Translations under genes and position numbers: made by a program
NCBI GenBank assembly: GCA_020354045.1
Contig: CP070639.1
Coordinates: 3,412,535 to 3,476,534 of the forward strand
Origin: Anaerolineales bacterium
Lineage (GTDB): Bacteria > Chloroflexota > Anaerolineae > Anaerolineales > UBA4823
Length of the DNA stretch: 64,000 nucleotides
Direction of reading: 5' to 3'
Shown here: positions 1 to 64,000 of the stretch, in pieces
Position numbering within the stretch: the stretch's first letter is position 1
Layout of the letters: the number at the start of each line of letters is the position of its first letter
The notes under the pieces: model-generated
Databases searched by the model: none
What the model was told of the DNA's origin: nothing
The model's input: the letters and a program-made list of their open reading frames with translations, nothing else

Positions 1-435
1 AAGGATCGGCAGGCATTCTAGCAATAGCACAGTTAGGTACAAGGTGACGCACATGGTCACCTCCCAAAGTACCGAGTGCGGGTTCCAAAAAACCAGGGCG
101 TGCCAGAAACGGTCAGGTCGGCCAATGTCCAGCAGCAAGGTCAACACCGCCATGCTATAGCCAATCAAGCCAATGAATGTGGCTGTACGGGCTACTGGTT
201 GGAAGCGCTTCAGCCCCAACAGATAGACCGCTGCACACAACAAGAAGGCACCTGCGCTCATGGCAATTGAGGAAAGGTCAATGGTGATCCATAAACCCCA
301 GGGTACCAGGTCGTTCATGTTGGTCACAATCAGCCCACGAGCGAACACAATCACTCCACCCACGATGCCACCTACAACCAGAATGGAAAGCATACCAATC
401 CAGGCTAGGTAGGGACTGGGTCTTACGCGTTTCAT
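1..435 (-). CDS. NrfD/PsrC-family polytopic membrane (quinol-interacting) subunit; N-terminal 145 codons, gene runs off the window start
   Basis: Hand translation of the minus strand from ATG at 435: MKRVRPSPYLAWIGMLSILVVGGIVGG...NDLVPWGLWITIDLSS...IGRPDRFWHALVFWNPHS. It is hydrophobic and multi-TM with NrfD-like strings. It starts 8 nt after the stop of the Fe-S subunit gene. It is absent from the ORF track because it is truncated. Confidence 0.8.
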   Translation of the reverse strand, partial: MKRVRPSPYLAWIGMLSILVVGGIVGGVIVFARGLIVTNMNDLVPWGLWITIDLSSIAMSAGAFLLCAAVYLLGLKRFQPVARTATFIGLIGYSMAVLTLLLDIGRPDRFWHALVFWNPHSVLWEVTMCVTLYLTVLLLECLPIL

Positions 436-443
436 TATTGCTA

Positions 444-1214
444 TCATGCTTCTACCTCCTCTCTGGCAGGCAGATAATAAACGTGCGGTATTGTGCCCAG
501 ATCTGCCCTGAGCTGGTAATACGGGTTACTCTTCAAGGCCTGGCTTACATTCGATTCTTCATCATTCAAATCACCAAAAATGCGCGCACCAACCTGACAG
601 GCAACGACGCAGGCTGGGGTAGCCTCTTCATCTACCCCAGGAGTTAAGCCCATTGCTAAGCCACGATCAATGCGCTGGTAGCAAAAGGAGCATTTTTCCA
701 CCACGCCACGCGGCCTCCTGGGTACCTCTGGCTGACCCCAGGTAGGCACTGCCGGGTTCGGCCCTGTGAAGGCTTCCCAATTGAACGCCCTGCCGCCGTA
801 CGGGCAGGCTACCTCGCAATATCGGCAGCCAATGCAACGGTCGTAATCCATCATGATGATGCCATCTGGTCGCTGGTAACTGGCTTTCACCATACACACT
901 TCTACACAGGGGGCATTATCGCAGTGCATGCATGGGCGGGCGAGGAAAACCGGGCGGTCTCCAACTTTGCCTACCTCAATCACCCTGTTCCAAGAGATTT
1001 CGGGGGGCACATCGTTATGCGCCCGACATGCCAATGTGCAATAACCACAGCCTGTGCACTTGGATTGGTCGATCACCATAGCCCAACTGTGCGGGCTTGA
1101 CCCCTTTGGACTGGAGGCCGCGACTCTACGGGCAACTCTTAAACCTGCATAGGTGGCAGTTCCAACAGCAGCAATCTTGAGAAACTCGCGTCGGTTGATA
1201 GGTTTGTCAGACAT
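444..1214 (-). CDS. Tat-exported 4x[4Fe-4S] ferredoxin-type subunit (NrfC/PsrB/DmsB family)
   Basis: Twin-arginine signal MSDKPINRREFLKIAAVGTATYAG. Cys clusters CTGCGYCTLAC, CMHCDNAPCVEVC, CIGCRYCEVACP, CSFC...PACVVAC. I chose ATG at 1214 because GAGGAG lies 7 nt upstream; the track start 1229 sits inside that RBS. Confidence 0.85.
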   Translation of the reverse strand: MSDKPINRREFLKIAAVGTATYAGLRVARRVAASSPKGSSPHSWAMVIDQSKCTGCGYCTLACRAHNDVPPEISWNRVIEVGKVGDRPVFLARPCMHCDNAPCVEVCMVKASYQRPDGIIMMDYDRCIGCRYCEVACPYGGRAFNWEAFTGPNPAVPTWGQPEVPRRPRGVVEKCSFCYQRIDRGLAMGLTPGVDEEATPACVVACQVGARIFGDLNDEESNVSQALKSNPYYQLRADLGTIPHVYYLPAREEVEA

Positions 1215-1218
1215 TGAA

Positions 1219-2130
1219 TTACTCCTCATCGATGTAACGGCTACGGCGCTGCAAACGCTCGATCCACGGAGCGATGATCACACCCAAAGCCACACCGATC
1301 AAGCCAGACAGGAAGGTAAACCCGACCGGACTGACTGGAGTAGGGGCTTCACTCACTGGAACAGTTTGTACAGCGGCCAGATTATCAGGAGGCACAGGTG
1401 TGGGGTGTTCTTGGTGCACCTCTACCGGGTCATGCATCTGGTAGACATGGCAGGAATTGCAGGCTTCAAGGCTGACAAAGAAACTGTGATCCTTTCCAGA
1501 TTTGCCTTCCGATACTGACTGATTTAAATCAACCAGGTGGCAGTTAGAACAAGTCAGTCCTTGTTCGCTATGTGAGGTATGGGTGAAATTCGAGGAACGT
1601 TCGCGGTGGCAAGATGCGCACAACAAGGATCCACTTTCCTTCTTTAAACTTGTACCATGTGGGTCATGACAACCCGCACAGTCGAGTCCCTGTTCACGGT
1701 GAGCGCTCACCTGCCACTCAAAATAGGTCTCAGTATGGCAATCTCCACACAGATGCGCTGAACGATCGGCAGCCATCGGCTCCAATGGATGGTTTTCAGG
1801 AATGGGGCTATGACAGGCCTGGCATGTGATCCCGTCTGACTCCCAGGTGTACGTAGTTGAATCAAACCCGGTAACATGGCATTCAAGGCACTCCGCAGGT
1901 TGCCCTTGTGCTACCCAGGCATTTTGAAAAACCGGATCTATAGTAGCCTGCCCATGCGCGCCTGTTTCCCAGGCCTCGTAGAAAGCGGCATGGCAGCCCT
2001 TACATTCTAGTTGTGGTGGATTTACCTCCTGGGTATGGTTATCTGCTTGAGCAATTGCATACGTAACTAACATCAATGGCACTGCAAAGAATAATCCGTA
2101 CCCAAGACGTAGCATGATTTTTCGTAACAT
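1219..2130 (-). CDS. Octaheme c-type cytochrome with N-terminal signal and C-terminal TM anchor
   Basis: Eight CXXCH motifs: CKGCH, CLECH, CQACH, CGDCH, CAGCH, CASCH, CSNCH, CNSCH. Signal-like GLFFAVPLMLVTYAIAQA and C-terminal TM FLSGLIGVALGVIIAPW. I chose ATG 2130, which is 6 nt after GGAGG at 2137-2141. Confidence 0.85.
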   Translation of the reverse strand: MLRKIMLRLGYGLFFAVPLMLVTYAIAQADNHTQEVNPPQLECKGCHAAFYEAWETGAHGQATIDPVFQNAWVAQGQPAECLECHVTGFDSTTYTWESDGITCQACHSPIPENHPLEPMAADRSAHLCGDCHTETYFEWQVSAHREQGLDCAGCHDPHGTSLKKESGSLLCASCHRERSSNFTHTSHSEQGLTCSNCHLVDLNQSVSEGKSGKDHSFFVSLEACNSCHVYQMHDPVEVHQEHPTPVPPDNLAAVQTVPVSEAPTPVSPVGFTFLSGLIGVALGVIIAPWIERLQRRSRYIDEE

Positions 2131-2155
2131 TTGCATCCTCCAAGAATTTGATGTT

Positions 2156-2494
2156 TTATGAGACAACTGGAATAGGTGCTTGCTGGAAAACCTCACACCC
2201 CAAACAATCCTCTTTCAGATGACCACCATTTTCCTCACGAAAAACCTGCCAGCAGGGTTTTACCGGTTGCTGATACGCGAGGCAATCCGCGAGATTTTCC
2301 GGTGGGCATTTATTGATCTTCCAGCAGCCGATATTGTGGGCTGTCACCTGCATACCGGCCGTTTCAGCCTCTGCTTGCCAACGTTGATCCCAACGTCGCA
2401 ACACCCAAATCATGATTATGGTGATAATTACGGGTAGGCCGAATCGGACGAGGAGTCCAGTCATGAGTGTTAAGATGGCATTGGTCGCGTCCAT
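2156..2494 (-). CDS. Small membrane-anchored Cys-rich protein (unknown function)
   Basis: 112 aa with one N-terminal TM (LLVRFGLPVIITIIMIWVL), followed by 7 Cys including CLGC. GGAGG RBS lies upstream of ATG 2494. It is first or second in the cytochrome operon. Confidence 0.55.
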   Translation of the reverse strand: MDATNAILTLMTGLLVRFGLPVIITIIMIWVLRRWDQRWQAEAETAGMQVTAHNIGCWKINKCPPENLADCLAYQQPVKPCWQVFREENGGHLKEDCLGCEVFQQAPIPVVS

Positions 2495-2507
2495 GCAGAA
2501 CCTCCAT

Positions 2508-2621
2508 TTAGATATTGACTGTGTGGCTGCGCTCCAATAATGTTCCGAGCAGGAGTAGTACGAGAACAGGAATCCCTACTCGAGCTACAGTTAAAATTGA
2601 AATAAAGAGAATGGCATCCAT
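2508..2621 (-). CDS. Possible 37-aa single-TM peptide, paralogous to the N-terminus of the downstream 112-aa protein
   Basis: Hand translation gives MDAILFISILTVARVGIPVLVLLLLGTLLERSHTVNI. A strong RBS GGAGGTAAGC lies directly before ATG 2621. Its N-terminus resembles MDATNAILTLMTGLLVRFGLPVII of the next gene. It is too short for the ORF track. Confidence 0.35.
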   Translation of the reverse strand: MDAILFISILTVARVGIPVLVLLLLGTLLERSHTVNI

Positions 2622-2660
2622 GCTTACCTCCATTACGTCTCATCTATAATTAATCTTTGC

Positions 2661-2754
2661 CTTTAGTATAGGGAAGCAAACAGTCCGGGTAAATCCGCGC
2701 TTCAGCCAATCTTTAGCATAGGGCACATGCCTCTCATACCCACATGCATATGGG
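2661..2754. promoter_or_regulatory. Repeated motif CTTTAG(T/C)ATAGGG (2661 and 2711, exactly 50 bp apart) plus imperfect palindrome CCCACATGCATATGGG (2739-2754)
   Basis: Read directly from the sequence between the LuxR-type regulator gene and the cytochrome operon. The proximal copy overlaps the candidate -10. Confidence 0.3.
2665..2693 (-). promoter_or_regulatory. Candidate sigma70-type promoter of the cytochrome operon (TTTACC-17-TATACT)
   Basis: The minus strand reads TTTACC (2693-2688), a 17-nt spacer, then TATACT (2670-2665). This is 44 nt upstream of the first small ORF. The -35 match is weak. Confidence 0.3.
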
Positions 2755-2854
2755 AAAGTCGAACCATGCCAATCAGGCTAATAACTTTAGATTTCCTACT
2801 TTCAATACTAGCCTTCCCCCATACGAGATAGGAAGTTTTCCCCGAATTAAATGA

Positions 2855-2888
2855 AGCAGGAGTAGGGCTATGAACCCCACTCCTGCTT
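2855..2888 (-). terminator. Hairpin downstream of the response-regulator gene
   Basis: AAGCAGGAGTAGGG-ctatgaa-CCCCACTCCTGCTT is an inverted repeat with one bulge, about 25 nt after the stop at 2912. The trailing U tract is weak (CAUUUAAUU). Confidence 0.4.
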
Positions 2889-2911
2889 GGACTTATTCAC
2901 CCAATGGAGTA

Positions 2912-3562
2912 TCAGGCTTCGATAATCCCCTTACGGATGGCATATTTCACCAGTTCTGTGCGTGAATGCAAATTGAGCTTAGCCATGATATTTTCTCGGT
3001 GCCGGGCTACAGTATTTGGGCTGATACTGAGTTCTTCGGCGATCTCAGCGTTACTGGCACCATCTGCCAATAAAGCCAGAACCTCTTGCTCGCGCGGTGT
3101 CAAGCCATCCAGATTAGGAGATGACCTAGCTGGCTGCGACTGCCCCAAGTAATCTCTCACCAACAGCTTTGCCAAGGAAGGGTAGATGTACACCTCCCCC
3201 CTGGCAGCGTAACGGATCGCGCTGATCAAGTCTTCCGGGGCGGCGCGTTTGGGCACGTAACCACTAGCTCCAGCTTCAAGCATCTTAAAAAAATACTCTT
3301 CATCTTCATGTATGGTCAGGGCCACCACCGAGGCTCCCGGCAACAGACGTTTGATCTGACGGGTTGCATCAATCCCAGAGATATCCGGAAGCCCGATATC
3401 CATCAAAATAACGTCCGGTTGAAGACGGGTAAGCTGGCTCAATGCCTGGCTGGCAGAATCAGCTTCTCCAATAATTTCAATGTCGCCTTCACCTTCGAGT
3501 AACATCCGTAATCCCTGGCGGACGACTACATGGTCATCAACCAGTAGTAAGCGTGTCTTCAT
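2912..3562 (-). CDS. NarL/LuxR-family response regulator (REC + LuxR HTH)
   Basis: MKTRLLLVDDHVVVRQGL...DVILMDIGLPDISG receiver domain. C-terminal LTPREQEVLALLADGASNAEIAEELSISPNTVARH. Confidence 0.9.
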   Translation of the reverse strand: MKTRLLLVDDHVVVRQGLRMLLEGEGDIEIIGEADSASQALSQLTRLQPDVILMDIGLPDISGIDATRQIKRLLPGASVVALTIHEDEEYFFKMLEAGASGYVPKRAAPEDLISAIRYAARGEVYIYPSLAKLLVRDYLGQSQPARSSPNLDGLTPREQEVLALLADGASNAEIAEELSISPNTVARHRENIMAKLNLHSRTELVKYAIRKGIIEA

Positions 3563-5036
3563 TGGTTTTTTCCTTCGAGTTATCGGTATTCACATAAGGG
3601 ATTGTGACTTCTACCATCGTACCAGATCCAACACTTGACATGATCTGGAATGTTCCACCCAGAAGGTTGGCGCGCTCACGCATTCCCTCCAGACCCCAGG
3701 AACTCCTCTGGGCAAGATTATGCACTTGCATATCGAAACCACACCCATCATCACTGACCTGTAATGTCACTTTACGATTTGAGTAGATAAGACGTAAGCT
3801 GGCGTTATCGGCGGCGGCATGCTTAACCGAGTTGGTAAGGGCCTCTTGAGCTATCCGAAACAGCGCCGTACGAACTTCTGAGGGCAGCTCTGATGTATGA
3901 CCAATAACTTCAAAATTAACTCGCAATGGTGTGCGGCTCTGGACTTCCCCGGCAAACCAGCGCAGCGTCGCTGCGAGACCCAGGTCGTCAAGATGAGAGG
4001 GGCGCAGGTCGGCGATGAGACGCTGTAATTCAGTCAGTGAATGGGTCACCAGACCCTCCAATTGTCGTATATTCTGGGTGGCTTTTTCGGCATCCTGGTT
4101 TATCGCCGTGCCAATGCCCCTCAGTCCCAGCCCAATTGCCGTTAAAGCCTGACCAGTTTCATCATGCAATTCGCGCGCGATACGCTGCCGTTCTGATTCT
4201 TGAGCCTGAACAACTCGTCGCAGTAACTCGCCACGCAAAGCCTCCCGGCGTTCAGCTTCTTCAACCCGTTCCGCTTGCAAGGCTGCGATTCGTCGCTTGG
4301 TTTCCACCTCGAAGGAACGCAGAAAGCGCATGACAAACACAGCAGCCACGACGGCTGAGGCCGCTCTGAGCAACTGAATTGGAAAGCCAAATAATTCAAT
4401 GAAGAGATCCTGGTTGATAACCGTGGAGGGGGGCAAGAGGCTATTGCGGGTAAAGGTCTGCCCGACGATACCATACCAGAAAAATGCGATCGCCGCCCAT
4501 AAGCTATCTCTACCGAATTGCGCCAAACCAGCCTGGCGAAAACGGCGCTGCTGGGTAATGAGCCCGGCACAGGCAAACATAGCTGAAGGCACTGCCAGAA
4601 TATAGCGCGTCCATACATCCATCACATTGATGAGCGGATCAAAGGCGTATCTACCCTTCATAATTAACAACCCGAAACCCCAGATGGCGGTCAGGCTAAG
4701 GGGAAGGAGCAGGCTAATGCGCCGCTGCCAGTCATCCCTGGAGAGTAAAGAAGAGCCAAATGCCCCCAAGGATAAAAAAGAAAAAGCCAGGATGATCAGT
4801 CGGAAAGCATTCCAAAGTATGTGGGCCTCCTGCTGGAAAGGTAAAATGCCCAGTTTTTCGAACATTTCCAACCATTCATGTATGCCATGAATCAAACCAA
4901 AAGCTGCTAGCGGACGTAGTGCGTGCGCCAGGCGCGGGTCGGTGCCGTGCCCGATTTCCACCAGGATACCCATACCCATGCTAAAAAAAGCCAAACCGTA
5001 AAAGAAGAATATATACGGTATCAGGGTGCTGCTCAC
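3537..5036 (-). CDS. Membrane sensor histidine kinase, NarX/DesK-type (HisKA_3 + HATPase)
   Basis: About 230 aa of N-terminal TM segments, then a coiled coil, H-box RIARELHDETGQALTAI and ATPase motifs (EALTNSVKHA, DDGCGF, GLEGMRERA). It overlaps the regulator gene by 26 nt. Confidence 0.85.
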   Translation of the reverse strand: MSSTLIPYIFFFYGLAFFSMGMGILVEIGHGTDPRLAHALRPLAAFGLIHGIHEWLEMFEKLGILPFQQEAHILWNAFRLIILAFSFLSLGAFGSSLLSRDDWQRRISLLLPLSLTAIWGFGLLIMKGRYAFDPLINVMDVWTRYILAVPSAMFACAGLITQQRRFRQAGLAQFGRDSLWAAIAFFWYGIVGQTFTRNSLLPPSTVINQDLFIELFGFPIQLLRAASAVVAAVFVMRFLRSFEVETKRRIAALQAERVEEAERREALRGELLRRVVQAQESERQRIARELHDETGQALTAIGLGLRGIGTAINQDAEKATQNIRQLEGLVTHSLTELQRLIADLRPSHLDDLGLAATLRWFAGEVQSRTPLRVNFEVIGHTSELPSEVRTALFRIAQEALTNSVKHAAADNASLRLIYSNRKVTLQVSDDGCGFDMQVHNLAQRSSWGLEGMRERANLLGGTFQIMSSVGSGTMVEVTIPYVNTDNSKEKTNEDTLTTG

Positions 5037-5082
5037 GAGTTTCTCCTAAATTCAAATGCCATTATGATGCACCCATCACATC

Positions 5083-6021
5083 CTAGGTTCGTTGTTGTAT
5101 AGTTGAAATATGTGCCCATTCCTGCGTGTTGGATTTAACAAATTCCCACCACGTGGTTTGGGCACGAGTCGCAGTAATGCGCATATTGCGGGCCATATAA
5201 ATTTTACGTCGCAAGCACATCTCACTAAATTGCACCTCAACTACACGTCCAAGCTCCAAGTGCCGGGCAGCAGCCAGGCGTGAGACAAAAGCCACACCGA
5301 TCCCTTCTGCAACTGCCATTACAATAGCTTCAGCGTTGCCTAAAGTCATAGCTTCATTAAGCATATCTGGAGAAATATCATATTCTCGCAGCCCATTTAA
5401 AAGCACCTGGCGTGTTCCAGATAGCTCTTCGGGCATGATGATTGGCTCTTCTAAAAGATCATCCGGATAAATCTGACGGAAGCTTGCCCAGGGATGGTCC
5501 GCAGCTACAATTAAAACTACATCATCTATATAAAAATCCTGCAGTTCTATATCTCGATGTTCGATATGCTTGCTCAACACACCTAAAGCGACTTCTCCTG
5601 CAAGCAATTTATTTAGGACGGTATCACGGCTAGATACCAGGATGTTGATGCGGACCTGAGGATATTTACGCCGAAAGCGTGCGATCATGCTCGGAAGCAA
5701 GTATTTACCTGCGGTCGTCGAACATCCCAGATTCATCTCACCGATCACCTCTCCCTGTAAAGAGGCCATCGTCTCTTCAAGCCGGCGTGAGGCATTTAGC
5801 AGCTCTTGAGCAATTGGTTTAAGCGTCAGTCCCGTCTCAGTCAATTGAACTGTTCTTCCCTGGCGCTGGAACAAGCGTGTGCCAAAGCGTTTCTCCAGGC
5901 TGTCGATTTTCTGGCTAATCGCCGGTTGGGATAGGTGCAGCTGCCTGCCAGCTGCGCTGAAGCTGCCAGCTTCAGCTGCAACCAGGAAAGCTTTCAAATC
6001 GCTCAAATTGATCATGCTCAT
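5083..6021 (-). CDS. LysR-family transcriptional regulator
   Basis: N-terminal wHTH LKAFLVAAEAGSFSAAGRQLHLSQPAISQKIDSLE, followed by a LysR substrate-binding domain. Confidence 0.9.
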   Translation of the reverse strand: MSMINLSDLKAFLVAAEAGSFSAAGRQLHLSQPAISQKIDSLEKRFGTRLFQRQGRTVQLTETGLTLKPIAQELLNASRRLEETMASLQGEVIGEMNLGCSTTAGKYLLPSMIARFRRKYPQVRINILVSSRDTVLNKLLAGEVALGVLSKHIEHRDIELQDFYIDDVVLIVAADHPWASFRQIYPDDLLEEPIIMPEELSGTRQVLLNGLREYDISPDMLNEAMTLGNAEAIVMAVAEGIGVAFVSRLAAARHLELGRVVEVQFSEMCLRRKIYMARNMRITATRAQTTWWEFVKSNTQEWAHISTIQQRT

Positions 6022-6152
6022 CTCTCCGTAATAGCACTACTACCAGCATTCGATAAGTAAAAATAATGCCAGTATGTGAATTATTGCACTAATAATTATA
6101 TATCAAAATTCATGTCAAAAGCAATTGAAGGGTGTCATGATTTTGTAACGCA

Positions 6153-6172
6153 TGTCACAATAATTTGTGACA
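6153..6172. promoter_or_regulatory. Perfect inverted repeat TGTCACA-ATAATT-TGTGACA in the LysR/FmdB divergent intergenic region
   Basis: Seen directly. It is flanked by further GTGTCA (6132) and TCACAC (6175) half-site-like copies. It is a candidate LysR-type binding site. Confidence 0.35.
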
Positions 6173-6303
6173 AATCACACAAAGCAACTATGCAACCTAT
6201 ATGGTAGTATCTGCATCTAAAATACATACACTAAAATTCAGACACGTGTTCATATGGCTTATCGAACGTATGGATCTCAAATTACGGCGCTCTATGCCAA
6301 TCT

Positions 6304-6525
6304 ATGGAGGATAAATTGCCGATCTTTGAATTTGTTTGTGAGGAATGTGGGCAGTTCTTCGAAGAATTAGTAAGAAGCTCCAGCGCCATTGGCGAAGTCA
6401 TCTGTCCGAGCTGTCAGGGTGAGCAAGTTAAAAAGCAAGTATCCATATTTGCTTCCAAGCTAAGCAGTTCCTCTGGACATTTCAACTCAAGCTTCGCGAG
6501 TTCTTGCAGCACAGGTAGTACCTGA
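6304..6525 (+). CDS. FmdB-family zinc-ribbon protein
   Basis: PIFEFVCEECGQFFE...VICPSCQG shows the CxxC...CxxC pattern. The real start may be TTG 6316, giving (M)PIFEF, because GGAGG at 6306-6310 lies inside the annotated first codons. Confidence 0.7.
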   Translation: MEDKLPIFEFVCEECGQFFEELVRSSSAIGEVICPSCQGEQVKKQVSIFASKLSSSSGHFNSSFASSCSTGST

Positions 6526-6532
6526 GGGGTAT

Positions 6533-6556
6533 AAAAAAAGCCGACCGGTGGTCGGC
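6533..6556 (-). terminator. Intrinsic terminator (GCCGACC-ggt-GGTCGGC with the U7 tract on the minus strand)
   Basis: A 7-bp GC stem at 6540-6556, preceded on the plus strand by A7. The U tract therefore follows the hairpin only on the minus strand. It fits termination of the fmdE-tauE unit and may also stop the convergent fmdB-like gene. Confidence 0.5.
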
Positions 6557-6682
6557 AACAAACGCATTCATTTTATTCGGTAGTCATTACTCACCTCTCG
6601 TTTAAGGGGTTGTGTTTAATGTTTAAGCCTACCGCCTGCCATCATAATGCAATCAGCTAGTATTATCAACTGATCAGCCTCA

Positions 6683-7453
6683 TTATGATAGTAAGAATTC
6701 ACCCCAGTAACGAACTACCGCAATCAATAGCACCACGCCCAACAGGCGGCGTACCGCTGCACCAGAGAGATAACGCGAACCAAGACGGCTGCCTACCCAT
6801 GCTCCTGCCAAGCCTAAGGGAAGCAACGCCAGCCCTAATACACCTAATTCCAGGCTTCCGCTCATCGCCCGTCCTAGCAACCCACTAAATGAATTAACAA
6901 AAATGAACGCGGCTGAGGAGGCTGCTGCTTGCTTGGGAGTCCCCCACCCTGCCAGCACAATAAGTGGTGATAAAAAGATGCCACCACCGATTCCAATGAT
7001 CCCAGATAGTAAACCAATGCCAGCCCCGCATAATAATGCAACACCGAGCGATAGAGGCCGCACGCTGCTGGTATCTTCATCACTGATGCTCCGGAAAAAT
7101 AATATCCGGACAGCAATATAACTCAGCGAAAGGTAGAGCAAAAGAAAATAGGTATTCGTACTGACTTCCAGCAAGCCTCCGATAAAAGCCGCCGGGACAG
7201 AGGTCAGTAGAAAAGGCCACAACAGGCGAGGGGCAAAAAACCGGGCACGATAATAGGATACAAACGCAATAAAAGAGACAACCAGGTTTAAAATCAGTGC
7301 AGTGCTGGACATTATCTGGGGAGCTATGAAGAACTGGCTCATAGCAGCCAGATAGCCTGACGCTCCACCAAAACCTACACTGGCATACAAGAATGCAATC
7401 GCCAACACCAGTATGGCGAGCTGTGGAGGTGGAAGTGTATTGGAGTCGATCAC
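6683..7453 (-). CDS. TauE/SafE-family (sulfite-exporter-like) permease
   Basis: Multi-TM protein with LYASVGFGGASGYLAAM and GIGGGIFLSPLIVL repeats. I chose GTG 7453 as the start because it overlaps the upstream stop as TAGTG. The track ATG 7549 would overlap the upstream gene by 97 nt. Confidence 0.75.
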   Translation of the reverse strand: MIDSNTLPPPQLAILVLAIAFLYASVGFGGASGYLAAMSQFFIAPQIMSSTALILNLVVSFIAFVSYYRARFFAPRLLWPFLLTSVPAAFIGGLLEVSTNTYFLLLYLSLSYIAVRILFFRSISDEDTSSVRPLSLGVALLCGAGIGLLSGIIGIGGGIFLSPLIVLAGWGTPKQAAASSAAFIFVNSFSGLLGRAMSGSLELGVLGLALLPLGLAGAWVGSRLGSRYLSGAAVRRLLGVVLLIAVVRYWGEFLLS

Positions 7454-8088
7454 TAGGGTTTTTTCACTGGCTGTTTTGCAAGCCAGATTGGGAACTTCAA
7501 CGATTCCCCGCTTACACGATAATAAGCCAATCCAGCACATCCCTGGCAAAGGATCATCTCGCCACGTTGGATTTCACGCTCGTTGATGATCTCCTCCCCA
7601 CACTCGGTGCAATTTACCCGCACACCAGGCCTGCTTACAATCTGAGCAACCCGCTTGGAGAGGCGCACAGGTTGGAAAACCAACAGTTCATTAGTGGGCA
7701 TCACCTGGTAAGCATGTAGCTGGGCAAAATAACGGCGTTCTTCATCTTCGGTATACATGAATGCCTGCTGGCGGATTTCAGGCCGTGGAGAAATACGCAC
7801 TGCAGACTCGTTGGTAACATCCACAAAAGTAGCCGCGACTTTTCCGTAATCTTCCACGCGCAAGGTGCGATGACCTAGCGTGCAGCCGCTTGCAACCTCT
7901 ACTCCATCCGCAAAGCAACCATCTGTTTCCAGGATGGCCATCAAGCGCTTATCCTGGCGAGGGACCGCCAGGCTGAGCGCGGCTCCACCCGCCAAGCCCA
8001 TTCTTACCCCCAACACCTGACGTGGGCACAAGTGGCTATGCCTGGCTGCGGACATCTCCAGTAATTGGGCAAGTGGGATTTCGGTCAT
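7453..8088 (-). CDS. FmdE-family protein (formylmethanofuran dehydrogenase subunit E-like domain + C-terminal zinc ribbon)
   Basis: HSHLCPRQVLGVRMG...TDGCFADGVEVASGCTLGHR matches the FmdE-domain pattern. C-terminal CTECGEE...CQGCAG. GGAGGG RBS lies before ATG 8088. Confidence 0.75.
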   Translation of the reverse strand: MTEIPLAQLLEMSAARHSHLCPRQVLGVRMGLAGGAALSLAVPRQDKRLMAILETDGCFADGVEVASGCTLGHRTLRVEDYGKVAATFVDVTNESAVRISPRPEIRQQAFMYTEDEERRYFAQLHAYQVMPTNELLVFQPVRLSKRVAQIVSRPGVRVNCTECGEEIINEREIQRGEMILCQGCAGLAYYRVSGESLKFPIWLAKQPVKKP

Positions 8089-8106
8089 CTTGAACCCTCC
8101 CTGGTT

Positions 8107-8137
8107 AAAAATTCAGGCCATCTCAGATGAGACGGCC
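8107..8137 (-). terminator. Terminator hairpin + U tract forming the expression platform of the upstream structured leader
   Basis: The minus strand reads GGCCGUCUCAUCUGAGAUGGCC (8137-8116) followed by UGAAUUUUU. It lies 18 nt upstream of the FmdE-like start. Confidence 0.5.
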
Positions 8138-8160
8138 CAAAGACAACCAGACAACTGGTC

Positions 8161-8317
8161 ATCTCCTTTCCAATTCCATTTCCTTGCATGCTCATGCAGC
8201 TCCATGCCTATAAGGAAACTTCGGGTGGTCGGTGCGTTTCCACACCGGCCTGGGTCGCCTCAGCAACCGGCCTGGTGACCATAGACTTATGTTCTACAGG
8301 TTACCAGGCTCGGAGAT
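8161..8317 (-). ncRNA. Probable molybdenum-cofactor (Moco) riboswitch aptamer
   Basis: The minus strand reads AUCUCCGAGCC...GGAAAGGAGAU. The closing helix is AUCUCC/GGAGAU, with CCGAGCC at the 5' side and GGAAAGGAG at the 3' side; I recall these as Moco-motif hallmarks. Internal hairpins are UGGUAACC/GGUCACCA, GGUGUG-GAAA-CGCACC (GNRA loop) and UUUCCUU...AAGGAAA. This is recognition by eye, not a covariance-model hit. Confidence 0.6.
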
Positions 8318-8334
8318 CCATCGGGTTTATGTTA

Positions 8335-8511
8335 TCAGGATTCTTCTGTACCGGCTTCTTTCTCTTCTTCGTCTGCTTCTTCCAGGCCCTTGCGGAAGGA
8401 GCGAATACCACTCCCCAACTCGCCGGCAATTTTGCTGATGCGCCCTACGCCAAACAGCAAAATAACAATCACCAGGATGATCAAAAGTTCAGTAGGTCCC
8501 AATCGAAACAT
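8335..8511 (-). CDS. tatA: Twin-arginine translocase subunit TatA/E
   Basis: Hand translation gives MFRLGPTELLIILVIVILLFGVGRISKIAGELGSGIRSFRKGLEEADEEEKEAGTEES (58 aa). This shows the classic TatA TM-hinge-amphipathic helix layout. GGAGAG lies before the ATG. It is too short for the ORF track. Confidence 0.85.
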   Translation of the reverse strand: MFRLGPTELLIILVIVILLFGVGRISKIAGELGSGIRSFRKGLEEADEEEKEAGTEES

Positions 8512-8801
8512 GAATATCTCTCCATTCCTTACAAATGACGGTCGGTTTTATACGAAGCCCTACCCAACACGCCGTTAAGACTTTCTCACAGCTATTTTAC
8601 TACCAAATTGTGTTTTTTCGCTTTAGAGAGCAGGAGATTTAATCGCAGAAAACCCAGGAGTCGACTCAGATAAGAGGCAACACGTTCCCCTAGAGCAAAA
8701 CTCACAAAGCATTACACTTAGTGCCAAGCTCAATGTGATTTAATACACAAACAAAACAGATTTATAACACTCGCCAGACACTTATGAATTGGCTACAATA
8801 T

Positions 8802-8817
8802 ATTCAGAATTATGAAT
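8802..8817. promoter_or_regulatory. Imperfect palindrome ATTCAGAATTATGAAT overlapping the arsR start codon; TACAAT -10-like box at 8794-8799
   Basis: 7 of 8 positions are symmetric. A further TTATGAAT copy lies at 8782. It is a candidate ArsR/SmtB operator on a near-leaderless transcript. Confidence 0.3.
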
Positions 8818-9204
8818 GTATTATCTATAAGAACTAAGTCCCTGCCTAACAGAAAAATTGCGCAGATGTTCCGCGTGTTAGGCCAACCCATTCGCCTGCG
8901 AATTGTCTTGGCGATCGGGCTGGAAGAAGCCTGTGTGTGCCACCTGGAGACCGCCCTGGAAATGCGCCAGGCATATATCTCGCAGCATTTGATGGCACTG
9001 CGCCGCGCAGGGCTGGTAAGCTCACGCCGCGCGGGCAGAAACATTTTTTATTCATTGACCCACCCTGAACTACTCGAAATCATCCGGCAGAGTGGCACAG
9101 CCCTGGGCTTCCCAGAAACAGCGCTGCAAATTACCTCAAATAACTCCCCCTTAGAACACTGTCCCTGTCCGTACTGTGCCGGCAAAGAAGAGAGCAATGA
9201 GTAA
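8812..9204 (+). CDS. arsR: ArsR/SmtB-family metalloregulator
   Basis: FRVLGQPIRLRIVLAI...EACVCHLETALEMRQAYISQHLMALRRAGLVSSRRAGRNIFYSL is a wHTH with a CVC metal site. Confidence 0.85.
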   Translation: MNVLSIRTKSLPNRKIAQMFRVLGQPIRLRIVLAIGLEEACVCHLETALEMRQAYISQHLMALRRAGLVSSRRAGRNIFYSLTHPELLEIIRQSGTALGFPETALQITSNNSPLEHCPCPYCAGKEESNE

Positions 9205-10528
9205 TATCCTAGCATATATTACAAACTTGTTATGGTCAGGCTGGATAAGCCTGCTCGATTACCTAGCTGCACATGTGCTGCTGTGTTTGGTGCCAGCTTT
9301 TATCATAGCTGGCTATTTGAGCTCAATGGTACCTAAAGAAGTGGTTACCCGATATCTCGGACCGAAAACACGCCCCTGGATCAGTTATCCAGCCGCAGCC
9401 GTGGGTGGTTTCATCCTAGCAGTATGCTCGTGCACCATTCTGCCACTCTTTGCTGGCATCTGGAAGCGCGGCGCAGGGTTGGGAGCAGCGATCACATTTT
9501 TGTTTGTGGGACCAGCCGTCAATATCCTGGCGATCGCCTATACCGGGGCAGCCATTGGACTGGATATCGCTCTGGCGCGCATTTTGTTATCCATCCTCTT
9601 CGGAATTGGAATTGGTCTCATCATGGCGCGCTTGTTCCGTGCCGAGGAAGACCGCCGTGCCCACAACCTGGAATCGGTTGGTTTGTTTGAACAACAGATG
9701 ACCGTCAATCCAGGCATCTGGATCCTGTTTTTGCTATTGCTAGCCGTTTTGATCGTGGGAACGCTTCAGCTGGGTTGGCTAACACGCATCTGGTCAAGTG
9801 TCAATTTGCCTGTGGTTTTTCCCAGCCAAACAATGGAATTTCTCAACAAATGGAGCCTGACACCCCAAGGTGCAGCATTGATAATCTTGCTCATTATCAT
9901 CATGCCAACCGCCTACCTGGGTCTAGAAAATGTTCTGGAAAAATTTAACAACTGGACATACGCGACTCTAGCCCTGGTTGGCCTGACATTACTCCTGGCT
10001 GCCCCAGTTTTTACTTCAGGCAGTTTGGTATTAGGGATCACAGGACGATTGATCGCTGAGGCGATTTTAATGTTCACCATAGGTCTGGTAGCAATCAAGT
10101 ATTTTCAGAGACAGGAACTTGCAGGTTGGTTTTGGGAAACCTGGAAGTTTGTCAAACAAATTTTTCCGCTCTTAATCGTCGGGGTTTTCCTGGCAGGAGT
10201 CATCAAAGTGATCATCCCTGCTGAATGGATCCAATCGCTGGCAGGACACAACACACTTTGGGCTAATCTGCTCGGAGTGTTATTTGGTGTTTTCATGTAT
10301 TTTCCGACCCTGGTAGAAGTCCCGATTGCACGCATGTTTCTAGACTTGGGCATGCACCGGGGTCCACTGCTGGCTTACCTGCTGGCTGATCCGGAGCTTT
10401 CTGTACAAAGCATCCTGGTGACTGGAAGTATCCTGGGGCGTAAGAAGACGGCTGTCTATGTGACCCTGGTAGCGGTGTTCAGTACCCTGGCAGGTTATAT
10501 CTTCGGGCTCGTATTAGCCATGGTTTGA
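9197..10528 (+). CDS. Multi-TM permease of the family commonly paired with ArsR and a thioredoxin-like protein (ArsP-like, vicinal Cys pair)
   Basis: About 10 TM segments. The LAVCSCTILPLFAG motif recalls the CSC pair of organoarsenical permease ArsP. ATG 9197 overlaps the arsR stop (ATGAGTAA). Confidence 0.7.
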   Translation: MSNILAYITNLLWSGWISLLDYLAAHVLLCLVPAFIIAGYLSSMVPKEVVTRYLGPKTRPWISYPAAAVGGFILAVCSCTILPLFAGIWKRGAGLGAAITFLFVGPAVNILAIAYTGAAIGLDIALARILLSILFGIGIGLIMARLFRAEEDRRAHNLESVGLFEQQMTVNPGIWILFLLLLAVLIVGTLQLGWLTRIWSSVNLPVVFPSQTMEFLNKWSLTPQGAALIILLIIIMPTAYLGLENVLEKFNNWTYATLALVGLTLLLAAPVFTSGSLVLGITGRLIAEAILMFTIGLVAIKYFQRQELAGWFWETWKFVKQIFPLLIVGVFLAGVIKVIIPAEWIQSLAGHNTLWANLLGVLFGVFMYFPTLVEVPIARMFLDLGMHRGPLLAYLLADPELSVQSILVTGSILGRKKTAVYVTLVAVFSTLAGYIFGLVLAMV

Positions 10529-10627
10529 AATCGGCTTCGTATCGGAAGGTCAAAAATAAACATAAACACAGCACAGAAAAATTAAGATTAATCCAATGAA
10601 ATTTCTAAGCTACCACAGGAGGTCAAC

Positions 10628-10879
10628 ATGCTAGAAGTAAAGGTTTTGGGTCCTGGTTGTGCCAACTGTAAGCGGGTGGAGCAAATTGCTCGTCAGGCAA
10701 TCTCTGACCTGTCACTGCCAGCCGAGATCACCAAAGTAACGGACTATGCAGAAATCACCAGCTATCCAATCTTAGCGACACCGGGGCTGGTTATCAACGA
10801 GCAAGTAGTCTGCTCAGGTCGCATACCAACCCAGGCAGAAGTCACCACCTGGCTGGTCAATGCCCTGGAATCTGCCTAA
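10628..10879 (+). CDS. Thioredoxin-fold 'redox-active disulfide protein 2'-like small protein
   Basis: 83 aa: [19 protein letters not shown]...[20 protein letters not shown]. CxxC motif present. AGGAGG RBS. Confidence 0.8.
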
Positions 10880-10892
10880 ATCAGAGCTCAAC

Positions 10893-11990
10893 ATGACAGA
10901 AATTTCCTCCTCTCAAATGCCTGCTCAGACGAGCGTTACCCGTAAACTCTCCACGCTGGACCGTTTTCTCACCCTGTGGATCTTTTTAGCTATGGCGGTC
11001 GGTGTAGGTATTGGTTACCTATTTCCTTCTGCCGTAAAAGGCTTCAATAGCGCTGTATCCATCGGCACAACCAACATACCGATCGCCATCGGCCTGATCC
11101 TGATGATGTACCCGCCTCTGGCAAAAGTACATTACGATGAGCTGGGAGATGTTTTCCGCAACTGGAAGATATTGGGCCTCTCGCTCATCCAGAACTGGGT
11201 GATCGGGCCAATCCTGATGTTTGTCCTGGCAATCCTTTTCCTGCGAGATTACCCGGAATATATGACGGGGTTGATTTTAATCGGACTGGCGCGCTGCATT
11301 GCCATGGTAATCGTCTGGAATGAGCTAGCCAAAGGCGACACAGAATATGCCGCGGGTTTGGTAGCGTTCAACAGCCTGTTCCAAGTCTTCTTTTACAGTC
11401 TGTATGCCTATATTTTCATCACGCTTCTGCCTCCCCGGCTTGGACTGACAGGCAGCCGCGTGGACATCACCATCGGAGAGATTGCCAAAAGTGTGTTCAT
11501 TTACCTGGGCATACCCTTTCTGGCAGGCTTCTTCACCCGCCTGCTGCTTGTCCGCAGCAAAGGGAAACAATGGTACTACCAGAACTTCATTCCCAGGATC
11601 AGCCCGCTGACGCTGGGGGCGTTGCTTTTCACTATCGTGGTGATGTTCAGCCTGAAAGGTGAACTGATCGTTACAATCCCAATGGATGTCGTGCGCATTG
11701 CACTGCCATTGCTGATCTACTTCGTGGTGATGTTCCTGGTGAGTTTCTTCATGGGTCGGCTGGTCGGTGCGGATTATTCCCAGACCGCCACCTTATCATT
11801 CACTGCTGCCAGCAACAACTTCGAATTGGCAATTGCCGTCGCGGTGGCTGTATTTGGCATCAACTCAGGCGCAGCTTTTGCCGCGGTTATCGGTCCGTTG
11901 ATCGAAGTACCGGTAATGATCGGCCTGGTCAATGTGGCTTTCGTCTTGGGAAGACGTTTTTACCAGGATCGGATTCCAGAACCCTCGTGA
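10893..11990 (+). CDS. acr3: Arsenite efflux transporter, ACR3 family
   Basis: [24 protein letters not shown]...[16 protein letters not shown]...[17 protein letters not shown] are typical Acr3 strings. The start is uncertain (10860 or 10893). Confidence 0.85.
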
Positions 11991-12114
11991 ACCAACAAGC
12001 GCGCTTCAATAAACCACTACTCTATTCCAAATGAACCATCCTATTTGAGATCATTACAGAATATTGATCGTTAACCCGCGACCTCATCCTAAGGACATCA
12101 GGAGAACGCACAAT

Positions 12115-12972
12115 ATGAGCGACGATGTTAGCGACATTGCTGCCTATTACAATACCGATCCAGAACGAGAACACCAGCGTTTAGATAGGCATCAACTTGA
12201 ATATGAACTCACCTGGCGCTATTTAGACGAGTACCTGCCATCTCAAGGCTCGATCCTGGAAGTCGGCGCGGCAACAGGAAAATACACACTGCAATTAGCT
12301 AAACGAGGTCATGCAGTCACAGCCGTTGACATGTCAGCGGCGTTGGTTGAAGAATGCAGGAAAAATATCATAGAGGCGGGACTCAAGAAGCAAGTGCGAT
12401 TCTTACTTGCCGATGCGCGCAATCTCGGTGAAGTGAGGGATAGAGAATTTGATGCGGTTCTTTTAATGGGACCTCTGTATCATCTAATCGAAGAATCTGA
12501 CCGCAAAAAAGCCTTGAAGGAAGCATATGACCACGTGCGAGGAGAGGGTCTCATCTTCTCCACATTTATAAGCCGTTTTGGCATAATGGGTGATTTGCTC
12601 AAAGATCTACCAAATTGGATAGAGCAACAAGCCGAAGTCCGGTCGCTATTAGAGAGCGGCAAACGCCCTGATGGTTCTCCGCGCGGTGGGTTCCGGGGAT
12701 ATTTTGCGCAAATATCTGAGATTATCCCTCTTCATGAAACGATCGGATTTGAAACTCTAAAGTTAGCGGGGGTTGAACCAGCAATCTCAGCAGATGACGA
12801 GAGTTACAATAAACTCCAGGGAAAACAGCGCCAGCTATGGCTTAATCTGCTGTATGAGTTAAGTACGCAGGAATCCATTCTCGGGGCATCAAGACATATT
12901 CTCTATATTGGCAAGAAAAAAGTTAACTCGCTCCTGTCACAAGCAGATAATTCCACACGCCTGAATCAGTAA
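12115..12972 (+). CDS. Class I SAM-dependent methyltransferase
   Basis: ILEVGAATGKYTLQLAKRGHAVTAVDMS is a G-x-G-type motif I. GGAG lies 10 nt before ATG 12115. Confidence 0.75.
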   Translation: MSDDVSDIAAYYNTDPEREHQRLDRHQLEYELTWRYLDEYLPSQGSILEVGAATGKYTLQLAKRGHAVTAVDMSAALVEECRKNIIEAGLKKQVRFLLADARNLGEVRDREFDAVLLMGPLYHLIEESDRKKALKEAYDHVRGEGLIFSTFISRFGIMGDLLKDLPNWIEQQAEVRSLLESGKRPDGSPRGGFRGYFAQISEIIPLHETIGFETLKLAGVEPAISADDESYNKLQGKQRQLWLNLLYELSTQESILGASRHILYIGKKKVNSLLSQADNSTRLNQ

Positions 12973-13035
12973 TTTGTTATACTCTAGCGCGATGCAGTTG
13001 CAATTATGCTTACATCTCCAAAAAGAGGGCTAGAA

Positions 13036-14295
13036 ATGCCTGTCAAAGTTAATGCCCAGCGAGTGGAAAATGATTTCACAGCGCTCAGCCAGATTGGAAT
13101 AACACCAGAAGGAGGGCTGAACCGGCTGGCTTTAAGCCCGGCCCACCTGGAAGCCCGGAATTGGCTCAGGGAGAGAATTCTTCAAGCCGGTCTGGAATTC
13201 AGGGTGGATGGCGCTGGCAACCACTCCGCTTACTTACAGTGCGGTTCACCAGGAGCTCCAACATTACTGCTCGGCTCACATCTGGATTCAGTCCCTAACG
13301 GAGGCAAGTACGATGGCGCCTTGGGGGTAGTGGCCGCCCTGGAGGCGTTGCGGCGGGTTAAAGAAGAGGCTCTACAACTGCCATTTAATCTAGAAGCGAT
13401 CGATTTCACTGATGAAGAGGGCAGTTTGGTAGGGCTATTGGGCAGTTTTGCGGTAGCAGGCCTGCTGACGGAAGAAAAGCTGGACAATTCCCGGATAGGT
13501 TTAGAAGCGATGTCTGCTACACTGCAAAGAGCCGGACTCAGCCGCGCAAGCGTGCTCTCAGCAAGGCGTAATCCATCAGAACTGGCGGGTTACCTGGAGC
13601 TGCACATTGAGCAAGGCGTGCGCCTGGAGCAAACTGGTGCCCAGATCGGCATCGTCACTCACATTCCAGGCATCTGCTCCTATCGGTTGATCTTTTTAGG
13701 CAGAGCAGATCATGCTGGGACAGTACCCATGGTAGACCGACTGGATGCTGCCATGGGCGCCAGCGCGTTCATCTTAGCAGTCCGAGAAGTTCTCAGCTCA
13801 GAATTCCCAGATTGCTTTGCCAATGTGGGTCAAGCGAATTTCGAGCCGGGAGCCTTTAATATTGTGCCAGAGCGAGTCACGCTGGGTCTCGAATTCCGCT
13901 CTACTGAACCAAAACAATTCTCACAATTAGAGGCCAGGTTGCTAGCAAGCGCTCAATACGAAGCCGGACAATATGGACTTGGATTTGAGAGCCATTTCCA
14001 AGGACGCATTGCCCCCGCCTCTATGGACACGCAAATTCAATCAGCTTTTTCAGCCGCGTCTGATCAATTAGGCATCCCATGGATATCCCTGGCCTCGCGT
14101 GCCGGGCATGATGCCCAGGCTTTGGCGATGGTTTGCCCTGCAGGTATGATCTTCGTACCTTCCGTGGGTGGCAGCAGCCATTCACCGATTGAATATACTC
14201 GCTGGGAGGACTGTCTAAACGGGACTAACGTCCTGCTTAATGCCGTTATACAGCTGGCGCAAAAGCGTCAGAAAGGGAAGCCCTACCATGAGTGA
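13036..14295 (+). CDS. M20-family Zn-dependent amidohydrolase (allantoate amidohydrolase / N-carbamoyl-amino-acid hydrolase type)
   Basis: GGLNRLALSP...LLLGSHLDSVPNGGKYDGALGVVAALE...GHDAQ. The start could also be 13006. Confidence 0.8.
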   Translation: MPVKVNAQRVENDFTALSQIGITPEGGLNRLALSPAHLEARNWLRERILQAGLEFRVDGAGNHSAYLQCGSPGAPTLLLGSHLDSVPNGGKYDGALGVVAALEALRRVKEEALQLPFNLEAIDFTDEEGSLVGLLGSFAVAGLLTEEKLDNSRIGLEAMSATLQRAGLSRASVLSARRNPSELAGYLELHIEQGVRLEQTGAQIGIVTHIPGICSYRLIFLGRADHAGTVPMVDRLDAAMGASAFILAVREVLSSEFPDCFANVGQANFEPGAFNIVPERVTLGLEFRSTEPKQFSQLEARLLASAQYEAGQYGLGFESHFQGRIAPASMDTQIQSAFSAASDQLGIPWISLASRAGHDAQALAMVCPAGMIFVPSVGGSSHSPIEYTRWEDCLNGTNVLLNAVIQLAQKRQKGKPYHE

Positions 14296-14893
14296 CTTGT
14301 TCGAATGGGCATTCTTAATTGGCTTAATCGCGCTGGAGGTGATTCGCTTTCCTCACCGTCGTCGCAATCGACTGGCTGTGCGCCAGAAGCGCATTCAGAG
14401 CTGGCACATTTCATGGTGGGATGTGCTCCTGGATATGCTGGCATTTGCCGGGACGGAGGTGATCCCACTGGTTTACATCGTGTATCCCTGGTTTAATTTT
14501 GCCAATTATGCGCTTCCCATCTGGGCTGGCTGGATAGGCACGTTGATAATGGGAGCTGCTGTCGCCTTGCTGTGGAAATCTCATACCGATTTGGGCTTAA
14601 ACTGGACGCCCACGCTGCAAATCCTGCCGGAGCATACCCTCGTCACCAAAGGTATGTATGCTTACATACGCCATCCTATCTATGCCGCGACCTGGTTAGC
14701 AGCATTGGCGCAAGCTCTGCTGCTGGCAAACTGGTTCGCTGGTTTGGCGGGTTTGGTGTTGTTTTCACTTGTATACCTGGTGCGCGTGCCTAAAGAAGAG
14801 CGCATGATGCTGGAGCAATTTGGGACTGCATACCAAGAATACCTGGAGCGTACTGGCAGGCTGATCCCACGACTGACCCCAAAAGACAAATAA
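14288..14893 (+). CDS. ICMT/PEMT-family membrane methyltransferase (paralog 1 of 4)
   Basis: Multi-TM. GMYAYIRHPIYAATWL...PKEERMMLEQFGTAYQEYLERTGRLIP. ATG 14288 overlaps the upstream stop (ATGAGTGA). Confidence 0.7.
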   Translation: MSDLFEWAFLIGLIALEVIRFPHRRRNRLAVRQKRIQSWHISWWDVLLDMLAFAGTEVIPLVYIVYPWFNFANYALPIWAGWIGTLIMGAAVALLWKSHTDLGLNWTPTLQILPEHTLVTKGMYAYIRHPIYAATWLAALAQALLLANWFAGLAGLVLFSLVYLVRVPKEERMMLEQFGTAYQEYLERTGRLIPRLTPKDK

Positions 14894-14919
14894 GATTTCC
14901 CCCGAAAACTCGCAACTGT

Positions 14920-15690
14920 TTATAAAGCCGCCAGCGCACGCAGGATAATTTGTTGTGCCAGGCGGTTAGCGTTTTGCAATCGCTCTGTGCCGAAGGCTTC
15001 ATCCCATTCCTCTGCCAGCATATCGCTCACCACCAGCATATTGCACACGCGTATTTTCCGGAATATACCCAGAGCATACATGGCAGAAGTCTCCATATCC
15101 ACTCCCAAGATGCCCTGGCGCTGGTACTCATTTACTTTGTAGCGCAGCTCCCTGTAAGGAGCGTCAGTCGTCCAGAGCGGGCCAGCCAGGGCAGTGACAC
15201 CCTCCAGCTTCGCGCTATGTACCAGCAAGGATACCAAGCCAGGGTCGGGCACCAGCTCAATCTCTTCTTCAAAATAATGCAGCGAGGTGCCTTCCTCGCT
15301 CAAGCAGGAGGTGGGGATGATCAGGCTACCAATTGATGCCTCAGACTGCAGACCGCCTGCCCATCCAAGCCCTATAACAGTGCGTGCTCCACAGGCTATC
15401 AGCTCTTCCAGGATCATCACCGTACCGGGGGCACCCACCGGCATCTGTACAATTGAGATCGGTTTACCGGCACATTCGCCATGGTAAAGTGGATTACGTT
15501 CCCCATAAAACCAATGCGGGGATAATTTTGCCTGGGTAAGCTCAGCCAACCCGGCTACAACTCCGCGCCCCCATGAAAGCACCACAAGCGGTGCGACCCC
15601 AAGTTCCTGCAGGCTGATACCGGTGCGGATAAGATAGTTGGAAACCACCTTCTTGGGATCAACCAGGGGTTCATCTTCGTTTTTCGTCAT
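14920..15690 (-). CDS. Nucleoside phosphorylase (PNP/UDP family)
   Basis: GMGAP-like VGAPGTVMILEELIACGA and GVDMETSAMY motifs. Confidence 0.75.
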   Translation of the reverse strand: MTKNEDEPLVDPKKVVSNYLIRTGISLQELGVAPLVVLSWGRGVVAGLAELTQAKLSPHWFYGERNPLYHGECAGKPISIVQMPVGAPGTVMILEELIACGARTVIGLGWAGGLQSEASIGSLIIPTSCLSEEGTSLHYFEEEIELVPDPGLVSLLVHSAKLEGVTALAGPLWTTDAPYRELRYKVNEYQRQGILGVDMETSAMYALGIFRKIRVCNMLVVSDMLAEEWDEAFGTERLQNANRLAQQIILRALAAL

Positions 15691-16071
15691 GCTATGCCTC
15701 CTGAAATGGGTGCGTTGCAGCGATTCTGAGCATAGTAAGTAAGCATAAAGTTACTGAAAATTAGCTAACCTGGTTATAGTGAACAGCTAATTCAACGATT
15801 AATTACCAAGCTAATTCTAATGCATTTTATGCCAGCACGTGGAGGACGACATGCCAGAGTACAATCAACTAACCGTGTCCATAATCAAACTCCCTATGGT
15901 GATGAATTCTTGCCAGCCAGAATACCCCTTGATTCTTGAACGTTTTTCTTGTATTCTGAGTGTAAGAAGTAAGTGCCAACACATCCGGACTGCCAGGCGG
16001 CATCCCACTATCCTCATAACCCTCCGCTTTAGCCCGGCTGCCCATTTCGTCACTGAAGGGAGAGGCTGAAC

Positions 16072-16317
16072 ATGGATATCTTGATAGGAAAAGTTGTTCA
16101 TTTCTACAACCGCATCAATGTTGCCGTGCTGGAACTCAATGACGTCTTAAAAGTTGGGGACACGGTCCGCATTGTGGGTCACACCACGGAATTCACCCAG
16201 CCTGTTGAATCGATGGAGATTGAGCACCAGCAAGTGCAATCTGCCGGCCCAGGTGAAGTGGCTTTGAAGGTATGGGAGTACACTCGCCGGGGAGATGAAG
16301 TCTTCAAAGTGGAGTAA
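16072..16317 (+). CDS. Small EF-Tu domain-2-like beta-barrel protein ('translation elongation factor-like protein')
   Basis: 81 aa: IGKVVHFYNRINVAVLELNDVLKVGDTVRIVGHTTEFTQPVESMEIEHQQV. GGGAGAGG RBS. Confidence 0.6.
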   Translation: MDILIGKVVHFYNRINVAVLELNDVLKVGDTVRIVGHTTEFTQPVESMEIEHQQVQSAGPGEVALKVWEYTRRGDEVFKVE

Positions 16318-16332
16318 CCCTCGGGGGCAAGC

Positions 16333-17001
16333 ATGTTAATTAACCTAGCAAACATTCTGGGTCTAGTGCTGACATGGATTATCTGGCTGTTGGTGATCAA
16401 CCGGGAATTTAGCCTGGGGAGCAGCCTAGCTATCTCTATAGGTGGACCTTTGCTGGTCACCCCAATTGTCTACCTGGGCAGGCGCTTGTTAGACCAGCAA
16501 CCGGTTGTTCGCAGAGCTGCCTGGGTAACCACTGCTGTGCATTATCTGCTCCTGACTTTACTGGGTATGTCGGTGATTGAAGCAACCCAGCTAGCCCAAA
16601 ACCTAACTTTATGGGCTATTCGCCTGCCTCCCTGGTTGGGTATCCTCATTATGGTAGTCAGCGGGGTCGCACTGGTGCTGGTGGTCTTCAATCTGGCTTT
16701 GAAAGGATTCGGGTTGCCCTTTGCCCTGGCCCTGACCAGGCTGGTTGCAACCGACTGGTTGTATGCCTGGACGCGCAATCCGATGGTGTTAAGCGCACTC
16801 GCATTTCTGGTTGGTCTGGGGCTGTGGTTACAATCTGGCCTGTTTTTAGTTTGGACATTGGTGGTCTTCAGTCCAGCTATGTACGTATTCCTGGTGGTAT
16901 ATGAGGAGCGCGAGTTAGAGATTCGCTTTGGGGAGGATTATTTGGAGTACAAAACTCGCACACCCATGTTTTGGCCGCGTCGACCGCGACGCAACCAGTG
17001 A
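16333..17001 (+). CDS. ICMT/PEMT-family membrane methyltransferase (paralog 2 of 4)
   Basis: Multi-TM. WTRNPMVLSAL...VVYEERELEIRFGEDYLEYKTRTPMFWP. It lies 15 nt after the preceding small gene. Confidence 0.65.
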   Translation: MLINLANILGLVLTWIIWLLVINREFSLGSSLAISIGGPLLVTPIVYLGRRLLDQQPVVRRAAWVTTAVHYLLLTLLGMSVIEATQLAQNLTLWAIRLPPWLGILIMVVSGVALVLVVFNLALKGFGLPFALALTRLVATDWLYAWTRNPMVLSALAFLVGLGLWLQSGLFLVWTLVVFSPAMYVFLVVYEERELEIRFGEDYLEYKTRTPMFWPRRPRRNQ

Positions 17002-17021
17002 GCTGCCTTGCTGGAAGGGAA

Positions 17022-18593
17022 TTAATTTTCTGCCAGTCTCATTGCGCTGATATAGCGGCTGACAAAGTCGGCCTGGCTGTCCAAATCAACTTGCCCAGCT
17101 CTGGCAGCCAGGGATTCTCCCAGAGCAAAACCTGCCTCAGAGAGAAATAACGCGGCGCCCAGACCTGCGCCGTTGGGTACCGTCTGCACTCGCTCAGGTG
17201 GTACCGGTGGGATTAAACCCAGCCCGAGCACGGCTTCGATCTCCACCTGACCGCCAAATGAACCAGTCAGGATAAGTCGCTGTATATCACCCGGCATTAG
17301 CCCTAATTGAGACATCAGAATGTCCACAGCTGCCCGGATAGCGGCTTTGGCTTTTTGCAATTCACGTATATCCCACTGAGACAATCCCAAACGACCATCC
17401 AGTGTGATTTTCAGCAAGCGCGCCCCGTGCGAATTTTCAGCCATCCTCTCGGACAAAATGGGCGGAGAGCTGGCAAAGCGCCCGCTTGGCTCCACCACCC
17501 CTGCCTGACGGAGGGCATACACCAGGCTGAGCAATCCCGAGCCAGTCAACCCGACCGGAGATTCATCCCCAATCGTAAACAAGTTTATATCAGCACCCTT
17601 TACCTGGACGGCTGTGATGGCGCCATCGATGGCGCGCGTTCCACAAGATATGTTTACACCCTCAAAAGCCGGACCCGCAGCAGTTGAGGCTGTCAGAATT
17701 CGCCCACCATCGGTGACCAACACCTCACCGTTGGTTCCCAGATCAACCACCACCAACGGACCAGGAGGATGATCAAAACCAAAATATGCCAGACAAGCCA
17801 AAGCATCCGACCCCACAAATCCACCAATCAAAGGGGGCAGGCTAACCACCGCTCCGGCAGGAAATAAGCCACCCATCATAGCAGTCGCATCTTTGATCGC
17901 GGCACGGGTGCTCGGTTGGAACGGGGCGACTGCCAGGCTGTCCACCGGTAGGCGAGCCAGCAGGTGGTGCATGGCAACATTGCCCACGACTGTGACGCGC
18001 GCCACTCGCTGGCGCGCTCGCCGGGACAACTTTAATGCATCAACCGCCTGGTTGATGGAGGCTAATGCCAGTCGTTGTAGACGTTCTGCATGCTGTGGAT
18101 TATTGCGGGCTGCTGCCAGCCTGGCAATCACGTCCGCACCGTATACAGTTTGTTGGTTGAGGGCAGCTGCACCAGCGCATACTTCACCATTATCCAAGGT
18201 GGTCAAGAAGGCGGCTACAGTTGTAGAACCCAAGTCAATCGCCAGACCCAAAGGACCCATGGAATATTTATAGCGATTGCTGGCGCGAAAATTCTTGTTT
18301 GAATAGACCACCACTGGCGTAAGTACAACGCGTGCGTCACCCTGCAACCGGGCGCGGCAAGCCAGACGGTTATCCAAAACCAACTCACCAGCTGTTAAGT
18401 GCTCCAGTTCAACTTCATCCGGTGGAGCCACTCCAACTTCAACTAAAAGCTTGCACTTACCGCAAGTGCCCCGCCCAGCGCAGGGCTGTTCCAACGGCAA
18501 TCCGGTCTGCGGGATCACCTCACCCAGCACCACACCATTTGGGGCATCAAGCGTCTGGACGCGCTCACCATATACAACCGTCAGCTTCGGCAT
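17022..18593 (-). CDS. RACo-like protein: N-terminal plant-type [2Fe-2S] ferredoxin + ASKHA ATPase domain (DUF4445 family, reductive activator of corrinoid proteins type)
   Basis: CAGRGTCGKCKLLV...RLACRA ferredoxin motif, then AIDLGSTTVA and VVDLGTNGE sugar-kinase/actin-fold phosphate loops. I chose ATG 18593 (MPKLTVVYG). Confidence 0.75.
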   Translation of the reverse strand: MPKLTVVYGERVQTLDAPNGVVLGEVIPQTGLPLEQPCAGRGTCGKCKLLVEVGVAPPDEVELEHLTAGELVLDNRLACRARLQGDARVVLTPVVVYSNKNFRASNRYKYSMGPLGLAIDLGSTTVAAFLTTLDNGEVCAGAAALNQQTVYGADVIARLAAARNNPQHAERLQRLALASINQAVDALKLSRRARQRVARVTVVGNVAMHHLLARLPVDSLAVAPFQPSTRAAIKDATAMMGGLFPAGAVVSLPPLIGGFVGSDALACLAYFGFDHPPGPLVVVDLGTNGEVLVTDGGRILTASTAAGPAFEGVNISCGTRAIDGAITAVQVKGADINLFTIGDESPVGLTGSGLLSLVYALRQAGVVEPSGRFASSPPILSERMAENSHGARLLKITLDGRLGLSQWDIRELQKAKAAIRAAVDILMSQLGLMPGDIQRLILTGSFGGQVEIEAVLGLGLIPPVPPERVQTVPNGAGLGAALFLSEAGFALGESLAARAGQVDLDSQADFVSRYISAMRLAEN

Positions 18594-18728
18594 GCTGCCG
18601 ACAATTATAAACTCACACACGAGAGGATACATTTAAAGATTGAAAGAGGGGCATGACCAAATATATCCACATCTTTCACAGTTGCGCACCTGGAAATTAC
18701 AGCTATAATGTCAAAACATTAAAAATAA

Positions 18729-19021
18729 TGGAAGGTCGCTTTAGTCACCAGTGAAACCAAGATTGGCGGGCAGCCCATCACTTTGCCGAAAGGCGAAACA
18801 GCGCTGAAACCTGAATTGGATAAATACATCGAAGCGCTAAAATAATGATGGCTGAACCTTATTCCAATCCAATCGAGATTTATTTTAGCGTGGGGCTTAT
18901 TTATTGTGTGCTGATCTTTTTTGCCACCCAAACGATGAGCGCACTGGAGCGTAGACTACGCACACCGGTTCTGGAACTTGAAATCGAGCGGCACAAATTC
19001 AAGATGAGAGATTCCAACTGA
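18729..19021 (+). pseudogene. Probable relics of an amino-acid ABC transporter operon (binding-protein C-terminus, permease C-terminus, ATPase N-terminus)
   Basis: Frame 1 (18729-18845) reads ...GQPITLPKGETALKPELDKYIEALK*, which is like the end of a family-3 SBP. Overlapping it as TAATG is a 58-codon ORF (18845-19021), MMAEPYSNPIEIYFSVGLIYCVLIFFATQTMSALERRLRTPVLELEIERHKF. The IEIY...LERRLR part is like the end of a His/Glu/Gln permease. PVLELEIERHKF is like the start of an ABC ATPase. Confidence 0.35.
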
Positions 19022-19023
19022 CA

Positions 19024-21615
19024 ATGTTGAGTGCTGAACAAAAGCGTGCACTAACCGCATTGCTCCCTTCAGGGCAGGTGATCACCGACCCGGGTCCGCT
19101 GGTGACCTACCGGTGGGATGCTGGTCTGGATCATGGACATCCAGAAGGGGTTATCCTGCCCGGGAATGCTGATGACCTACAACGCATAGTTCACTGGGCT
19201 CGGGAGCACAATATACCCCTGGTGGGACGTGGCTCGGGAACAGGGTATACAGGTGGGGCGGTCCCCATAGAGGGCGGGTTGGTGGTGGCATTCTCGCGCA
19301 TGCAGGCTATCCTATCAGTAGATCCAGACAGCCGACAGGCGACCGTGCAGCCAGGTGTGATCAACGCCCACCTGCAAAAACATCTGGCTCCGCTGGATCT
19401 AAGCTATCCACCTGACCCTGCCAGCCACACAGTCTGCACATTGGGAGGCAATATCGCCGAGAATGCCGGTGGACCGCACTGCTTGAAGTACGGCGTGACC
19501 AGCAATTATGTGTTGGGATTGCAGGTTGTGCTGGCGGATGGCAGCCTTCTACACCTGGGAGGGAACGCTCTGGACCCACCAGAATACGACTATAGCAGTT
19601 TGCTGACCGGCTCAGAAGGCACGCTGGCGCTGATTACCCAGGCTACCCTGCTGTTGCGCCGCCCACCACAGGCTGTCAAGACTCTAACCGCCAGCTTTGA
19701 CTCCGTTGCTACCGCTGGCAAAGCAGTTTCAACCGTCATAGCGGCTGGTATTCTTCCCGCCACAATTGAGATGATGGATGGCAGCATGATATCTATTGTG
19801 GAAGAATTCCTCAAGACTGAAATTGCCCCTGGTGCTGGAGCGCTGCTCATATTCGATGTGGATGGCTACCCAGAGAGTCTGGATGCCCAACTAGATGAGA
19901 TCAGGAAGATACTACCTCCCTTCCAGCCCCTGGAAATAAAAGTTGCCAACACATCTGAAGAACGAGATATGCTCTGGCGCGGGCGCCGCAGCGCCGCCGC
20001 CGCAGTAGCGCGCCTTTCTCCGAACGAACTTGTGTTGGATGTTTGCCTGCCGCGCTCGCGCCTGGCTGAAGCGCTCACAGGCATCAACCAGATCACCGCC
20101 GAGCATGGCTTTGGCGTCGGCTACCTGGCGCATGTTGGGGATGGCAACCTGCACCCCAATGTTTTGTGTGATCTTTCCCGCCCCGGAGAGCTGGAGCGAG
20201 TGTACCAGGCTGGCGGTGATATCCTGGAACTATGCACCCGGTTAGGTGGCTCGATCGCTGGAGAACATGGGGTAGGAGTTGAAAAGCGGGAATTCCTGAC
20301 CTGCATGTATCAGCCTGGCGAGATTGCTGCGATGTTGGAGGTTAAAAAAATATTCGACCCACACGGCTTGCTCAACCCAGGAAAAGTATTCCCCAAGCAT
20401 GTCCCCGAAAAGCAGCCGATAAACCCAACCCATCATGAGCTGCCCCTCGGGGAGTTAACCCCGGACTCAGCTGAGCAAGCGGCGGAATGGCTGTCCGAGC
20501 TCCAGCGGCAGGGACAACCAACCTATATCTCTGGGAACGCCAGCAAGTGGCAGGAGCCAGCTACTGGCGGCAGGCGGCTAACCACGCGCCAGCTTATACA
20601 AATTCACGAATTATCCCGCCAGGATTTCTACGTCAGGGTTGGTGCCGGCATACGCCTAGATGAGCTGCAAGCAGAATTAGGAAACCTGGGTTTCTGGGTG
20701 CCGCTAGCCAGCCCGTGGTCCACAGCGACAATCGGAGGCTTAATCTCCGCGCGGGCCAACTCCCCATTGAGAGTCCGGTATGGAGGCATCAGCGATGTAC
20801 TTATGGCCCTCCAGGTCGCCCTGCCGGATGGGCGCTTGCTGCGCTTTGGCAAAGCACTGGTCAAAGATGTAGCCGGTTATGCCATGAGCAAGCTGTTTGT
20901 GGGTGCCTATGGCACATTAGGGCTGATCACGGAGGCCACGCTCAAAGTCTACCCGCAGCCGCGCGGGCGCTGCAACCTGCTGGCCCGTGTGCCAGATGCA
21001 GCTACCGGGGCTGCCTGGGGGTTGTCTGCCCTGCGGCAAAGCCGCAACTGCGCTGGATTGACAATTACTGTCGAGCCAGAAGATGTGCCTGAGACAGCAA
21101 AAGCACTGCTGGCCTTTACCATGGAAGGACACCCCTCCGATTTGAGTGCTGAGCTGCAGACTGTAAGGCGCATCCTGCATGACTGCGGCGCGGAATCGAT
21201 CACGGAAGATAATAAGACCACAGCTACAGGCCTGTGGGCACAAGCACTCAATTCATCAGGCAATGTACTGCGCACAGGGCTAGCACCTGGCAAACTACCT
21301 GATTTCTTGAGCATGATGCAGCCTGATATTCTGGGGGACAGATTCACAGTAGATATTGCAAATGGGCAAGTCTACTGTACTCCCAAGGCTGGGGGAGCAG
21401 ATCTGATCAATTCGCACTTAAGTAAATTGCGCGCTGCGGCATACCCTCAAGATGGTCACACGGTACTGTTCTCTGGACCACGCCGCTGGTTGAACCAGAT
21501 CGACGCCTGGGGTAAGCCGCGCGATTCTTATCCCCTGATGTATCAGCTTAAAAAGTGTTGGGACCCTGCACCTATACTCAATGCTGGTGAGTTCCCTGCC
21601 CATATACAAGATTGA
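19024..21615 (+). CDS. Fused FAD-linked oxidase: GlcD-like (aa 1-460) + GlcE-like (aa 480-863)
   Basis: N-terminal half: PLVGRGSGTGYTGGAVP...CTLGGNIAENAGGPHCLKYG...GSIAGEHGVGVEKR. C-terminal half: a second FAD-binding PCMH-type domain, TIGGLISARANSPLRVRYGGISDVLMALQVALPDG...VAGYAMSKLFVGAYGTLG. Confidence 0.85.
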   Translation: MLSAEQKRALTALLPSGQVITDPGPLVTYRWDAGLDHGHPEGVILPGNADDLQRIVHWAREHNIPLVGRGSGTGYTGGAVPIEGGLVVAFSRMQAILSVDPDSRQATVQPGVINAHLQKHLAPLDLSYPPDPASHTVCTLGGNIAENAGGPHCLKYGVTSNYVLGLQVVLADGSLLHLGGNALDPPEYDYSSLLTGSEGTLALITQATLLLRRPPQAVKTLTASFDSVATAGKAVSTVIAAGILPATIEMMDGSMISIVEEFLKTEIAPGAGALLIFDVDGYPESLDAQLDEIRKILPPFQPLEIKVANTSEERDMLWRGRRSAAAAVARLSPNELVLDVCLPRSRLAEALTGINQITAEHGFGVGYLAHVGDGNLHPNVLCDLSRPGELERVYQAGGDILELCTRLGGSIAGEHGVGVEKREFLTCMYQPGEIAAMLEVKKIFDPHGLLNPGKVFPKHVPEKQPINPTHHELPLGELTPDSAEQAAEWLSELQRQGQPTYISGNASKWQEPATGGRRLTTRQLIQIHELSRQDFYVRVGAGIRLDELQAELGNLGFWVPLASPWSTATIGGLISARANSPLRVRYGGISDVLMALQVALPDGRLLRFGKALVKDVAGYAMSKLFVGAYGTLGLITEATLKVYPQPRGRCNLLARVPDAATGAAWGLSALRQSRNCAGLTITVEPEDVPETAKALLAFTMEGHPSDLSAELQTVRRILHDCGAESITEDNKTTATGLWAQALNSSGNVLRTGLAPGKLPDFLSMMQPDILGDRFTVDIANGQVYCTPKAGGADLINSHLSKLRAAAYPQDGHTVLFSGPRRWLNQIDAWGKPRDSYPLMYQLKKCWDPAPILNAGEFPAHIQD

Positions 21616-21646
21616 TACGCCTTCATTCACTTGGGAGAGCAAGTCC

Positions 21647-22951
21647 ATGGATCAATATTACACATTTACTAATACCAGCGGTTGGACTGAACGTCTGCTG
21701 ATGCCAAGTTTTGCTCAGGACTGGCCCCTGCTACCAACAGTAAAGGCAGAAGGCACCTACCTGTACACCGCCGATGGCAAACGCTACCTAGATTTCACCT
21801 CCGGGATCGCTGTTACAAATGTAGGGCATGGCCATCCCCGCGTGCTGGCAGCTGCGCGTGAGCAGATGGATAAGTTCTCTCACAGCGCGGTGGGACTGAC
21901 CCTGCATGAGCCACTTTTGCAGCTTTGCCAAGCATTACCCAAAGTTATGCCCGCAGGTATGGAGATGTTCTATTTCGGCAACAGCGGGGCTGAAGCAGTG
22001 GAAGGTGCTATTAAACTGGCGCGTTACGTGACTGGCAGACCGGGCATCATTGCCTTTGAAGGCGGTTTCCACGGCAGGACCTACGGGGCAGCTTCCATCA
22101 CCTCTGTCAAGGCAAAATACCGGGATCAATACGAGCCATTCGTCCCTGGCGTGTACTTTGCTCCCTATGCCTATCCCTACCGCTGTCCTTGGGGTGAGGA
22201 CGAAGAAAGCGTGATCGCCTGGAGCCAGGATGGGCTGGAACGGGTCTTCGATCGTCTCATCCCACCCCAACAGGTGGCGGCGCTGATCCTAGAACCCGTA
22301 CAGGGAGAAGGTGGTTATGTGGTGCCACCAGCTGGATTTCTCCAGGCTTTGCGACAGGTCTGTGATGAGCACGGCATCCTGCTGATCCTGGACGAAGTGC
22401 AAACCGGTTTTGGGCGCACGGGGGAGATGTTCGCCGCCCAGGTCTTCGGTGTGCAGCCAGATATCATGGCCATCGCAAAAGGTATCGCTAATGGGTTCCC
22501 CCTCAGCGCTACCGTCGCCAGCCAGGAGCTAATGAGCAAATGGCTGCCCGGAGCGCATGGCACAACCTACGGGGGAAATCCAATCGCCTGCGCGGCTGCT
22601 CTGGCTGTATTAGAGGTTATCGAAGAGGAAAACTTGCTGGAAAACTGCCGCATAATGGGCAAGCGCTTGCTGGAAGGTTTCAGCAAACTCAAGGAAAAAT
22701 ACGCTTTGATCGGAGAAGTGCGCGGCCTGGGGTTAATGGTCGCCATGGAGCTGATTCACCCCGGCTCAGACAAAATTCCCAACGGTACAGCAGCTTTCAG
22801 CGTGTTAAATCACGCCCTGGAACGTGGGTTACTGGCTTATATGGCTGGCTTGCACGGTCAGGTCATCCGCCTGATCCCGCCGTTGAATGTGACCGCTGAA
22901 CAGGTAGATGAGGCGTTGATGATCCTGGATGAGAGCCTGGGAGCGCTGTAA
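21647..22951 (+). CDS. Class III PLP aminotransferase (GABA/acetylornithine aminotransferase type)
   Basis: YLDFTSGIAVTNVGHGHP...LILDEVQTGFGRTG...AIAKGIANGFPL. GGGAGAG RBS before ATG 21647. Confidence 0.85.
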   Translation: MDQYYTFTNTSGWTERLLMPSFAQDWPLLPTVKAEGTYLYTADGKRYLDFTSGIAVTNVGHGHPRVLAAAREQMDKFSHSAVGLTLHEPLLQLCQALPKVMPAGMEMFYFGNSGAEAVEGAIKLARYVTGRPGIIAFEGGFHGRTYGAASITSVKAKYRDQYEPFVPGVYFAPYAYPYRCPWGEDEESVIAWSQDGLERVFDRLIPPQQVAALILEPVQGEGGYVVPPAGFLQALRQVCDEHGILLILDEVQTGFGRTGEMFAAQVFGVQPDIMAIAKGIANGFPLSATVASQELMSKWLPGAHGTTYGGNPIACAAALAVLEVIEEENLLENCRIMGKRLLEGFSKLKEKYALIGEVRGLGLMVAMELIHPGSDKIPNGTAAFSVLNHALERGLLAYMAGLHGQVIRLIPPLNVTAEQVDEALMILDESLGAL

Positions 22952-22981
22952 TCCCACACAAGTATTTGCACCTGCATAAGG

Positions 22982-23027
22982 CCAGGCGGAGAGTGTTTAT
23001 ACCACTCTCCGCCTGGTTGTTTCTGTG
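22982..23027 (+). terminator. Strong intrinsic terminator between convergent genes
   Basis: 14-bp stem CCAGGCGGAGAGTG / CACTCTCCGCCTGG with a 7-nt loop, followed by TTGTTTCTGTG. Confidence 0.6.
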
Positions 23028-23034
23028 TGGGAGA

Positions 23035-23406
23035 TTAGCCGGGATTGGAAGCAAACTGGAAGCGGTTGCCTTCTGGATCGTAGAAAGTGCCGTACTTGAC
23101 CACCCCCGGGATGTTGACCACCTCATCACACTTGATGCCTTTGCCACGCAGCGCCTCGGTGAGCTGATCTGCATCCTCCACAGAGAAAACGATGGTAGCT
23201 CCACCTAGCTTGGGAGGAACGGTGGCAGGGTCATCCCAACGGTTTATGGCGACATGCGTTTCGTTTTCAGGTCCATATTCGAACCAGCCGACCTGATCAT
23301 CCCCGTAAGCAAGCGGCCATCCAAGCACCTCACCATAAAATTGCTTGGCAGCTTCCCAGTCCGTAATATAGACAGAGACAACATTGACATTTTTGAAGAG
23401 TGACAT
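23035..23406 (-). CDS. VOC/glyoxalase-family protein
   Basis: 123 aa: VYITDWEAAKQFYGEVLGW...TIVFSVEDADQL...GKGIK...YDPEGNRFQF. Confidence 0.75.
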   Translation of the reverse strand: MSLFKNVNVVSVYITDWEAAKQFYGEVLGWPLAYGDDQVGWFEYGPENETHVAINRWDDPATVPPKLGGATIVFSVEDADQLTEALRGKGIKCDEVVNIPGVVKYGTFYDPEGNRFQFASNPG

Positions 23407-23631
23407 TGCTTCCTCCTTGTATTTTAATTCTTATTTGGATTGATTATTATACGATAGAGCTTTTGGAGTAGTTCATGTTTGTAAATGGATTAACGAGATT
23501 GGATTGCAAAATACCTCCTTTCTAATAGCGACCATTTCTTAACCTTTCAATCCATTGAATTGAACCTCCGGTGGGGGATATAATTAGTGCATTATTCTCA
23601 TAGATCAATGGCATGGGAGAACCTTATCGTT

Positions 23632-25185
23632 ATGGAATCGATCTGGCTGGATGGTGAAACGCTGACGCTGGAGGCGGTTGCAGCCGCTGCGCAGAACCCA
23701 AATATTGAAGTCTTTCTTACGGAGACAGCCTGGGAAAAGGTACGCAGAGCTGAGAGGGCTGTGCAGACCTTTATCCAACGCGGCGAGATCGTTTACGGTG
23801 TCACTACTGGTTTCGGCGCCTTCAAAGATCGCATCATTCCACCTGAGCAGGTAACCCAACTGCAGCGCAACATCCTGATGAGCCATGCGACCGGTGTCGG
23901 CACAATACTGGATCAAGAGACCACGCGTGCCATGATGCTGGTACGTATCAATACGCTGGCTAAGGGTCATTCAGGCATACAGGAAACGACTTTACGCCTG
24001 CTGCTGGCAATGGTCAACCATGGCATCCATCCCATCGTGCCCAGTCAGGGTTCGTTGGGAGCCAGCGGTGATCTGGCGCCGCTAGCGCACATGGCTTTGC
24101 CGCTGATCGGTCTGGGCGAGGTGATCTACCAAGGAAAACAAATGCCCAGTGAGCAAGCCTTGATTGAGAACGGTCTGACACCGGTTGAGCTGGGTGCCAA
24201 AGAAGGCTTGGCGCTCACCAATGGGACCGCCATGATGACTGCGATCGGAATTTTGACTACGTTGCAGGCGGAGAATTTAATGAGTGCGGCTGATCTGGCA
24301 GGTTGCTTAAGCCTGGAAGCCCTGAATGGCACACCACGCGCCTTCGATGCGCGCATCCACGCCGCCCGCCCGCATCCACGCCAGGTGGAATGCGCTGATT
24401 TCCTGCGTAAATTGATCGCCGGAAGCACATTCACCCGCCAGGATGACCCTTTAAATGTGCAAGATGCCTACACGCTACGCTGCATCCCTCAAGTGCACGG
24501 GGCAGTAAGGGATGCAATCCTATACGCACGCTGGGTGGTCAACATCGAGTTAAATTCAGCCACCGATAATCCACTCATCTTCTTTGACGAAGAGAGCGAG
24601 GTACCCACGGTACTGTCGGGGGGCAATTTTCATGGTGAGCCGGTCGCCATTGCAATGGACTACCTCTCTCTGGCGCTTACTGAGCTGGGTAATATATCCG
24701 AGCGGCGTTTGACCCGGCTCACCGATGAAGCCAGCAACCAGGAAACTTTGCCCGCCTTTCTGACAGAGAAAGGGGGTTTAAATTCCGGGTTTATGCTCAC
24801 CCAGTACACGGCTGCCTCGCTGGCCTCCGAGAACAAAGCGTTAGCGCATCCAGCCAGCTCGGACACCATACCTTCCTCGGCCAACATGGAGGATCACGTC
24901 AGTATGGGTTCTATCGCTGCCCGCCAGGCCCGGCGCATTGCCCGGAACGTGGAACACATCCTGGCACTGGAGCTGTTCGCCGCGGCACAGGGCATCGATT
25001 TCCGGCGCAAGATATTAGGGACACAAGCCCAATTAGGCCATGGTACCGCCCCAGCCTATGCCTTGATCCGTAAGCGAGTGCCGTTCTTAGAACAGGATGC
25101 TGTCATGTACCCGTACATCGAAGCCGTACGAGAGCTGGTCGCCAGTGGAGCTCTTGCCGCCGCTGTGAAAGAGGGTGTCAAGTAG
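23632..25185 (+). CDS. hutH: Histidine ammonia-lyase
   Basis: MIO-forming motif GSLGASGDLAPLAH, with NGTAMM and SSANMEDHVSMG motifs. I chose ATG 23632 (MESIWLDGETLTLE). Confidence 0.9.
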   Translation: MESIWLDGETLTLEAVAAAAQNPNIEVFLTETAWEKVRRAERAVQTFIQRGEIVYGVTTGFGAFKDRIIPPEQVTQLQRNILMSHATGVGTILDQETTRAMMLVRINTLAKGHSGIQETTLRLLLAMVNHGIHPIVPSQGSLGASGDLAPLAHMALPLIGLGEVIYQGKQMPSEQALIENGLTPVELGAKEGLALTNGTAMMTAIGILTTLQAENLMSAADLAGCLSLEALNGTPRAFDARIHAARPHPRQVECADFLRKLIAGSTFTRQDDPLNVQDAYTLRCIPQVHGAVRDAILYARWVVNIELNSATDNPLIFFDEESEVPTVLSGGNFHGEPVAIAMDYLSLALTELGNISERRLTRLTDEASNQETLPAFLTEKGGLNSGFMLTQYTAASLASENKALAHPASSDTIPSSANMEDHVSMGSIAARQARRIARNVEHILALELFAAAQGIDFRRKILGTQAQLGHGTAPAYALIRKRVPFLEQDAVMYPYIEAVRELVASGALAAAVKEGVK

Positions 25186-25320
25186 TATTAATGTTAAAGT
25201 GCAACACAACCAATCTTTTGAGTAGAACTTATGTTCTAATTATAATTTGCAGTTAACACAGTGTCAAGCACTTTTCTGGATTCCACACACAGATTTAGCT
25301 GGAAAAAGGATCAAACGGAT

Positions 25321-26745
25321 ATGGCGAGATTATCAAAAACCGATTTCAGGCTCTTCATGGAAGCTCCCATGCACCTGTGGGCAAAAAAACATGACCGCCT
25401 TGAGACACCAAGCCCAACGCCTTTTGACCAGCACCTGATGCAGCAGGGGTTGGACATCGAAAGCTTGGCGAAAAATTATCTTGAAGGCATTATTGCCCAG
25501 AACTATAGCCAGCCCGAAATCCATTGGCAACCCACTTATCAAGACGGCAATTATGAATCCCGTGCAGATGCGCTCATCCATGACCCGGAGGCAAATACAT
25601 ACGATCTCTACGAAATAAAAAGCTCGACAAGTATAAAAAAAGAACACGTTTATGACGCAGCCTTCCAAGCCCTGGTTTGCGCTGCCAGCCTGCCTATCAG
25701 AGATATCTACCTGGTGCATGTAAACAAGGAGTATCTCAAGCGAGGTGAGCTGGAACTCCACACTTATTTCGTCCACAGCCAAATTACTGAGCAGGTCAAT
25801 TCACTAAAATCAGAGATCGAGCTGACGCGCGCAGAGGCACTGCGGGTTTCTCAGCTCGGTGAAACTGCACATATCCCGGGCTGTCATAAACCCAGCACCT
25901 GCACCTGCCCAAGCTTATGTCACCCTGGATTACCGGAATACAGCATCTACGAAATCAACCGGATCGGCAAAAAAGCTTTAGACCTTAAAGAGCAAGGCAT
26001 CCTGTCCATTACCGAAATCCCGGACGATTACCCGCTTGTGGAGTATCAAAAACGGCAGGTGCAGGTGGTCAAGCAAGGCAAGCCTCTGATCAACCTCACC
26101 GCCATCCGGCACGCCCTGGACGACCTGGTTTTCCCACTCTATTTTCTGGATTACGAAACCTTTAACCCCGGAATTCCGCTCTACGATGGGTATGCTCCTT
26201 ACCAGCATATTGTCTTCCAATATTCTCTGCATGTGCTGGATGATCCACGCAACCAGGTAAGCCATTACGAACATCTCCACACAGACACCAGCGATCCGAT
26301 TACGGAAGTGCTGGACCACCTGGCTTCCCATCTTGGCGATTCCGGTTCCGTTATCGTCTGGTATAAAACATTCGAGACCAGTCGGAACAAGGAAATGGCT
26401 GCACTCTACCCCAAATACAGCCGCTTCCTGGAAGACCTGAACACCCGCATATACGACCTGATGGAGGTCTTCAGCCAGGGGTATTACGTCGAGGCAGGTT
26501 TCCGCGGTAGCGCTTCCCTAAAAAATGTGTTACCTGTTCTGGTACCAGAAATGCGCTACGAAGAACTACTCATTTCGAATGGGCAGGATACTATGCTTGC
26601 CTGGTGGAAATTAATCCGCGGAGAAATACCAACTGAGGAGCAAGAAACGATAAAGGCAGCGATGCGCCAGTATTGTGCCTTTGACACCCTGGCAATGGTT
26701 AAGATCTGGGAACGGTTAACTAAGCTAACGAGCGCGAAAGAGTAA
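25321..26745 (+). CDS. DUF2779-family protein: PD-(D/E)xK-like nuclease module + Cys cluster + DnaQ/RNase H-like exonuclease module
   Basis: ADALIHD...YDLYEIKSS (D...ExK), CHKPSTCTCPSLCH and YFLDYETFNPGIP. I chose ATG 25321 (MARLSKTDF). Confidence 0.7.
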   Translation: MARLSKTDFRLFMEAPMHLWAKKHDRLETPSPTPFDQHLMQQGLDIESLAKNYLEGIIAQNYSQPEIHWQPTYQDGNYESRADALIHDPEANTYDLYEIKSSTSIKKEHVYDAAFQALVCAASLPIRDIYLVHVNKEYLKRGELELHTYFVHSQITEQVNSLKSEIELTRAEALRVSQLGETAHIPGCHKPSTCTCPSLCHPGLPEYSIYEINRIGKKALDLKEQGILSITEIPDDYPLVEYQKRQVQVVKQGKPLINLTAIRHALDDLVFPLYFLDYETFNPGIPLYDGYAPYQHIVFQYSLHVLDDPRNQVSHYEHLHTDTSDPITEVLDHLASHLGDSGSVIVWYKTFETSRNKEMAALYPKYSRFLEDLNTRIYDLMEVFSQGYYVEAGFRGSASLKNVLPVLVPEMRYEELLISNGQDTMLAWWKLIRGEIPTEEQETIKAAMRQYCAFDTLAMVKIWERLTKLTSAKE

Positions 26746-26751
26746 ACAGCT

Positions 26752-27969
26752 ATGCCATACGAAAATTTATCACACAAGGCTGCTAATTACCTAGACAAAC
26801 TATGCCTGCAAATCACAAACCGGCGCCTCGGCAGCCTCGGCAACCAGCAGGCTACCAAATTATTCTCCAAACTTATGGCAAGCTTTGGTTTTGAGATCAC
26901 CTACCATGAGTTTGAGTGCCAGGATTGGGAAGCACAGGGAGCGCTTCTCCAGGCTGGTGGTATCCATTTCCAGGCCTTCCCCAGCCCTTATTCACAGGGG
27001 TGTAGCTTCCAGGCGCCACTGGTGCAAGCAGCCACAACCCAGGAGCTAGAGGCTACGAACTTAACCAACAAAATTGTCCTGCTACATGGCGAGCTTGTCA
27101 AAGAACAATTGATGCCGAAAAAATTCCCTTTCTACAACCCGGAACACCACCAGCACATCCTTCAGCTGTTAGAAAGCAAAGCCCCACTGGCAATCATCGC
27201 GGCGACTGATAAAGACCCGGCACTTGCAGGGGGAATCTCCCCCTTTCCATTGATCGAGGATGGTGACTTTGAGATCCCTTCCGTGTATATGACGGACAAA
27301 GAAGGAATTAAATTGTTGCCATATACAGGTGATATGATCAAGCTGGAGAGCCGCGCCCAGCGGATTCACTCCCGCGGGTGTAATGTGATCGCCAGTAAGT
27401 GGGGGAAAGGCGAGCAGCGGGTGGTGCTGACTGCACATATTGACGCCAAACTAGATTCACCCGGGGCACTGGATAATGCCACGGGGGTGGTCATCTTGCT
27501 GTTGTTAGCCGAGTTATTTCAAGATTATGCTGGAGATACAGGGATCGAACTGGTCGCCCTCAACGGCGAGGACCATTACTCCGCGCTGGGGGAAATAAAG
27601 TATTTGGAGCACAACCAGGGAAGACTTGAAGATATCCTGCTTAATATCAATCTGGATGGTGTCGGCTTTCAGCAGGGAGGCACAGCCTACTCTTTTTACG
27701 AGTGTGGGGACGAGATCACCAGCCTGGTGGGGAAAACGTTTTCCAGCCACAGCGAGATGCTCCCAGGAGATATTTGGTATTCTGGGGATCACATGATCTT
27801 CGTACAAAATGGGGTGGCTGCACTCGCTCTGACCTCGGAGCATGGCATGACCGGTCTTGCGGAGGTATCCCATACACCCCGAGATAGACCCGAACTGGTC
27901 GATCCTTCTATACTCGCCAGCGTGGCACTGGCACTTCAGGATCTGTTATTGAACTTTCCGCACAGGTGA
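26752..27969 (+). CDS. M28-family metallopeptidase (aminopeptidase-like)
   Basis: LTAHIDAKLDSPGALDNATGVVILLLLAE and NGEDHY...NLDGVG Zn-ligand context. Confidence 0.7.
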   Translation: MPYENLSHKAANYLDKLCLQITNRRLGSLGNQQATKLFSKLMASFGFEITYHEFECQDWEAQGALLQAGGIHFQAFPSPYSQGCSFQAPLVQAATTQELEATNLTNKIVLLHGELVKEQLMPKKFPFYNPEHHQHILQLLESKAPLAIIAATDKDPALAGGISPFPLIEDGDFEIPSVYMTDKEGIKLLPYTGDMIKLESRAQRIHSRGCNVIASKWGKGEQRVVLTAHIDAKLDSPGALDNATGVVILLLLAELFQDYAGDTGIELVALNGEDHYSALGEIKYLEHNQGRLEDILLNINLDGVGFQQGGTAYSFYECGDEITSLVGKTFSSHSEMLPGDIWYSGDHMIFVQNGVAALALTSEHGMTGLAEVSHTPRDRPELVDPSILASVALALQDLLLNFPHR

Positions 27970-27997
27970 AGCTTGCAGCCTATAGCGCGGCAAGGCT

Positions 27998-29380
27998 CTA
28001 TTGCCCTTCACCCACAACCCAATAAGAACCATGACAATCTCCTGGCAAGGTGCGGCGCAGCTGCTGGTATTCCTCGTGTTCCCACTCGGTCGGTATATCC
28101 TTACCACTCAAAATGATCTGCTCGCCTTCACGGCCTACCTCATTACCGGCTTCATTCAAAACCACCAGAGCACCTTCTTCAAATAGCATAGAATAGGATG
28201 GTGGCCAGATGGGCATAAAATCTCGCAAACCGCTTTCTGAGGTCACTCGCGGGCAGCGTTGAGGTGGCCACAACACCAGCTGACCCACCAGCAACTGGTC
28301 ATCTGCATAGGCTGCTTGCATTTCTGGCGTGCTGCGGATAAAGATCGCTGTATGCTGATCAGCAGTGATCAGATCAAGGGCAAACAAATCCGAATCTTGG
28401 TTCAAATTTAGACGGACTGTATCCCCGACAACCCAGTAAGGTCCTGAACAGGAAAGAGATGCTTCTTGAGGTTCGCATTTTGCTGCTGCATCTTGCGAGC
28501 CAAACCCACCCGCCATGTAGACTTCTTCACCAACCCGAGCGACCACACGCAAGTTTTCATCCAGCACCTGGACCACCCCTTCTGTCTCTTGCAGGGAATA
28601 TTCTGCGGGCCAGATGGGTACCACACTGCCATCCCCATAAATCGAATCAACCTGCAGACAACCTGCCTCGACGTGCAGCAATCCTATTAATTCAGCCGCC
28701 ATGGACACACGCATACCCTCCACAGGTTTCTGGCGTGGAAATGCTATCCCAGCGACGGGCTGCTGGGAGCAGGAATCCACTTTTATGGCGCCAGTTCCAG
28801 GCTGCAAAACCATAATGGTGTGCTCAGGCAGGGATATACCCGCCTGGGAAAGCTGTTTTTCAAACCAGTCCACATCTGTCACATACACTTCCACCCGGTT
28901 TGTGATCACATTCAGGGAAGCAACCACATTGAAACTTAATTTTTCCAAGGCTGAAGATGTCGTGCTCAATTCCTCTTGTAGCTCAACCAAGCTTATCTCA
29001 GCCGGCACAACCTCAACCAGACCTTCGAGAGAGCCGCCCTTTGTATAATTTCGGAGTGTACGCTCACCATTTTTTGTAAAACGTGCAAAGACGCGGAATT
29101 CCGGAGTATGCTCCAGCCATAAACCCGCAAAAGTTTCAGGTTCATTTTCAAGCAGGATTGCGTTTAAGCCCCCAATTTCGTCTTGCAAAGCAAGCCGGCG
29201 GGTGGCTTCTTCCAGGTCAACACGGTAAGTTTCAGCGTAAATTTCTGCATCTCTGATATTCACATCTATACTGCCGGTATCCAGAGAGCTGCCCTGCGAA
29301 TCAGGCGGCATTGGTGTTGGAGTACACCCGGCGACCAATGCCATCAACAATAAAACAAGGGCGTATTTACTAACTTTCAT
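27998..29380 (-). CDS. Lipoprotein of unknown function with an internally duplicated C-terminal module
   Basis: Lipobox LLMALVAGC. Strong RBS GGGAGGGAG before ATG 29380. Two copies of the pattern PIWP-x-YS...VL-E...G-E...C-x-(P/S)YWVVG. Confidence 0.6.
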   Translation of the reverse strand: MKVSKYALVLLLMALVAGCTPTPMPPDSQGSSLDTGSIDVNIRDAEIYAETYRVDLEEATRRLALQDEIGGLNAILLENEPETFAGLWLEHTPEFRVFARFTKNGERTLRNYTKGGSLEGLVEVVPAEISLVELQEELSTTSSALEKLSFNVVASLNVITNRVEVYVTDVDWFEKQLSQAGISLPEHTIMVLQPGTGAIKVDSCSQQPVAGIAFPRQKPVEGMRVSMAAELIGLLHVEAGCLQVDSIYGDGSVVPIWPAEYSLQETEGVVQVLDENLRVVARVGEEVYMAGGFGSQDAAAKCEPQEASLSCSGPYWVVGDTVRLNLNQDSDLFALDLITADQHTAIFIRSTPEMQAAYADDQLLVGQLVLWPPQRCPRVTSESGLRDFMPIWPPSYSMLFEEGALVVLNEAGNEVGREGEQIILSGKDIPTEWEHEEYQQLRRTLPGDCHGSYWVVGEGQ

Positions 29381-29705
29381 AAGCTCCCTCCCGCATGAAG
29401 CAATCGTATTGAGAAAATGCAACAAACAATAAAATTAACGTTTTACTGGGGGCATTTGTTCCCACCCAGCTCCCTACCAGAGTGGCTGTACAGATAGAAA
29501 TGATATTTTTAGTGATAGGGAGCCTCAGCAAATGTTAAGACAAGGATATTTTCAGAAATTATTCGGAGAGACACAAGCATTTCCATTGTAAACATGTTGG
29601 CCAGGTGAAAAAGCTCATATTCATCTAAAATAATGATAGACTATTAACCATCACCATACCATACCATCTCTGCCCTCTCGACGGATAGTTTCAATAGGAG
29701 TGGCT

Positions 29706-31271
29706 ATGCTCCCTAAAAAGATCAGGGCCTTTTTCTGGACCACGGTTGTTTTGATTTTAATACCCTGGCTTACCAGACCCACACTTGCGCAGGAAGCGTC
29801 TGTGTTGTACGGGGTTTTCCCTCAGCGGGGCAGCCCTGGAGAGGAGGTCAGCCTACTGCTGGATGGAGAGGGTTTTCTTGAATTTGGCAGGCTGACGAAC
29901 GTAATATTGGAAGGTCAGGAATTACAATTTTTTGATTACGCCATCATATCCAATCAATTCAGTCGGGTCAGGATTTTAATACCAGCGCAAGCCTCCATAC
30001 GGGAAACAGAAATATCGTTTTTATTTGAAAATTACGGAGCTGATGCGTACTTCATCGTTATGGATCGAGAGCAGGCTGTAGAGGCACCCTTAATTGGCTC
30101 GTATTTTCCTAGAGAAGGACAGCGAGACACTGGATTAACTCTCATTTTTGAGGGGCGAGGCTTCACCGCATTGGGGGAATTCGGCGCCTTGCTCATCGGA
30201 GATGTTGAGCTGCCCATTGATCGCATTCAGGTTGAATCCGATGGATCACTCCAAATAGATACATATCTACTCAACGAGCTCTTGATCGGAGAAACGCAAA
30301 TCGGCCTATACTTCGAGAATGCCAGCGTTACCGGGCCTTTCTTTGTCCTTGCGCGCCCACCTGACATCGATCAGCCTCGCATGCCCGCTTTGGGAGGTGT
30401 GTTTCCACAAGAGGGGCATGTAGAAACAGAGCTTGTCATAACCCTGGAAGGAGAAAATTTATTTAACCTGGGGGGTTTGATTGGCGTAAACATCGGGGGG
30501 CTTGATATACCGGTAGTAAACCAGCGTACTGTATCTGCAAACTCAATGGAGCTTACTATTTATCTACCAGTTGAAACCCCGGTTGGTGATCAATTCATTG
30601 CTGTCTTCTTTGAGAATCTCGGTTTTGAAGATTACTTTTTGGTCCTCGGGCGTGAACCTGAACCAAGGGAACCAGTATTTCCTTCTCTGCACAATGTCTC
30701 GCCACAGGAGGGGGAAGTGGACACAGAAATCGAATTACGCCTGGAGGGTGAAAATTTATTTGAACTGGGTGAACTGACGCGCGTGCATATCAACAATTTT
30801 GAGATCCCCTTCTCGTTTCCAGACATTCTATCCGCTGAATCACTGCTGGTTGGGATTTATCTTCCCGAAGATACACCCGATGGGCAACAAACCCTCTTTT
30901 TTGAATTTGAAAATGCCAGTTTTGAATCATCCTTCTTCATATTGCAGCCCGAAACTCAGCCGCCACCTCCTCCTGTAATTCCACCAGAGGTAATCGTTGT
31001 CGTGGTAGTGGTTGTCGTTGGTATCCTCGGAGTAGCCGGGTGGCGGGCATTGCGAAAACCAAAGGAACCTACGCAGAAACCTAAGGAGAAGCCAGATAAA
31101 CCACCCACCAGAATACATTTTAACGTCACTATGGACCCAGGAATTCAGAGCATTGAACTTTCTGAGCCATCCCTCACAGCCGATGTGGATTTAAGCTTCA
31201 TCGTAGATGTGGATAAGGGTGACCAACAAGTTGAATTAGATGAGGGCTCTATCCTTTCCCAGGATGATTAA
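29706..31271 (+). CDS. Type I membrane protein with four tandem ~100-aa IPT/TIG-like repeats, Pro linker, poly-Val TM and ~85-aa cytoplasmic tail
   Basis: Signal-like N-terminus. The repeats begin VFPQRGSPGEEVSLLLDGEGF, YFPREGQRDTGLTLIFEGRGF, VFPQEGHVETELVITLEGENLF and VSPQEGEVDTEIELRLEGENLF. These are followed by PPPPPVIPPEVIVVVVVVVVGILGVAGW. GGAG RBS before ATG 29706. Confidence 0.6.
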   Translation: MLPKKIRAFFWTTVVLILIPWLTRPTLAQEASVLYGVFPQRGSPGEEVSLLLDGEGFLEFGRLTNVILEGQELQFFDYAIISNQFSRVRILIPAQASIRETEISFLFENYGADAYFIVMDREQAVEAPLIGSYFPREGQRDTGLTLIFEGRGFTALGEFGALLIGDVELPIDRIQVESDGSLQIDTYLLNELLIGETQIGLYFENASVTGPFFVLARPPDIDQPRMPALGGVFPQEGHVETELVITLEGENLFNLGGLIGVNIGGLDIPVVNQRTVSANSMELTIYLPVETPVGDQFIAVFFENLGFEDYFLVLGREPEPREPVFPSLHNVSPQEGEVDTEIELRLEGENLFELGELTRVHINNFEIPFSFPDILSAESLLVGIYLPEDTPDGQQTLFFEFENASFESSFFILQPETQPPPPPVIPPEVIVVVVVVVVGILGVAGWRALRKPKEPTQKPKEKPDKPPTRIHFNVTMDPGIQSIELSEPSLTADVDLSFIVDVDKGDQQVELDEGSILSQDD

Positions 31272-31297
31272 ATTTCGAATTTGCCGAGGGAGTAAAC

Positions 31298-31855
31298 ATG
31301 GAAACACTAAACACTTTCTTTCATACTAAAAAAGCCTCGCTGGATTGGGCTACCAGTATTACGAACAGCCCTGAATTCACCCAGGCTAAACATAGAATTG
31401 CACAAGAATTGACTGGTGCAATTCTCCCAGAGACATTTTATGAGCGTATGATCATGAAACTCACCGATGCGCTGGATATTGATGTTGGGAATATCCTGGT
31501 CTGGGGATGGCGTAAACAGCGTGAGATTGTGCAATACCGGGATAAAGAAAATCCTCCCAGCGGATCCCACACTGTTCCCCTACTGGAACATAGCCTGGTT
31601 TCAAAGCACTCCCCAACCATCCAACCCGTGGTCAACGAGGTCAGGCTTCCCAAGTTGAAATTCGATATCATTTTGAAGCTAAAATTAAAGGGCGCCATAC
31701 TCAACATTCAAGATGGGAAAATCATGCAGGTTACCACCGGCACCTGCACAGGAAGTGGCTCGATCGCTTACACCGGCATTCCCATCCTGGAGAGATCGAC
31801 AGCCCCTCTTAACCTACCAGGCTCGATCGTATTCACGGATGGCTTCCCGATATAA
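31298..31855 (+). CDS. Hypothetical cytoplasmic protein, no family recognised
   Basis: 185 aa. Good RBS GAGGGAG. It starts 26 nt after the repeat-protein gene. The C-terminal half is beta-rich and Gly/Thr-rich (KLKFDIILKLKLKGAILNIQDGKIMQVTTGTCTGSGSIAYTG). Confidence 0.5.
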   Translation: METLNTFFHTKKASLDWATSITNSPEFTQAKHRIAQELTGAILPETFYERMIMKLTDALDIDVGNILVWGWRKQREIVQYRDKENPPSGSHTVPLLEHSLVSKHSPTIQPVVNEVRLPKLKFDIILKLKLKGAILNIQDGKIMQVTTGTCTGSGSIAYTGIPILERSTAPLNLPGSIVFTDGFPI

Positions 31856-31952
31856 AAAATAAAGGAGCAACCATCCTGATTCCCCACCTTTTTTGACAAG
31901 CACAACTCTGATCAGGGCAGTACTTGCTGTTTAGATTACCTTAAATACGGCG

Positions 31953-32444
31953 TCAGCGTTTGGAATCCTTCATATAGCGCTGTTTACGCTCTTCTCGTTC
32001 ACTCCGGGCATCCGCGAGTAATTTTCCCAGATCCATACTTTTGAGGGTTTCATCGTACGTGTAAGGCAAATCTTTGGTATTAAGCTGGTAGGCACTGCCA
32101 GCCGGGTTACGGCGGATGTAACGCGCGTCGATCAGATACCTGCGCAAGGTCACGTGATCCAGGGCAAAGTTGACACCGAACTGGTCAGTCCACTGGCGTA
32201 AGACTTCGTTAAGGTCGGCTTCTGAATACTGGTGTTGATGCTCTAAATTTAAGATGGCACTGATAAAAAGGAGGTGGAGGTCCTGCTCCTTCTTGGGTAA
32301 ATCCCTCCCGCCCAACATCAAGGAGGTAAAACGGCTGGTGAATTGATCGTGAGTGATGTGCGGCATTAATACTCCCGGTTGCTGATAGTATTCAAGCTTT
32401 GTTACTCTGGCTTTGATTGTAGCAATGGTGAAGAACTTTTGCAA
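31953..32444 (-). CDS. DUF2087-like protein
   Basis: YSEADLNEVLRQW...DHVTLRRYLIDARYIRRNPAGSAY matches my recollection of the DUF2087 pattern. The start is uncertain (32444 or 32366). Confidence 0.5.
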   Translation of the reverse strand: MQKFFTIATIKARVTKLEYYQQPGVLMPHITHDQFTSRFTSLMLGGRDLPKKEQDLHLLFISAILNLEHQHQYSEADLNEVLRQWTDQFGVNFALDHVTLRRYLIDARYIRRNPAGSAYQLNTKDLPYTYDETLKSMDLGKLLADARSEREERKQRYMKDSKR

Positions 32445-32547
32445 TGTATAAGATCGATAAATTCAGGGAAAACTGAAAGACTAAACATTCATAGTAAAAT
32501 CTATCCCGATCCATCTGATATAAACAATAGATTACGCTTGGAGTAAT

Positions 32548-32805
32548 ATGAATACCACACCTTCCAAAGAAGAACTGAGAAAAACCCTGGACGCGGCCTG
32601 GGACGCACACCGTGAATTTCAAAAAGTTTACCTCAAGGGCGTTCGCGATGAAGCTTGGCCTGGTTGGTATGCTGCCTATGTGCTTGGGCGCCTAGGAGAT
32701 TTCATGGCGGCAAGTTTGTTGGCAAGCCTACTGGAAGCGGCACCAGAATCGGATGACTGGTCAAAGACAGCTGCAGAATACGTACTCAGGGAAATCGGGG
32801 TATAA
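32548..32805 (+). CDS. Small hypothetical protein
   Basis: 85 aa, helical (AWDAHREFQK...WPGWYAAYVLGRL). It is followed by a nested hairpin (AACAAGCC...GGCTTGTT) plus ATTTTTA at 32808-32870. Confidence 0.45.
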   Translation: MNTTPSKEELRKTLDAAWDAHREFQKVYLKGVRDEAWPGWYAAYVLGRLGDFMAASLLASLLEAAPESDDWSKTAAEYVLREIGV

Positions 32806-32881
32806 CCAAACAAGCCTGAGGCTTTTACAACGCTCGGGTCTCCACCAGCCTTTGGACCCGGCTTGTTATTTTTACCCCGAT

Positions 32882-33442
32882 CTATCTCTTGGGGATACCA
32901 AAATAACGGGGAACCCGCTCACAATATATTTGGTAATCTTGGTCATAGATTCTTCGTAAATGCTCCTCTTCGGTCAACACCATGACGTGCATGATGGGTA
33001 TGAAAAAGAGGCTCCAGCCTAAGGCATACCAGGACGGCCAGAGCAGAAAAAAGCCAACGATGTACAGCCCACAACCCAGGACTTGGGGGTTCCTTGAGAA
33101 GCGATAAAAGCCATTCTCTTTCAGGATATCACTTTGCCTACCCAACGAGCGCAGCAACCCCAACCAGAATACACCTGCCCATAAAATCGCCAGACCGACT
33201 AAAATGCCAGCCCAACCAGCAATGCGCAGCACAACATTCACATGCGATTGGGGCCAATCAGTCTGCAGGTAAAGAGTGGGAAAACCGCCGTAAAGAAAAA
33301 AAACCAATGCCTGGAGAACTGAACTAAACACGGAGAGATGACCATTACGAAGATAATCACCTCGAACAAAGAAACGGAAGGTGATCAGCGCGGCTAGAAG
33401 AAGCAAAGCCATTAATACGAGATAAATCGCCATCCCGCTCAT
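32882..33442 (-). CDS. ICMT/PEMT-family membrane methyltransferase (paralog 3 of 4)
   Basis: FYRFSRNPQVLG...LTEEEHLRRIYDQDYQIYCERVPRYFG. I chose ATG 33442 (MSGMAIYLV) to avoid a 56-nt overlap. Confidence 0.65.
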   Translation of the reverse strand: MSGMAIYLVLMALLLLAALITFRFFVRGDYLRNGHLSVFSSVLQALVFFLYGGFPTLYLQTDWPQSHVNVVLRIAGWAGILVGLAILWAGVFWLGLLRSLGRQSDILKENGFYRFSRNPQVLGCGLYIVGFFLLWPSWYALGWSLFFIPIMHVMVLTEEEHLRRIYDQDYQIYCERVPRYFGIPKR

Positions 33443-33494
33443 TTTATCCTGCAACAGATATCCCTGTTGATCGTGGTTTTTAAATCTTATGAAA

Positions 33495-33809
33495 TTATGC
33501 CGGGTTGGCTTTCCCTGGTGGGAAGGCAGCTCTGGCCTGCTGGTAGGCATCCACCACTTGCCAGATCAAGAAGACAACACCATAGGCTCCAAAAATATCA
33601 TGTAAGAGCCTGGGCAAGGTGTGGCTCCAAAACGCGATAGGCACCAAGACGGACATAGCATGCAGGCTCAGCCAAATGGCATTTAGATTCCCGACCACCA
33701 GTACAGCAATCAGTATACCAGCCCCACGGATACTTTTCCCCGAGTAGATTTGTCCCAGGCCAGGAACAAGCAGGGAAAGCAGAGCAGACAACACAGGATT
33801 ACGAGACAT
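33495..33809 (-). CDS. Small 3-TM membrane protein
   Basis: LSALLSLLVPGLGQIYSGKSIRGAGILIAVLV. AAGGAG lies 10 nt before ATG 33809. Confidence 0.5.
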   Translation of the reverse strand: MSRNPVLSALLSLLVPGLGQIYSGKSIRGAGILIAVLVVGNLNAIWLSLHAMSVLVPIAFWSHTLPRLLHDIFGAYGVVFLIWQVVDAYQQARAAFPPGKANPA

Positions 33810-33843
33810 CACATCCACTCCTTTATACAATAAGCATCCTGAT

Positions 33844-34779
33844 TCAAGAGCCGATCAATTCAAGGATATCAAGTGGCGTGCCTTTTGCTGCCTCACGACG
33901 TAGAGAGATGGCTCCCTGTGGGCAATTACTGACACACACGCCACAGCCCATGCAGAGTTGATCATCCACGGCAGTTGAGCCATTCACAAGCCTCAAGGCT
34001 CCAAAATTGCAACGGGACTCGCATGTATTACAAGCACTACATTTATGTGAATCAACCTGGGCTACATATCCTGAAGAAGCCAACATCGGAGTGCCGCGTT
34101 GATGAGCTTGTATGGCTGTGCAGCAACATGAGCAACAATTGCAGATGGCAAACATACGTCCCAACATCATCTCGGCGAAGAAAGCGTGGTGGACACGCCC
34201 GCGCGCATCTTCGCGCTCCAAAATCTCGCTAGCCTCTTCTGGCGAAATCCAGCGGGCGCGATCCGGATAGTGCTGGATGGTAAAACTGGCGAACGGCTCT
34301 CCAAACACCAGGCACACGTCTATTGGCAGGCAAGGATTTTTCCTTGACAGGCGGCAAGGACATTGCACAGCCAAGATACGGTCAGGGTGTTGTTGAATAA
34401 ACGCCCTGGCGCGTACATAAGGAATTACCTGCTCCAGATCTGGCAGGTTTATCGGCTGGTTAACACTCAGCAACTCGCGGGCAGGCGCGTAGGGCATAAC
34501 TTTGCCATGGTAAATATCTGCCGGCGTTCCACTCGCTTGAGTCACAGATGGAGAGAGGAAATTCCTGGACTTTCTACGAGGTGATACTCGCTTCCACGCC
34601 CGTGATATGGCAGCCAGCATCCTAGCAAGTGGATGCTCTCCGCTGGCGATGCTGATGTACAGATACGGCCAGCGAGCATACACATAACTATGCAGGAAAC
34701 CTGTCAGCCTGCCTTCTTGGGCTTCCCATACTGCCTGCAAAAATTCTTTAGTTACGGGTGAAAATAGATGGTTATTCAT
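33844..34779 (-). CDS. Cys-rich Fe-S protein with C-terminal 2x[4Fe-4S] ferredoxin domain
   Basis: CPCRLSRKNPC, CNCCSCCCTAIQ, CSACNTCESRC and CMGCGVCVSNCPQGAI. Confidence 0.7.
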   Translation of the reverse strand: MNNHLFSPVTKEFLQAVWEAQEGRLTGFLHSYVYARWPYLYISIASGEHPLARMLAAISRAWKRVSPRRKSRNFLSPSVTQASGTPADIYHGKVMPYAPARELLSVNQPINLPDLEQVIPYVRARAFIQQHPDRILAVQCPCRLSRKNPCLPIDVCLVFGEPFASFTIQHYPDRARWISPEEASEILEREDARGRVHHAFFAEMMLGRMFAICNCCSCCCTAIQAHQRGTPMLASSGYVAQVDSHKCSACNTCESRCNFGALRLVNGSTAVDDQLCMGCGVCVSNCPQGAISLRREAAKGTPLDILELIGS

Positions 34780-34780
34780 G

Positions 34781-35779
34781 TCATGTACCAGCCGTGCTAT
34801 TCAAAAAAGCATCCAGTGAGTTGGTAAATTTCTGCACTTCCTCAATAAAGGGGAAATGCCCACTTTTTTCAAAAACAACCAGACTGGAGGCTGGTATATC
34901 ATTGTGCAGTTCCTGCGAGCAAGGCAGTGGACCTTCGGGATCATGTCTGCCCGCAATCACCAGGGTTGGAGCTTGAACCTTTCCAAGCCTGTCAGCATAT
35001 GAGAGCTTACGCAGCATGTTCTTCCCCCAGAGGACCTCACGAACAGGCACACCTTTTTTATGATCATCAGCCTCAATCTTCAGAGGCTTAAAGAAGGTTT
35101 TATCGTAGTAACTGGCGCCTTCCATCAAGTTTTGCAGCTGCTTATGCGTTGCCAGGCTGCCCGTGCCCAATTTAACCTGAAGTCCCCACACAATCAGCCT
35201 CCAGTAATCCCCATCTGTCATGCGCCAGAGACTACCCGGCATGCCCCACTTTGCTGCAGCCGGAAAACCAGAGAAGGTACCGATGAGGACCAGCTTGTTG
35301 GTGTGTTCGGGATGTTCAATGGCGAACGCCAGGGCTGACAATCCACCCATGCTGTGTCCAATGACATCTACTGGTCCTTCAATGCCCAGGCGCTCCAGCG
35401 TCTCGGTTGCGCCTGTGATCATTTCCTGCATATCACCTACAGGTTCCCGTGTTGAGCGATAGGCACCTGGTACATCAAAAGTAACTACCCTGCGACCCAT
35501 ACCAATTAGAATCTGTGCCAGAGGTTCTTGAGCCATTGGGGCTTTGGTGGCAGCATGTGGGTAAGGGAAGAGCAACACCGGCGCTCCCTCTCCAGCGGAG
35601 TAGACAGCCAGGCCATTTTGAACCGAATGTGGCTCTAGGAATGGTCGCACAAGCCCGTATTCCTGTTCTTCAAAGTTCTGGATCGTTTGTTGCCCGCGAT
35701 ACAGCCTGAGAATAAATATCAAGCCTCCCAATAGAATGACAACCCCACTAAAAATCACATATAGCCATAATTGTTTCAT
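34781..35779 (-). CDS. Alpha/beta hydrolase with N-terminal TM anchor
   Basis: Nucleophile elbow GHSMGG, a C-terminal GH pair (KSGHFPFIEE) and N-terminal TM LWLYVIFSGVVILLGGLIFIL. Confidence 0.8.
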   Translation of the reverse strand: MKQLWLYVIFSGVVILLGGLIFILRLYRGQQTIQNFEEQEYGLVRPFLEPHSVQNGLAVYSAGEGAPVLLFPYPHAATKAPMAQEPLAQILIGMGRRVVTFDVPGAYRSTREPVGDMQEMITGATETLERLGIEGPVDVIGHSMGGLSALAFAIEHPEHTNKLVLIGTFSGFPAAAKWGMPGSLWRMTDGDYWRLIVWGLQVKLGTGSLATHKQLQNLMEGASYYDKTFFKPLKIEADDHKKGVPVREVLWGKNMLRKLSYADRLGKVQAPTLVIAGRHDPEGPLPCSQELHNDIPASSLVVFEKSGHFPFIEEVQKFTNSLDAFLNSTAGT

Positions 35780-35811
35780 TCAACCCCTCCCTATAAGGTT
35801 TCCTATTGAAA

Positions 35812-36270
35812 TTATTTCTTTACCTTCTCCAGCAGCAAGTCTGCCCATTGCTTGGCCCGCTCGATTTCACCATCATACAAGGGACCCTCCCTCCCAGTGA
35901 CGAGGAATATTTCTGCGGGGACGATACTCTTTCCACCTAATTTGCGCAACTTTTTAACAAGCCTCTTGCCTGCGGTGTATTGGTTGAGCCACCAGGACAT
36001 CCTGTAAGAGGTGTCAAAGGCAGCTACAGGCTTGCCACGCAGGATACGCTTTGGCAGTCGCTCAAATACGGGACGCACATTGAGAGGTAAATTCATTTTA
36101 TGCGTAGGGCTACCCATAACCAGGAAATCCGTCTCTTCCAGATCCCTGAGGCTCAGCTCGTCAGAATTAACCAGGCGTGCCTCTCCGCCCTTGGCTAAAA
36201 CACCAGCAATCGCTTTTGCCACTATTTGGGTATTCCCAAATTTTGAGAAGTAAACCACCAGACTATTCAT
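35812..36270 (-). CDS. Flavodoxin-family protein
   Basis: MNSLVVYFSKFGNTQIVAKAIA...LVMGSPTH. ATG 36270 overlaps the TetR stop (ATGAATAG). Confidence 0.75.
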   Translation of the reverse strand: MNSLVVYFSKFGNTQIVAKAIAGVLAKGGEARLVNSDELSLRDLEETDFLVMGSPTHKMNLPLNVRPVFERLPKRILRGKPVAAFDTSYRMSWWLNQYTAGKRLVKKLRKLGGKSIVPAEIFLVTGREGPLYDGEIERAKQWADLLLEKVKK

Positions 36271-36895
36271 CGTTACCTTTCCTTTCCAGACCGCCACCCA
36301 CTCGCAAGGCAGCAAGCACAAACCCAGACACCTGCTGGGGATCCAGCCACAAGTTGCCCTGTGGACTGAATTGGGAGGCGACTCCCAGATAAATCAACAT
36401 GATTAAATTTGCTGTAGCTAAGGGTTCCACTTGCTGAAAGATGCCTCGCTCAATTCCTGGGCTCAGTACTTCCTGGCTAAGCAGTTGGAACAGTGGCAGG
36501 TAAGCTTGAAATAAATGCTGCCTGAATCCTTCATCATGACCATTCAGTGTGTTAAAAATTGCTTTAGACCAGATGACATGCATCTCTACAAAAGAGAATC
36601 CCGTCAAAAAGAAACTTTCTATACGTCGAGCTGGGTCTGACTCTGCCAGCACCCGTTCTTGGATGAAATCCACATGTTGCTGGCTAAATTCATCGATGAA
36701 AGCATCCATCAAATCCCGTTTGCTGGGGAAATAGTTATACATCGTGCCGATGGAAAACCCGGCTGATTTTGCAATCACATTCACATTTGCCCCCTCGTAG
36801 CCCCGGCGAGCAAACACTTCCGCAGCAGCTTGCAGCAGTCGGGCGCGTGTCTCACCCATGACCTCGTCCCGCTCAGTTTTCTTGTGCCGTATCAT
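36263..36895 (-). CDS. TetR-family transcriptional repressor
   Basis: RARLLQAAAEVFARRGYEGANVNVIAKSAGFSIGTMYNYFPSKRDL. Confidence 0.9.
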   Translation of the reverse strand: MIRHKKTERDEVMGETRARLLQAAAEVFARRGYEGANVNVIAKSAGFSIGTMYNYFPSKRDLMDAFIDEFSQQHVDFIQERVLAESDPARRIESFFLTGFSFVEMHVIWSKAIFNTLNGHDEGFRQHLFQAYLPLFQLLSQEVLSPGIERGIFQQVEPLATANLIMLIYLGVASQFSPQGNLWLDPQQVSGFVLAALRVGGGLERKGNDE

Positions 36896-36914
36896 GATCT
36901 GCCTCCATTTTATA

Positions 36915-36938
36915 ATATGAGTGAGTACTCACTCATAT
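36915..36938. promoter_or_regulatory. Perfect 24-bp palindrome ATATGAGTGAGT|ACTCACTCATAT: probable TetR operator
   Basis: Seen directly. It lies between the candidate -10 and the TetR RBS, so it covers the expected transcription start. Confidence 0.65.
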
Positions 36939-36965
36939 ATTACACAAAAAAAGTACACTTGTCAA
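36937..36965 (-). promoter_or_regulatory. Sigma70-type promoter TTGACA-17-TAATAT for the TetR operon
   Basis: Minus strand: TTGACA (36965-36960), a 17-nt spacer, TAATAT (36942-36937). The -10 overlaps the palindrome by 2 nt. Confidence 0.55.
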
Positions 36966-36993
36966 TACCTTTTCTGGGAAAAAAGGTATTGAC
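36961..36993 (-). terminator. 13-bp-arm inverted repeat GTCAATACCTTTT-N7-AAAAGGTATTGAC (terminator of the AKR gene and/or second operator)
   Basis: Seen directly, 77 nt after the AKR stop. On the minus strand a U7 tract follows 10 nt later. It contains the -35 hexamer of the TetR promoter. Confidence 0.4.
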
Positions 36994-37069
36994 ATTAAAC
37001 CAACACAATCAAAATGCCTGGAACGGTTACTACTTTGCAGCTGGCTGGTTTTTTGATGTCACTGGCTGG

Positions 37070-38128
37070 TCAACGGTAATCACGCGAGAGCTCGTCGAGC
37101 CGGGTTAAATCCCCATCTAAAAGCCTGAAGCTCATTGCACCAGCAGCTTCCTCAGCCTGGTAGATCTTGCTGGCGCCTGGGATCGCGACCACGCTCTCGC
37201 CCTGGAAGTTGATCACCCAGTTCAACGCCACCTGGGCAGGTGTGACCTGGTAGCGTCCAGCAATCTCATCCAGCGCTTCAATCAATGGGCGCGTCCGTCC
37301 AATATGACGCTCGATCTTTGCACGCCAGAAGCGTGGCTTGGATAGCAACAAATCAGGGTTTTTATGGTACACCCCGGAAAGTAAACCATTTGCCAGGGGT
37401 GTATAGGCGATGATGGTCACTCCGAGTTCCTTAGCCACAGCAAGCACGCCGTCGGTCTCGATTTTGCGATTCAGCAGGCTGTATTCCATCTGGTTGGCAG
37501 CCAAAGGCAGACCGCGCTTTTCCAGGGCCTGGTAAGCACGGCGCATCCTATCGGCGCTGAAGTTGCTTACCCCAATCGAGCGAATATGTCCTACTTCGAC
37601 CAGATCAGCCATGACATCCATCTCGGCTTCCGGAGAGGAAAAGCCCCAGGGCTGGTGCACCATATAAAGGCCAACGCTATAGCCCTGCAGAAAGCGCAGG
37701 CGATTATGAATGGATCGCTTGATATGACCAGCCATCCTGAAAAGCGGCAACCATTTGGTTGCCACAACTACCTCCCCATCAGCTTTACCGGCAGCTTTTA
37801 GGGCGTGCGCGAGCGAATTTTCTGATCGACCCAGTCCGTACATCTCAGCAGTATCGAACCAGTTGATGCCTCCCTCCAGGGCAGCTCTGACGATGGCGCT
37901 CTTCGTTTCTTGAGAAAGGTCAGGGAAGGCAACGTTGAAAACACTCGAACCGCCGCCAGAAAATTGCATCACACCTAAACCGATTGGGGTGACCATGATG
38001 CCAGTCTTGCCTAGGGAGCGTTTCTGTATGGATTGATCAGCAGTCAATTGAAACCTCGTGATCGTAGCAGTATTTGATGGTTGATATGTGTTATCAGCTG
38101 TAAACAAATCATGGGGCATATTGTACAC
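37070..38128 (-). CDS. Aldo/keto reductase
   Basis: LGKTGIMVTPIGLGVMQF...INWFDTAEMYG...GVSNF...IPGASK. Confidence 0.9.
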   Translation of the reverse strand: MYNMPHDLFTADNTYQPSNTATITRFQLTADQSIQKRSLGKTGIMVTPIGLGVMQFSGGGSSVFNVAFPDLSQETKSAIVRAALEGGINWFDTAEMYGLGRSENSLAHALKAAGKADGEVVVATKWLPLFRMAGHIKRSIHNRLRFLQGYSVGLYMVHQPWGFSSPEAEMDVMADLVEVGHIRSIGVSNFSADRMRRAYQALEKRGLPLAANQMEYSLLNRKIETDGVLAVAKELGVTIIAYTPLANGLLSGVYHKNPDLLLSKPRFWRAKIERHIGRTRPLIEALDEIAGRYQVTPAQVALNWVINFQGESVVAIPGASKIYQAEEAAGAMSFRLLDGDLTRLDELSRDYR

Positions 38129-38327
38129 GATCCACTCGATGTACCAAATGGACTATCAATTTACTTCCTCTGGTCATATACCAAAATAATCCAATTGCCA
38201 GATGTGCAAAGACTTGCTTTTTTCTATACTAACCTTGTAGGAATCTGCTTAAATTGAAATGAAAAAGCACAAAGCTCCCGAGAAATCATGATGACCGAAA
38301 AGGGTAAAAAAGAAAAGAGAGGCAGTT

Positions 38328-39398
38328 ATGTGGAAAAAAATCTGGCTGGGTCTAGTGGGGCTCGTGCTGGGATTAATCATCTACCTGTATGTGCGCTACC
38401 CACGACCTAACCTGCAGGCAGAGGTCGCAGACAAAGACTACTGCGAGATGTATGGCATAGAATTCGATACTTCCTCCATAGAAGCGATTTATGAAAATCC
38501 CGCAGCGGTCCAGCAGGCAGGTGAGCAATTTCGCTCCCGTGATCCAGCCTACCAGTTCTTCAACACTCATCGCCAAAGGGTGAACAAACGTTTCCCAGTG
38601 GAGCTCTGGGAAAAAACCCTGGAGAGGCTGTCATCTCTGCCAATAGATAAAAGAAAACAGCAATTACCTTTCCGAATGTACCAGGACTTCATGGCGCAAA
38701 AACAAACTTTCTGCAAGCAGGTGATCCCATTTGTCAAAACCTACCTGCCGGAAGGAACTGATCTCAGTGCGACGGTCTATATCACTGCTTTAGAAAATGC
38801 AGCTGCAGGTGGTGCTCTCCAGCGAGAGATTGCCTATACGTTATCCAGTCCATTGTTCACCACCGCCGCACGCATACACCGGCAGAGTGGTGCGACTTCC
38901 GTGTTCAACCTGCTTGGACATGAGCTCGCGCACATCGGCTATGGCGTTCACAACGATCTCCACTCATTCAGCGAAGAAGAAATGCGTAAAAACGAAATCG
39001 TGATCGATATACTGTCTCCCATACACAATGATGGCTTCGCAACTTATGTATCTTATCAACTCTCTGAAAGGTACCCGATCCCATTCGAGTGGCCTCATTG
39101 GGTGTTCAAACGCGAATTTTTCGTGAAATGGTACCTCCAGCGCGTAAACGACTTACTGGCCCTGGCTGGCACACCCGCAGGCACTGAAGAATACAATGAG
39201 ACCTACCGCCGAATTGGAATTTTTGGCTATAACCAGATGGGCTTCTACGTCGTTGGCGCGCACATGGCGATGACGATTGAAGAGCACTATGGTCGTGAAG
39301 CCCTGGTGAAAACTGTGGAAGATGGATTTTATGCTTTTGTCGATACGTATAACTCCGTGGCAGCAGAGCAGATGAAAATTCATTATACGCTCCGCTAG
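38328..39398 (+). CDS. Membrane-anchored hypothetical protein with HExxH metallopeptidase-like motif
   Basis: N-terminal TM IWLGLVGLVLGLIIYLY and an LLGHELAHIGYG motif. Confidence 0.55.
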   Translation: MWKKIWLGLVGLVLGLIIYLYVRYPRPNLQAEVADKDYCEMYGIEFDTSSIEAIYENPAAVQQAGEQFRSRDPAYQFFNTHRQRVNKRFPVELWEKTLERLSSLPIDKRKQQLPFRMYQDFMAQKQTFCKQVIPFVKTYLPEGTDLSATVYITALENAAAGGALQREIAYTLSSPLFTTAARIHRQSGATSVFNLLGHELAHIGYGVHNDLHSFSEEEMRKNEIVIDILSPIHNDGFATYVSYQLSERYPIPFEWPHWVFKREFFVKWYLQRVNDLLALAGTPAGTEEYNETYRRIGIFGYNQMGFYVVGAHMAMTIEEHYGREALVKTVEDGFYAFVDTYNSVAAEQMKIHYTLR

Positions 39399-39603
39399 AC
39401 AAGATGCTTTAATTCGGATTTTCACACTCGATGAGAAGTTGCAGAACCCTGTTTCAGAGCCATTGATCAGGGAAGATTGGCGATATCTGCACGAATAACA
39501 ACCAAACCCATGCCAGGCTGGGATCAGCACTACGCCTCATGATTTTCCCGCAAAGCTGCTACAGTTCATCACTGCGGGGCGGGACCGTGCTGGTATCCCA
39601 AAG

Positions 39604-40746
39604 GTGGGCGTGCATTTCTTTGGAGATCAGGTTTTATGGGGGCAACAGGTGCACAACCTAGAACCAGCGTATGAAAAGAAAACATCACTCAAACAGCGCT
39701 TGGTTTATTTGCAGACTTTACTGAGCAACATTATCAAATTAGCGTGTACAATTGATCCAAACAACGTTGAAGAACAAGTATTTGGAGTCTTAGCTGTGAA
39801 CTTGACTAAAAAAGATCGCTTTATTTCCCCCCACTTTACTGTGCACAGAATTGGAGAAGGTGTTTTCGCGGCACTGCATAAGCCCGGCGGTGGGGCGATT
39901 GCCAATGCCGGATTCGTTGACCTGGGTGACCGCACACTGGTTTTCGATACCTTCATCAGCCACCTGGCAGCCAAAGATTTGCGCCTAGCGGCCGAGCTTA
40001 TGACCGATAACCCGGTAGCTTACGTGATCAACAGCCACTATCACAACGATCACATGCGTGGCAACCAGGTTTTCACTGACACAGAGATTATCACCACCCA
40101 GGGAACTCTGGAATTAATGCACACCGCTGGTCAGGAGGAGCTTGATTGGGATACCAACCAGGTACCGCTTAGGCTGGAAGAATATAAAGCCCAGTATCTT
40201 GCTGCCCAGGATGAAGCATCTAGAAACAGATTGATATTCTGGCTAGATTACTTCCAGGTAATCATTGACTCTCTTCCAGCGCTGAAGATATGTTACCCAC
40301 AGCAGACCTTTGAGGAGCGCTTGACACTAGCAGGTCCGATACGCCAGGTTGAGCTGATCAGCTATGAGGGTGCTCATACGGGCAGTGACGCCATCTTGTG
40401 GCTGCCTGAAGAAAAGATCGCCTTTTTAGCTGACCTGCTGTTCGTGCAGTGCCACCCATTCTTGCCAGATGGAAGTCCAGATGCTTGGCTGGAGACATTG
40501 GAAAAGATCAAGGCACTTGGTGCAAAGACGCTCGTGCCGGGTCATGGGCCAGTGGGTAGACGGAAGGATCTGGATTTGATGACCAAGTATATCGACGCCG
40601 TCAGCAAGTTAGCCGGGGATAAAACCTCCAGCGGAGACCAGATCACTCCTGCACATCTAGGAGAGTCATTCAAAGATTGGGACTTCTCACTTTTCTTTAC
40701 CCCCAATCTGGAATTTATGCGCCAATGGTTATCAGGCAGGCAATAG
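39604..40746 (+). CDS. MBL-fold metallo-hydrolase
   Basis: INSHYHNDHMRGN (HxHxDH)...GAHTGSD...LVPGHGP. The start is uncertain: GTG 39604 is only the first in-frame start in the track. Confidence 0.75.
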   Translation: MGVHFFGDQVLWGQQVHNLEPAYEKKTSLKQRLVYLQTLLSNIIKLACTIDPNNVEEQVFGVLAVNLTKKDRFISPHFTVHRIGEGVFAALHKPGGGAIANAGFVDLGDRTLVFDTFISHLAAKDLRLAAELMTDNPVAYVINSHYHNDHMRGNQVFTDTEIITTQGTLELMHTAGQEELDWDTNQVPLRLEEYKAQYLAAQDEASRNRLIFWLDYFQVIIDSLPALKICYPQQTFEERLTLAGPIRQVELISYEGAHTGSDAILWLPEEKIAFLADLLFVQCHPFLPDGSPDAWLETLEKIKALGAKTLVPGHGPVGRRKDLDLMTKYIDAVSKLAGDKTSSGDQITPAHLGESFKDWDFSLFFTPNLEFMRQWLSGRQ

Positions 40747-40751
40747 ACCGG

Positions 40752-41309
40752 ATGAGTCTTCAAATCAAAATTATCATTTTGTGTGTGGCTTCCATTGGTA
40801 TTGCCTGGATCTCACGCTCATCCTTGCGAGACATTCGCTCACATGGCTTCTACCGCTTTTTCGCCTGGGAAGCGATCCTGGCACTCATTCTGCTGAACGT
40901 AGATCATTGGTTCTACCAGCCTTTCAGGATAAACCAGCTCTTCTCCTGGTCCTTGCTGATCACATCCCTGTTTCTGGTGATCCCAGGTATACAGCTCTTG
41001 CACAAAGCAGGCAAGCAGGACAACCGGCGCAGTGAGCCTGGATTATATGATTTTGAGAAAACCAGCGAGCTGGTAACCACTGGCATTTATGGCTATATCC
41101 GCCACCCGCTGTACAGCTCTCTGCTTTTTCTTGGCTGGGGGGTGTTTTTCAAGCTGCCATCCTGGGTCGGTGGCGTCCTGGCTGGTCTGGCAACTCTCTT
41201 CCTGTGGCTGACCGCCAGAAATGAAGAAGTCGAGAATATTGCCTATTTCGGCTCAGCCTATCAAGACTACATGCACAAGACCAGGATGTTTATCCCATTT
41301 CTATTCTAG
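40752..41309 (+). CDS. ICMT/PEMT-family membrane methyltransferase (paralog 4 of 4)
   Basis: GIYGYIRHPLYSSLLFLGWG...NEEVENIAYFGSAYQDYMHKTRMFIPF. I chose ATG 40752, just after the MBL stop. Confidence 0.7.
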   Translation: MSLQIKIIILCVASIGIAWISRSSLRDIRSHGFYRFFAWEAILALILLNVDHWFYQPFRINQLFSWSLLITSLFLVIPGIQLLHKAGKQDNRRSEPGLYDFEKTSELVTTGIYGYIRHPLYSSLLFLGWGVFFKLPSWVGGVLAGLATLFLWLTARNEEVENIAYFGSAYQDYMHKTRMFIPFLF

Positions 41310-42104
41310 ATGAAACTCAGTCTCACCTCAATTCAAGCTCCTAACCAGGACCGCATCGCAGCTGCGTTGGCAGGTTATCTTCAAGACAGAACGGGCATTC
41401 CAGTCGATTTCAAACATGAACTTACCTGGCAAGAACGCCTGCGTTTGCTCGACGCGGGCGAGATTGACATCGGTTGGATATGCGGACTGCCTTATATCCA
41501 GAGAGCTGACCAGCCAGTGACACAGATTGAGCTGCTGGTCGCCCCGGTAATGCGCGCTGAACGCTATCAAAACCAGCCGGTTTACTTTTCGGATGTCATC
41601 GTCCGTAAAGAGAGCCCTTACCAATCAATCGATGATTTACGGGGCAAGTCTTGGGCATACAACGAGCCAGGTTCCCATTCTGGCTACAACCTGACACGCT
41701 TCATGCTGGCAAAAATGGGCGCCTATTCTGACTACTTTGCCCCAGTTGTAGAGGCCGGTAGCCACCAGACTGCGCTGGAATTGTTATTGGCAGGCAAGAT
41801 CGAGGCCACAGCCATCGACAGCACGGTCCTGGAGATCGAGCTGGAAGAAAGACCGGAAATCGTTGGCCAGATTCGCACCCTCACCACCTGGGGTCCCAGC
41901 CCCATCCCACCCTGGGTGATACAAAAGAAGCTACCAGCTCGGTTAAAAACTGTATTGCGAGAAGCTCTATTAAGCTTGGATAATAAAAAGGATTTTCAAC
42001 ACTTATTCACTAACTCAGGTCTCAAGGGCTTCGTCCAGGTTAATGATCAGGATTACAATCCCATCCGGGAGATGTATCAAATCGCACAAACTGTGCAGCT
42101 TTAA
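41310..42104 (+). CDS. PhnD-like (phosphonate/phosphite-type) periplasmic-binding-fold protein without a signal peptide
   Basis: GEIDIGWICGLPYI...SWAYNEPGSHSGY...KIEATAIDSTVLE. The ATG abuts the upstream stop (TAGATG). The N-terminus MKLSLTSIQAPNQDRIAAAL is not hydrophobic. Confidence 0.65.
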   Translation: MKLSLTSIQAPNQDRIAAALAGYLQDRTGIPVDFKHELTWQERLRLLDAGEIDIGWICGLPYIQRADQPVTQIELLVAPVMRAERYQNQPVYFSDVIVRKESPYQSIDDLRGKSWAYNEPGSHSGYNLTRFMLAKMGAYSDYFAPVVEAGSHQTALELLLAGKIEATAIDSTVLEIELEERPEIVGQIRTLTTWGPSPIPPWVIQKKLPARLKTVLREALLSLDNKKDFQHLFTNSGLKGFVQVNDQDYNPIREMYQIAQTVQL

Positions 42105-42221
42105 TTACGGATGCCTTCGAACCTGTTCCGCGTTTGCCAAAGCACACAATATTGACAAATCTGGTCACCAGGGTATTATAAAATGAGTATTTAAACAAGC
42201 ATGTACGACAAGGAGCGAAAT

Positions 42222-42863
42222 ATGGATTGTTGCCATCTTGAGGGCATTGAAATGCAATTCAATCGTAAAAAAGCCCTCCAGAAGCTGAATGATTACCGTA
42301 AAGATGGACCCCAAAAAACTACACGCATATTAGTGAATGCCCTGCAGGCAATTGGCGTGCAAGACCTGACCCTGCTAGATATTGGGGGCGGCATCGGGGC
42401 GATCCAACATGAATTGCTAAAAGCAGGGATAAGGCAAGCCACCAATCTAGAGGCTTCTTCAGCTTACCTGGAAGCATGCCAGATGGAGGCCGAAAGGCAA
42501 GGCTTCGACACAAAAATCCAACATATCCACGGAGACTTTGCGAATATGCATGGCGCGCCTTCCGCTGATATCGTCACGTTAGAGCGCGTGATCTGCTGCT
42601 ACCCCGACATGCCGGGGCTGGTTACGCAATCTTGTGAAAAAGCCAAGCAGCTACTCGGGTTAGTTTACCCCCATGAAGCCTGGTGGGTGAAGATCGGGAT
42701 GGCACTTATCTACAACCTAGCACTAAGTTTAAGCAGAAGTCAATTCCGGGTCTTTTTACATTCCACGCAAAAAGTGGATGCCCTGATACGCAGCCGCGGC
42801 TTTGAGCGCCAATTTTTCCAAATCACTGGACCGTGGCAAGTCGTGGTGTACCAGCGGGCTTAA
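42222..42863 (+). CDS. Class I SAM-dependent methyltransferase
   Basis: LLDIGGGIGAIQHELLKAG motif I. AAGGAG lies 7 nt before ATG 42222. Confidence 0.7.
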   Translation: MDCCHLEGIEMQFNRKKALQKLNDYRKDGPQKTTRILVNALQAIGVQDLTLLDIGGGIGAIQHELLKAGIRQATNLEASSAYLEACQMEAERQGFDTKIQHIHGDFANMHGAPSADIVTLERVICCYPDMPGLVTQSCEKAKQLLGLVYPHEAWWVKIGMALIYNLALSLSRSQFRVFLHSTQKVDALIRSRGFERQFFQITGPWQVVVYQRA

Positions 42864-42918
42864 TAAGATCCCCAGTTTCGCGTGCACCCATTAATCGAAA
42901 ATATGCTTCTGACTGGGA

Positions 42919-44775
42919 TCAAACCAGCAATAACTCTTTCGCCTTCTTGGTTTGTTTGCCGCGCGCCTCGGTATCTAAGATACGTTTACGGATACGGTAG
43001 GAAGCTGGAGTGACCTCCAGCAGCTCGTCATCCGCCAGGTACTCAATAGCCTCATCCAGACTCATCCCCCTCGGCGGTGTCAGGCGGATCTCCATCTCCC
43101 CCCGTGACGAGCGCATGTTGGTCAGGTGCTTCTTTTTACAAACATTTACTACCAGATCACCCGGGCGGGCATTTTCTCCCACCACCATGCCCTCATAAAC
43201 TTCCACGCCAGGTCCAAGAAACAGGCTGCCACGCGCTTCGGCGCTACTCAGTGCATAGGCTGTGGTCGTACCGGCTTCCCAGGCAACCAACGAGCCCGTT
43301 CCCCTTGTCGCCATCGTCCCAGCCATCTCGTCGTAACCATGGAAGATGGTGTGCAGTATGCCCGATCCACGCGTGGCAGTTAGAAACTGGTAGCGAAAAC
43401 CAAGCAACCCGCGCGTCGGGACAATATAGACCAGGCGTGTGGTACCTTGCCCGGTGTCCTGTATATCCAGCATGCGACCACGCCGCGCTCCCAGCATCTC
43501 CACCACCACACCAACGGTCGGATTGCTGGTCTCAACATGGATTTCCTCGTAAGGCTCAAGCAACGAGCCATCTTCAGCCTGCCGGAATATCACCTCCGGC
43601 CTGGAAACCTGAAATTCATACCCTTCTCTACGCATGGTTTCAATCAGGATACCCAGGTGCAGCTCACCTCGTCCTGAGACCAGGAAATTCTCAGCCGAAT
43701 CCGTCTCCTGTACGCGCAAAGCGACATTGGTGCGCAGCTCATTGAAGAGACGCTCGCGCAGTTTGCGGGAAGTGCTCCAGGTTCCTTCTTTACCGGCGAA
43801 GGGTGAAGTATTTACACCGAAGGTCATGCGTACGGTCGGCTCTTCCACCTTAATGGGTGGTAACGAATTTGAGTGTTCTGGATCAGCGAGTGTCTCGCCT
43901 ATGGCGATATCCTCCAGACCAGCCAGTGCGATGATCTCCCCTGCTTCGGCTTCGTCTACTTCTATTTTCTCCAGGCCTTGGTGGACCGATAAGTAACGCG
44001 CCCGGTCGGGAAAATTATGACCATCCAAAGTGAGGCGCGCCAGGCTTTGTCCAGCCTTGATCCTGCCACTAAATATGCGACCAACTGCAGTGATGCCGCG
44101 GTAATCATCATAACCCAAGGTGGTAACCAACATTTGTAAGGGTAAATCGGGATCTACCAGAGGAGCCGGGATATGGTGCAGAATCGCCTCAAACAAGGGT
44201 TGCAGGTCCGGACCTAACTCCGGAGTTTTACCTGCCTGTCCAGTAGTGGCCTTGGCATAGATCACCGGGAAATCAGCCTGTTCATCCGTCGCGCCCAACT
44301 CGATGAACAGGTCAAAGGTCTGGTTCAGCACCCGCTCGGGATTGGCATCTTTCCGGTCAATTTTGTTGATGACCACAACCGCCTTGTGCCCGCGCTCCAG
44401 CGCTTTCTTCAGCACAAAACGCGTCTGCGGCATGGGTCCTTCAGCTGCATCTACCAGCAAGAGTACCCCATCGACCATGTTCATCACGCGTTCGACTTCA
44501 CCACCAAAATCTGCATGGCCGGGTGTGTCAACAATATTAATCTTCACTTCCTGTCCATCAATGGGGTCAGGAATAATAATAGCAGTGTTCTTCGCCAGGA
44601 TGGTGATGCCGCGCTCACGTTCGAGGTCGTTCGAATCCATGATGCGCACAGCAACCTGCTGGTTCTCCCGGAAGATGTGCGCTTGGCGCAGCATGCCATC
44701 CACCAGTGTGGTTTTGCCGTGGTCCACGTGAGCAATAATCGCGATATTACGCAGGTCAGTTCTTTCGTGCAACAT
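42919..44775 (-). CDS. typA: Translational GTPase TypA/BipA
   Basis: [18 protein letters not shown]...[17 protein letters not shown]...NKIDR and EF-G-like C-terminal domains. Confidence 0.95.
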
Positions 44776-44833
44776 ATACTACCTTCAACATCTGTATAAG
44801 AGGCCGGCAGCAGCCGCCCCTTGAATTGACGAA

Positions 44834-44862
44834 CAAAAAACCCCGGCAAAGATACCGGGGCT
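44834..44862 (-). terminator. Intrinsic terminator ending the aromatic operon
   Basis: The minus strand reads CCCCGG-UAUCUUUG-CCGGGG followed by UUUUUUG, about 100 nt after the aroQ stop. Confidence 0.6.
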
Positions 44863-44964
44863 CCGGCGTGCGAGCAGAATGTTATCAGAATGTGACCAAT
44901 TTGAACAGGGTCATCTTGCAGCCACTGCCATTTCAGACCAGTCTGCATGAAGCCCACGACCAAA

Positions 44965-45402
44965 TCATTCGCTCAGGAGGTGCACCATAGCCTGCAATCC
45001 CAGCCAGTAGGAGCGCCAGCCAAACCCCACAATCTTGCCACTGCAAACCGGTGAGATGAGCGATTGATGGCGGAACTCCTCACGGGCATAGACATTCGAG
45101 AGATGCACTTCAATGACTGGGAGTCCAATAGCTGCCACTGCATCCCGCAGAGCAACCGAGGTGTGTGTATAGCCGCCTGGATTAAACAGCACTCCGTCCG
45201 CCCAGTTACGGGCTTGATGCAAAGCATCGATCAAGGCGCCCTCGCTGTTGGATTGGAAACTCCGTATTTCCAGGCCAAGCTCCACTCCAGCTACAGCCAG
45301 CCTCTCATTAATCTCTTTGAGAGTCAAAGAGCCATACACTTCAGGCTCACGGCTCCCGAGCAGGTTGAGATTTGGCCCATGAAGAACAAGGATGGCAGGC
45401 AT
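44965..45402 (-). CDS. aroQ: Type II 3-dehydroquinate dehydratase
   Basis: ILVLHGPNLNLLGSREPEVYG...NPGGYTHTSVALRDA...IEVHLSN. Confidence 0.95.
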   Translation of the reverse strand: MPAILVLHGPNLNLLGSREPEVYGSLTLKEINERLAVAGVELGLEIRSFQSNSEGALIDALHQARNWADGVLFNPGGYTHTSVALRDAVAAIGLPVIEVHLSNVYAREEFRHQSLISPVCSGKIVGFGWRSYWLGLQAMVHLLSE

Positions 45403-45442
45403 TACAACACCTCCTCAGGCTGCCCTAAATGTGTCTCGGATA

Positions 45443-48148
45443 TCACTCTTGAGCCTGCAATTCGCCAGGTTGAGAAATCAGCTGAATCTTGCCCATCGTC
45501 CCGTCGACCCGAATAAGCTGGCCTGTTTTCAATCTCGTGGTAGCTTGATGGACCCCAACCACTGCCGGGATGCCATACTCGCGTGCCACTACCGAGCCAT
45601 GAGTCATCATCCCACCTACTTCAGTGATCAATCCGCCAGCTGCCATGAACAGCGGAGTCCAGGCGGGATCAGTGCCTGGACAGACCAGGATCTCACCTGG
45701 GGCAAGTTGAGTGCTACGTGGATCAAGCACCACGCGCACAACCCCTTCAACCACCCCTGGCGAGACAGGGCTACCAGTGATGACAACCTGGTTGTCTGTA
45801 CTGGAACCTATGCCCTCGTAATACACGCGACCGTCGCTGACCAGCACACGCGGCACTTGCTTGCGGCGCAGCTCGCGTTCGTAAGCGAGGCGGCGCTCGA
45901 TAATGAGCTCTCGCCAAGTTTGAGCGACCCCCGGGAGAGGCGATTCCTTGCGTGAGAGCGCCTGCAGTTCATTGAGCTGCAGGAAAACCATGTCATCGGG
46001 GTGTTCGAATGTACCAGCGCTGACAAACTCACGCCCCACCTCCAGCAGGGCTTGTCGCGCAACACCCATCATGCGCACCGCGAAAAACTTGGGGCTTTCC
46101 CGCGCCCCCATTAAGATCCGGATGCGCCTGGCAGCTGCGCGCACAACCTTTGCTCTAAACCAGCCACCCGGCAGCTGGCGTGCGGCATCTACCAGCGTTT
46201 CTATCGCCTCTTTGGCTGCCTGTTCGCCGCGTTTAAACAACATGTCCGGGGCGTTATTTATATCAATGCTCAGGTAACTTTGCAGGGTGTGCATAATGGC
46301 TGTCGGTTCTTCACGCCAGCGAGGTTGCCCGAAATCAATTTCCCCTATGCCGCGCATCCCATAGGCTTGCATGAAGTGTGCGATGGCAGTTTGAGCAGCG
46401 GTAGGTAAAGCTCCTTCCAGGTAGTGACTGGTAAGCGTTTTTGCACCTTCTTCAAGAAAAACAGCTCGAGACTGAGCATCCATCCGAATTTCCAGCGCTA
46501 TTTTCCAGAGCGCAAGATCCATTTCAGTGGTCACATTATGGGGCAGACCACGAGTAACCTCCAATGCCAGCTCGCGCTTACCACCTGTGATTTTCGTGAG
46601 CAGGTTGAGTGCGCCCATACTTGGTCCAAATAGTGGAACAAATTTTGGCAGCAAAAAAGGGAAAGCATCCGCGACACGGGTCTGCATAAAGGCTAAGACA
46701 TTAGCCAGCCGTCCAAAATGGTCCTCAGCAGGGGCGATCGTCGCCATACTCAGGTAATCTTTAATGCTCTTATCGAACTCCGACCGCTCTTTTTCGGGAT
46801 TCAGCATAGCTTTTACAAAACGCGGCAACATTGGCAGGAAAAAACGAGCCAGACGGTGCAGGGTGCTTAATTTGATCTTTCCCGCCCCCGCCCCCAGGGC
46901 TGACTCAGCACTGAGCGGCTTTAAGATTTGGGCAACACTCGGCTCGACAAATCCTAACAAGGCACTAAACAGGCGATTTCCAACAGGATGCCGGATCATG
47001 TCACTGATTTTCACCCAGATGCGTTCGCCGGAGACAACAAAAACATCCTGCTGATCATAGTTTATGTGTACACCCAAGACTGTGCCCATACCGGCAAGTA
47101 CGGTACGGATGACATCACGCCCTAATGGCGTGATCGGACCCACCACACCCTGTACCGTACCAAATGAAAACCAGATGATGAGGGGATCAAAGGACACTTC
47201 GGGAATGGGGAAGAGGGAAGTGATCGGGCGCGACTGGAGCAGGTATAGCTCTCCATTCGCAATCGCCCATTCGATATCCTGTGGTGTGCCATACTCCATC
47301 TGGACCTGGTTTCCAAGCTCAACAAGCTGCTCAATTTCATCCAGATTGAGTGTTCGCCGTGCCGCTGCATGTTCCGGAATAGATTCCACGCCACCACCTG
47401 CTTTGCTACGCGTGGAGATTTTCTTCTCGCCGAGAGTCTGCTGGACCACCGCACCATTACGCGTATCCACTACAAAATGGTCGGGCTCCACTTGTCCAGA
47501 GACGAGCGCTTCGCCCAGACCAAATGTAGCATCGATCACCACCTGGCTGCGTAAGCCTGTCAGCGGATTTGCCGTAAACAAAACGCCGGACACATCGCTA
47601 TGCACCATTCGCTGCACAACCACAGCCAGCGCGGTCTCATCATGCTGGATCCCATTTCGCATGCGGTAGCCGATAGCGCGCCCGGTCCACAAGCTACTCC
47701 AGCAATTGACGATAGCCTCGAGTAATTGTTTTTCGCCAAGGATATTTAAGAAGGTGTCTTGCTGCCCGGCAAAGGATAGATCAGGCAAGTCTTCTGCCGT
47801 GGCAGAGGAGCGCACCGCGACAGGGGTCTGCTCTCCGAAACTGTCGCCATACGCAGTTAGGATGGCATTTTCCAGTTCCACAGGCAACTTCCCAGTTGAA
47901 AACGCAACCCGAATTTTGGTTGAAACTCGCTCCAACACTTCCACATCGTCAGCAGAAATGTCTTCTAGTGCAACCTGGATCATCGTTTGTAACTGGTTAG
48001 CTGCCACAAAATGAGAATAAGCATCTGTGGAGATTACAAACCCGTGTGGTACGCGGAATCCGGCTCGAGCAAGGCGAGCGAGGTGGGAGCCTTTGCCACC
48101 GGCATTTGAGAGAGTCGTTTCTTTAGAGGTGAAAGGGAGAATGGTCAT
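45443..48148 (-). CDS. PEP-utilising phosphotransferase with rifampicin-phosphotransferase-like architecture (N-terminal ATP-grasp PPDK_N domain, long middle region, C-terminal swivel phospho-His domain)
   Basis: N-terminus SNAGGKGSHLARLARAGFRVPHGFVIST...RSSATAEDLPDLSFAGQ. C-terminus GEILVCPGTDPAWTPLFMAAGGLITEVGGMMTHGSVVAREYGIPAVVG. No PEP/pyruvate TIM-barrel domain is visible. Confidence 0.8.
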   Translation of the reverse strand: MTILPFTSKETTLSNAGGKGSHLARLARAGFRVPHGFVISTDAYSHFVAANQLQTMIQVALEDISADDVEVLERVSTKIRVAFSTGKLPVELENAILTAYGDSFGEQTPVAVRSSATAEDLPDLSFAGQQDTFLNILGEKQLLEAIVNCWSSLWTGRAIGYRMRNGIQHDETALAVVVQRMVHSDVSGVLFTANPLTGLRSQVVIDATFGLGEALVSGQVEPDHFVVDTRNGAVVQQTLGEKKISTRSKAGGGVESIPEHAAARRTLNLDEIEQLVELGNQVQMEYGTPQDIEWAIANGELYLLQSRPITSLFPIPEVSFDPLIIWFSFGTVQGVVGPITPLGRDVIRTVLAGMGTVLGVHINYDQQDVFVVSGERIWVKISDMIRHPVGNRLFSALLGFVEPSVAQILKPLSAESALGAGAGKIKLSTLHRLARFFLPMLPRFVKAMLNPEKERSEFDKSIKDYLSMATIAPAEDHFGRLANVLAFMQTRVADAFPFLLPKFVPLFGPSMGALNLLTKITGGKRELALEVTRGLPHNVTTEMDLALWKIALEIRMDAQSRAVFLEEGAKTLTSHYLEGALPTAAQTAIAHFMQAYGMRGIGEIDFGQPRWREEPTAIMHTLQSYLSIDINNAPDMLFKRGEQAAKEAIETLVDAARQLPGGWFRAKVVRAAARRIRILMGARESPKFFAVRMMGVARQALLEVGREFVSAGTFEHPDDMVFLQLNELQALSRKESPLPGVAQTWRELIIERRLAYERELRRKQVPRVLVSDGRVYYEGIGSSTDNQVVITGSPVSPGVVEGVVRVVLDPRSTQLAPGEILVCPGTDPAWTPLFMAAGGLITEVGGMMTHGSVVAREYGIPAVVGVHQATTRLKTGQLIRVDGTMGKIQLISQPGELQAQE

Positions 48149-48186
48149 CGGAATATACCCGCAAATTATATTCTTCTTCCTTGTCT

Positions 48187-49782
48187 TTAGCGCCCCTCTT
48201 CCAGAATCATGCCAGGCTCGTCTACCTCGATGCCATGAAGCACTTTTCCTATTCGAACAGGCAGGACAAAGCGCAACTTGCCATTGGCGCGCTTCTTATC
48301 CACACCCATATACTGCAATAGCATCTTGTCCTCCAGGTGTGCCGGAATATTCATGGGCAATCCAAGTTTGGACAAGGAATCTTCCACTTGAGACGTTAAA
48401 TCAGCTTGAGCTATTCCCAAGCGTTCAGACAGCCGTGCTGCAGCTAAAATACCAATCGCCACCGCCTCTCCATGACGCAGGCTGTAATCCGCTGCCCGCT
48501 CAACCGCATGTCCGAGCGTGTGTCCCAGGTTGAGCACCTCTCTGAGACCGCGCTCGTAGGGGTCGGCTTCAATGATGCCGATCTTTACCGCCATTGCCCG
48601 CCGCACCAGCCAATCCCAATCTGCGGAAATCACTTTCCAGCCAAGCTTGCAATGAGCGAACAGCTGCGGGTCGGAAATCAAGGCGTGCTTGACCACTTCA
48701 GCCATGCCACTGCGCAGCTCTTCCAGAGGCAAGGTCGCCAGGGTATCCGGGTCCACCAGCACCAAGCGCGGCGGGTAGAACGCCCCAATCAGGTTTTTTC
48801 CTTGCGGCAGGTCAGCACCGGTCTTGCCTCCCAGGCTGGCATCCACCATGGACAGCAAGGTGGTTGGCACACAAACCCAGCTGATGCCGCGCAGGTAAGA
48901 GGCTGCAGCAAATCCAGCCAAATCCCCCACCACACCTCCACCCAAGGCAAGGATTGTGCTGGTGCGATCCAAACCGGCATCCAATGAGCTGGCCCAAAGG
49001 CGCTCAATTGTCTCCAGGGTTTTGAATTTTTCCCCAGCTGGAATTTCCACCAGGCTGGCATCATAGCCTGCAGATCGGAGGTTAGCTAAAACTTGAGGGG
49101 CATACAAGGGGGTAACATTGCTGTCGCTAACCACCAGCACGGGACCCCCCAATCCTGCTACACTCAAGCATTGGCCAAGCTCATCCAGACTGCCAGACCG
49201 AATACGCACCTCGCAACCGGGAAACCCAGGTTTTTGCATGCCGCGCAGGTAAAAACGCCCCAACGCAGCCTGCACCTGCCAGGTTACTTCCTCGACACTA
49301 TTAGCTCCCACATCAAGCTGCCAGGGAAAAGAGGCATAATGACCAGCGCGCTCAGCCAGCAGATTGGACAAATGAGCGGAGAGATCACCTGCCAAGAGTG
49401 GGCGTGTGACTGATGCGGATTTCAGACGAGCCTGCAACACCGGGGCTGGCGCGCGCAAGCAAAGAACAATTCCGGCAGCTTCTGCTCTTGCCCGCAAGCG
49501 CGGATCAAGCAGGGCTCCACCTCCCAGGGCAATCACCCGTTCCTGCCCATCCAGAAGAGTTTCCAGGACCTGCGCCTCCAGGTGACGGAAGCCCACTTCG
49601 CCCTGCTGGGAAAATATCTGGGGGATAGCGAGTCCACTTCGTGCTTCAATCTCGCTATCCAGGTCCGTAAAGGGTATATGCAGTGCTTGAGCCAGCGCCT
49701 GGCCCAATGTGCTTTTACCTGCACCTGGCGGTCCATATATTAAAACAGGCGCATACAAGGAATGCCCGGCGTTATTGATCAT
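48187..49782 (-). CDS. aroKB: Bifunctional shikimate kinase / 3-dehydroquinate synthase fusion
   Basis: N-terminus LIYGPPGAGKSTLGQALAQAL...FTDLDSEIE...GEVGFRHLE. C-terminus LALGGGVVGDLAGFAA...VPTTLLSMVDASLGGKTG...LNLGHTLGHAVE. The start is 49782 or 49794; both overlap the aroC stop. Confidence 0.9.
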   Translation of the reverse strand: MINNAGHSLYAPVLIYGPPGAGKSTLGQALAQALHIPFTDLDSEIEARSGLAIPQIFSQQGEVGFRHLEAQVLETLLDGQERVIALGGGALLDPRLRARAEAAGIVLCLRAPAPVLQARLKSASVTRPLLAGDLSAHLSNLLAERAGHYASFPWQLDVGANSVEEVTWQVQAALGRFYLRGMQKPGFPGCEVRIRSGSLDELGQCLSVAGLGGPVLVVSDSNVTPLYAPQVLANLRSAGYDASLVEIPAGEKFKTLETIERLWASSLDAGLDRTSTILALGGGVVGDLAGFAAASYLRGISWVCVPTTLLSMVDASLGGKTGADLPQGKNLIGAFYPPRLVLVDPDTLATLPLEELRSGMAEVVKHALISDPQLFAHCKLGWKVISADWDWLVRRAMAVKIGIIEADPYERGLREVLNLGHTLGHAVERAADYSLRHGEAVAIGILAAARLSERLGIAQADLTSQVEDSLSKLGLPMNIPAHLEDKMLLQYMGVDKKRANGKLRFVLPVRIGKVLHGIEVDEPGMILEEGR

Positions 49783-50962
49783 TATCCGCTTCATCCGGCC
49801 AAAAGGTGTGGGCGATAGCATCCATCGGCAGGTCGGAGAGGTGTGCGCGCCGCAGCGCTGCAAAACGCGGGAGCATCTCGTCCAACGCATCCCCGCCTAA
49901 TTTTTCAAGCAATGCTTCCGCCAGCACAATAGCGATTACCGCCTCCAAAATAGGCACTGCACGCGGCACCGGGCAAAAGTCAGAACGCTCATAACGAGTC
50001 TCCACCAGACGTCCCTCAGCAAGATCAACCGATGGCTGTGCAGTCAATGTGGTGGCTATTGGTTTCATAGCAGCCCGGATACACAAGGGCTGCCCGGTAG
50101 TGATGCCACCCTCCAGACCTCCAGAGCGATTCGTAGTACGGACTATCTCATCTGCATCTAACCTTATGGCATCCTGCACCTGGGTTCCAGGTAAGCGAGC
50201 GTTCTGAAAAGCAGGACCGATCTCCAACCCCTTGACGGCTGGCACACTTAAGACCGCAGCTCCCAGGCGCGTCTCCAAGCGGCGATCCCAATGCACGTGC
50301 GAGCCCAACCCAGGAGGCACACCCAAGGCAATAATCTCGACCACACCTCCAAGCGTATCACGGGCGCGGATAATTCCTTCGATGCGAGCACGCATGCTCT
50401 CAGCAGCCTGTGGATTGGGGCAGCGCACATCGGAATCATCAGCCCGCTCCAGGCGCTCTTCCAGCGTCAGCATACTTAAATCAGCCTCTGTCTCACCAAT
50501 CGCGGTTACATAACCACCAATACGCACACCAAAAGCAACGAGCAGCTGCTTGCAAACCGCGCCAACTGCCACACGGGCAGCGGTCTCGCGCGCCGAGGCA
50601 CGCTCCAAAGATGGGCGCAGGTCCCGGTAGCCGTACTTCAGAGCACCTGTCAGGTCAGCATGACCCGGACGCGGTATGGTGAAAGGATCAATGGCTTTAC
50701 CTCGCCACCTGGTGTGATCGCGGTTTACTATTTGCATCGCCAGCGGAGCCCCTGTAGTAACACCTGCCATCACACCCGCCAGGATGCGAACGCGGTCCTG
50801 CTCAATTTTCATCCGGGGTCCAGCCCCATAGCCTCTCTGCCGACGAGCGAGCTCTGCATGGATGGCAGCGTTATCCAGTTCTAAACCAGCTGGCAGACCT
50901 TCCAAAATGGCTAACAGGGATGGTCCGTGGGATTCGCCTGCGGTGAGGAATCTAAGTGGCAT
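49772..50962 (-). CDS. aroC: Chorismate synthase
   Basis: MPLRFLTAGESHGPSL...QRGYGAGPRM...RPGHAD...SARETAARVA. Confidence 0.95.
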   Translation of the reverse strand: MPLRFLTAGESHGPSLLAILEGLPAGLELDNAAIHAELARRQRGYGAGPRMKIEQDRVRILAGVMAGVTTGAPLAMQIVNRDHTRWRGKAIDPFTIPRPGHADLTGALKYGYRDLRPSLERASARETAARVAVGAVCKQLLVAFGVRIGGYVTAIGETEADLSMLTLEERLERADDSDVRCPNPQAAESMRARIEGIIRARDTLGGVVEIIALGVPPGLGSHVHWDRRLETRLGAAVLSVPAVKGLEIGPAFQNARLPGTQVQDAIRLDADEIVRTTNRSGGLEGGITTGQPLCIRAAMKPIATTLTAQPSVDLAEGRLVETRYERSDFCPVPRAVPILEAVIAIVLAEALLEKLGGDALDEMLPRFAALRRAHLSDLPMDAIAHTFWPDEADNDQ

Positions 50963-52136
50963 AATTCTGCTCCCTCCAGTTCCAGTTTTCCAAGCGCTGC
51001 AACACCTGCATCAAGCGCTGCTCGGGTTGGGCAAGAGTCAAGCGAAGATAGCCCTCACCGCCTTGTCCAAAAACAACACCAGGTGTCAGGCTGATATGCG
51101 CTTGTTCCAGCATGGCGGTGGCAAACTGGCTGGAGGTCCAGCCCTCAGGGACCAGGCACCAAAGATAAAGTGAGGCTTGCGGGCTTTCCACATTGAAACC
51201 CAGTCGTCGTAGCCCGGTTACCAGTAAATCCCGCCGGCTGCTGTAGATCCGGTTGCGCTCCTCGAGCCAGCTCTGGTCTTCTGTGAGAGCTACAGTGGCA
51301 GCCTCCAAAACCGGCAAAAAATGCCCACTGTCAGCGTTGGTCTTTACTTTGTACAACAAGCGCAGCGCTTCTGGATTGCCTAAAGCAGCACCTACGCGCC
51401 AACCAGCCATGTTATGAGATTTTGATAACGTGTTGAATTCAATGGCAACGTCTACTGCGCCGGGCACAGCCAACAGGCTAGGAGGCTGGTAACCATCGAA
51501 TGCGACTTGCGTATAAGCGGCATCATGGCAAATCAGGATGCCATGCTTCCTGGCAAAGTCCACAGCCTCTTCAAAAAATTCAAGCGAGGCAATGGCAGCG
51601 GTAGGATTATTGGGGTAATTCAACCACAACAAGCGTGCCTGGCGGGCAATTTCTGGAGGCACCGCGTCCAAGTCAGGCAAAAATTTGCGCTCTGGCAATA
51701 ACGGCAGGTAGTAAGGCTCACCTCCGCTTACCAGGGCGCCCTGCGTGTAGGTCAGGTATCCAGGATCAGGGATCAACACCAGGTCGCCTTCATCAACCAG
51801 AGCCAGATTTAAATGAAAGATGCCCTCCTTAGAGCCAATCAGCGGTATAACCTGGGTATCTGCATCCAGGTCTACCTCATAAAGGCGCGCATACATGCTT
51901 GCCCAGGCTCTCCGCAATGCCGATGTGGCATTGTGCGGCTGGTAGCCATGCTGGTCTGGACGAGCAGCAGCCTCAGCCAGAGCTTGTAAGATATGCGGAG
52001 CAGGTGGCAGGTCTGGTGAGCCCACATCCAAACGGATGATATCATGGCCTTCAGCCTGCAAGCTGGCTACCTTATGGTTGAGCGTGGCGAAAAACTGCGT
52101 TGAGGATCGTTCCAGTCGACGAGCAGGTTTAAGCAT
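50952..52136 (-). CDS. Class I/II PLP aminotransferase (DapL/aspartate-aminotransferase-like; probable aromatic/prephenate aminotransferase by context)
   Basis: FFATLNHKV...IRLDVGSPDLPPAPHI...NYPNNPT...FNTLSKSHNMAGWRVG. ATG 52136 overlaps the aroE stop. Confidence 0.8.
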   Translation of the reverse strand: MLKPARRLERSSTQFFATLNHKVASLQAEGHDIIRLDVGSPDLPPAPHILQALAEAAARPDQHGYQPHNATSALRRAWASMYARLYEVDLDADTQVIPLIGSKEGIFHLNLALVDEGDLVLIPDPGYLTYTQGALVSGGEPYYLPLLPERKFLPDLDAVPPEIARQARLLWLNYPNNPTAAIASLEFFEEAVDFARKHGILICHDAAYTQVAFDGYQPPSLLAVPGAVDVAIEFNTLSKSHNMAGWRVGAALGNPEALRLLYKVKTNADSGHFLPVLEAATVALTEDQSWLEERNRIYSSRRDLLVTGLRRLGFNVESPQASLYLWCLVPEGWTSSQFATAMLEQAHISLTPGVVFGQGGEGYLRLTLAQPEQRLMQVLQRLENWNWREQNYAT

Positions 52137-53043
52137 GTGCATCTCCATCAGTAATCCTAATAGCAGCCGCGTGCATCGCCCCACGGGGGGCTGTGCGCCC
52201 CGTCCAGTGCTCAAAAGCCAGTGCTGCCTGTTCTACGAGCATCCCCAGCCCATTTGTAGCCCGCAATCCAGAGGCACTGGCAGCACGCAGGAAAGCAGTT
52301 TCCGGCGGATTGTACACCAGATCATACACATATGTGTTGACTGGATAATCAAGATTTTTTGGCCAGGGTGAATGTGTAACCTCCGGCGACATGCCTACAG
52401 GTGTAGCATTGACCAGCAGGTCAAACTTTGGAGCCACTGCAGCACATAGAACCGGCAGACCATCAAAGGTGATGGTATGCATCGGTTGGCTGATATGGTG
52501 TCTCAGGCTGAACAATAATTCACGCCCCTGCTCAATGCGGCGAGCAACCACCCATACATGCCATCCAGCCTGACCCAGAGCATATACTACCGCTCTTGCG
52601 GCCCCTCCCGCGCCCAGGACCAATGCTACAGGCAGTTTGCCAGTAGCAGGATAAGGGTCATCCCGCCGCCAACCTGTTTTCGAAACCAGATCAGCCAGGA
52701 AAGCCGGAGCGTCCGTGTTATCACCCACCAGAACACCAGCTCTAGCGAAAATCGTATTAACCGCACCGATCCCAGCCGCTGTGGAGGTAAGTTCGTCCAG
52801 ATGAGGTAAAACCACCTGTTTGTACGGGATGGTGACATTTAACCCATCGATCTCACCACTGCGAACTAGGTTAAGCAAATCAATAATACTGTTGACCTCC
52901 TCTGGTGGCAGTGAATAAAGATGATATTTACCTGCCAGGCCTGTGCCAAGCAAGGCAGCCGTCTGCAAATGAGGCGAAAAGCTGTGACCCAAAGGGTAAC
53001 CTAACAGGCCAAAATGCCATGATTTTCCGGAGGTGTCAGTCAT
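52129..53043 (-). CDS. aroE: Shikimate dehydrogenase
   Basis: FGLLGYPLGHSFSP...NVTIPYK...GAVNT...LGAGGAARAV. I chose ATG 53043, which overlaps the aroA stop by 8 nt. Confidence 0.9.
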   Translation of the reverse strand: MTDTSGKSWHFGLLGYPLGHSFSPHLQTAALLGTGLAGKYHLYSLPPEEVNSIIDLLNLVRSGEIDGLNVTIPYKQVVLPHLDELTSTAAGIGAVNTIFARAGVLVGDNTDAPAFLADLVSKTGWRRDDPYPATGKLPVALVLGAGGAARAVVYALGQAGWHVWVVARRIEQGRELLFSLRHHISQPMHTITFDGLPVLCAAVAPKFDLLVNATPVGMSPEVTHSPWPKNLDYPVNTYVYDLVYNPPETAFLRAASASGLRATNGLGMLVEQAALAFEHWTGRTAPRGAMHAAAIRITDGDAHA

Positions 53044-54430
53044 ACGCCACCTGTGCACCGAGAGATTGCAAAACAGCGAGAAAATCAGGAAACGATTCTG
53101 AGATAACTTCAGCACCATTGACAACGACTGGCTGCTTACACACCAGACCAGCAACGGTCAATGCCATCGCCAGGCGATGGTCACCGTGTGAGTCAACCAC
53201 ACCACCCTGAGGCTGTTCCCCGCCAGTTATAGAAAATCCATCATGCGTCTCGTCGGCGTCGATTCCCAGGTGCTGCAACTCTGAACATAATGCGGAAATG
53301 CGATTGGATTCTTTGTGGCGCAGCTCCTGAGCATCACGCACAAATGTCCGTCCGCGCGCACAGGCAGCCGCTACCGCAAATGCGGGAAATTCATCGATCA
53401 TGCGCACAACCAGGGGGCCTGAAACCTGGATGGTCCGCAAGGACGAAGAGCGCACCAGGACATCGCCAATCGGTTCACCCTGGCGTTCACCAGTAGGGTA
53501 AATACGGATATCAGCTCCCATCGTCATTAAAGCCTCCAGCAGTCCAGTGCGGGTTGGGTTAAGCAACACATCCCGCAGCCTTACCTGCGATCCTGGTGTA
53601 ATTAAGGCAGCCACGAGAATAAAAGCAGCCGAGGAGATATCTCCAGGCAGGCTAAAACGCATAAAAGGTAGAGAGAGCTTTTTGGGAGGCACCAGGTGAG
53701 TTGTATAGCGCAGATTGCCAGAAACCTGGGTGTATCCCTCGACACCGAGATATAAACCACCACGGGCTTCATGGATGGGGATCGGACCACCATTGCGAGC
53801 CTCTATTACTACGGTCAACCCCAGGATGCGCAACATACGCTCGCTATGATCAATAGAGGGACCTGGTTCTGTCAGCCTGGTTGGGCCGTCGGCAGCCAGA
53901 CCTGCAATTAAGAGGCAGGACTTGACCTGAGCGCTGGCAATTGGAAGTGTATACTGCAGCGCCTCCAGCTGTTTCACCCGACGTCCGAAAACCAACGGAG
54001 CCCGCCCACCATCAGCATGAATTGGCACACCCATCTTAGATAATGGCTCAACAACCCGCTCCATGGGACGGCGTCGTAACCCCGGCGAGCCGTCTAGAAT
54101 TGCCGGTAAGCCCGCGTAGGCCAGCAAGCCGGCTAAAAGGCGCATAGTTGTGGCGGAATTCCCGCAATCAATGGTTGTCTCAGGTGAACACAATCCGGTC
54201 AGGCCGGCACCTTGAACACTCAGCGTGCTGCCATCCAGTTCCCAGACTACACCAAGGGCAGTCAGGGCATTCAGCATTACCTGGGTGACACCTGCGACCA
54301 GGAAATTACTCAACCGGCTTTCCCCCTCCCCCAAGGCAGCAAACAAAGCAGCCCGGTGCGATAGTGATTTGTCGCCAGGCAAGTCAATCTCGCCGCGCAA
54401 TGCACCTGCAGAAGACACCCTTAATCTCAT
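53036..54430 (-). CDS. aroA: 3-phosphoshikimate 1-carboxyvinyltransferase (EPSP synthase)
   Basis: LPGDKSLSHRAALFAAL...NSATTMRLL...LRHKESNRI...DHRLAMA. Confidence 0.95.
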   Translation of the reverse strand: MRLRVSSAGALRGEIDLPGDKSLSHRAALFAALGEGESRLSNFLVAGVTQVMLNALTALGVVWELDGSTLSVQGAGLTGLCSPETTIDCGNSATTMRLLAGLLAYAGLPAILDGSPGLRRRPMERVVEPLSKMGVPIHADGGRAPLVFGRRVKQLEALQYTLPIASAQVKSCLLIAGLAADGPTRLTEPGPSIDHSERMLRILGLTVVIEARNGGPIPIHEARGGLYLGVEGYTQVSGNLRYTTHLVPPKKLSLPFMRFSLPGDISSAAFILVAALITPGSQVRLRDVLLNPTRTGLLEALMTMGADIRIYPTGERQGEPIGDVLVRSSSLRTIQVSGPLVVRMIDEFPAFAVAAACARGRTFVRDAQELRHKESNRISALCSELQHLGIDADETHDGFSITGGEQPQGGVVDSHGDHRLAMALTVAGLVCKQPVVVNGAEVISESFPDFLAVLQSLGAQVAYD

Positions 54431-55302
54431 ATTTCCTCCTGATCGTATCGAGTCCCTACCAGAGCCTGGTGATGATTCGCTGCCCGTTCCATTATTTGAA
54501 CCAACTCCAGCTCATTTTGCTGCTCTAAGCAGCTCTCCATGAGACTGAGCTCAGCCCGAAGCGCTCTGAGAACGTTGAGCACATTTTCACGGTTGGTATG
54601 CAGGATGTCATTCATCATAGGCACTGAGCTGCCAGCCAGGCGGCTGCTGCTGTAAAAACCCGGTCCCACCAGCGGGGAATATTCTGCCGGTGTTACCAGG
54701 CTAAGTGCGCATGCCAGCAAGTAAGGTAAGTGACTGGTCGAAGCAACCCAGCGGTCGTGTACCTCTGCTTCAAGCCAGAGAGGATGAGCACCAATCGCAT
54801 CGGCCAGCTGAACGGCAACACGGCGGGCGCGCTCACCTGTGCGCGGCAAGGTTGTGAACGCAAATGTAGCACCCTGGAACAACTCAGCCTCGGCATTTAC
54901 CAAACCATGAGCAGTTTTACCACACATCGGATGCCCACCCAGTGGGTCGAATCGGGCTGGCAACTCAGCCAATGCCTGGCAGACTTGAGTTTTCGTTGAG
55001 CCCATGTCAATTACAACTGGTCCCCCTGGATGCCAATCAGGCAGGTTGTGAATCAATGCAATGATCGCTCGTACAGGAGCAGCCAGCAAGACCAGGTCCG
55101 CTTTGGGTAGTATCTCGCGCGCATCCAAGACAGCTTGGTCTACGATCCGCTCCTGCAAAGCGAGACTCACGGTTCCAGGGTCAGGGTCGTAAGCCAGGAG
55201 CGACCGGCACCGGCCGCGTAAGGCTTTAGCCAGCGATCCACCCATCAAACCTAAGCCCAAGATGGCTATTACGGAATTAGCGAGATCCATGGGTTTGTCC
55301 AT
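54427..55302 (-). CDS. tyrA: Prephenate (arogenate) dehydrogenase
   Basis: [17 protein letters not shown] Rossmann motif...GGHPMCG...[13 protein letters not shown] overlap with aroA. Confidence 0.85.
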
Positions 55303-56338
55303 TGTTATTTACTTTAACCACAGGCGCAACACTGCGACCAACCGCTTGAGCGACCCCGCGTATTTGCCGAACCAGTTCCGCGAAGCGCTCAGGCTTAAGT
55401 GACTGACCTCCATCCGAGTAAGCCGCAGCCGGGTCTGGATGAACTTCAACCAACAGGCCATCAGCGCCGGCAGCAACCCCAGCTCGGGCAATAGCAGTGA
55501 CATATTCCCAATAACCGGTACTGTGACTGGGGTCTAGCAAAACCGGCAGGTGGGTCATGGATTTCAACACTGGGATGGCATTGATATCAGTGGTATTGCG
55601 CGTGGCCGTTTCAAAAGTCCGGATACCGCGCTCGCATAGGATGACACGGCGATTGCCATGCGAGAGGATATACTCAGCCGCCATGAGCAACTCTTCAACC
55701 GTGGCTGACATACCACGCTTCAGCAGAACCGGGTGCTGGCTCTCTCCCACAGCATGGAGCAGGGAATAATTTTGCATGTTACGCGCCCCGATCTGGAGGA
55801 CATCGGCATAACGTATCAACAAGGGGATTTGCTCAATAGCCATCACCTCCGTCACTATCGGCAGCCCAGTAGCCTGGCGAGCCTCGGCTAATATTTCCAG
55901 AGCAGTCTCACCTAATCCCTGAAAAGAATAGGGAGAGGTGCGCGGCTTGTATGCGCCACCGCGTAAAGCCTGCGCCCCGGCTTCTCGCACAGCTTCGGCG
56001 ACTTCCATCAGCTGGCTCCGGCATTCCACAGAACAAGGTCCCGCAATAATCACAATATTTTCTCCGCCAATCTGTATGCCATCTAAATTAAATATTGAAT
56101 TAGCTGGGCTGAACTCGCGCGAGGCCAGCTTGTATGGTCGTGAGATTGGCACAACCCGGTCAACGCCGGGTAGGTGGAAAAACTGTTCTTTTTGTACTGG
56201 GCGCCCGTCTCCAATGGCTCCAATGATTGTACGCTCCTCACCTGTAGACAAATGGGCGCGCAGTCCATTCGCCTGGACAATTTTGACCACTTCATCTATT
56301 TGATTGCGAGTTGCAGTGGTACGCATAATAATCATCAT
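55277..56338 (-). CDS. aroF: 3-deoxy-7-phosphoheptulonate (DAHP) synthase, type I-beta with N-terminal ferredoxin-like regulatory domain
   Basis: The N-terminal ~70 aa form an ACT/FL-like domain ([24 protein letters not shown]), then IIAGPCSVE...[14 protein letters not shown]...DPSH. Confidence 0.9.
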
Positions 56339-56360
56339 CGCCTTTTCTCCATCTTCTAAG

Positions 56361-56735
56361 TTAGATACTTTGGTTTAAGTCTGGACGCAATGCAACCGCC
56401 GCACCCAGATACACATGCTGGATCGCGACTTGAGGCAGGTCAGTATTCCAATGAAGCAAGACGCGAATACAGCGAGGCAAGTCACCTGGTACCGGGATTT
56501 CACGCGCGCAGAGAAGTGGCACCCGATCCCAGCCCAGCTCACGGGCAGCACGCGCGGGATAGGCAGCCGTCAGATCTTCAGTGACTGTGAAAACTGCGCT
56601 GGCAATCTCCTCGGGTTGCATTTGTGGATTGGCTTCCAGCATCTTGTTTAACAGCTCGTGGGAGGCTGCCAAGATCGACTCAGGTGAGTTTGCCTCACAA
56701 GTATTTGCTCCTCGAACACCGCGAACAGCCATCAT
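56361..56735 (-). CDS. aroH: Chorismate mutase, AroH class
   Basis: [22 protein letters not shown] chose ATG 56735 because the track ATG 56747 lies inside the RBS GAGGAGAGG. Confidence 0.9.
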
Positions 56736-56763
56736 TCCTCTCCTCATTTATAACGAAAGAAAC

Positions 56764-56791
56764 AAAAAAACGCGAGGCCGTTAGCCTCGCG
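56764..56791 (-). terminator. Attenuator terminator: CGCGAGGC-UAACG-GCCUCGCG + U7, 28 nt upstream of aroH
   Basis: 8-bp GC-rich stem (56791-56771), extendable by A5/U5, followed by UUUUUUU (56770-56764). It is located inside the 5' leader, not after a gene. Confidence 0.7.
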
Positions 56792-56818
56792 TTTTTGGTT
56801 AGATATGTGTCCAATCGC

Positions 56819-56899
56819 TTAAACGCTTCTAACGGCAGATTTGTCATTGATGCCGTAATAATAAAAAGCGTAATAGCGAACGAATGAGATGTTGTTCAT
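56819..56899 (-). CDS. 26-codon aromatic-rich leader peptide MNNISFVRYYAFYYYGINDKSAVRSV
   Basis: Hand translation of the minus strand. 5 Tyr + 2 Phe of 26 residues, concentrated as Y-Y-A-F-Y-Y-Y. It lies about 25 nt downstream of the predicted TSS. Only a weak purine-rich RBS (AAGAAG) is present. Its last 5 codons form the antiterminator strand. Confidence 0.55.
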   Translation of the reverse strand: MNNISFVRYYAFYYYGINDKSAVRSV

Positions 56900-56930
56900 C
56901 AAAATTCTTCTTTTTAATTTCGTAAACCGA

Positions 56931-56959
56931 ATTCTACTCGCAGGGGATTAAGCTGTCAA
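56931..56959 (-). promoter_or_regulatory. Near-consensus sigma70 promoter TTGACA-17-TAGAAT for the aromatic operon
   Basis: Minus strand: TTGACA (56959-56954), an exact 17-nt spacer, TAGAAT (56936-56931). Confidence 0.6.
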
Positions 56960-56992
56960 GTAGACTCTTTGGAAATTGAGAAGGCAAGCCGG

Positions 56993-58639
56993 TCAGGGCG
57001 TGCTTTTGCTGACCAGCGGTAGATAGAGTTTGTTGTATATTGGTTCGGGTGCTTTGACGGTCAACTCAGCGCATGTTTCCGCACCGGTGTTACCTAAGGC
57101 ATCCCACCCCCGTACACAAAGGGTGTAAGTGTCTTCTGAACCAGGAGCATCAAAAGCTGCGATGACAAGCTCGGTCACCTCGTCGAAGGCGCCATCTTCT
57201 GCCTGCATAGCATCCCAGGTTTGACCTGAATCAAGGCTGTATTCGGCTGAATTGATCACTGACCCACCAGAATAAGTATCACTGATCGTTGCTGTGACAG
57301 TCACCAATTGGGTTACAACCACCGGGTTGGGATCTAAATCTAAATTGACTGTACCTGGTCCTTCGCCATCAACAATTAATGGTTTGCAGCTGGCACTTCC
57401 CTGCTTGGGAATTGAATCGTACCCCCTGACACAAAGATTGTATGTTCCAGACTGATCCGGTGCAAAAATCGTCACCTTCACATTCTCAACCACCTCATCA
57501 AAGGTCCCGTCTTCTGCCTGCATAGCATCCCAGTTTTGACCAGAATCGAGGCTGTATTCGGCTGAATTGATCACTGACCCACCAGAAAAAGTATCACTGA
57601 TGGTTGCCGTAACAGTCATCAGTTGCGTTGTACCTACGCGGCTGGGTTGCAACAAAACATCTGTGGTTATTGGTCCCTGATCGTCTACACTTAATGAGAT
57701 ACAAGTGGTGCTGCCCTCATTGGTAGCTGTATCTGTGCCTTTAACACACAGGTCATACATCCCATGCTGGTCCGGAGCCGAGAAATTAGCTTCCACTGTT
57801 TCAGCGCTCTCATCATAGCTGCCATCCTGGGCAGCCATCGGCGACCAGCTCCCTGCCTGACCAATTCTGTAATCTGCTGAAGCAATCATTGAAAGTCCGG
57901 TGGTGGTATCATCGATGGTTGCGCTAAAGCTCATCAATGCATTTACCCCAGCTGGATTAGGGCTGGCAACCAGATTCGTGCTGACCGGTCCTTCGTGATC
58001 CACACGACCCATAAATAAATCTACCTTATTTTGCTCGGGGCTCTTGGAATTGATCCCGCTGAATGCCAGGGTACCGGTGAGGGTAAAACCAGCGCTTAAA
58101 TCATACCCGGTCACATTCCAATCCAGACTCGAACCAGGTGTTCCTGAAAAATCCCCGAGGGGATTGCCATCCAGCATCACACCGGTCAGGTTAACTACGG
58201 TCGAGGCATGATTCTCTACAACAATCCGCATCTGAAGATAATTAAGAGCACTCAAATAGCTGTAAGCCAATGCGCCTTTGAGATTCAGTACCTGGGTAGA
58301 ATAATTGAGATAATCAAATGAATACACACCATGTGTGTTGGTAATGGCGATGTTTAGCTTATCCAAAGCCGAACTATAGGTGAAAGCAAACGTATTCTGG
58401 GCATCCCAGCTCACATCGTTAGACGAACCTGTGGCACTATCTAAACCCAGAAAAGCCTCCCAACTATTCTCAGTTGTAAAATTGCGGAACTTGCCATAAC
58501 CCAACAAGACTGCTGTCGGATCTGCCCCGGGAGTAACAACCAGAGTTGTATATGGGTTGGCACTGCCTAGTTGTGTTGGGTAAGCCCCAAAGATCAAATA
58601 CAAAATAATTACACCGGTTATGAAAAGCTTCTTCGTCAC
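56993..58639 (-). CDS. Secreted/anchored protein with three tandem ~105-aa Ig-like repeats
   Basis: N-terminal signal/anchor KKLFITGVIILYLIFGAYP. The repeats contain I(S/D)DT(F/Y/T)(S/T)G..(I/M)(N/A)SA(E/D)Y...W..M.A.DG.(F/Y)DE...Y.LCV(R/K)G.D. The start is probably GTG 58639, 5 nt after GGAGG. Confidence 0.65.
   Translation of the reverse strand: MTKKLFITGVIILYLIFGAYPTQLGSANPYTTLVVTPGADPTAVLLGYGKFRNFTTENSWEAFLGLDSATGSSNDVSWDAQNTFAFTYSSALDKLNIAITNTHGVYSFDYLNYSTQVLNLKGALAYSYLSALNYLQMRIVVENHASTVVNLTGVMLDGNPLGDFSGTPGSSLDWNVTGYDLSAGFTLTGTLAFSGINSKSPEQNKVDLFMGRVDHEGPVSTNLVASPNPAGVNALMSFSATIDDTTTGLSMIASADYRIGQAGSWSPMAAQDGSYDESAETVEANFSAPDQHGMYDLCVKGTDTATNEGSTTCISLSVDDQGPITTDVLLQPSRVGTTQLMTVTATISDTFSGGSVINSAEYSLDSGQNWDAMQAEDGTFDEVVENVKVTIFAPDQSGTYNLCVRGYDSIPKQGSASCKPLIVDGEGPGTVNLDLDPNPVVVTQLVTVTATISDTYSGGSVINSAEYSLDSGQTWDAMQAEDGAFDEVTELVIAAFDAPGSEDTYTLCVRGWDALGNTGAETCAELTVKAPEPIYNKLYLPLVSKSTP
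57195..57601. repeat. Intragenic direct repeat: 92-nt blocks at 57195-57286 and 57510-57601 differ at 4 positions (315-nt period)
   Basis: Aligned by eye. The flanking parts of the same protein repeats are much more diverged. Confidence 0.8.
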
Positions 58640-58943
58640 GACATCCTCCACGAAATAACTTAAAAATGATACTTGCCAATTCCAAAAAAAATAGAAGGTA
58701 CAGACCTTGCAAGGTAAGTACTTTCTTCGATAGTATAGGATTTTATTTGGTTTCTTGGCTTATCAAAATCGTTAGGATGCAACCCAAAAGAGAAGAAATA
58801 TCGGCCAAATTCAAATTGGCAATCTATCTAGCCGGAGAGATTATTTATCAATTTCGCTGTCAATTAGACAAAATATATCTTATAATACAGGTTCGATTTC
58901 TTCCGCGTTGACACAGAGCAAGTGATTTAGGAGTGGAGGTATT

Positions 58944-59276
58944 ATGAGTTTGGAAAAACGACCTTTGCAATTGGCGGAATGGGTCAATGGCTTGATGGAA
59001 ACCGGTGATATCAACACGGAAATTTGTTCCCACATGGACCAGGTTCAAAATGTCATCCCAAGCGCTGATGGTTGTGAGGAGTGCCTGCAGTTAGGTGATG
59101 ATTGGGTATACTTGCGGCTTTGTATGATCTGTGGCCATGTGGGTTGCTGCGATAACTCCAAGAATAAACATGCCACCAAGCACTATCACTCCACTGATCA
59201 CCCGTTAATCAAGTCGTTTGAGCCTGGTGAAAATTGGATATGGTGCTACCCCGACCAAGAATTATTCACCCCATAA
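58944..59276 (+). CDS. UBP-type zinc-finger protein
   Basis: CSHMD...CEECLQLGDDWVYLRLCMICGHVGCCDNSKNKHATKHYHSTDHPL. GGAGG RBS. Confidence 0.8.
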   Translation: MSLEKRPLQLAEWVNGLMETGDINTEICSHMDQVQNVIPSADGCEECLQLGDDWVYLRLCMICGHVGCCDNSKNKHATKHYHSTDHPLIKSFEPGENWIWCYPDQELFTP

Positions 59277-59289
59277 GACCGAGCACTAA

Positions 59290-61122
59290 ATGTACGATTT
59301 TCTAAGAAAGGTCCCTCTATTTGCCGACCTGCCAGATGAAGATTTGGACCGTCTTTGCCAGATGGTCACCGAGGTCAGGCTACAAGCTGGAGATGAGCTG
59401 TTTGCAGAAGGCAGCCCAGGTAATCGCGCCTTCGTTATTCAAGAGGGAGAAATCGAGATTCTAAAGTCCTCGGGGGGGCGCAACGTCCAGATAGCTTTAC
59501 GTAAGCCTGGAGAAGTCATCGGAGAAATGTCACTATTAGAGTCCGCTCCACGCTTTGCCTCTGGACGAGCGCGCACAGACAGTTTATTGTTAGCGATAGG
59601 TCATGAGCAGCTCAACAACTTGCTCAACACCAGTCCATCGGCAGCTCGAGCGATGCTGCACACCATAACTGCCCGCCTGCGCTCCACCGAACTGGTGCTG
59701 CGTCAAAGCGAAAAGATGGCTCAACTCGGCACATTAACAGCCGGCATCGCCCATGAACTGAACAACCCAGCAGCAGCTGCCGGAAGGGGGGCACAACAAT
59801 TAAAAACAATATTCGCCCAATATCAACAAGCCAGCCAGGATCTATATCACAGGCAATTTTCTCCTGTCCAGACGGAGGCGATTGAATCTTTGGATAGTCT
59901 GGTGCGTTCTCGCGCTGCCAAACCAGCAGATGTTGATACGCTCACCCGCAGCGATCGAGAAGAGGAAGCAGAAAACTGGCTTGAAGATCTTGGGATTGAA
60001 GAGCCATGGAATTATGCCCCTGTGATGGTTAATCTTGGTTACCCTGAAGAGGACATCCGCTCCTGGCTTGCAAAATTCCAGGGAGAAGTATTAGAAGCAG
60101 TGCTCCAATGGTTGGAAGCAAACTTGAGCACCTATACCCTGCTGGAGGAGATCAGCCAGGGGGCGAGCAGGATCGGCGAGATCGTCAAATCCCTGAAATC
60201 ATATGTATACCTGGACCAGGCACCTGTTCAAGAGGTGGATATTCACGAAGGGTTAGACAACACCTTGGTGATGCTGCGCAGCAAGTTAAAAACAGGGATC
60301 AATGTCCGGCGCGAATACACTAAGAACCTACCTCGCATCCAGGCATATGGGAGCGAACTTAACCAGGTATGGACAAACCTGATCGATAACGCTATCGATG
60401 CCATGGAAGGCAATGGAGAACTGATCCTGCGTACTGCGCTTGAAAACGATAATGTAATCGTGGAAATTCAGGATAATGGCCCGGGCATCCCTCAGGAAAT
60501 ACAAACCAAACTGTTTAGCCCATTTTTCACCACTAAACCAGTAGGCAAAGGCACTGGATTGGGGCTTAATATCAGTTACAACATCATACAGAAGCATGCA
60601 GGTGAGATCAAACTTTACTCACGCCCGGGTAAGACTTGCTTTACAGTGATCCTGCCCATTAATTTCGATGCGGCTAAAACCGGCACTGCGACATTGGTCA
60701 GCCGCAGTAAACCTAAGGATGAAATGTTAAGAAATATACTAGATCAAAACAAGCATATTGCCGTTGTTGGCATCTCCAACCGCACAGAAGTCCCAGCGCA
60801 CAGTGTGCCCGCCTATCTGCAACAGGTTGGTTACCGAATCTATCCTGTCAATCCGAACCTGACAGAGGTTCTAGGTGAAAAAGCTTATCCAGACTTGCTC
60901 GCACTTCCAGATCCAGTGGATGTAGTCCTGATTTTTCGGCGCAGCGAGGCGGTACCACCGATCGTGGAGCAGGCGATTAAGATTGGAGCAAAGGTCGTCT
61001 GGATGCAGGAGGGGATTGTCAATGAAGCCGCTGCAGAGACAGCCAGAGAAGCTGGTCTGGAGGTTGTCATGGATACCTGCATGCGTGCCACCCATAAACG
61101 CCTGATGGCAAACACGAAGTAA
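59290..61122 (+). CDS. Hybrid sensor: cyclic-nucleotide-binding domain + HisKA/HATPase histidine kinase + C-terminal CoA-binding (YccU-like) domain
   Basis: cNMP domain: VPLFADLPDEDLDRL...GEVIGEMSLL...RARTDS. Kinase: AGIAHELNNPAAA, NLIDNAIDAM, DNGPGIP, GKGTGLGLNISY. CoA-binding domain: IAVVGISNRTEVPAHSVPAYLQQVGYRIYPVNPN...VDVVLIFRR...VWMQEG. Confidence 0.85.
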   Translation: MYDFLRKVPLFADLPDEDLDRLCQMVTEVRLQAGDELFAEGSPGNRAFVIQEGEIEILKSSGGRNVQIALRKPGEVIGEMSLLESAPRFASGRARTDSLLLAIGHEQLNNLLNTSPSAARAMLHTITARLRSTELVLRQSEKMAQLGTLTAGIAHELNNPAAAAGRGAQQLKTIFAQYQQASQDLYHRQFSPVQTEAIESLDSLVRSRAAKPADVDTLTRSDREEEAENWLEDLGIEEPWNYAPVMVNLGYPEEDIRSWLAKFQGEVLEAVLQWLEANLSTYTLLEEISQGASRIGEIVKSLKSYVYLDQAPVQEVDIHEGLDNTLVMLRSKLKTGINVRREYTKNLPRIQAYGSELNQVWTNLIDNAIDAMEGNGELILRTALENDNVIVEIQDNGPGIPQEIQTKLFSPFFTTKPVGKGTGLGLNISYNIIQKHAGEIKLYSRPGKTCFTVILPINFDAAKTGTATLVSRSKPKDEMLRNILDQNKHIAVVGISNRTEVPAHSVPAYLQQVGYRIYPVNPNLTEVLGEKAYPDLLALPDPVDVVLIFRRSEAVPPIVEQAIKIGAKVVWMQEGIVNEAAAETAREAGLEVVMDTCMRATHKRLMANTK

Positions 61123-61125
61123 TCC

Positions 61126-61785
61126 ATGATTTGGATCATCTTGCTCGCCCATTTCCTGGCAGATTACCCCCTGCAATTTCCCTGGATTTTGCGCAACAAG
61201 CACCGTGCCCACGCGGTCGCGGTTCACGCTGGCATTCACCTGCTCGTACTGCTGCTCCTGGTGGGCGCAGAGCGAGCACGCATCTGGCCTTATCTGGTGG
61301 TTTTGACCGTTATACATTTCTTTATTGATCTTGGAAAAAATCTGGTTTACAAACTGAGACCTAATTGGGTGGTTGTCCCTTATATCGTCGACCAATGCAT
61401 TCATTATGTAGTGATATTCGGGACAGCAGCCTGGATGCAAGCTGTTCTAGGAGATATATCCTTACCTTTTGACCCGCGCTGGGCAGTCCTTGCGACTGGT
61501 TACCTGGTGGTGATGTATGTGTGGTTCATCAGCGAACGTATCATCGTGTATGGCACTCCATCCTACCAGGCTGAGGTACAAGCACAAGCATGGTCTCGCA
61601 TGCTAACCCGCGGCGGATTGCTCACCATACTACTGGCAATAAATGGAATTTCAACCAGCGCAGCTGTTGCAGCCATCACGACTGCAACATTGCCCTATGT
61701 TGAAGGTAAATATCGCTGGAGAGCGTTTGTGACCGATATTATGGTTGTTTGTACAACCTGGCTATTCACCCTCCTGGCAACTTGA
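61126..61785 (+). CDS. DUF3307-like polytopic membrane protein
   Basis: LLAHFLADYPLQFPWI at the N-terminus, 6-7 TM segments. It starts 3 nt after the kinase gene. Confidence 0.6.
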   Translation: MIWIILLAHFLADYPLQFPWILRNKHRAHAVAVHAGIHLLVLLLLVGAERARIWPYLVVLTVIHFFIDLGKNLVYKLRPNWVVVPYIVDQCIHYVVIFGTAAWMQAVLGDISLPFDPRWAVLATGYLVVMYVWFISERIIVYGTPSYQAEVQAQAWSRMLTRGGLLTILLAINGISTSAAVAAITTATLPYVEGKYRWRAFVTDIMVVCTTWLFTLLAT

Positions 61786-61821
61786 GAGAACCGAGAAGAA
61801 ATTTCTTGAACACGAAACAGA

Positions 61822-63756
61822 ATGAACTGTCACATTTGCTCCTTCGATAATCCATCCGACGCGATTTTTTGTCAAAACTGTGGCAACCATTTAGAGCGAA
61901 CTTGTCCCAACTGCAGCACATTAAATACCACCACAGCTAAATTTTGCAAACAATGTGGCACTCGCCTGGAATCAAAGCCAGCTGCAAATATGCTTGGCCT
62001 GGAAAGAAGCAAAGACCATCCCGCAACCCCAACCGACTCACGGCTAGCCCGTCTGGTGGCAAACACTCCAACTGCTCTGGCAGAGAAAATTCGATCCGCA
62101 ACACATCTATCGGGCGAACGCCGGGTGGTTACCGCGCTGTTTGCCGACGTGGTTGGTTCCACAGCCCTCTCAGCTCACATGGACCCTGAAGATTGGACTG
62201 GCATCATGAATCAGGCCTTCGAGCTGCTCGTACCCGCTGTATTTTTGTACGAAGGCACCATAGCCAGATTGATGGGAGATAGCCTTTTAGCTTTCTTTGG
62301 AGCCCCGATCGCCCATGAAGACGACCCCATCAGGGCAGCCCATGCCGCTTTGGAAATCATTGCGACCACGCAACGTTTTGCGGATGAAGTGCGTCGCGTA
62401 CACGGAATCGATTTTGCGGTTAGAGTTGGTTTAAGCACCGGACCGGTGGTTGTCGGAGATGTTGGCAGTGATCTGGTATATGAATATACTGCCATGGGGG
62501 ATGCAATTAATCTGGCAGCGCGATTGCAATCCGCCGCCCGTCCAATGACTGTCTTAATTGCTGAGAACACTTATCGGTTTATCGCCCCCGTATTCGAGTG
62601 TGCAGACCTGGGAAAGATCACTATAAAAGGAAAAACCGAACGCATTCAAGTTTACGAAGTAGTGGAACCCAAGAGCAAGCCGGGAATGTTACGCGGCTTA
62701 AAAGGTCTGTCAAGCCCGATGGTAGGGCGAGCTTCTGAGCTAAATGAATTGATCCACCTGACTGAAATTGTACAAGCCGGCCTGGGTCGAACAGCTTTGG
62801 TAGTAGGCGAAGCTGGTCTAGGGAAATCACGCCTTGTGGCAGAATTGAAATCTCGCTTATTGGATGATGAGTCAGGCACGAGAACATTTGAGTGGGTCGA
62901 GGGTCATTGCCTGTCTTATGGTCAGGGATTAGCTTATCACTTGTTGATCGATATGGTTCGATCTATATTGGGGTTGGGTGACAAGCCCAGCGACGAAAAC
63001 AACTATACCTACATACGACAAATAGCGACCCATCTGCTTGGTGAGCAAGCAGAAGAGATCACCCCATATCTAGGTCATCTGCTTTCGTTACCTTTGGAGC
63101 CAGAGGTCATCGAGCGAATTCGCCTGACTGATCCGCAAAGTCTACAAAATCAATACCTATCTTCGATACGCCGTATCTTATTCGCCAAAGCAGCGCATCA
63201 TCCGTTAATCTTGGTGTGTGAAGACCTCCATTGGGCTGACCCATCTTCTGTAGAACTGCTCACCAAACTGCTGACGTTAACCAACGAGCTACCCATATTG
63301 TTTTGTTTTTTGACGCGACCAGACCGGGATGCACCTGGTTGGCGCCTAGTAAATGCAGCCCGTGATCGTCTTGGGAACGGGCTGGTAGAGATAAACCTCC
63401 AATCCCTGACTGAAACAGATAGCCGTCAGCTGGTCGCAAACTTATTGGAAATTGAAGCGTTACCAGAAAAAGTTCGTGCAATTATCTTGAAGAAAGCGGA
63501 GGGCAATCCATTTTTTGTCGAGGAAGTGATCCGCATGTTGATTGACCAAGAAGTCATCGTGCAGAAAAATGGGAGTTGGGCGGTTGAGAAGTCAATCGAC
63601 ACGGTAGAGATACCGGATAATTTACAAAGCTTGCTTCTGGCGCGGATCGATCGCCTACCTGAAGATGTGAAACGCGCTCTACGAGTAGCGTCTGTGATTG
63701 GACGACGATTCTCTGTACGGGTATTAGAACAGGTAATGGAAAGGCAGGGATATTGA
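61822..63756 (+). CDS. Double zinc-ribbon + class III adenylate/guanylate cyclase + AAA/STAND NTPase (N-terminal part of a split or frameshifted gene)
   Basis: CHICSF...CQNCG...CPNCS...CKQCG. Cyclase domain RRVVTALFADVVGST...GDSLLAFFGAP. P-loop VVGEAGLGKSRL. Walker B LILVCEDLHWAD. Confidence 0.8.
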   Translation: MNCHICSFDNPSDAIFCQNCGNHLERTCPNCSTLNTTTAKFCKQCGTRLESKPAANMLGLERSKDHPATPTDSRLARLVANTPTALAEKIRSATHLSGERRVVTALFADVVGSTALSAHMDPEDWTGIMNQAFELLVPAVFLYEGTIARLMGDSLLAFFGAPIAHEDDPIRAAHAALEIIATTQRFADEVRRVHGIDFAVRVGLSTGPVVVGDVGSDLVYEYTAMGDAINLAARLQSAARPMTVLIAENTYRFIAPVFECADLGKITIKGKTERIQVYEVVEPKSKPGMLRGLKGLSSPMVGRASELNELIHLTEIVQAGLGRTALVVGEAGLGKSRLVAELKSRLLDDESGTRTFEWVEGHCLSYGQGLAYHLLIDMVRSILGLGDKPSDENNYTYIRQIATHLLGEQAEEITPYLGHLLSLPLEPEVIERIRLTDPQSLQNQYLSSIRRILFAKAAHHPLILVCEDLHWADPSSVELLTKLLTLTNELPILFCFLTRPDRDAPGWRLVNAARDRLGNGLVEINLQSLTETDSRQLVANLLEIEALPEKVRAIILKKAEGNPFFVEEVIRMLIDQEVIVQKNGSWAVEKSIDTVEIPDNLQSLLLARIDRLPEDVKRALRVASVIGRRFSVRVLEQVMERQGY

Positions 63757-64000
63757 TGAGTCACAGCATCCACCTGCGTGAATTGGAAGCCGCTGGATTG
63801 GTCTCATTGGTAAGTGTATTGCCTGAAGTGGAATACTTATTTCGGCACACACTAATCCAAGAAGCTGCCTATGGCTCGCTACTCAAATCCGACCGGCAAG
63901 CCTTGCATAAATTAACTGGGTTGGTGCTAGAGGCTCATTATCAAGACCGCGAAGAAGAAATAGCCCCAATACTGGCTCAACACTTCCACACGGCTGGCGA
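63756..64000 (+). CDS. Continuation of the STAND/cyclase protein in another frame (partial, runs off the window end)
   Basis: ATG 63756 shares its A with the upstream TGA (TGATG). The translation MSHSIHLRELEAAGLVSLV...EYLFRHTLIQEAAYGSLLKSDRQALH is the segment that normally follows the NTPase domain in one polypeptide. Confidence 0.6.
   Translation, partial: MSHSIHLRELEAAGLVSLVSVLPEVEYLFRHTLIQEAAYGSLLKSDRQALHKLTGLVLEAHYQDREEEIAPILAQHFHTAG

Follow-up and report, generated by a model that had tools for sequence, protein, structure and literature searches.

The data presented here are best explained, with considerable confidence, by a model in which a P3-containing Moco riboswitch, lying between tatA and an fmdE-like gene in the window (the whole stretch of DNA analysed, 64,000 nucleotides), serves as an OFF switch that acts by termination, is fed from tatA, and would govern genes of molybdenum acquisition. 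Judged on its sequence, the element is a genuine Moco riboswitch of the known family RF01055, and the RNA by itself is ordinary, being one further Moco riboswitch and a new addition to an established family. Few functional labels are as clean as a riboswitch that senses a cofactor, and this one ties to molybdenum supply, across many Chloroflexota, both the FmdE family (PF02663), for which structures have been solved since 2010 with no function assigned, and the TauE/TSUP permeases, which are mostly annotated by name.

Membership in the family follows from a whole-window Rfam cmscan, in which the single match at or above the gathering score was to RF01055 (Molybdenum/Tungsten riboswitch aptamer), at 8184-8327 on the minus strand, where all features described below also lie (50.1 bits against a gathering score of 36, E 5.3e-9, model positions 1-135 covered in full); this one Rfam model serves both ligand classes, Moco and Tuco (tungsten cofactor). 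An earlier sequence-only reading of this DNA had called a Moco RNA motif here, a call that the significant minus-strand match bears out. The comparison set comprised approximately 160 related loci, including 80 Chloroflexota fmdE genome loci, and 32 related elements were aligned. The Rfam 3' boundary at 8184 was rejected, as P1 paired with an internal GGAGCU leaves a mismatch, and the distal GGAAAGGAGAU (8171-8161) is used as the aptamer 3' end by 32 of 32 relatives, by our own covariance model R1 and by the minimum free energy (MFE) fold. A decoy GGAG within an insert hairpin of P5 accounts for the misplaced Rfam end. The aptamer, P1 to P1, accordingly spans 8161..8317, the wider bounds that the reading had given, with AUCUCC/GGAGAU as P1. 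The R1 model matches 8151-8327 at 107 bits (by construction), and the MFE fold of 8334-8086 is a closed multi-hairpin element of -102.5 kcal/mol against a shuffle mean of -75.4 kcal/mol (z -5.5, with none of 200 shuffles equalling it). A search of the window and 160 loci with R1 revealed no second aptamer copy in the window, and the only extra match, in locus L029 (14 bits, E 0.16), was dismissed as noise.

In the helix coordinates of the MFE fold, the 5' strand of P1 (AUCUCC) occupies 8312..8317 and the 3' strand (GGAGAU) 8161..8166, the latter lying within UUGGAAAGGAGA, which is the invariant 3' end of all 32 related elements. The junction strings CUCCGAGCC (8315-8307) and GGAAAGGAGAU, both read directly, are invariant or nearly so among the 32 relatives, as is the GAAA loop of P4. 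Alignment to RF01055 delineates P2 (8270..8309), a hairpin with an internal loop, and P4 (8227..8250), a hairpin capped by the GAAA tetraloop at 8240-8237; both helices are upheld by compensatory changes, with 14 of the 15 RNAalifold pairs of P2 and P4 changed on both sides among the 32 relatives. P5 (CCGA/UUGG, 8170..8224, coordinates again from the MFE fold) carries the insert hairpin at 8219-8178, which contains the decoy GGAGCU (8203-8198); the insert is lineage-typical, with comparable inserts in many relatives. P3 and P5 vary in length among the relatives, yet their hairpins form. No covariation was detected for P1 among the relatives, where the helix (CUCC/GGAG plus one U-A pair) never varies, and because P1 is of 4-6 bp and invariant, its assignment rests on conservation. 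The strings quoted in the sequence-only reading and its GNRA-capped hairpin were all found at the positions it gave, such that the observation proved correct in every sequence detail.

The same reading had recommended that P3 be sought as a means of separating Moco from tungsten variants. The P3 hairpin (GGUUGC-UGAG-GCGACC) is present at 8268-8253, where it is matched by the RF01055 model, and a hairpin in the P3 region recurs in 31 of 32 relatives. As the marker of the Moco subclass versus Tuco, the P3 stem places the element in the Moco class, based on a correlation described by Regulski et al. (2008, PMC2408646), in which RNAs that possess P3 group with Moco genes and those without it group with Tuco genes; Moco instability precluded direct binding assays in that founding study (PMC2408646). 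It is nevertheless conceivable, though improbable, that the element senses the tungsten cofactor and that the operon acquires tungstate, since RF01055 spans both ligand classes, FmdE homologs occur in tungsten formylmethanofuran dehydrogenase operons (3d00; PMC2954224), and the host derives from sediment, where anaerobes often use tungsten. However, both the P3 hairpin, here and among the relatives, and its published gene associations oppose a tungsten assignment, and the relatives have ModA (equivalog) and MOT1 as partner genes, with neither TupA nor WtpA among them. The Tuco-class leaders of Eubacterium limosum focA and fetABC1 (PMC11725836) share with the window element the Rfam family, a terminator platform and non-canonical transporter genes, but they have been attributed to the tungsten cofactor and have no P3, which the window element possesses; their partner genes encode iron and formate/nitrite-type transporters (PMC11725836). 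We infer that Moco is the ligand.

The E. coli moaA leader (RF01055, PMC2408646) is the closest described point of reference for this Moco-class reading, as it shares the P1-P5 architecture, P3, the GAAA-capped P4, and the junctions CUCCGAGCC and GGAAAGGAG, and likewise lies upstream of genes of molybdenum metabolism, with OFF logic expected. In contrast, the moaA leader exerts translational control with the ribosome-binding site in P1, whereas the window element is followed by an intrinsic terminator, and the large P5 insert hairpin is found in the window. The described Moco riboswitch regulon does not include fmdE-like or tauE genes, and Chloroflexota were not among the phyla listed in 2008 for Moco riboswitches (PMC2408646). 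The host genome is of Chloroflexota, Anaerolineae-like, and originates from sediment.

The intrinsic terminator begins 20 nt past P1 and was identified by consensus scan and in the folds (8107..8141; stem 8141-8129/8124-8112, loop AUCU, U5 at 8111-8107), in agreement with the terminator-like hairpin and U tract that had been noticed earlier. Overlapping the end of P1 is a segment, AGGAGAUGACC (8157..8167), that nearly duplicates the 3' arm of the terminator and can pair with GGCCGUCUC (8137-8129) in the terminator 5' arm, with a duplex energy of -10.6 kcal/mol. Upon binding of Moco, P1 (AUCUCC/GGAGAU) would be kept closed, leaving the hairpin at 8141-8112 and its U tract to stop transcription. 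At low Moco, the P1 3' strand would be released and, together with the bases that follow it (AGGAGAUGACC), pair instead with GGCCGUCUC, and transcription would proceed into the coupled fmdE-like and tauE genes. An OFF switch that senses Moco, acts by termination, and is fed by tatA read-through is most likely.

Several features of the relatives are consistent with this mechanism. Antiterminator pairing over 24 loci has a median energy of -10.2 versus -6.7 for shuffles, most relatives possess a terminator whose 5' arm carries GUCUC, and the complementarity of this arm to the P1 3' strand, GAGAC/U, recurs in at least 20 of them. In six relatives GGAAAGGAG is instead placed 13-20 nt ahead of the start codon, which indicates sequestration of the Shine-Dalgarno sequence; two platform types on one aptamer are typical of real riboswitches. 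In the window itself the antiterminator is weak, comprising 8 pairs with one mismatch, and is not the MFE alternative. A competing hairpin, GGAGAUGACCAG/CUGGUUGUCUUU, takes up the same strand and leaves the terminator intact, and a thermodynamic antiterminator was rejected, as this local hairpin plus the terminator is what the window favours in its MFE fold and its suboptimal folds alike. The hairpin is non-conserved, and because L001, the closest relative, does not have it, the mechanism was not built upon it; the antiterminator model rests instead on the complementarity that the P1 3' strand and the 5' arm of the terminator have retained among the relatives. The weak antiterminator and the retention of the terminator in thermodynamic folds could also suggest that the element is a decayed, non-functional aptamer copy and the hairpin a constitutive tatA terminator. 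This is very improbable, however, as all conserved family positions are intact and the score is well over the gathering score, the aptamer, terminator and operon are kept in the closest relatives L001 and L081 (FmdE approximately 75-77% identity), and RNA contigs from fmdE exist. Further, a constitutive terminator would leave fmdE-tauE devoid of any promoter.

With regard to the source of the transcript, tatA (8335..8511, 58 aa; Pfam TatA_B_E 51.1 bits, NCBIfam TIGR01411 60.4 against a cutoff of 53.9) lies immediately upstream on the same strand and ends in a TGA at 8337-8335, from which P1 is separated by a spacer of 17 nt (8318..8334). A consensus scan identified no sigma-70-like site between tatA and the aptamer, consistent with the short gap and lack of a convincing promoter that had been remarked upon from the sequence. 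In alignment to relatives, the spacer resembles a promoter remnant: L061, L088 and L068 have a promoter-like region (TTTGAw...AAACCCGATATA) with which the spacer can be aligned, but approximately 17 nt that include the -10 box and start site, kept by these relatives, are absent in the window, L001 and L081. Because of the 17 nt spacing and the truncation here of the promoter present in relatives, the riboswitch is most likely fed by tatA read-through. Such an arrangement differs from that of the E. coli moaA leader, which lies behind a ModE/FNR promoter, not another gene. An extended -10-like TGATAACAT that overlaps the tatA stop, seen by eye, was set aside, as it is not conserved in L001 and L081.

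Logan metatranscriptome contigs (depth 2-7) provide RNA evidence, and two of these, covering 8202-8429 and 8256-8429 in two independent metatranscriptomes, are continuous from tatA to within the aptamer; their depth is 3-5, and DNA carry-over may contribute to them. Such contigs speak to presence, not termination, and none extends across 8100-8201. Among the 80 loci, tatA precedes fmdE in 12, and in five of these 12 the two genes overlap or are at most 33 nt apart, those five being riboswitch-less and translationally coupled. No significant association was found between tatA and the riboswitch (Fisher p 0.19); tatA is linked with fmdE and not with the riboswitch. The gene linkage and the bridging contigs together back the tatA-riboswitch-fmdE-tauE unit that the sequence-only reading had envisaged, and we infer co-transcription from them. 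A less probable, if still serious, alternative is that a promoter of its own, located within tatA or at its end, drives the riboswitch, making tatA a mere neighbour without a functionally important tatA-riboswitch-fmdE-tauE transcript. In its favour, L029, L061, L068 and L088 possess a palindrome and -35/-10-like boxes between tatA and the aptamer, TGATAACAT is situated at the tatA stop of the window, and the RNA evidence for read-through is thin. However, the negative promoter scan, the shared loss of the -10 box and start site in the window, L001 and L081, the translational coupling of tatA to fmdE in riboswitch-less loci, and the continuity of contigs over the tatA stop into the aptamer in both metatranscriptomes all point away from a dedicated promoter. 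If fed by tatA read-through, the riboswitch would also serve as a conditional terminator that closes the tatA message, and would exemplify an internal conditional terminator within an operon as opposed to a 5' leader. The recurrent tatA-fmdE coupling is a hint that Tat export and the supply of cofactor may be connected.

Beyond the terminator, a Shine-Dalgarno sequence (GGGAGGG, 8095..8101) precedes the ATG at 8088 of the fmdE-like gene (7453..8088, 211 aa; Pfam PF02663 102.6 bits against a cutoff of 22.9), and the stop of this gene (TAG, 7455-7453) overlaps the GTG start (7453-7451) of tauE as TAGTG. Direct reading thus supports the ribosome-binding site, start codon and translational coupling that had been proposed. 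The FmdE-like protein comprises an FmdE core domain, with the invariant core-motif residues H17, H19, C21, D56, C58 and C69, and a C-terminal CxxC...CxxC zinc ribbon, with the invariant cysteines C160, C163, C181 and C184; its relatives in the PDB are 2gvi (E 1.5e-7), 3d00 and 2glz, and the FmdE fold is defined by such solved structures. The tauE gene (6683..7453) encodes a TauE/TSUP-family permease of 256 aa (Pfam PF01925 110.4 bits against a cutoff of 32.6, residues 14-250) with orthologs of 253-256 aa, for which no NCBIfam equivalog match and no relative of solved structure was found.

The association of this gene pair with the aptamer was observed repeatedly in the comparison set. A riboswitch is present in 30 of the 80 Chloroflexota fmdE loci and absent from 50, and it precedes all 14 fmdE-tauE pairs among the genome loci (ten at or above the gathering score, four at 29.7-35.4 bits), while 42 loci without the riboswitch are all devoid of tauE (Fisher p 5e-7, kinship ignored). 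On the FmdE tree, loci with the same riboswitch state group together, 71 of 81 nearest neighbours sharing it, such that the association counts are not independent events. An exception is a TauE relative of 58% identity in locus L142, where both fmdE and the riboswitch are missing. A TauE-first survey of metagenomes also recovered the element in six of six pairs with enough upstream sequence; the structure that the earlier reading expected upstream of orthologous fmdE-tauE pairs is hence found in both collections. The riboswitch controls fmdE alone in several loci. Elsewhere among the riboswitch loci, fmdE is followed by ModA (equivalog match) and then an ABC permease, by the molybdate transporter MFS_MOT1, by MoaA or by YqeB, which strengthens the molybdenum link initially suggested for two non-canonical genes. 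With its terminator, and with these genes in relatives, the element has the character of a leader of Mo/W-related genes that carries an expression platform. No prior description of FmdE or TauE linked to a Moco riboswitch was found in the literature, within the partial coverage of the search.

From these associations, the fmdE-like and tauE genes probably serve to acquire molybdenum. A role as oxyanion (molybdate) carrier is likely for the TauE-type permease, with its action as an importer a plausible lead, and the FmdE-like metal-site protein would be its cytoplasmic partner; both the TauE substrate and the FmdE role are suggested through guilt-by-association. Positional exchange with ModA/ModB, MOT1 and MoaA turns the functional label into a directly testable hypothesis. 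In the sister loci L056 and L033, ModABC and MOT1 importers hold the equivalent riboswitch-fmdE-X position, making TauE their positional analog, although TauE comes from a family unrelated to either, TSUP/TauE (PF01925), for no bacterial member of which has molybdate carriage been demonstrated. By family membership alone, the window TauE can be likened to OsDISMO1, a rice TauE-family molybdenum transporter (PMC12227400), and to Pseudomonas TK06_RS10770 (PMC11535334), a TauE-family importer of sulfate, a look-alike oxyanion, with transport experimentally shown for both, but the former is eukaryotic and the latter is from a distant bacterium. The FmdE proteins of methanogen fmd/fwd operons (2gvi, 3d00, 2glz; PMC2954224) have the same core domain, HxHxC and DGC motifs and C-terminal zinc ribbon, and most FmdE-family members adjoin metal-ion transporter genes (PMC2954224). 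However, methanogen FmdE is accompanied by formylmethanofuran dehydrogenase, which the window operon lacks, and the window protein differs in its Moco riboswitch control and tatA linkage.

More tentatively, FmdE-like and TauE may together constitute an unrecognised bacterial module for molybdate/tungstate acquisition, interchangeable with ModABC or MOT1, switched on at Moco shortage through the riboswitch and co-transcribed with a TatA subunit. If so, molybdoenzymes would have their supply of cofactor coordinated with the capacity for Tat export, and the module would provide a first function for the FmdE family and a third type of molybdate carrier in bacteria. The searchable literature contains no description of a bacterial TauE-type molybdate carrier. 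An alternate scenario, which appears unlikely, retains the riboswitch as described but casts TauE as a sulfite/organosulfonate exporter that is de-repressed when Moco-dependent sulfite oxidation fails, with FmdE an accessory unrelated to molybdenum uptake. The Pfam family is indeed named 'Sulfite exporter TauE/SafE', OFF logic (expression at low Moco) suits an overflow exporter equally well, and the transport direction of the molybdenum-linked rice homolog is itself unresolved (PMC12227400). However, the post-fmdE slot of sister loci is taken by genuine genes of molybdate uptake or Moco synthesis (ModA/ModB, MOT1, MoaA and YqeB), which points to acquisition, direct demonstration of sulfite export by a bacterial TauE has never been made (PMC12227400), and in several loci the riboswitch governs fmdE alone.

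Direct reading of the minus strand (9200-7000) places tatA at 8511-8335, followed on that strand by a spacer of 17 nt, a structured RNA element (8317-8161), a hairpin and its U tract (8141-8107), the motif GGGAGGG (8101-8095), a 211-aa ORF with an ATG start (8088-7453; FmdE, PF02663, 102.6 bits in Pfam) and a 256-aa ORF with a GTG start (7453-6683; TauE, PF01925, 110.4 bits in Pfam), the GTG of tauE overlapping the TAG stop of the fmdE-like gene in the sequence TAGTG. The tatA product matches TatA_B_E in Pfam (51.1 bits), an assignment upheld by NCBIfam TIGR01411 (60.4 against a cutoff of 53.9); NCBIfam has no specific model for the FmdE-like or the TauE protein. When all 64 kb were scanned on both strands with Rfam release 15, the only match at the gathering threshold was RF01055, the Moco/Tuco riboswitch aptamer (8184-8327 (-), 50.1 bits against a gathering score of 36, E 5.3e-9), and no second riboswitch was found. 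The match spans the whole model and includes the optional P3 stem, and all testable defining features of RF01055 are present. The leader folds at -102.5 kcal/mol, against -75.4 kcal/mol for shuffles (z -5.5). The sequence-only reading had recognised a Moco motif at this site, and since both the RF01055 match and the fold lie far beyond chance, that recognition was correct.

The same reading had set wider bounds than Rfam does, and these hold as well: AUCUCC (8317-8312) pairs with GGAGAU (8166-8161) in the minimum-free-energy fold and in relatives. The Rfam 3' end at 8184 was rejected, as pairing P1 with an internal GGAGCU leaves a mismatch and the relatives all end distally. With the distal pairing, the 3' strand of P1 falls in a perfect GGAAAGGAGAU, and every homologous leader, whether in the alignment of 8 or in the later one of 32, ends in (U)UGGAAAGGAGA; many carry a P5 insert of variable length. 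It is thus the relatives that decide for the distal strand; in the closest of them (L001), which lacks the internal decoy, Rfam itself uses it. The Rfam alignment stops 23 nt early because the P5 insert hairpin (8219-8178 (-)) holds the decoy GGAGCU (8203-8198), and a systematic 3' shortfall may affect automatic RF01055 annotation in this lineage. The remaining helices on the minus strand are P2 (8309-8293/8285-8270), P3 (8268-8263/8258-8253), P4 with a GAAA loop (8250-8241/8236-8227) and the insert-bearing P5 (8224-8221/8173-8170). RNAalifold on the 32 sequences recovers P2 and P4, with both-side changes in 14 of 15 pairs, and the P3 hairpin occurs in 31 of the 32. P1, which consists of CUCC/GGAG and one U-A pair, is short and invariant across relatives and therefore lies beyond covariation testing.

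Downstream of the aptamer, a consensus scan defines a terminator stem of 13 pairs (8141-8112 (-)) followed by UUUUU. A stem with a T-rich tail occurs in 22-23 of 30 related leaders, a count that varies with the settings of the hairpin scans, while six of the 30 have GGAAAGGAG 13-20 nt before the start codon, a placement indicative of Shine-Dalgarno sequestration. The 5' arm of the terminator almost always includes GUCUC, which is complementary to GAGAC/U, the 3' strand of P1. In the window, the stretch AGGAGAUGACC (8167-8157) repeats the 3' arm of the terminator, GAGAUGGCC, with one mismatch. Over 24 loci, the duplexes predicted for the 3' segment of P1 with the 5' arm of the terminator have a median of -10.2 kcal/mol, against -6.7 kcal/mol for shuffles. 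As judged from these complementarities, the arrangement would be the standard mutually exclusive design, in which a ligand-stabilised P1 would leave the terminator free to form (OFF) and the 3' strand of an open P1 would block it (ON). A strong local hairpin, GGAGAUGACCAG/CUGGUUGUCUUU (8132-8167 (-), ~ -18 kcal/mol), competes for the P1 3' strand; it is not conserved and is absent from L001. Because the terminator still forms alongside this hairpin in thermodynamic folds of the window, we infer the probable direction of switching from family precedent and conservation.

Relatives of the FmdE-like protein number in the thousands, and every named one belongs to Chloroflexota (Anaerolineales, Caldilineaceae, Thermoflexales). 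A scan at one genome per species yielded 80 fmdE loci, all from Chloroflexota MAGs. RF01055 lies directly upstream of fmdE at the gathering score in 26 of them and just under it in four (29.7-35.4 bits, full-length matches), making 30 of 80; a model built from the riboswitch sequences of these loci revealed no further copies. The structure is present upstream of the orthologous fmdE-tauE pairs: tauE follows fmdE in 14 loci, all 14 with the riboswitch, and in none of 42 riboswitch-less loci with enough flank (Fisher p 5e-7, over loci that are not independent events, because riboswitch state clusters on the FmdE tree, where nearest neighbours agree in 71 of 81 cases). The tauE-linked loci are spread over six or more distinct branches (55-65% FmdE identity). 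In a reverse survey started from TauE relatives in metagenome contigs, fmdE precedes relatives at or above ~53% identity (10 loci), and the riboswitch is found in all six with enough upstream DNA (61-102 bits with our own covariance model), whereas relatives below ~52% identity have neither; the exceptions are L142 (a partial, 58% relative) and L084.

Judged by the genes behind this leader across loci, Moco-regulated units in Chloroflexota regularly begin with the fmdE-like gene. In L056 (1777-4200), an SD-sequestering riboswitch is followed by fmdE, ModA (TIGR01256 equivalog, 204.6 bits) and an ABC permease, which puts fmdE at the head of a mod-type operon. An MFS_MOT1 molybdate transporter follows fmdE in L033 and MoaA in L066, where two complete Moco aptamers stand in tandem upstream of fmdE (2481-2637 and 2737-2920). 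Behind the riboswitch of L034, YqeB, a selenium-dependent molybdenum cofactor biosynthesis protein, is encoded between fmdE and tauE (3614-4456; TIGR03309, 223 bits, above cutoff); a candidate YqeB ORF in L035 (925-1800, then tauE) is assigned by position and length, with no Pfam match. Poly-ferredoxins follow fmdE in L002 and L008, the latter with a molybdopterin oxidoreductase upstream, a DcuC-type carrier follows in L071, and several loci have fmdE as the sole gene behind the riboswitch. The slot behind fmdE is thus filled by known molybdate importers, cofactor-synthesis genes or tauE, and chiefly because its other occupants are of these kinds we infer that the TauE of the window may carry molybdate. 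Chemical support comes from TauE-family sulfate uptake in Pseudomonas (PMC11535334) and from Mo transport by a TauE-family protein of rice (PMC12227400). A sulfite-overflow exporter would also fit, being compatible with the same regulatory logic; molybdate carriage is the reading to which the occupants of the slot point.

Upstream, 12 of the 80 genome loci and two metagenome loci have tatA ahead of fmdE on the same strand. In five riboswitch-less loci the tatA-fmdE distance is -8, -4, -4, 11 and 33 nt, which makes them coupled operons. Where the riboswitch is present, L029, L061, L068 and L088 have a tatA-aptamer gap of ~50 nt, in which a CRP/FNR-like palindrome, GTGAyA-N3-4-GTCAC, overlaps the tatA stop (~2755-2775, ~2655-2672, ~2712-2730 and ~262-280, respectively) and is followed by TTTGAw and GATATA boxes, plausibly a regulated promoter. 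In the window, L001, L081 and L070, 19 nt separate the tatA stop from CUCCGA. The first three of these can still be aligned with the TGATw...AAACCCGAT section of the gap region and lack ~17 nt that include the -10 box and start site; they look like loci that have lost the regulated promoter kept in the other four. Contigs from two metatranscriptomes (8202-8429 and 8256-8429; low depth, DNA carry-over possible) run unbroken from tatA into the aptamer, and another RNA run covers fmdE up to 8099; no RNA contig in these data crosses 8100-8201. Together, the coupled loci, the apparently lost promoter part and the bridging contigs lead us to favour, with moderate confidence, a single tatA-riboswitch-fmdE-tauE unit in which the riboswitch would act as a conditional internal terminator.

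The element differs from the E. coli moaA prototype (PMC2408646) in having a terminator platform rather than translational control, in its P5 insert, in its host phylum and in its position, which follows another gene where that of the prototype follows a promoter. The Tuco class already offers examples of terminator-type members that control unexpected transporters (PMC11725836), and the frequent placement of FmdE family members, which have structures and no assigned function, beside metal transporters was pointed out in 2010 (PMC2954224). In the part of the literature that was searched, no paper linking a Moco riboswitch to FmdE or TauE genes was found. The riboswitch itself is ordinary, and the value lies in its regulon: the original observation is confirmed and its interpretation supported, and the TauE/TSUP permease and the FmdE-like protein become a conserved, testable nomination for a molybdenum-acquisition pair whose operon link to TatA recurs.

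Among riboswitch-less loci, PhnD-like (PF12974) periplasmic oxyanion-binding proteins follow fmdE in L047 (3675-4577) and L057 (3728-4714), apparently another transporter partnership, and in L006 fmdE is closely followed by a T-box leader (RF00230, 106 bits; 961-1207). Within the window, an arsenic-type resistance cluster (8812-12972 (+); ArsR, an ArsP_1 permease, a thioredoxin-like protein, an ACR3-like SBF carrier and a SAM methyltransferase) diverges from tatA, and a small Zn_ribbon_8 protein with a Ser-rich tail (6304-6525 (+)) is convergent with the end of tauE. Further on are a LysR-type regulator (5083-6021 (-)) and a NarL-type two-component pair (2912-5036), the latter upstream of genes for a multihaem cytochrome c (1219-2196 (-)) and, at the window edge, a Fer4_11 iron-sulfur protein (444-1229 (-)), which together (444-2196 (-)) look like the beginning of a respiratory operon of the alternative-complex-III or molybdoenzyme type. 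Between 13000 and 64000, the 25 listed of 75 matched families include no other Mo-related gene; a family scan of the large ORFs there identified four PEMT/ICMT-like methyltransferases and several enzymes of the shikimate pathway (DAHP synthase, DHQ synthase, shikimate kinase, EPSP synthase and chorismate synthase).

Follow-up and report, generated by a model that had tools for sequence, protein, structure and literature searches.

The aro operon of the Anaerolineales bacterium studied here carries, between aroKB and aroQ, a gene for a protein that resembles rifampicin phosphotransferases (RPHs). The presence of this RPH-like gene inside the operon is confirmed. We consider it probable that its product is a small-molecule dikinase of the RPH superfamily, made of one chain and with a remodelled substrate pocket, and that the gene entered the aro operon through one old insertion and has no dedicated role in the pathway. 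The dikinase belongs to a large, uncharacterised clade that is typical of Chloroflexota and lies within the known RPH-type superfamily. The original prediction, made from the letters of this window (the whole stretch of 64,000 nucleotides analysed, from contig CP070639.1), was partly supported: its view of the architecture was right, and what it inferred from a conserved operon position was not borne out.

An RPH-type dikinase gene between aroKB and aroQ

The features of the locus are collected in Table 1. Reading of the open reading frame and the junctions bore out a 901-aa protein between aroKB and aroQ, with 38-40 nt gaps and on the same strand as both neighbours. The downstream spacer contains a strong Shine-Dalgarno sequence for aroQ, GAGGAGG, and stands where the congeneric genome has a TGATG stop/start overlap. 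According to Pfam and NCBIfam, the operon already encodes all steps of the common pathway, including a shikimate kinase domain.

Table 1. Coordinates of the dikinase gene, its domains, its neighbours and the control elements of the aro operon, in positions of the window
Feature	Positions	Strand	Basis and remarks
RPH-like small-molecule dikinase gene	45443..48148	minus	ORF with ATG start, 901 aa
ATP-grasp (PPDK_N) domain, ~residues 1-315	47204..48148	minus	Pfam residues 16-311, E 4.5e-100
All-helical middle (substrate-binding) domain, ~residues 316-785	45794..47203	minus	AlphaFold2 secondary structure; profile alignment to 5FBS
Phospho-histidine swivel domain, ~residues 786-901	45443..45793	minus	Pfam PEP-utilizers 816-886, E 2.5e-25
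Spacer aroKB/dikinase gene	48149..48186	minus	38 nt (sequence), to aroKB stop
Spacer dikinase gene/aroQ	45403..45442	minus	40 nt (sequence), to aroQ start
aroKB, shikimate kinase / 3-dehydroquinate synthase fusion, upstream neighbour	48187..49890	minus	Pfam SKI + DHQ_synthase + DHQS_C; TIGR01357
aroQ, type II 3-dehydroquinate dehydratase, last gene of the operon	44965..45402	minus	Pfam DHquinase_II; TIGR01088 above cut-off
Operon control region	56766..56959	minus	Promoter + leader ORF + attenuator
Operon promoter TTGACA-17-TAGAAT	56959-56931	minus	Consensus scan
Tyr/Phe-rich leader ORF	56899-56819	minus	Direct sequence reading
Attenuator terminator	56796-56766	minus	Scan
Intrinsic terminator after aroQ, closing the operon	44837..44864	minus	Scan; 12-bp stem, T-tract

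[quoted passage not shown] The motif GGMMTHGSVVAREYGIPAV is present in the protein, and the catalytic His850 is encoded by the codon CAT at 45599-45601. The best PDB match was the Listeria RPH, with an E-value of 1e-134 for the single sequence and 1e-211 for the profile, and the profile alignment to 5FBS spanned chain residues 16-867 of 867. With the Listeria RPH 5HV1 the predicted fold gave a full-length match (Foldseek E 4.5e-53, TM 0.82/0.86). Overall, the domain order in Pfam, in the 5FBS alignment and in the 5HV1 fold is that of the RPH-type small-molecule dikinases rather than that of PEP synthase, as had been proposed.

Conserved catalytic residues and a remodelled substrate pocket

We examined the residues of the dikinase in a MAFFT alignment, taking the residue roles and the list of rifampin contacts from PMC4844700. 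Ten residues (K19, R113, T132, E293, Q333, T540, R683, E684, K687 and H850) were invariant in 159 homologues and four RPH references. Lys19, Arg113, Thr132 and Glu293, whose codons were checked, correspond to Lys22, Arg117, Thr136 and Glu297 of RPH-Lm, and the ATP-grasp residues showed no variation among those of the 164 aligned homologues that have a residue in the column. The middle domain keeps the phosphate-handling residues Gln333, Thr540, Arg683, Glu684 and Lys687. Accordingly, the residues that mark the superfamily, namely the His of GG-x-x-T-H-G, the ATP-site Lys/Arg/Thr/Glu and the block-9 Arg-Glu-x-x-Lys, are all present across the 159 homologues.

The rifampin contacts are a different matter. 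In RPH these are Gln336, Tyr351, Thr354, Pro356, Ala357, Met359, Val368, Leu387, Leu478, Phe479 and Met673 (PMC4844700). Both residues that hydrogen-bond rifampin are gone in the dikinase, Gln336 being replaced by Val332 and Tyr351 by Ile347, and Met673 is replaced by Ala690. All four reference RPHs have Thr354 where the dikinase has Val350, and Pro356/Ala357 are Q/D; single positions in 354-359 are uncertain, as the loop here carries a 16-17-residue insertion after RPH position 354 (dikinase residues ~351-366) that HMMER, BLASTP and MAFFT placed differently. Since the reading of the loop depends on the alignment, we limited the pocket argument to the robust positions 336, 337, 351, 523, 666-673 and 825. 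Two contacts are retained (V368 = V, L387 = L) and two more in type only (M359 -> F, F479 -> L). In the MAFFT alignment, the conserved rifampin contacts of a rifamycin-inactivating phosphotransferase are therefore not preserved as a set. Compared with true RPHs the pocket is remodelled, and the substrate is therefore probably something other than a rifamycin, as far as can be judged from the sequence.

The family scores showed a similar distance. Identity was 33% to the Listeria rph and 34% to the Streptomyces rph (both PGAP-named reference genes, from records mis-filed as 'plasmid'), below the >42% identity to RPH-Lm of clade A of the RPHs (Stogios et al. 2016, PMC4844700). The NCBIfam model RIF_Ptrans_rph (NF041857) gave 625.8 bits against an equivalog cut-off of 999, and NF000283 gave 460 against 1700. 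No NF041857 loci were returned among the control genomes. The closest database homologues were P0001 (99% identity) and P0002 (71%).

These results bear on the strongest alternative, that the protein is a genuine rifamycin-inactivating phosphotransferase, a resistance enzyme that sits in the aro operon by chance. The top structure and fold match is RPH-Lm over the full length, the dikinase retains the Arg-Glu-x-x-Lys block, the Gln and the catalytic His, and several hydrophobic contacts are kept in type (V368, L387, M359, F479). Homologues lie beside TetR regulators at 12/160 loci or MFS transporters at 9/160, many of them are named 'rifampicin phosphotransferase' by JGI auto-annotation, and clades B and C, which fall outside clade A, are predicted to be RIF-active (Stogios et al., PMC4844700). 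However, the low identity and subthreshold score, the lost hydrogen bonds, Thr354 -> Val and the loop insertion all speak against this alternative, and two similarly distant homologues, that of C. difficile in clade N (PMC4844700) and Haloferax PspR, are inactive on rifampin. We regard a resistance enzyme as unlikely here. The clade holds thousands of database sequences, many of them auto-named 'rifampicin phosphotransferase' or 'PEP synthase'. The rifampin-binding site of the clade is remodelled, so such names, and the resistome counts built from them, are probably incorrect here.

The operon position is not conserved

It had been suggested that the position in the aro operon is conserved and implies a dedicated role, and comparative synteny did not bear this out. 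Of the 45 order-level relatives that carry aroKB and aroQ on a single contig, ~40 have the two at most ~80 nt apart, and none of the 45 has an RPH-like gene between them; the RPH-like homologues in these genomes are found on a different contig or at a distance of 350 kb. The genus has one other species, G001, in which aroKB and aroQ overlap as TGATG and the operon is intact without the dikinase gene. A close homologue is present in 27 of the 136 family genomes, and an aro gene lies within 1.5 kb of the homologue at 0/50 of the family and order loci fetched. Among the 160 loci of the closest homologues, from genomes and metagenomes and with a downstream flank of 500 nt or more in 139, just one (L162) shares the aro arrangement; it is a 3.1-kb contig that starts within the dikinase gene, so that the upstream aroKB side is outside the contig. 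With these counts, the gene does not belong to the conserved gene set of the aro operon in Anaerolineales.

No conserved neighbour hinting at a substrate was found among the 160 loci, where the TetR genes form the largest neighbour cluster, followed by a CBM96/metallophosphatase protein, LytR and MFS with 9 each. The sister locus L040 lies amid unrelated Wood-Ljungdahl-type genes. Other genes do occur at the aroKB/aroQ junction: an NAD-epimerase (G044), a DUF3179 protein (G045) and an FkbM methyltransferase (G046), unrelated genes from three other Anaerolineales families.

The original prediction had stated that absence from this position in all relatives would indicate a recent insertion. The absence essentially holds, because relatives lack the gene at the aroKB/aroQ junction; the recency does not, given a saturated dS. 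In a tree anchored with RPHs only, the gene of the source genome (G000) pairs with L162 with 100% support within a 55-member Chloroflexota clade, whose remaining members have other genomic contexts. Between the two, dS was 1.8 (saturated) and dN/dS was 0.12, and the gene is under purifying selection. Its GC3 of 0.55 is inside the range of the aro operon. Recent horizontal transfer was rejected, as the GC3 fits the operon and the nearest relatives are all from Chloroflexota. Because dS is saturated against the one syntenic relative, the insertion is old; it is lineage-specific, a single event in the ancestor of the source genome and one metagenomic relative. It would have landed at a junction that is open to unrelated co-directional genes in other Anaerolineales. 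The case calls for caution: the operon position resembled functional linkage, but comparative synteny shows that the gene was inserted in one lineage, at a junction that tolerates such additions.

Probable transcription with the operon and the question of a pathway role

Consensus scans and the sequence itself describe an aro unit with a single promoter, a single attenuator and a single terminator at its end. The scan found no promoter-like or terminator-like site flanking the dikinase gene at either junction, and neither scan nor sequence revealed insertion scars at the aroKB/dikinase and dikinase/aroQ junctions. The lack of such sites makes co-transcription with the operon probable, as far as consensus scans can tell, and since the gene lies downstream of the control region, its expression would follow the Tyr/Phe leader attenuator. 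We read this shared transcription as a side effect of the insertion rather than a sign of a pathway role.

A dedicated role in the aromatic pathway would mean that the dikinase phosphorylates an intermediate or analogue, or inactivates an antimetabolite, with the Tyr/Phe attenuator inducing it on starvation. The location within the operon speaks for such a role, as the spacers are short and the gene has neither a promoter-like nor a terminator-like site to itself; two diverged lineages have also kept the position, with the gene under purifying selection, and two-component relatives in the superfamily phosphorylate phenols. On the other hand, aro linkage is absent at 159/160 closest-homologue loci and at all 50 family and order loci, the congeneric operon does without the gene, three unrelated genes occupy the same junction in other families, and every common-pathway step is already encoded, shikimate kinase included. 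Since an old lineage-specific insertion lies at a junction that accepts unrelated genes elsewhere, we judge a dedicated role quite improbable.

That the gene has stayed in place under purifying selection in two lineages with saturated synonymous sites would fit an advantage of regulating it together with aromatic amino-acid synthesis. A bolder version, which we hold to be very improbable, is that the aro operon captured the dikinase because the enzyme inactivates a natural shikimate or aromatic antimetabolite or phosphorylates a phenolic of the tyrosine branch, the attenuator co-inducing both. If this were true, an inhibitor would starve the cell of Tyr/Phe, the leader attenuator would be read through, and the pathway enzymes would rise together with the inactivating kinase. 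This would amount to feedback-induced self-protection without a dedicated sensor.

Proposed mechanism and relation to known systems

For the preferred reading, a small-molecule dikinase without a pathway role, catalysis can be modelled on RPH, PpsAB and HpeHI. By analogy, the ATP-grasp domain would bind ATP, and His850 of the swivel domain would attack the beta-phosphate while the gamma-phosphate leaves as Pi. The phospho-His domain would then swing over to the helical middle domain, where Arg683, Glu684, Lys687, Gln333 and Thr540 may place the phosphate for transfer to a hydroxyl of the bound small molecule. The predicted products are AMP, Pi and a phospho-ester. We infer that a hydroxylated compound, either hydrophobic or phenolic and other than a rifamycin, is the most likely substrate, xenobiotic or scavenged. 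Once found, the clade's substrate would extend the range of specificities among small-molecule dikinases.

The closest characterised system is RPH itself (RPH-Lm, PDB 5FBS/5HV1; B. subtilis Pps = RphT). Like the dikinase, it consists of an ATP-grasp domain, a helical domain and a C-terminal swivel His domain, with a full-length fold match and all residues of both phosphotransfer steps conserved. The dikinase departs from it in its low identity and score below the NCBIfam cut-off, in the replaced residues Gln336, Tyr351 and Thr354, in the loop insertion and in its genomic context, a biosynthetic operon. HpeHI, CreHI and PpsAB (phenylphosphate synthase) belong to the same superfamily and have the phospho-His swivel mechanism in common with the dikinase; HpeI (PDB 9GOJ) matches its ATP-grasp domain, and the substrates of these enzymes are aromatic hydroxyl compounds. 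By contrast, they are made of two polypeptides encoded in catabolic clusters, whereas the dikinase is one chain with no catabolic partner genes nearby. PMC13099321, citing Hsu et al. 2023, describes B. subtilis YvkC, a flavonoid phosphate synthetase, as a structural homologue of RPH in one chain, with activity on plant polyphenols and not on rifampicin. Its reported activity shows that the family includes substrates other than antibiotics.

PspR of Haloferax mediterranei has an RPH-like architecture and ~35% identity to RPH-Lm, makes no rifampin phosphate and is reported to bind DNA via its middle domain, and it demonstrates that a regulatory role is possible in an RPH-like family. That the dikinase, too, is a regulator of RPH-like descent without catalytic function is nevertheless hardly credible: its catalytic residues are fully conserved, and nothing about it hints at DNA binding. 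The invariance of the residues for both half-reactions in 159 homologues, together with the dN/dS of 0.12, points to a working enzyme.

PEP synthase and pyruvate phosphate dikinase have ATP-grasp and swivel domains homologous to those of the dikinase, and older automatic annotation would name the protein a PEP synthase (PpsA), which would feed PEP to DAHP and EPSP synthesis. Although the top NCBIfam scores came from 'phosphoenolpyruvate synthase' models (the PRK06241 series, all below their own cut-offs) and the PDB depositors gave RPH entries the PEP synthase name, we give this reading practically no credence, and the architecture refutes it: the expected absence of a PEP/pyruvate-binding TIM barrel was upheld, with no Pfam match to PEP-utilizers_C (PF02896) anywhere in the 901-aa protein; the His domain is C-terminal and not central; Foldseek gives the middle domain an RPH fold; the true PEP synthase models scored below cut-off (TIGR01418, 408 against 740; NF005057, 410 against 598) and covered just the ATP-grasp and swivel parts; and RPH enzymes do not use pyruvate (PMC4844700). 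MarK (PMC12624787) was set aside as a relative, its UPF0261 fold being unrelated.

A rifampin phosphotransferase fold between aroKB and aroQ

The dikinase gene lies between aroKB, encoding a shikimate kinase/3-dehydroquinate synthase fusion, and aroQ, the last gene of the operon, with the gaps on either side as originally described. It is the one full-length copy in the genome (a single 3.59-Mb contig), which the named homologues assign to the Anaerolineales (Chloroflexota). Pfam placed a PPDK_N domain at residues 16-311 and a PEP-utilizers swivel domain at residues 816-886, and found no PEP/pyruvate TIM barrel. The best solved relative is the Listeria rifampin phosphotransferase (RPH-Lm; single-sequence E 1e-134), to which a profile search aligned the whole chain (E 1e-211). 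An AlphaFold2 model built from a 54-sequence alignment (pLDDT 84, pTM 0.79) superposed along the entire chain on the Listeria RPH structure 5HV1 (TM 0.82/0.86). On this evidence, the original prediction was right about the three-domain plan and in setting the protein apart from PEP synthase.

Features of the aro unit and of the aroKB|aroQ junction in other families (window positions unless a locus is named)
Feature	Position	Strand	Remark
Promoter of the unit	56959-56931	minus	strong; consensus scan
Tyr/Phe-rich leader ORF	56899-56819	minus	MNNISFVRYYAFYYYGINDKSAVRSV; 26 codons, 5 Tyr and 2 Phe
Attenuator terminator	56796-56766	minus	14-bp stem, just downstream of the leader ORF
Putative AroH-type chorismate mutase	56732-56378	minus	first gene past the attenuator; assigned from N-terminal sequence alone
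aroKB, AroK-AroB fusion	48187-49890	minus	stop 38 nt upstream of the dikinase gene
Dikinase ORF	45443-48148	minus	901 aa
aroQ, type II dehydroquinase	44965-45402	minus	start 40 nt downstream of the dikinase gene
Terminal terminator	44864-44837	minus	
NAD-dependent epimerase/dehydratase	L199:2321-3289		at the junction in G044
DUF3179 protein	L200:1055-2569		at the junction in G045
FkbM-type methyltransferase	L201:1093-2286		at the junction in G046

All residues implicated by Stogios et al. (PMC4844700) in the two phosphotransfer steps of RPH-Lm are present in the dikinase and invariant in 159 homologues: K19, R113, T132, E293, Q333, T540, R683, E684, K687 and H850 (respectively Lys22, Arg117, Thr136, Glu297, Gln337, Thr523, Arg666, Glu667, Lys670 and His825 of RPH-Lm). 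Because every one of them is kept, the enzyme would be expected to turn ATP and an acceptor hydroxyl into AMP, Pi and the acceptor-O-phosphate by way of the phospho-His swivel domain.

Elsewhere in the genome, outside the window, a 257-aa open frame (G000:C1:3094994-3095539; locus L002) resembles the dikinase over the C-terminal residues 705-894 alone (37% identity). This frame seems to encode a free-standing swivel-His-domain protein, possibly half of a two-component dikinase.

Rifamycin is probably not the substrate

Sequence comparison suggests that the dikinase is probably not a rifamycin phosphotransferase. It shares 33% identity with the PGAP-named rph of Listeria and 34% with that of Streptomyces, both values under the 42% boundary of the validated RPH clade A (PMC4844700). 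The score for the NCBIfam RPH equivalog was 626 bits, short of its cut-off of 999, and the best NCBIfam model, PRK06241.1-3, was likewise below its cut-off (730 vs 945). In a 164-sequence alignment, the rifampin hydrogen-bonding residues Gln336 and Tyr351 of RPH become Val332 (Val in 125 of the 159 homologues) and Ile347, Thr354, invariant in four reference RPHs, becomes Val, and Met673 becomes Ala. The rifampin-binding loop is also lengthened by 16-17 inserted residues in all members of the clade. Since several hydrophobic rifampin contacts are conserved in type and the exact place of the loop insertion varies with the aligner, the pocket is remodelled rather than abolished.

Two similarly distant homologues, Haloferax PspR (35% identical to RPH-Lm) and a C. 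difficile clade N protein (PMC4844700), are inactive on rifampin. Non-antibiotic substrates in the superfamily include phenols, used by the two-component enzymes HpeHI, CreHI and PpsAB, and flavonoids, given as substrates of B. subtilis YvkC in work cited in PMC13099321. Within the known superfamily of RPH-type small-molecule dikinases, the protein falls in an uncharacterised clade that is typical of Chloroflexota. Its substrate is most probably some hydroxylated hydrophobic or phenolic compound rather than rifamycin.

On the large B. cereus plasmid p30052_1 (locus L207), an RPH-family gene lies between genes for a macrolide-family glycosyltransferase and a TetR/AcrR regulator, a neighbourhood typical of antibiotic modification; the Anaerolineales dikinase loci are unlike it.

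The aro position is probably an old, lineage-restricted insertion

The position inside the operon had been taken as conserved, and this had suggested a dedicated role. In the order, aroKB and aroQ shared a contig in 45 of 60 GTDB species representatives and were no more than about 80 nt apart in about 40 of the 45; in G001, the only other species of the genus, the aroKB stop and the aroQ start overlap as TGATG. RPH-like homologues in these order-level relatives are on another contig or 350 kb off, the best with 54% identity. A close homologue occurs in 27 of the 136 other genomes of the family, and no aro gene and no typA lay within 1.5 kb at any of the 50 loci fetched from the family and the order. 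We also collected, from species genomes and metagenomes, the 160 loci with the closest homologues (45-68% identity) and their flanks of up to 8 kb; the downstream flank reached 500 nt or more in 139. The aro arrangement was found in only one, L162, a 3.1-kb metagenome contig. It starts inside the dikinase gene (68% identity), and 38 nt past this gene comes aroQ (79%), with typA (93%) next. No conserved neighbour was found among the remaining loci, the largest neighbour cluster being a TetR regulator (12 loci), followed by an MFS transporter, a LytR protein and a CBM96/metallophosphatase protein (9 loci each). Conservation of the position thus failed, and the distribution of orthologues counts against a link to aromatic metabolism.

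In a tree of 164 homologues, the dikinase and its L162 counterpart paired with 100% support, nested in clades of 4 members (96%) and of 55 Chloroflexota members (99%) whose remaining members are all in non-aro contexts; the sister locus L040, for example, has DUF362, pterin-binding, RACo and CdhD genes as neighbours. Between the pair, dS is 1.8, with synonymous sites saturated, and the dN/dS of 0.12 equals the aroQ value. The GC3 of the dikinase gene (0.55) lies in the operon range of 0.50-0.60. Together, these values and the tree pairing point to one old insertion of a Chloroflexota-native gene that two lineages have kept intact and the congeneric G001 lacks. With this event, aroQ exchanged translational coupling for its own strong Shine-Dalgarno sequence.

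Because three other Anaerolineales families carry three different, unrelated, co-directional genes at the same place (table), the junction ahead of the last aro gene looks like a recurrent landing site for cargo genes. The place of the dikinase gene is best read as an old, lineage-restricted insertion into a permissive junction rather than as the sign of a conserved function in the pathway.

On the 3' side of aroQ, typA/bipA follows in this genome (window 42919-44775) and in L162; in G001, the genes after aroQ encode a phosphonate-binding protein, in convergent orientation, and an aldo/keto reductase (L198, G001:C99, 4819-5817). Within the genus, then, the operon has undergone rearrangement at its 3' border as well.

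Operon setting and control

The minus-strand unit comprises the leader and ten genes, in the order putative chorismate mutase, DAHP synthase, tyrA, aroA, aroE, aminotransferase, aroC, aroKB, dikinase and aroQ. Since consensus scans found no promoter-like or terminator-like sites flanking the dikinase gene, it is most probably co-transcribed with the aro unit under the attenuator. Given this co-regulation and the retained position, there is still a small chance that the dikinase has a real link to aromatic metabolism.

The longest possible ORF for aroKB reaches 119 nt into the end of aroC (window 49772-49890, minus strand). Because relatives align with it only from about residue 40-50, the real start probably lies further downstream.

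Follow-up and report, generated by a model that had tools for sequence, protein, structure and literature searches.

The 64,000-nucleotide stretch of DNA analysed here (the window) carries on its minus strand a nine-gene string whose content, by Pfam assignment, covers the shikimate pathway, chorismate mutase, TyrA and an aminotransferase. The first structural gene, aroH (56361–56735), encodes an AroH-type chorismate mutase (Pfam CM_1, E = 1e-44) and starts at the ATG at 56735 (or 56732), preceded by the Shine-Dalgarno sequence GAGGAGAGG at 56737–56745. The remaining genes, placed at 45443–56338 from Pfam assignments and ORF coordinates, are those for a DAHP synthase with an FXD domain, tyrA, aroA, aroE, a class I/II aminotransferase, aroC, an aroK-aroB fusion and a 901-aa PEP-utilising enzyme. 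These genes, too, lie on the minus strand, and they overlap or are separated by short gaps. Upstream of the string lies a 552-aa gene with its stop at 56993. No terminator is found between this gene and the aro leader, so read-through transcripts could meet the leader terminator too.

The leader begins with a promoter composed of a –35 box TTGACA (56954–56959) and a –10 box TAGAAT (56931–56936) separated by a 17-nt spacer. An earlier note on this DNA had called it near-consensus, and it is present on the minus strand as described, with 11 of 12 matches, as the sole strong promoter-like site in 56300–57300. The –10 box lies 31 nt ahead of the leader ATG, from which we infer a 5′ UTR of about 25 nt. 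The leader ORF, MNNISFVRYYAFYYYGINDKSAVRSV, consists of 26 codons plus TAA on the minus strand (56819–56899; ATG at 56899–56897, stop at 56821–56819) and has homologues in 57 aligned leaders. As the earlier note claimed, seven of the 26 residues are aromatic (F6, Y9, Y10, F12, Y13, Y14 and Y15). Codons 9–15 (56855–56875), UAU UAC GCU UUU UAU UAU UAC, encode the run YYAFYYY, in which six of seven codons are aromatic and which would be the site of ribosome stalling. The ORF is preceded only by a weak Shine-Dalgarno-like AAGAAG.

The RNA downstream of the promoter can fold in alternative ways. Region 1 (56851–56879), defined from MFE folds, overlaps the aromatic codons and forms the 5′ strand of an anti-antiterminator (1:2) helix. 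Region 2, GCCGUUAGAAGCGUUU (56821–56836), contains the last codons of the ORF and the first base of the stop codon and can partner either region 1 or region 3. Region 3, AAACGCGAGGCUAACGGC (56777–56794), is the antiterminator partner of region 2 and comprises the 5′ arm, the loop and the start of the 3′ arm of an intrinsic terminator (3:4; 56764–56796). The terminator core, CGCGAGGC-UAACG-GCCUCGCG at 56791–56771, is followed by U7 at 56770–56764. The GC-rich hairpin with U7 ahead of aroH had been pointed out before; with the flanking A and U runs it reaches 14 pairs. The pairing proposed between the end of the ORF and 56794–56777 is also exact, with 8 bp and 6 bp around a 2×4 internal loop. 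RNAduplex gives –17.2 kcal/mol for this 2:3 duplex, compared to –7.8 ± 2.2 kcal/mol for 300 shuffles of the first strand (z = –4.3), only one of which equals it. A third helix, absent from the earlier note, pairs the Tyr/Phe codon region (56879–56851) with the end of the ORF (56837–56815) at –20.3 kcal/mol. This is the classical 1:2 anti-antiterminator, and it covaries in relatives. The energy comparison that had been suggested gives –17.8 kcal/mol for the antiterminator and –21.5 kcal/mol for the terminator, which are comparable. With the 1:2 helix at –20.3, the 2:3 helix at –17.8 and the 3:4 helix at –21.5 kcal/mol, the three alternatives are of similar stability and mutually exclusive.

The arrangement of these elements exceeds chance. 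Against dinucleotide shuffles, the fold of the 186-nt leader has z = –5.1. A strict terminator scan of the 64-kb window finds about five terminators, and only this one has an amino-acid-biased ORF upstream; no second terminator with a biased upstream ORF was found on scanning the window. A pathway-biased ORF, an intrinsic terminator, an antiterminator at the ORF end and a 1:2 helix, which are features of the attenuator class, are found together at this locus. The usual amino-acid-operon leader reported outside Proteobacteria is the T-box, but the T-box family RF00230 gives no match at E ≤ 10, and no T-box motif occurs in the leader, whose length is only about 160 nt. A cmscan search of 56600–57100 at E ≤ 10 gives no match to any Rfam leader family, including Phe_leader RF01859, Trp_leader RF00513, the His, Leu and Thr leaders and the Lactococcus leu/phe leader RF01743, and returns only weak sRNA models on the terminator hairpin. 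At Rfam gathering thresholds the whole window contains only a Moco riboswitch, located elsewhere.

We compared the leader with 80 aroH loci from GTDB representatives, mostly uncultured Anaerolineae MAGs. The genome of the window is not included in this set, and the closest aroH among the 80 loci is 68% identical to that of the window. The nearest homologues suggest a lineage within Anaerolineae/Anaerolineales. A covariance model of 141 positions, R1, was built from 54 relatives with the window left out. It matches the window at 56761–56896 (minus strand) over positions 1–141 of 141 with 90.7 bits and E = 2.3e-17, and this is its only copy in the 64 kb. R1 also has matches in 59 of the 80 aroH loci, each of them at the 5′ end of the operon and on its strand, and in three closer relatives obtained separately. 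One locus with a copy of the element, L053, is from the cultured species Anaerolinea thermophila. By this non-circular test, which rests on the model match, the window leader belongs to an Anaerolineae aro-leader family. Its design, a Phe/Tyr(/Trp) run with a terminator and complementarity, is kept upstream of the aro operon in about 59–74 of the 80 Anaerolineae-type loci: the terminator lies about 25 nt past the stop of the leader ORF, and the ORF end is complementary to the 5′ arm and loop of the terminator. The check on aroH upstream regions that had been proposed thus finds both the aromatic codons and the helices kept in relatives. The gene order aroH-DAHPS-tyrA-aroA-aroE is kept as well. 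In one locus, L045, DAHPS is the first gene and the leader sits ahead of it, and, judged from this placement, the leader stays ahead of whichever gene comes first in a rearranged operon. The leader was not found at Planctomycetota aroH loci that are without this operon. A second, sequence-divergent class of loci (terminator GAGCGUGGAGC...) has the same design of aromatic run and terminator.

These features make it very probable that transcription of the aromatic (shikimate/tyrosine) operon is attenuated here by a ribosome-mediated (leader-peptide) mechanism. The trpL/pheL-type logic put forward in the earlier note gains support from the family-wide conservation of the run, the terminator and the complementarity of the ORF end. 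Transcription would start from TTGACA-17-TAGAAT, and the 26-codon leader would be translated behind the advancing RNA polymerase. A shortage of charged tRNA-Tyr or tRNA-Phe would make the ribosome stall in YYAFYYY (56875–56855) and melt helix 1:2. Because region 2 (56836–56821) begins at least 19 nt past the last Tyr codon, the stalled ribosome would leave it free to pair with region 3 (56794–56777), sequestering the terminator's loop and 5′ arm, and polymerase would then continue into aroH and the other eight genes. With an ample supply of aromatic amino acids, the ribosome would reach the UAA (56821–56819) and cover region 2, the 3:4 hairpin would form and transcription would stop at U7. Without translation, helix 1:2 would hold region 2 and the terminator would be expected to form as well. 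In terms of the 2:3 pairing, changing GCCGUUAG to GCCGAAAG would break the helix, and the compensating changes would sit in CUAACGGC. Translation of the ORF, stalling, termination and dependence on amino acids are thus predictions made from the sequence of the leader and its relatives.

At the RNA level, covariation is strong in the terminator and in helix 1:2. In 57 sequences, 13 of the 14 terminator pairs have compensatory changes. In the core of helix 1:2, seven of eight pairs have changes on both sides, and none of 500 shuffles reaches the observed values. For the outer helix of the antiterminator, 85.6% of cells are paired in register, compared to 14–49% with the partner slid. Columns 90, 153 and 177 co-vary three ways (U-A-U 19 times, C-G-C 11 times), and columns 88 and 155 form a series with GC in most relatives, GU in L086 and L087, and AU in the window. 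In the antiterminator, two-sided changes are limited to 19 cells, and by several measures the signal is no higher than in column shuffles, which suggests that support for this helix comes mainly from conservation and complementarity, with modest covariation. Hardly any variation is seen within the family in the terminator loop (CCA/CUA-ACGG). This would be unexpected for a plain terminator and is expected if the loop pairs with GCCGUUGG. A single consensus for the inner antiterminator helix was sought and failed, as the ACGCGAGG-type registers, which resemble the window, and the GAGCGAGA-type registers are one base apart; given this shift between subfamilies, the outer helix alone was counted. 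An inner hairpin, CCGnnnnCGG, seen in most relatives is missing from the window.

The output of these helices could in principle be something other than termination. They might act through translation, mRNA stability or Rho, or the leader might encode a TnaC-like ligand-sensing arrest peptide. The canonical GC-rich stem with U7 in the window, and the U tracts kept after the terminator stem in relatives, point instead to intrinsic termination, and the Shine-Dalgarno sequence of aroH lies outside the helices. For an arrest peptide speaks the conservation of an Arg ahead of the aromatic run and a Gly behind it; in L054 the Arg codon is AGG rather than CGY, which hints at selection at the amino-acid level. 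The Gly codon, however, lies in helix 1:2 and the Arg codon is able to pair with region 2, so RNA constraints explain most of the Arg/Gly conservation. We therefore regard this group of alternatives as improbable. In a bolder variant of the attenuation model, the conserved R-(aromatic)n-G nascent peptide may itself add to stalling, which would then not depend on codon supply alone.

Leader-peptide attenuation requires that the ORF is read as codons, and the 5′ part of the ORF evolves in this way. At least six aromatic residues in eight are encoded in 65 of 79 upstream regions, compared to 14 of 2479 (0.56%) background 400-nt windows. The frame is opened by an ATG in every relative. The 5′ part repeats strictly every 3 nt, as U-[UA]-[UC] codons whose third positions change synonymously, and synonymous use is free in the 57 peptides (TAT 103, TAC 96; TTT 151, TTC 51), with Y and F interchanging. 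Taking these alignments as a guide, the aromatic codons are conserved as codons. The promoter spacing points in the same direction. Relatives keep TTGAC[ATG] 17 nt upstream of the –10 box and an identical TAGAAT hexamer, mostly 10 nt ahead of the ATG. In 46 of 57 relatives the end of the –10 box is 6–13 nt from the ATG, and hence their leader ORFs are nearly leaderless. The weak leader ribosome-binding site, which the earlier note gave as its main caveat, is real in the window (AAGAAG), but its weight is reduced by these near-leaderless ORFs.

Such observations bear on the possibility of an RNA-only switch, that is, a metabolite or tRNA riboswitch or the target of a TRAP- or PyrR-kind protein, with the ORF a by-product of a structured leader rich in U and A. 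A switch of this kind would accommodate the conservation of all three helices, the clear constraint on the 3′ part of the ORF as RNA and not as peptide, and the poor Shine-Dalgarno sequence of the window ORF. It does not account for the codon periodicity, the third-position variation and the Y/F exchange, for the ever-present ATG at its set distance behind the –10 box in the 46 loci, or for a stop codon whose position with respect to region 2 is constant whichever of the two frames is used. Moreover, the aromatic-codon stretch is unpaired and lacks conserved junctions resembling a ligand pocket, and no Rfam leader, T-box or riboswitch family was matched in this region at E ≤ 10. We judge an RNA-only switch to be very unlikely.

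The 3′ end of the ORF behaves differently from the codon run. Its sequence GCCGUUGGNGGCGCUUAAG is kept as nucleotides even in eight loci where a frame-changing 1-nt indel alters the peptide (..RLPLAALK*). In these eight loci the stop is at most 4 nt from its usual position, and in both frames used the stop codon holds a constant place relative to region 2. Going by this pattern of substitutions and indels, the 3′ end of the leader ORF is conserved as RNA. In another alternative, the product of the ORF would be a small hydrophobic or aromatic protein with a function of its own, such as a membrane peptide, and the hairpin would be an ordinary or partial terminator setting operon stoichiometry. 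This view draws on the retention in many genomes of both length and a partial consensus, R-[WF]-F-x-[FY]-Y-[FY]-Y-[YF]-G. Against it, the C-terminal third is read in two frames across genomes with its nucleotides unchanged, the N-terminus is not conserved, the composition of the peptide mirrors the products of the pathway behind it, and a terminator between promoter and operon, with a loop complementary to the ORF end, is left without a role. The small-protein explanation is accordingly highly implausible. That the hairpin is the terminator of the upstream 552-aa gene, with promoter and ORF there by chance, has practically no likelihood and was rejected on synteny: although no other terminator occurs from the stop at 56993 to the hairpin, the hairpin lies 200 nt past that stop and downstream of the 11/12 promoter, the gene is present in none of the 80 related loci compared to at least 59 with leader and terminator, in L045 the leader has kept its place ahead of the gene that opens the operon, and the comparative data thus refute this assignment.

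Returning to leader-peptide attenuation, the codon content of the family suggests what is sensed. The earlier note saw a Tyr bias that fits the operon. This bias holds in the subclade of the window, but the 57 leader peptides together contain 202 F, 199 Y and 25 W, a mean per peptide of 3.5 Tyr, 3.5 Phe and 0.4 Trp codons. Owing to this mixture, the leader looks like a sensor of aromatic amino acids in general, serving the common pathway, and not like one specific to Tyr. Multivalent leaders have precedents: those of ilvGMEDA (Ile/Leu/Val) and thr (Thr/Ile) mix codons of several end products, and lack of any one of these relieves termination. The Anaerolineae leaders share the codon mix, their multivalence being deduced from codon content alone, and differ from ilvGMEDA and thr in pathway and amino acids, with no sequence relationship.

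The pheL-pheA and trpL-trpEDCBA leaders of E. coli have the same general plan: a short ORF rich in end-product codons, four segments that form 1:2, a 2:3 antiterminator and a 3:4 terminator with a U tract, and a stop codon placed for a terminating ribosome to cover segment 2, a geometry that the window fits. There is no sequence or structure homology between them and the window leader (no Rfam match, E ≤ 10). The E. coli leaders use codons of a single amino acid and control a terminal branch, whereas the window leader has mixed Tyr/Phe(/Trp) codons and would control the whole common shikimate pathway plus tyrA. Most Anaerolineae leader ORFs are, unlike pheL and trpL, almost leaderless, and the host belongs to Chloroflexota (Anaerolineae) rather than Proteobacteria.

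The closest functional analogue, on the published description, is aroR-aroF of C. glutamicum, in which a leader peptide with the sequence Phe-Tyr-Phe attenuates the DAHP-synthase aroF operon and stalling raises read-through (Neshat et al. 2014, in PMC11802643). According to the same account, Phe limitation alone, and not Tyr availability, affected transcription (PMC11802643). As described there, the aroR run has three aromatic codons, compared to 6–7 in the Anaerolineae leaders. The Anaerolineae operon, with nine genes, is also far larger. The likeness to aroR is drawn from the published description, and, with the two systems in different phyla, their origins are presumably independent. The earlier statement that leader-peptide attenuation was undescribed for such an aro operon or for this lineage consequently holds in part: Corynebacterium provides a precedent for the operon, and none was found for Chloroflexi. 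In the literature on Chloroflexi and Anaerolinea we did not find the element described; an earlier prediction is possible, most likely in Lopatovskaya, Seliverstov and Lyubetsky 2010 (Mol Biol 44:128). The mechanism is a classical one, with the aroR-aroF precedent, and it is without an Rfam family or a published description that we could find.

The known principles of attenuation are unchanged by the Anaerolineae leader. What it offers is a specific proposal, open to testing, of how the Anaerolineae regulate the biosynthesis of aromatic amino acids. This class is large and mostly uncultured, and to our knowledge almost nothing is known of its gene regulation. The conservation of the leader suggests that transcription–translation-coupled attenuation operates, or is at least strongly selected, in Chloroflexota. 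We lean towards regarding the leader as the first recognised Chloroflexota attenuator family, which would be class-wide (Anaerolineae), mostly leaderless, multivalent for Phe, Tyr and Trp, gating the entire common aromatic pathway, present in at least two sequence-divergent versions and absent from Rfam and the literature searched. Together with the covariance model, the alignment could serve as the seed of a new Rfam family, and this would better the annotation of many MAGs with respect to the starts of operons, the small ORFs overlooked by gene callers and the promoter consensus.

The near-leaderless layout provides a natural system for the coupling of leaderless initiation to attenuation. 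Mycobacterial leaderless, Cys-rich uORF attenuators, reportedly described by Canestrari and colleagues in 2020, are said to work at least partly without a canonical terminator. The Anaerolineae leaders resemble them in being leaderless or nearly so, a trait indicated by promoter spacing in 46 of 57 relatives, and differ in amino acid and phylum. The window ORF, unlike those of most relatives, is not leaderless, its 5′ UTR of about 25 nt setting it apart from the mycobacterial uORFs too.

The minus-strand element ahead of aroH is very probably a leader-peptide attenuator of the aro operon, one in which translation, ribosome stalling, termination and the response to amino acids are all predicted steps. 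Re-reading of 57100-56650 on this strand confirmed the leader elements of the earlier note with all their coordinates and sequences. The near-consensus promoter (11 of 12 matches) consists of a -35 box TTGACA (56959-56954) and, 17 nt on, a -10 box TAGAAT (56936-56931). It is followed by an A/U-rich 5' UTR of ~25 nt, in which a weak Shine-Dalgarno-like motif, AAGAAG, is the sole ribosome-site candidate, and by the 26-codon ORF (ATG 56899 to TAA 56821-56819), which encodes MNNISFVRYYAFYYYGINDKSAVRSV. Beyond the ORF lie a GC-rich terminator hairpin (core 56791-56771; 14 pairs possible over 56796-56766), a U7 tract on its 3' side (56770-56764) and GAGGAGAGG, then the aroH start at 56735.

The 186-nt leader folds with an energy of -51.7 kcal/mol, compared to -33.5 ± 3.6 kcal/mol for dinucleotide shuffles (z = -5.1). 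Its four segments can form three mutually exclusive helices of similar stability. The anti-antiterminator 1:2 pairs the Tyr/Phe codon region 56879-56851 with 56837-56815 (-20.3 kcal/mol), the antiterminator 2:3 pairs 56836-56821 with 56794-56777 (-17.8 kcal/mol), and the terminator is helix 3:4 (-21.5 kcal/mol). The earlier note had recognized the last two helices but had missed 1:2. As an isolated duplex, 2:3 reaches -17.2 kcal/mol, compared to -7.8 ± 2.2 kcal/mol with region 2 shuffled. Region 2 starts 19 nt past the end of the last Tyr codon; a ribosome held up in the aromatic run would thus disrupt 1:2 and leave region 2 free. The ORF stop codon marks the 3' edge of region 2, where a terminating ribosome would cover this segment. 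This geometry fits the classical attenuation model, and the functional design is the same as that of trpL/pheL. The trpL/pheL-type reading proposed earlier is thus supported with four corrections, namely the third helix, nearly leaderless relatives, a general rather than Tyr-specific sensor, and a precedent in another aro operon.

Pfam assigns the tightly packed downstream genes on the minus strand to an AroH-type chorismate mutase, DAHP synthase with a ferredoxin-like regulatory domain, prephenate dehydrogenase (TyrA), EPSP synthase, shikimate dehydrogenase, a class I/II aminotransferase, chorismate synthase, a shikimate kinase/dehydroquinate synthase fusion and a 901-aa PEP-utilising enzyme. 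The presence of tyrA and an aminotransferase without pheA agrees with the earlier description; a dehydroquinase gene is also absent by Pfam. The gene for the 901-aa protein (45443-48148, minus strand), which has PPDK_N and PEP-utilizers mobile domains, begins 38 nt past aroK-aroB in the same orientation and is possibly part of the aro transcript. If the protein is a PEP synthase, it would provide substrate for DAHP synthase and EPSP synthase. On the minus strand, 44864-44837 can form a terminator-like hairpin.

The order aroH-DAHPS-tyrA-aroA-aroE is kept in most of the related loci searched with the window proteins by tblastn. For the upstream 552-aa gene (56993-58651, minus strand, stop at 56993), Pfam offers no more than a hint below threshold (Mo-co_dimer, 19.7 bits; cut-off 22.7). 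No separate terminator follows this gene before the leader promoter, and tblastn found a homologue adjoining aroH in none of the 80 loci. In one locus, L045, DAHPS lies ahead of aroH, and the leader (MNFNTSSRYFAYVYFYGNGNPNACGGA plus terminator) stands upstream of DAHPS. The Planctomycetota loci have neither operon nor leader. Judged from these gene neighborhoods, the leader belongs to the aro operon. Operon content differs among relatives: aroH is fused to prephenate dehydratase and ACT (CM_1 + PDT + ACT) at L044:4001-5212, and DAHP synthase is present as two tandem paralogues, both with an FXD domain, at L008:3000-4052 and 4101-5135 and at L005:4410-5462 and 5212-6600.

Homologues of the AroH protein number in the thousands, with the nearest (67-73% identical) in Anaerolineales and other Chloroflexota MAGs, and scanning GTDB representative genomes by alignment yielded the 80 aroH loci with flanks. 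Among the 79 with enough upstream sequence, 65 have a stop-free stretch no more than 400 nt upstream in which 6 or more of 8 residues are aromatic, compared to 14 of 2479 background windows (0.56%) from the same loci. The typical peptide is MLKSxRWFAFYFYYGFRxSVAVGGA, and in the closest relative, L087, the leader encodes ..RYYAYYYYFGIDSSTAVGSV, clearly of the window's type. A terminator follows the ORF stop by ~25 nt in most loci (49 when a strict scan demands a perfect stem, with further loci when one mismatch is allowed). R1, a covariance model built from the leaders of 54 relatives with the window left out, matches the window element from end to end (90.7 bits, E = 2.3e-17), its single hit in the window. 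It also matches three closer relatives fetched separately and 59/80 loci, always on the operon strand at the operon 5' end. Fifteen loci without an R1 match form a second, sequence-divergent class, all upstream of aroH (L020, L041, L044, L047, L049, L058, L060, L063, L065, L071, L074, L075, L078, L079, L080). Here an aromatic run (for example ..REDYFAYYYAYAxASG..) is followed by a terminator of another type, GAGCGUGGAGC-loop-GCUCCACGCUCUUUU, which implies that the design is more widespread than the sequence family; start codons in this class are not clearly placed. The class takes in Caldilineaceae and loci with the aroH-prephenate dehydratase fusion (L044).

Conservation differs between the two parts of the ORF. 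The aromatic run is kept at the level of codons: across 57 peptides Tyr and Phe interchange and synonymous codons alternate freely (TAT 103, TAC 96, TTT 151, TTC 51). The ORF 3' third, GCCGUUGGNGGCGCUUAAG, is kept in eight loci (L001, L004, L014, L016, L028, L046, L050, L073) despite a frame-shifting 1-nt indel after the run. Their peptides end in ..RLPLAALK* instead of ..VAVGGA*, at a TAG 4 nt past the usual TAA, so that the stop stays within 4 nt of its usual position. The 3' third is thus conserved as nucleotides, not as peptide. A codon-like run joined to an RNA-like 3' third is what a leader-peptide attenuator predicts, and it speaks against a functional small protein as well as an RNA-only switch. 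The aromatic codons number 202 Phe, 199 Tyr and 25 Trp, which points to a general aromatic sensor and not to the Tyr-biased one envisaged before.

Covariation supports the helices to different degrees. In the terminator, compensatory changes appear at 13 of 14 pairs (one pair is GC 39, AU 12 and CG 6 times). The core of helix 1:2 has both-sided changes in 7 of 8 pairs, five of five measures above every one of 500 column shuffles, and 86.5% of its cells paired, compared to 17-69% with the partner slid. The outer antiterminator helix has 85.6% of cells paired, against 14-49% with the partner slid, but both-sided changes occur in 19 cells only and several measures fall within the column shuffles, so its support is mostly conservation. 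Four specific signals nevertheless back it. Column 90, a Gly third position, co-varies with 153 and its terminator partner 177 (U-A-U 19 times, C-G-C 11 times), and columns 88/155 are GC in most sequences, GU in L086 and L087 and AU in the window. Region 2-region 3 complementarity exceeds shuffles in 39/57 sequences (p <= 0.05). The terminator loop CCA-ACGG is nearly invariant across the family, which makes sense only as base-pairing.

In 46 of 57 leaders, read over the 60 nt that precede the leader ATG (L003-L066 and others; e.g. L040:3756-3818), a TTGAC[ATG]-17-TAGAAT-type promoter ends 6-13 nt ahead of the ATG, and exactly 10 nt in 35. This conserved spacing supports the ATG as the real start. 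With the usual 6-8-nt discriminator, transcripts of these relatives would start ~3-4 nt ahead of the AUG and be nearly leaderless, which would account for the lack of a conserved Shine-Dalgarno sequence. The window copy, with 31 nt between -10 box and ATG, is one of 11/57 with a longer 5' UTR, so the weak-RBS caveat raised earlier still holds for it.

A cmscan of the leader region against Rfam 15 (E <= 10) returned only weak sRNA models aligned to the terminator, and no T-box or Phe, Trp, His, Leu or Thr leader family. As regards the target, the nearest parallel is the DAHP-synthase operon aroR-aroF of Corynebacterium glutamicum: in the account of Neshat et al. [quoted passage not shown] The earlier impression of novelty therefore needs qualifying for aro operons; for Chloroflexi/Anaerolineae no description of such a leader was found in the full-text literature, covered in part, and a 2016 leader-gene survey considered Chloroflexi too thinly sampled for interpretation (PMC4833913). 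That the aro leader represents an uncatalogued attenuator family with a textbook mechanism is well supported. The family would merit an Rfam entry, a solid and useful addition, in principle unsurprising. Canonical intrinsic terminators are rare in the window, with about five sites in 64 kb on both strands by a strict scan (7 bp or more of stem plus T-rich tail) that counts the palindromic aro-leader hairpin on both. At Rfam gathering thresholds the whole window has one match, a Moco riboswitch aptamer (RF01055) at 8184-8327 on the minus strand (50.1 bits, gathering score 36, E = 5e-9).
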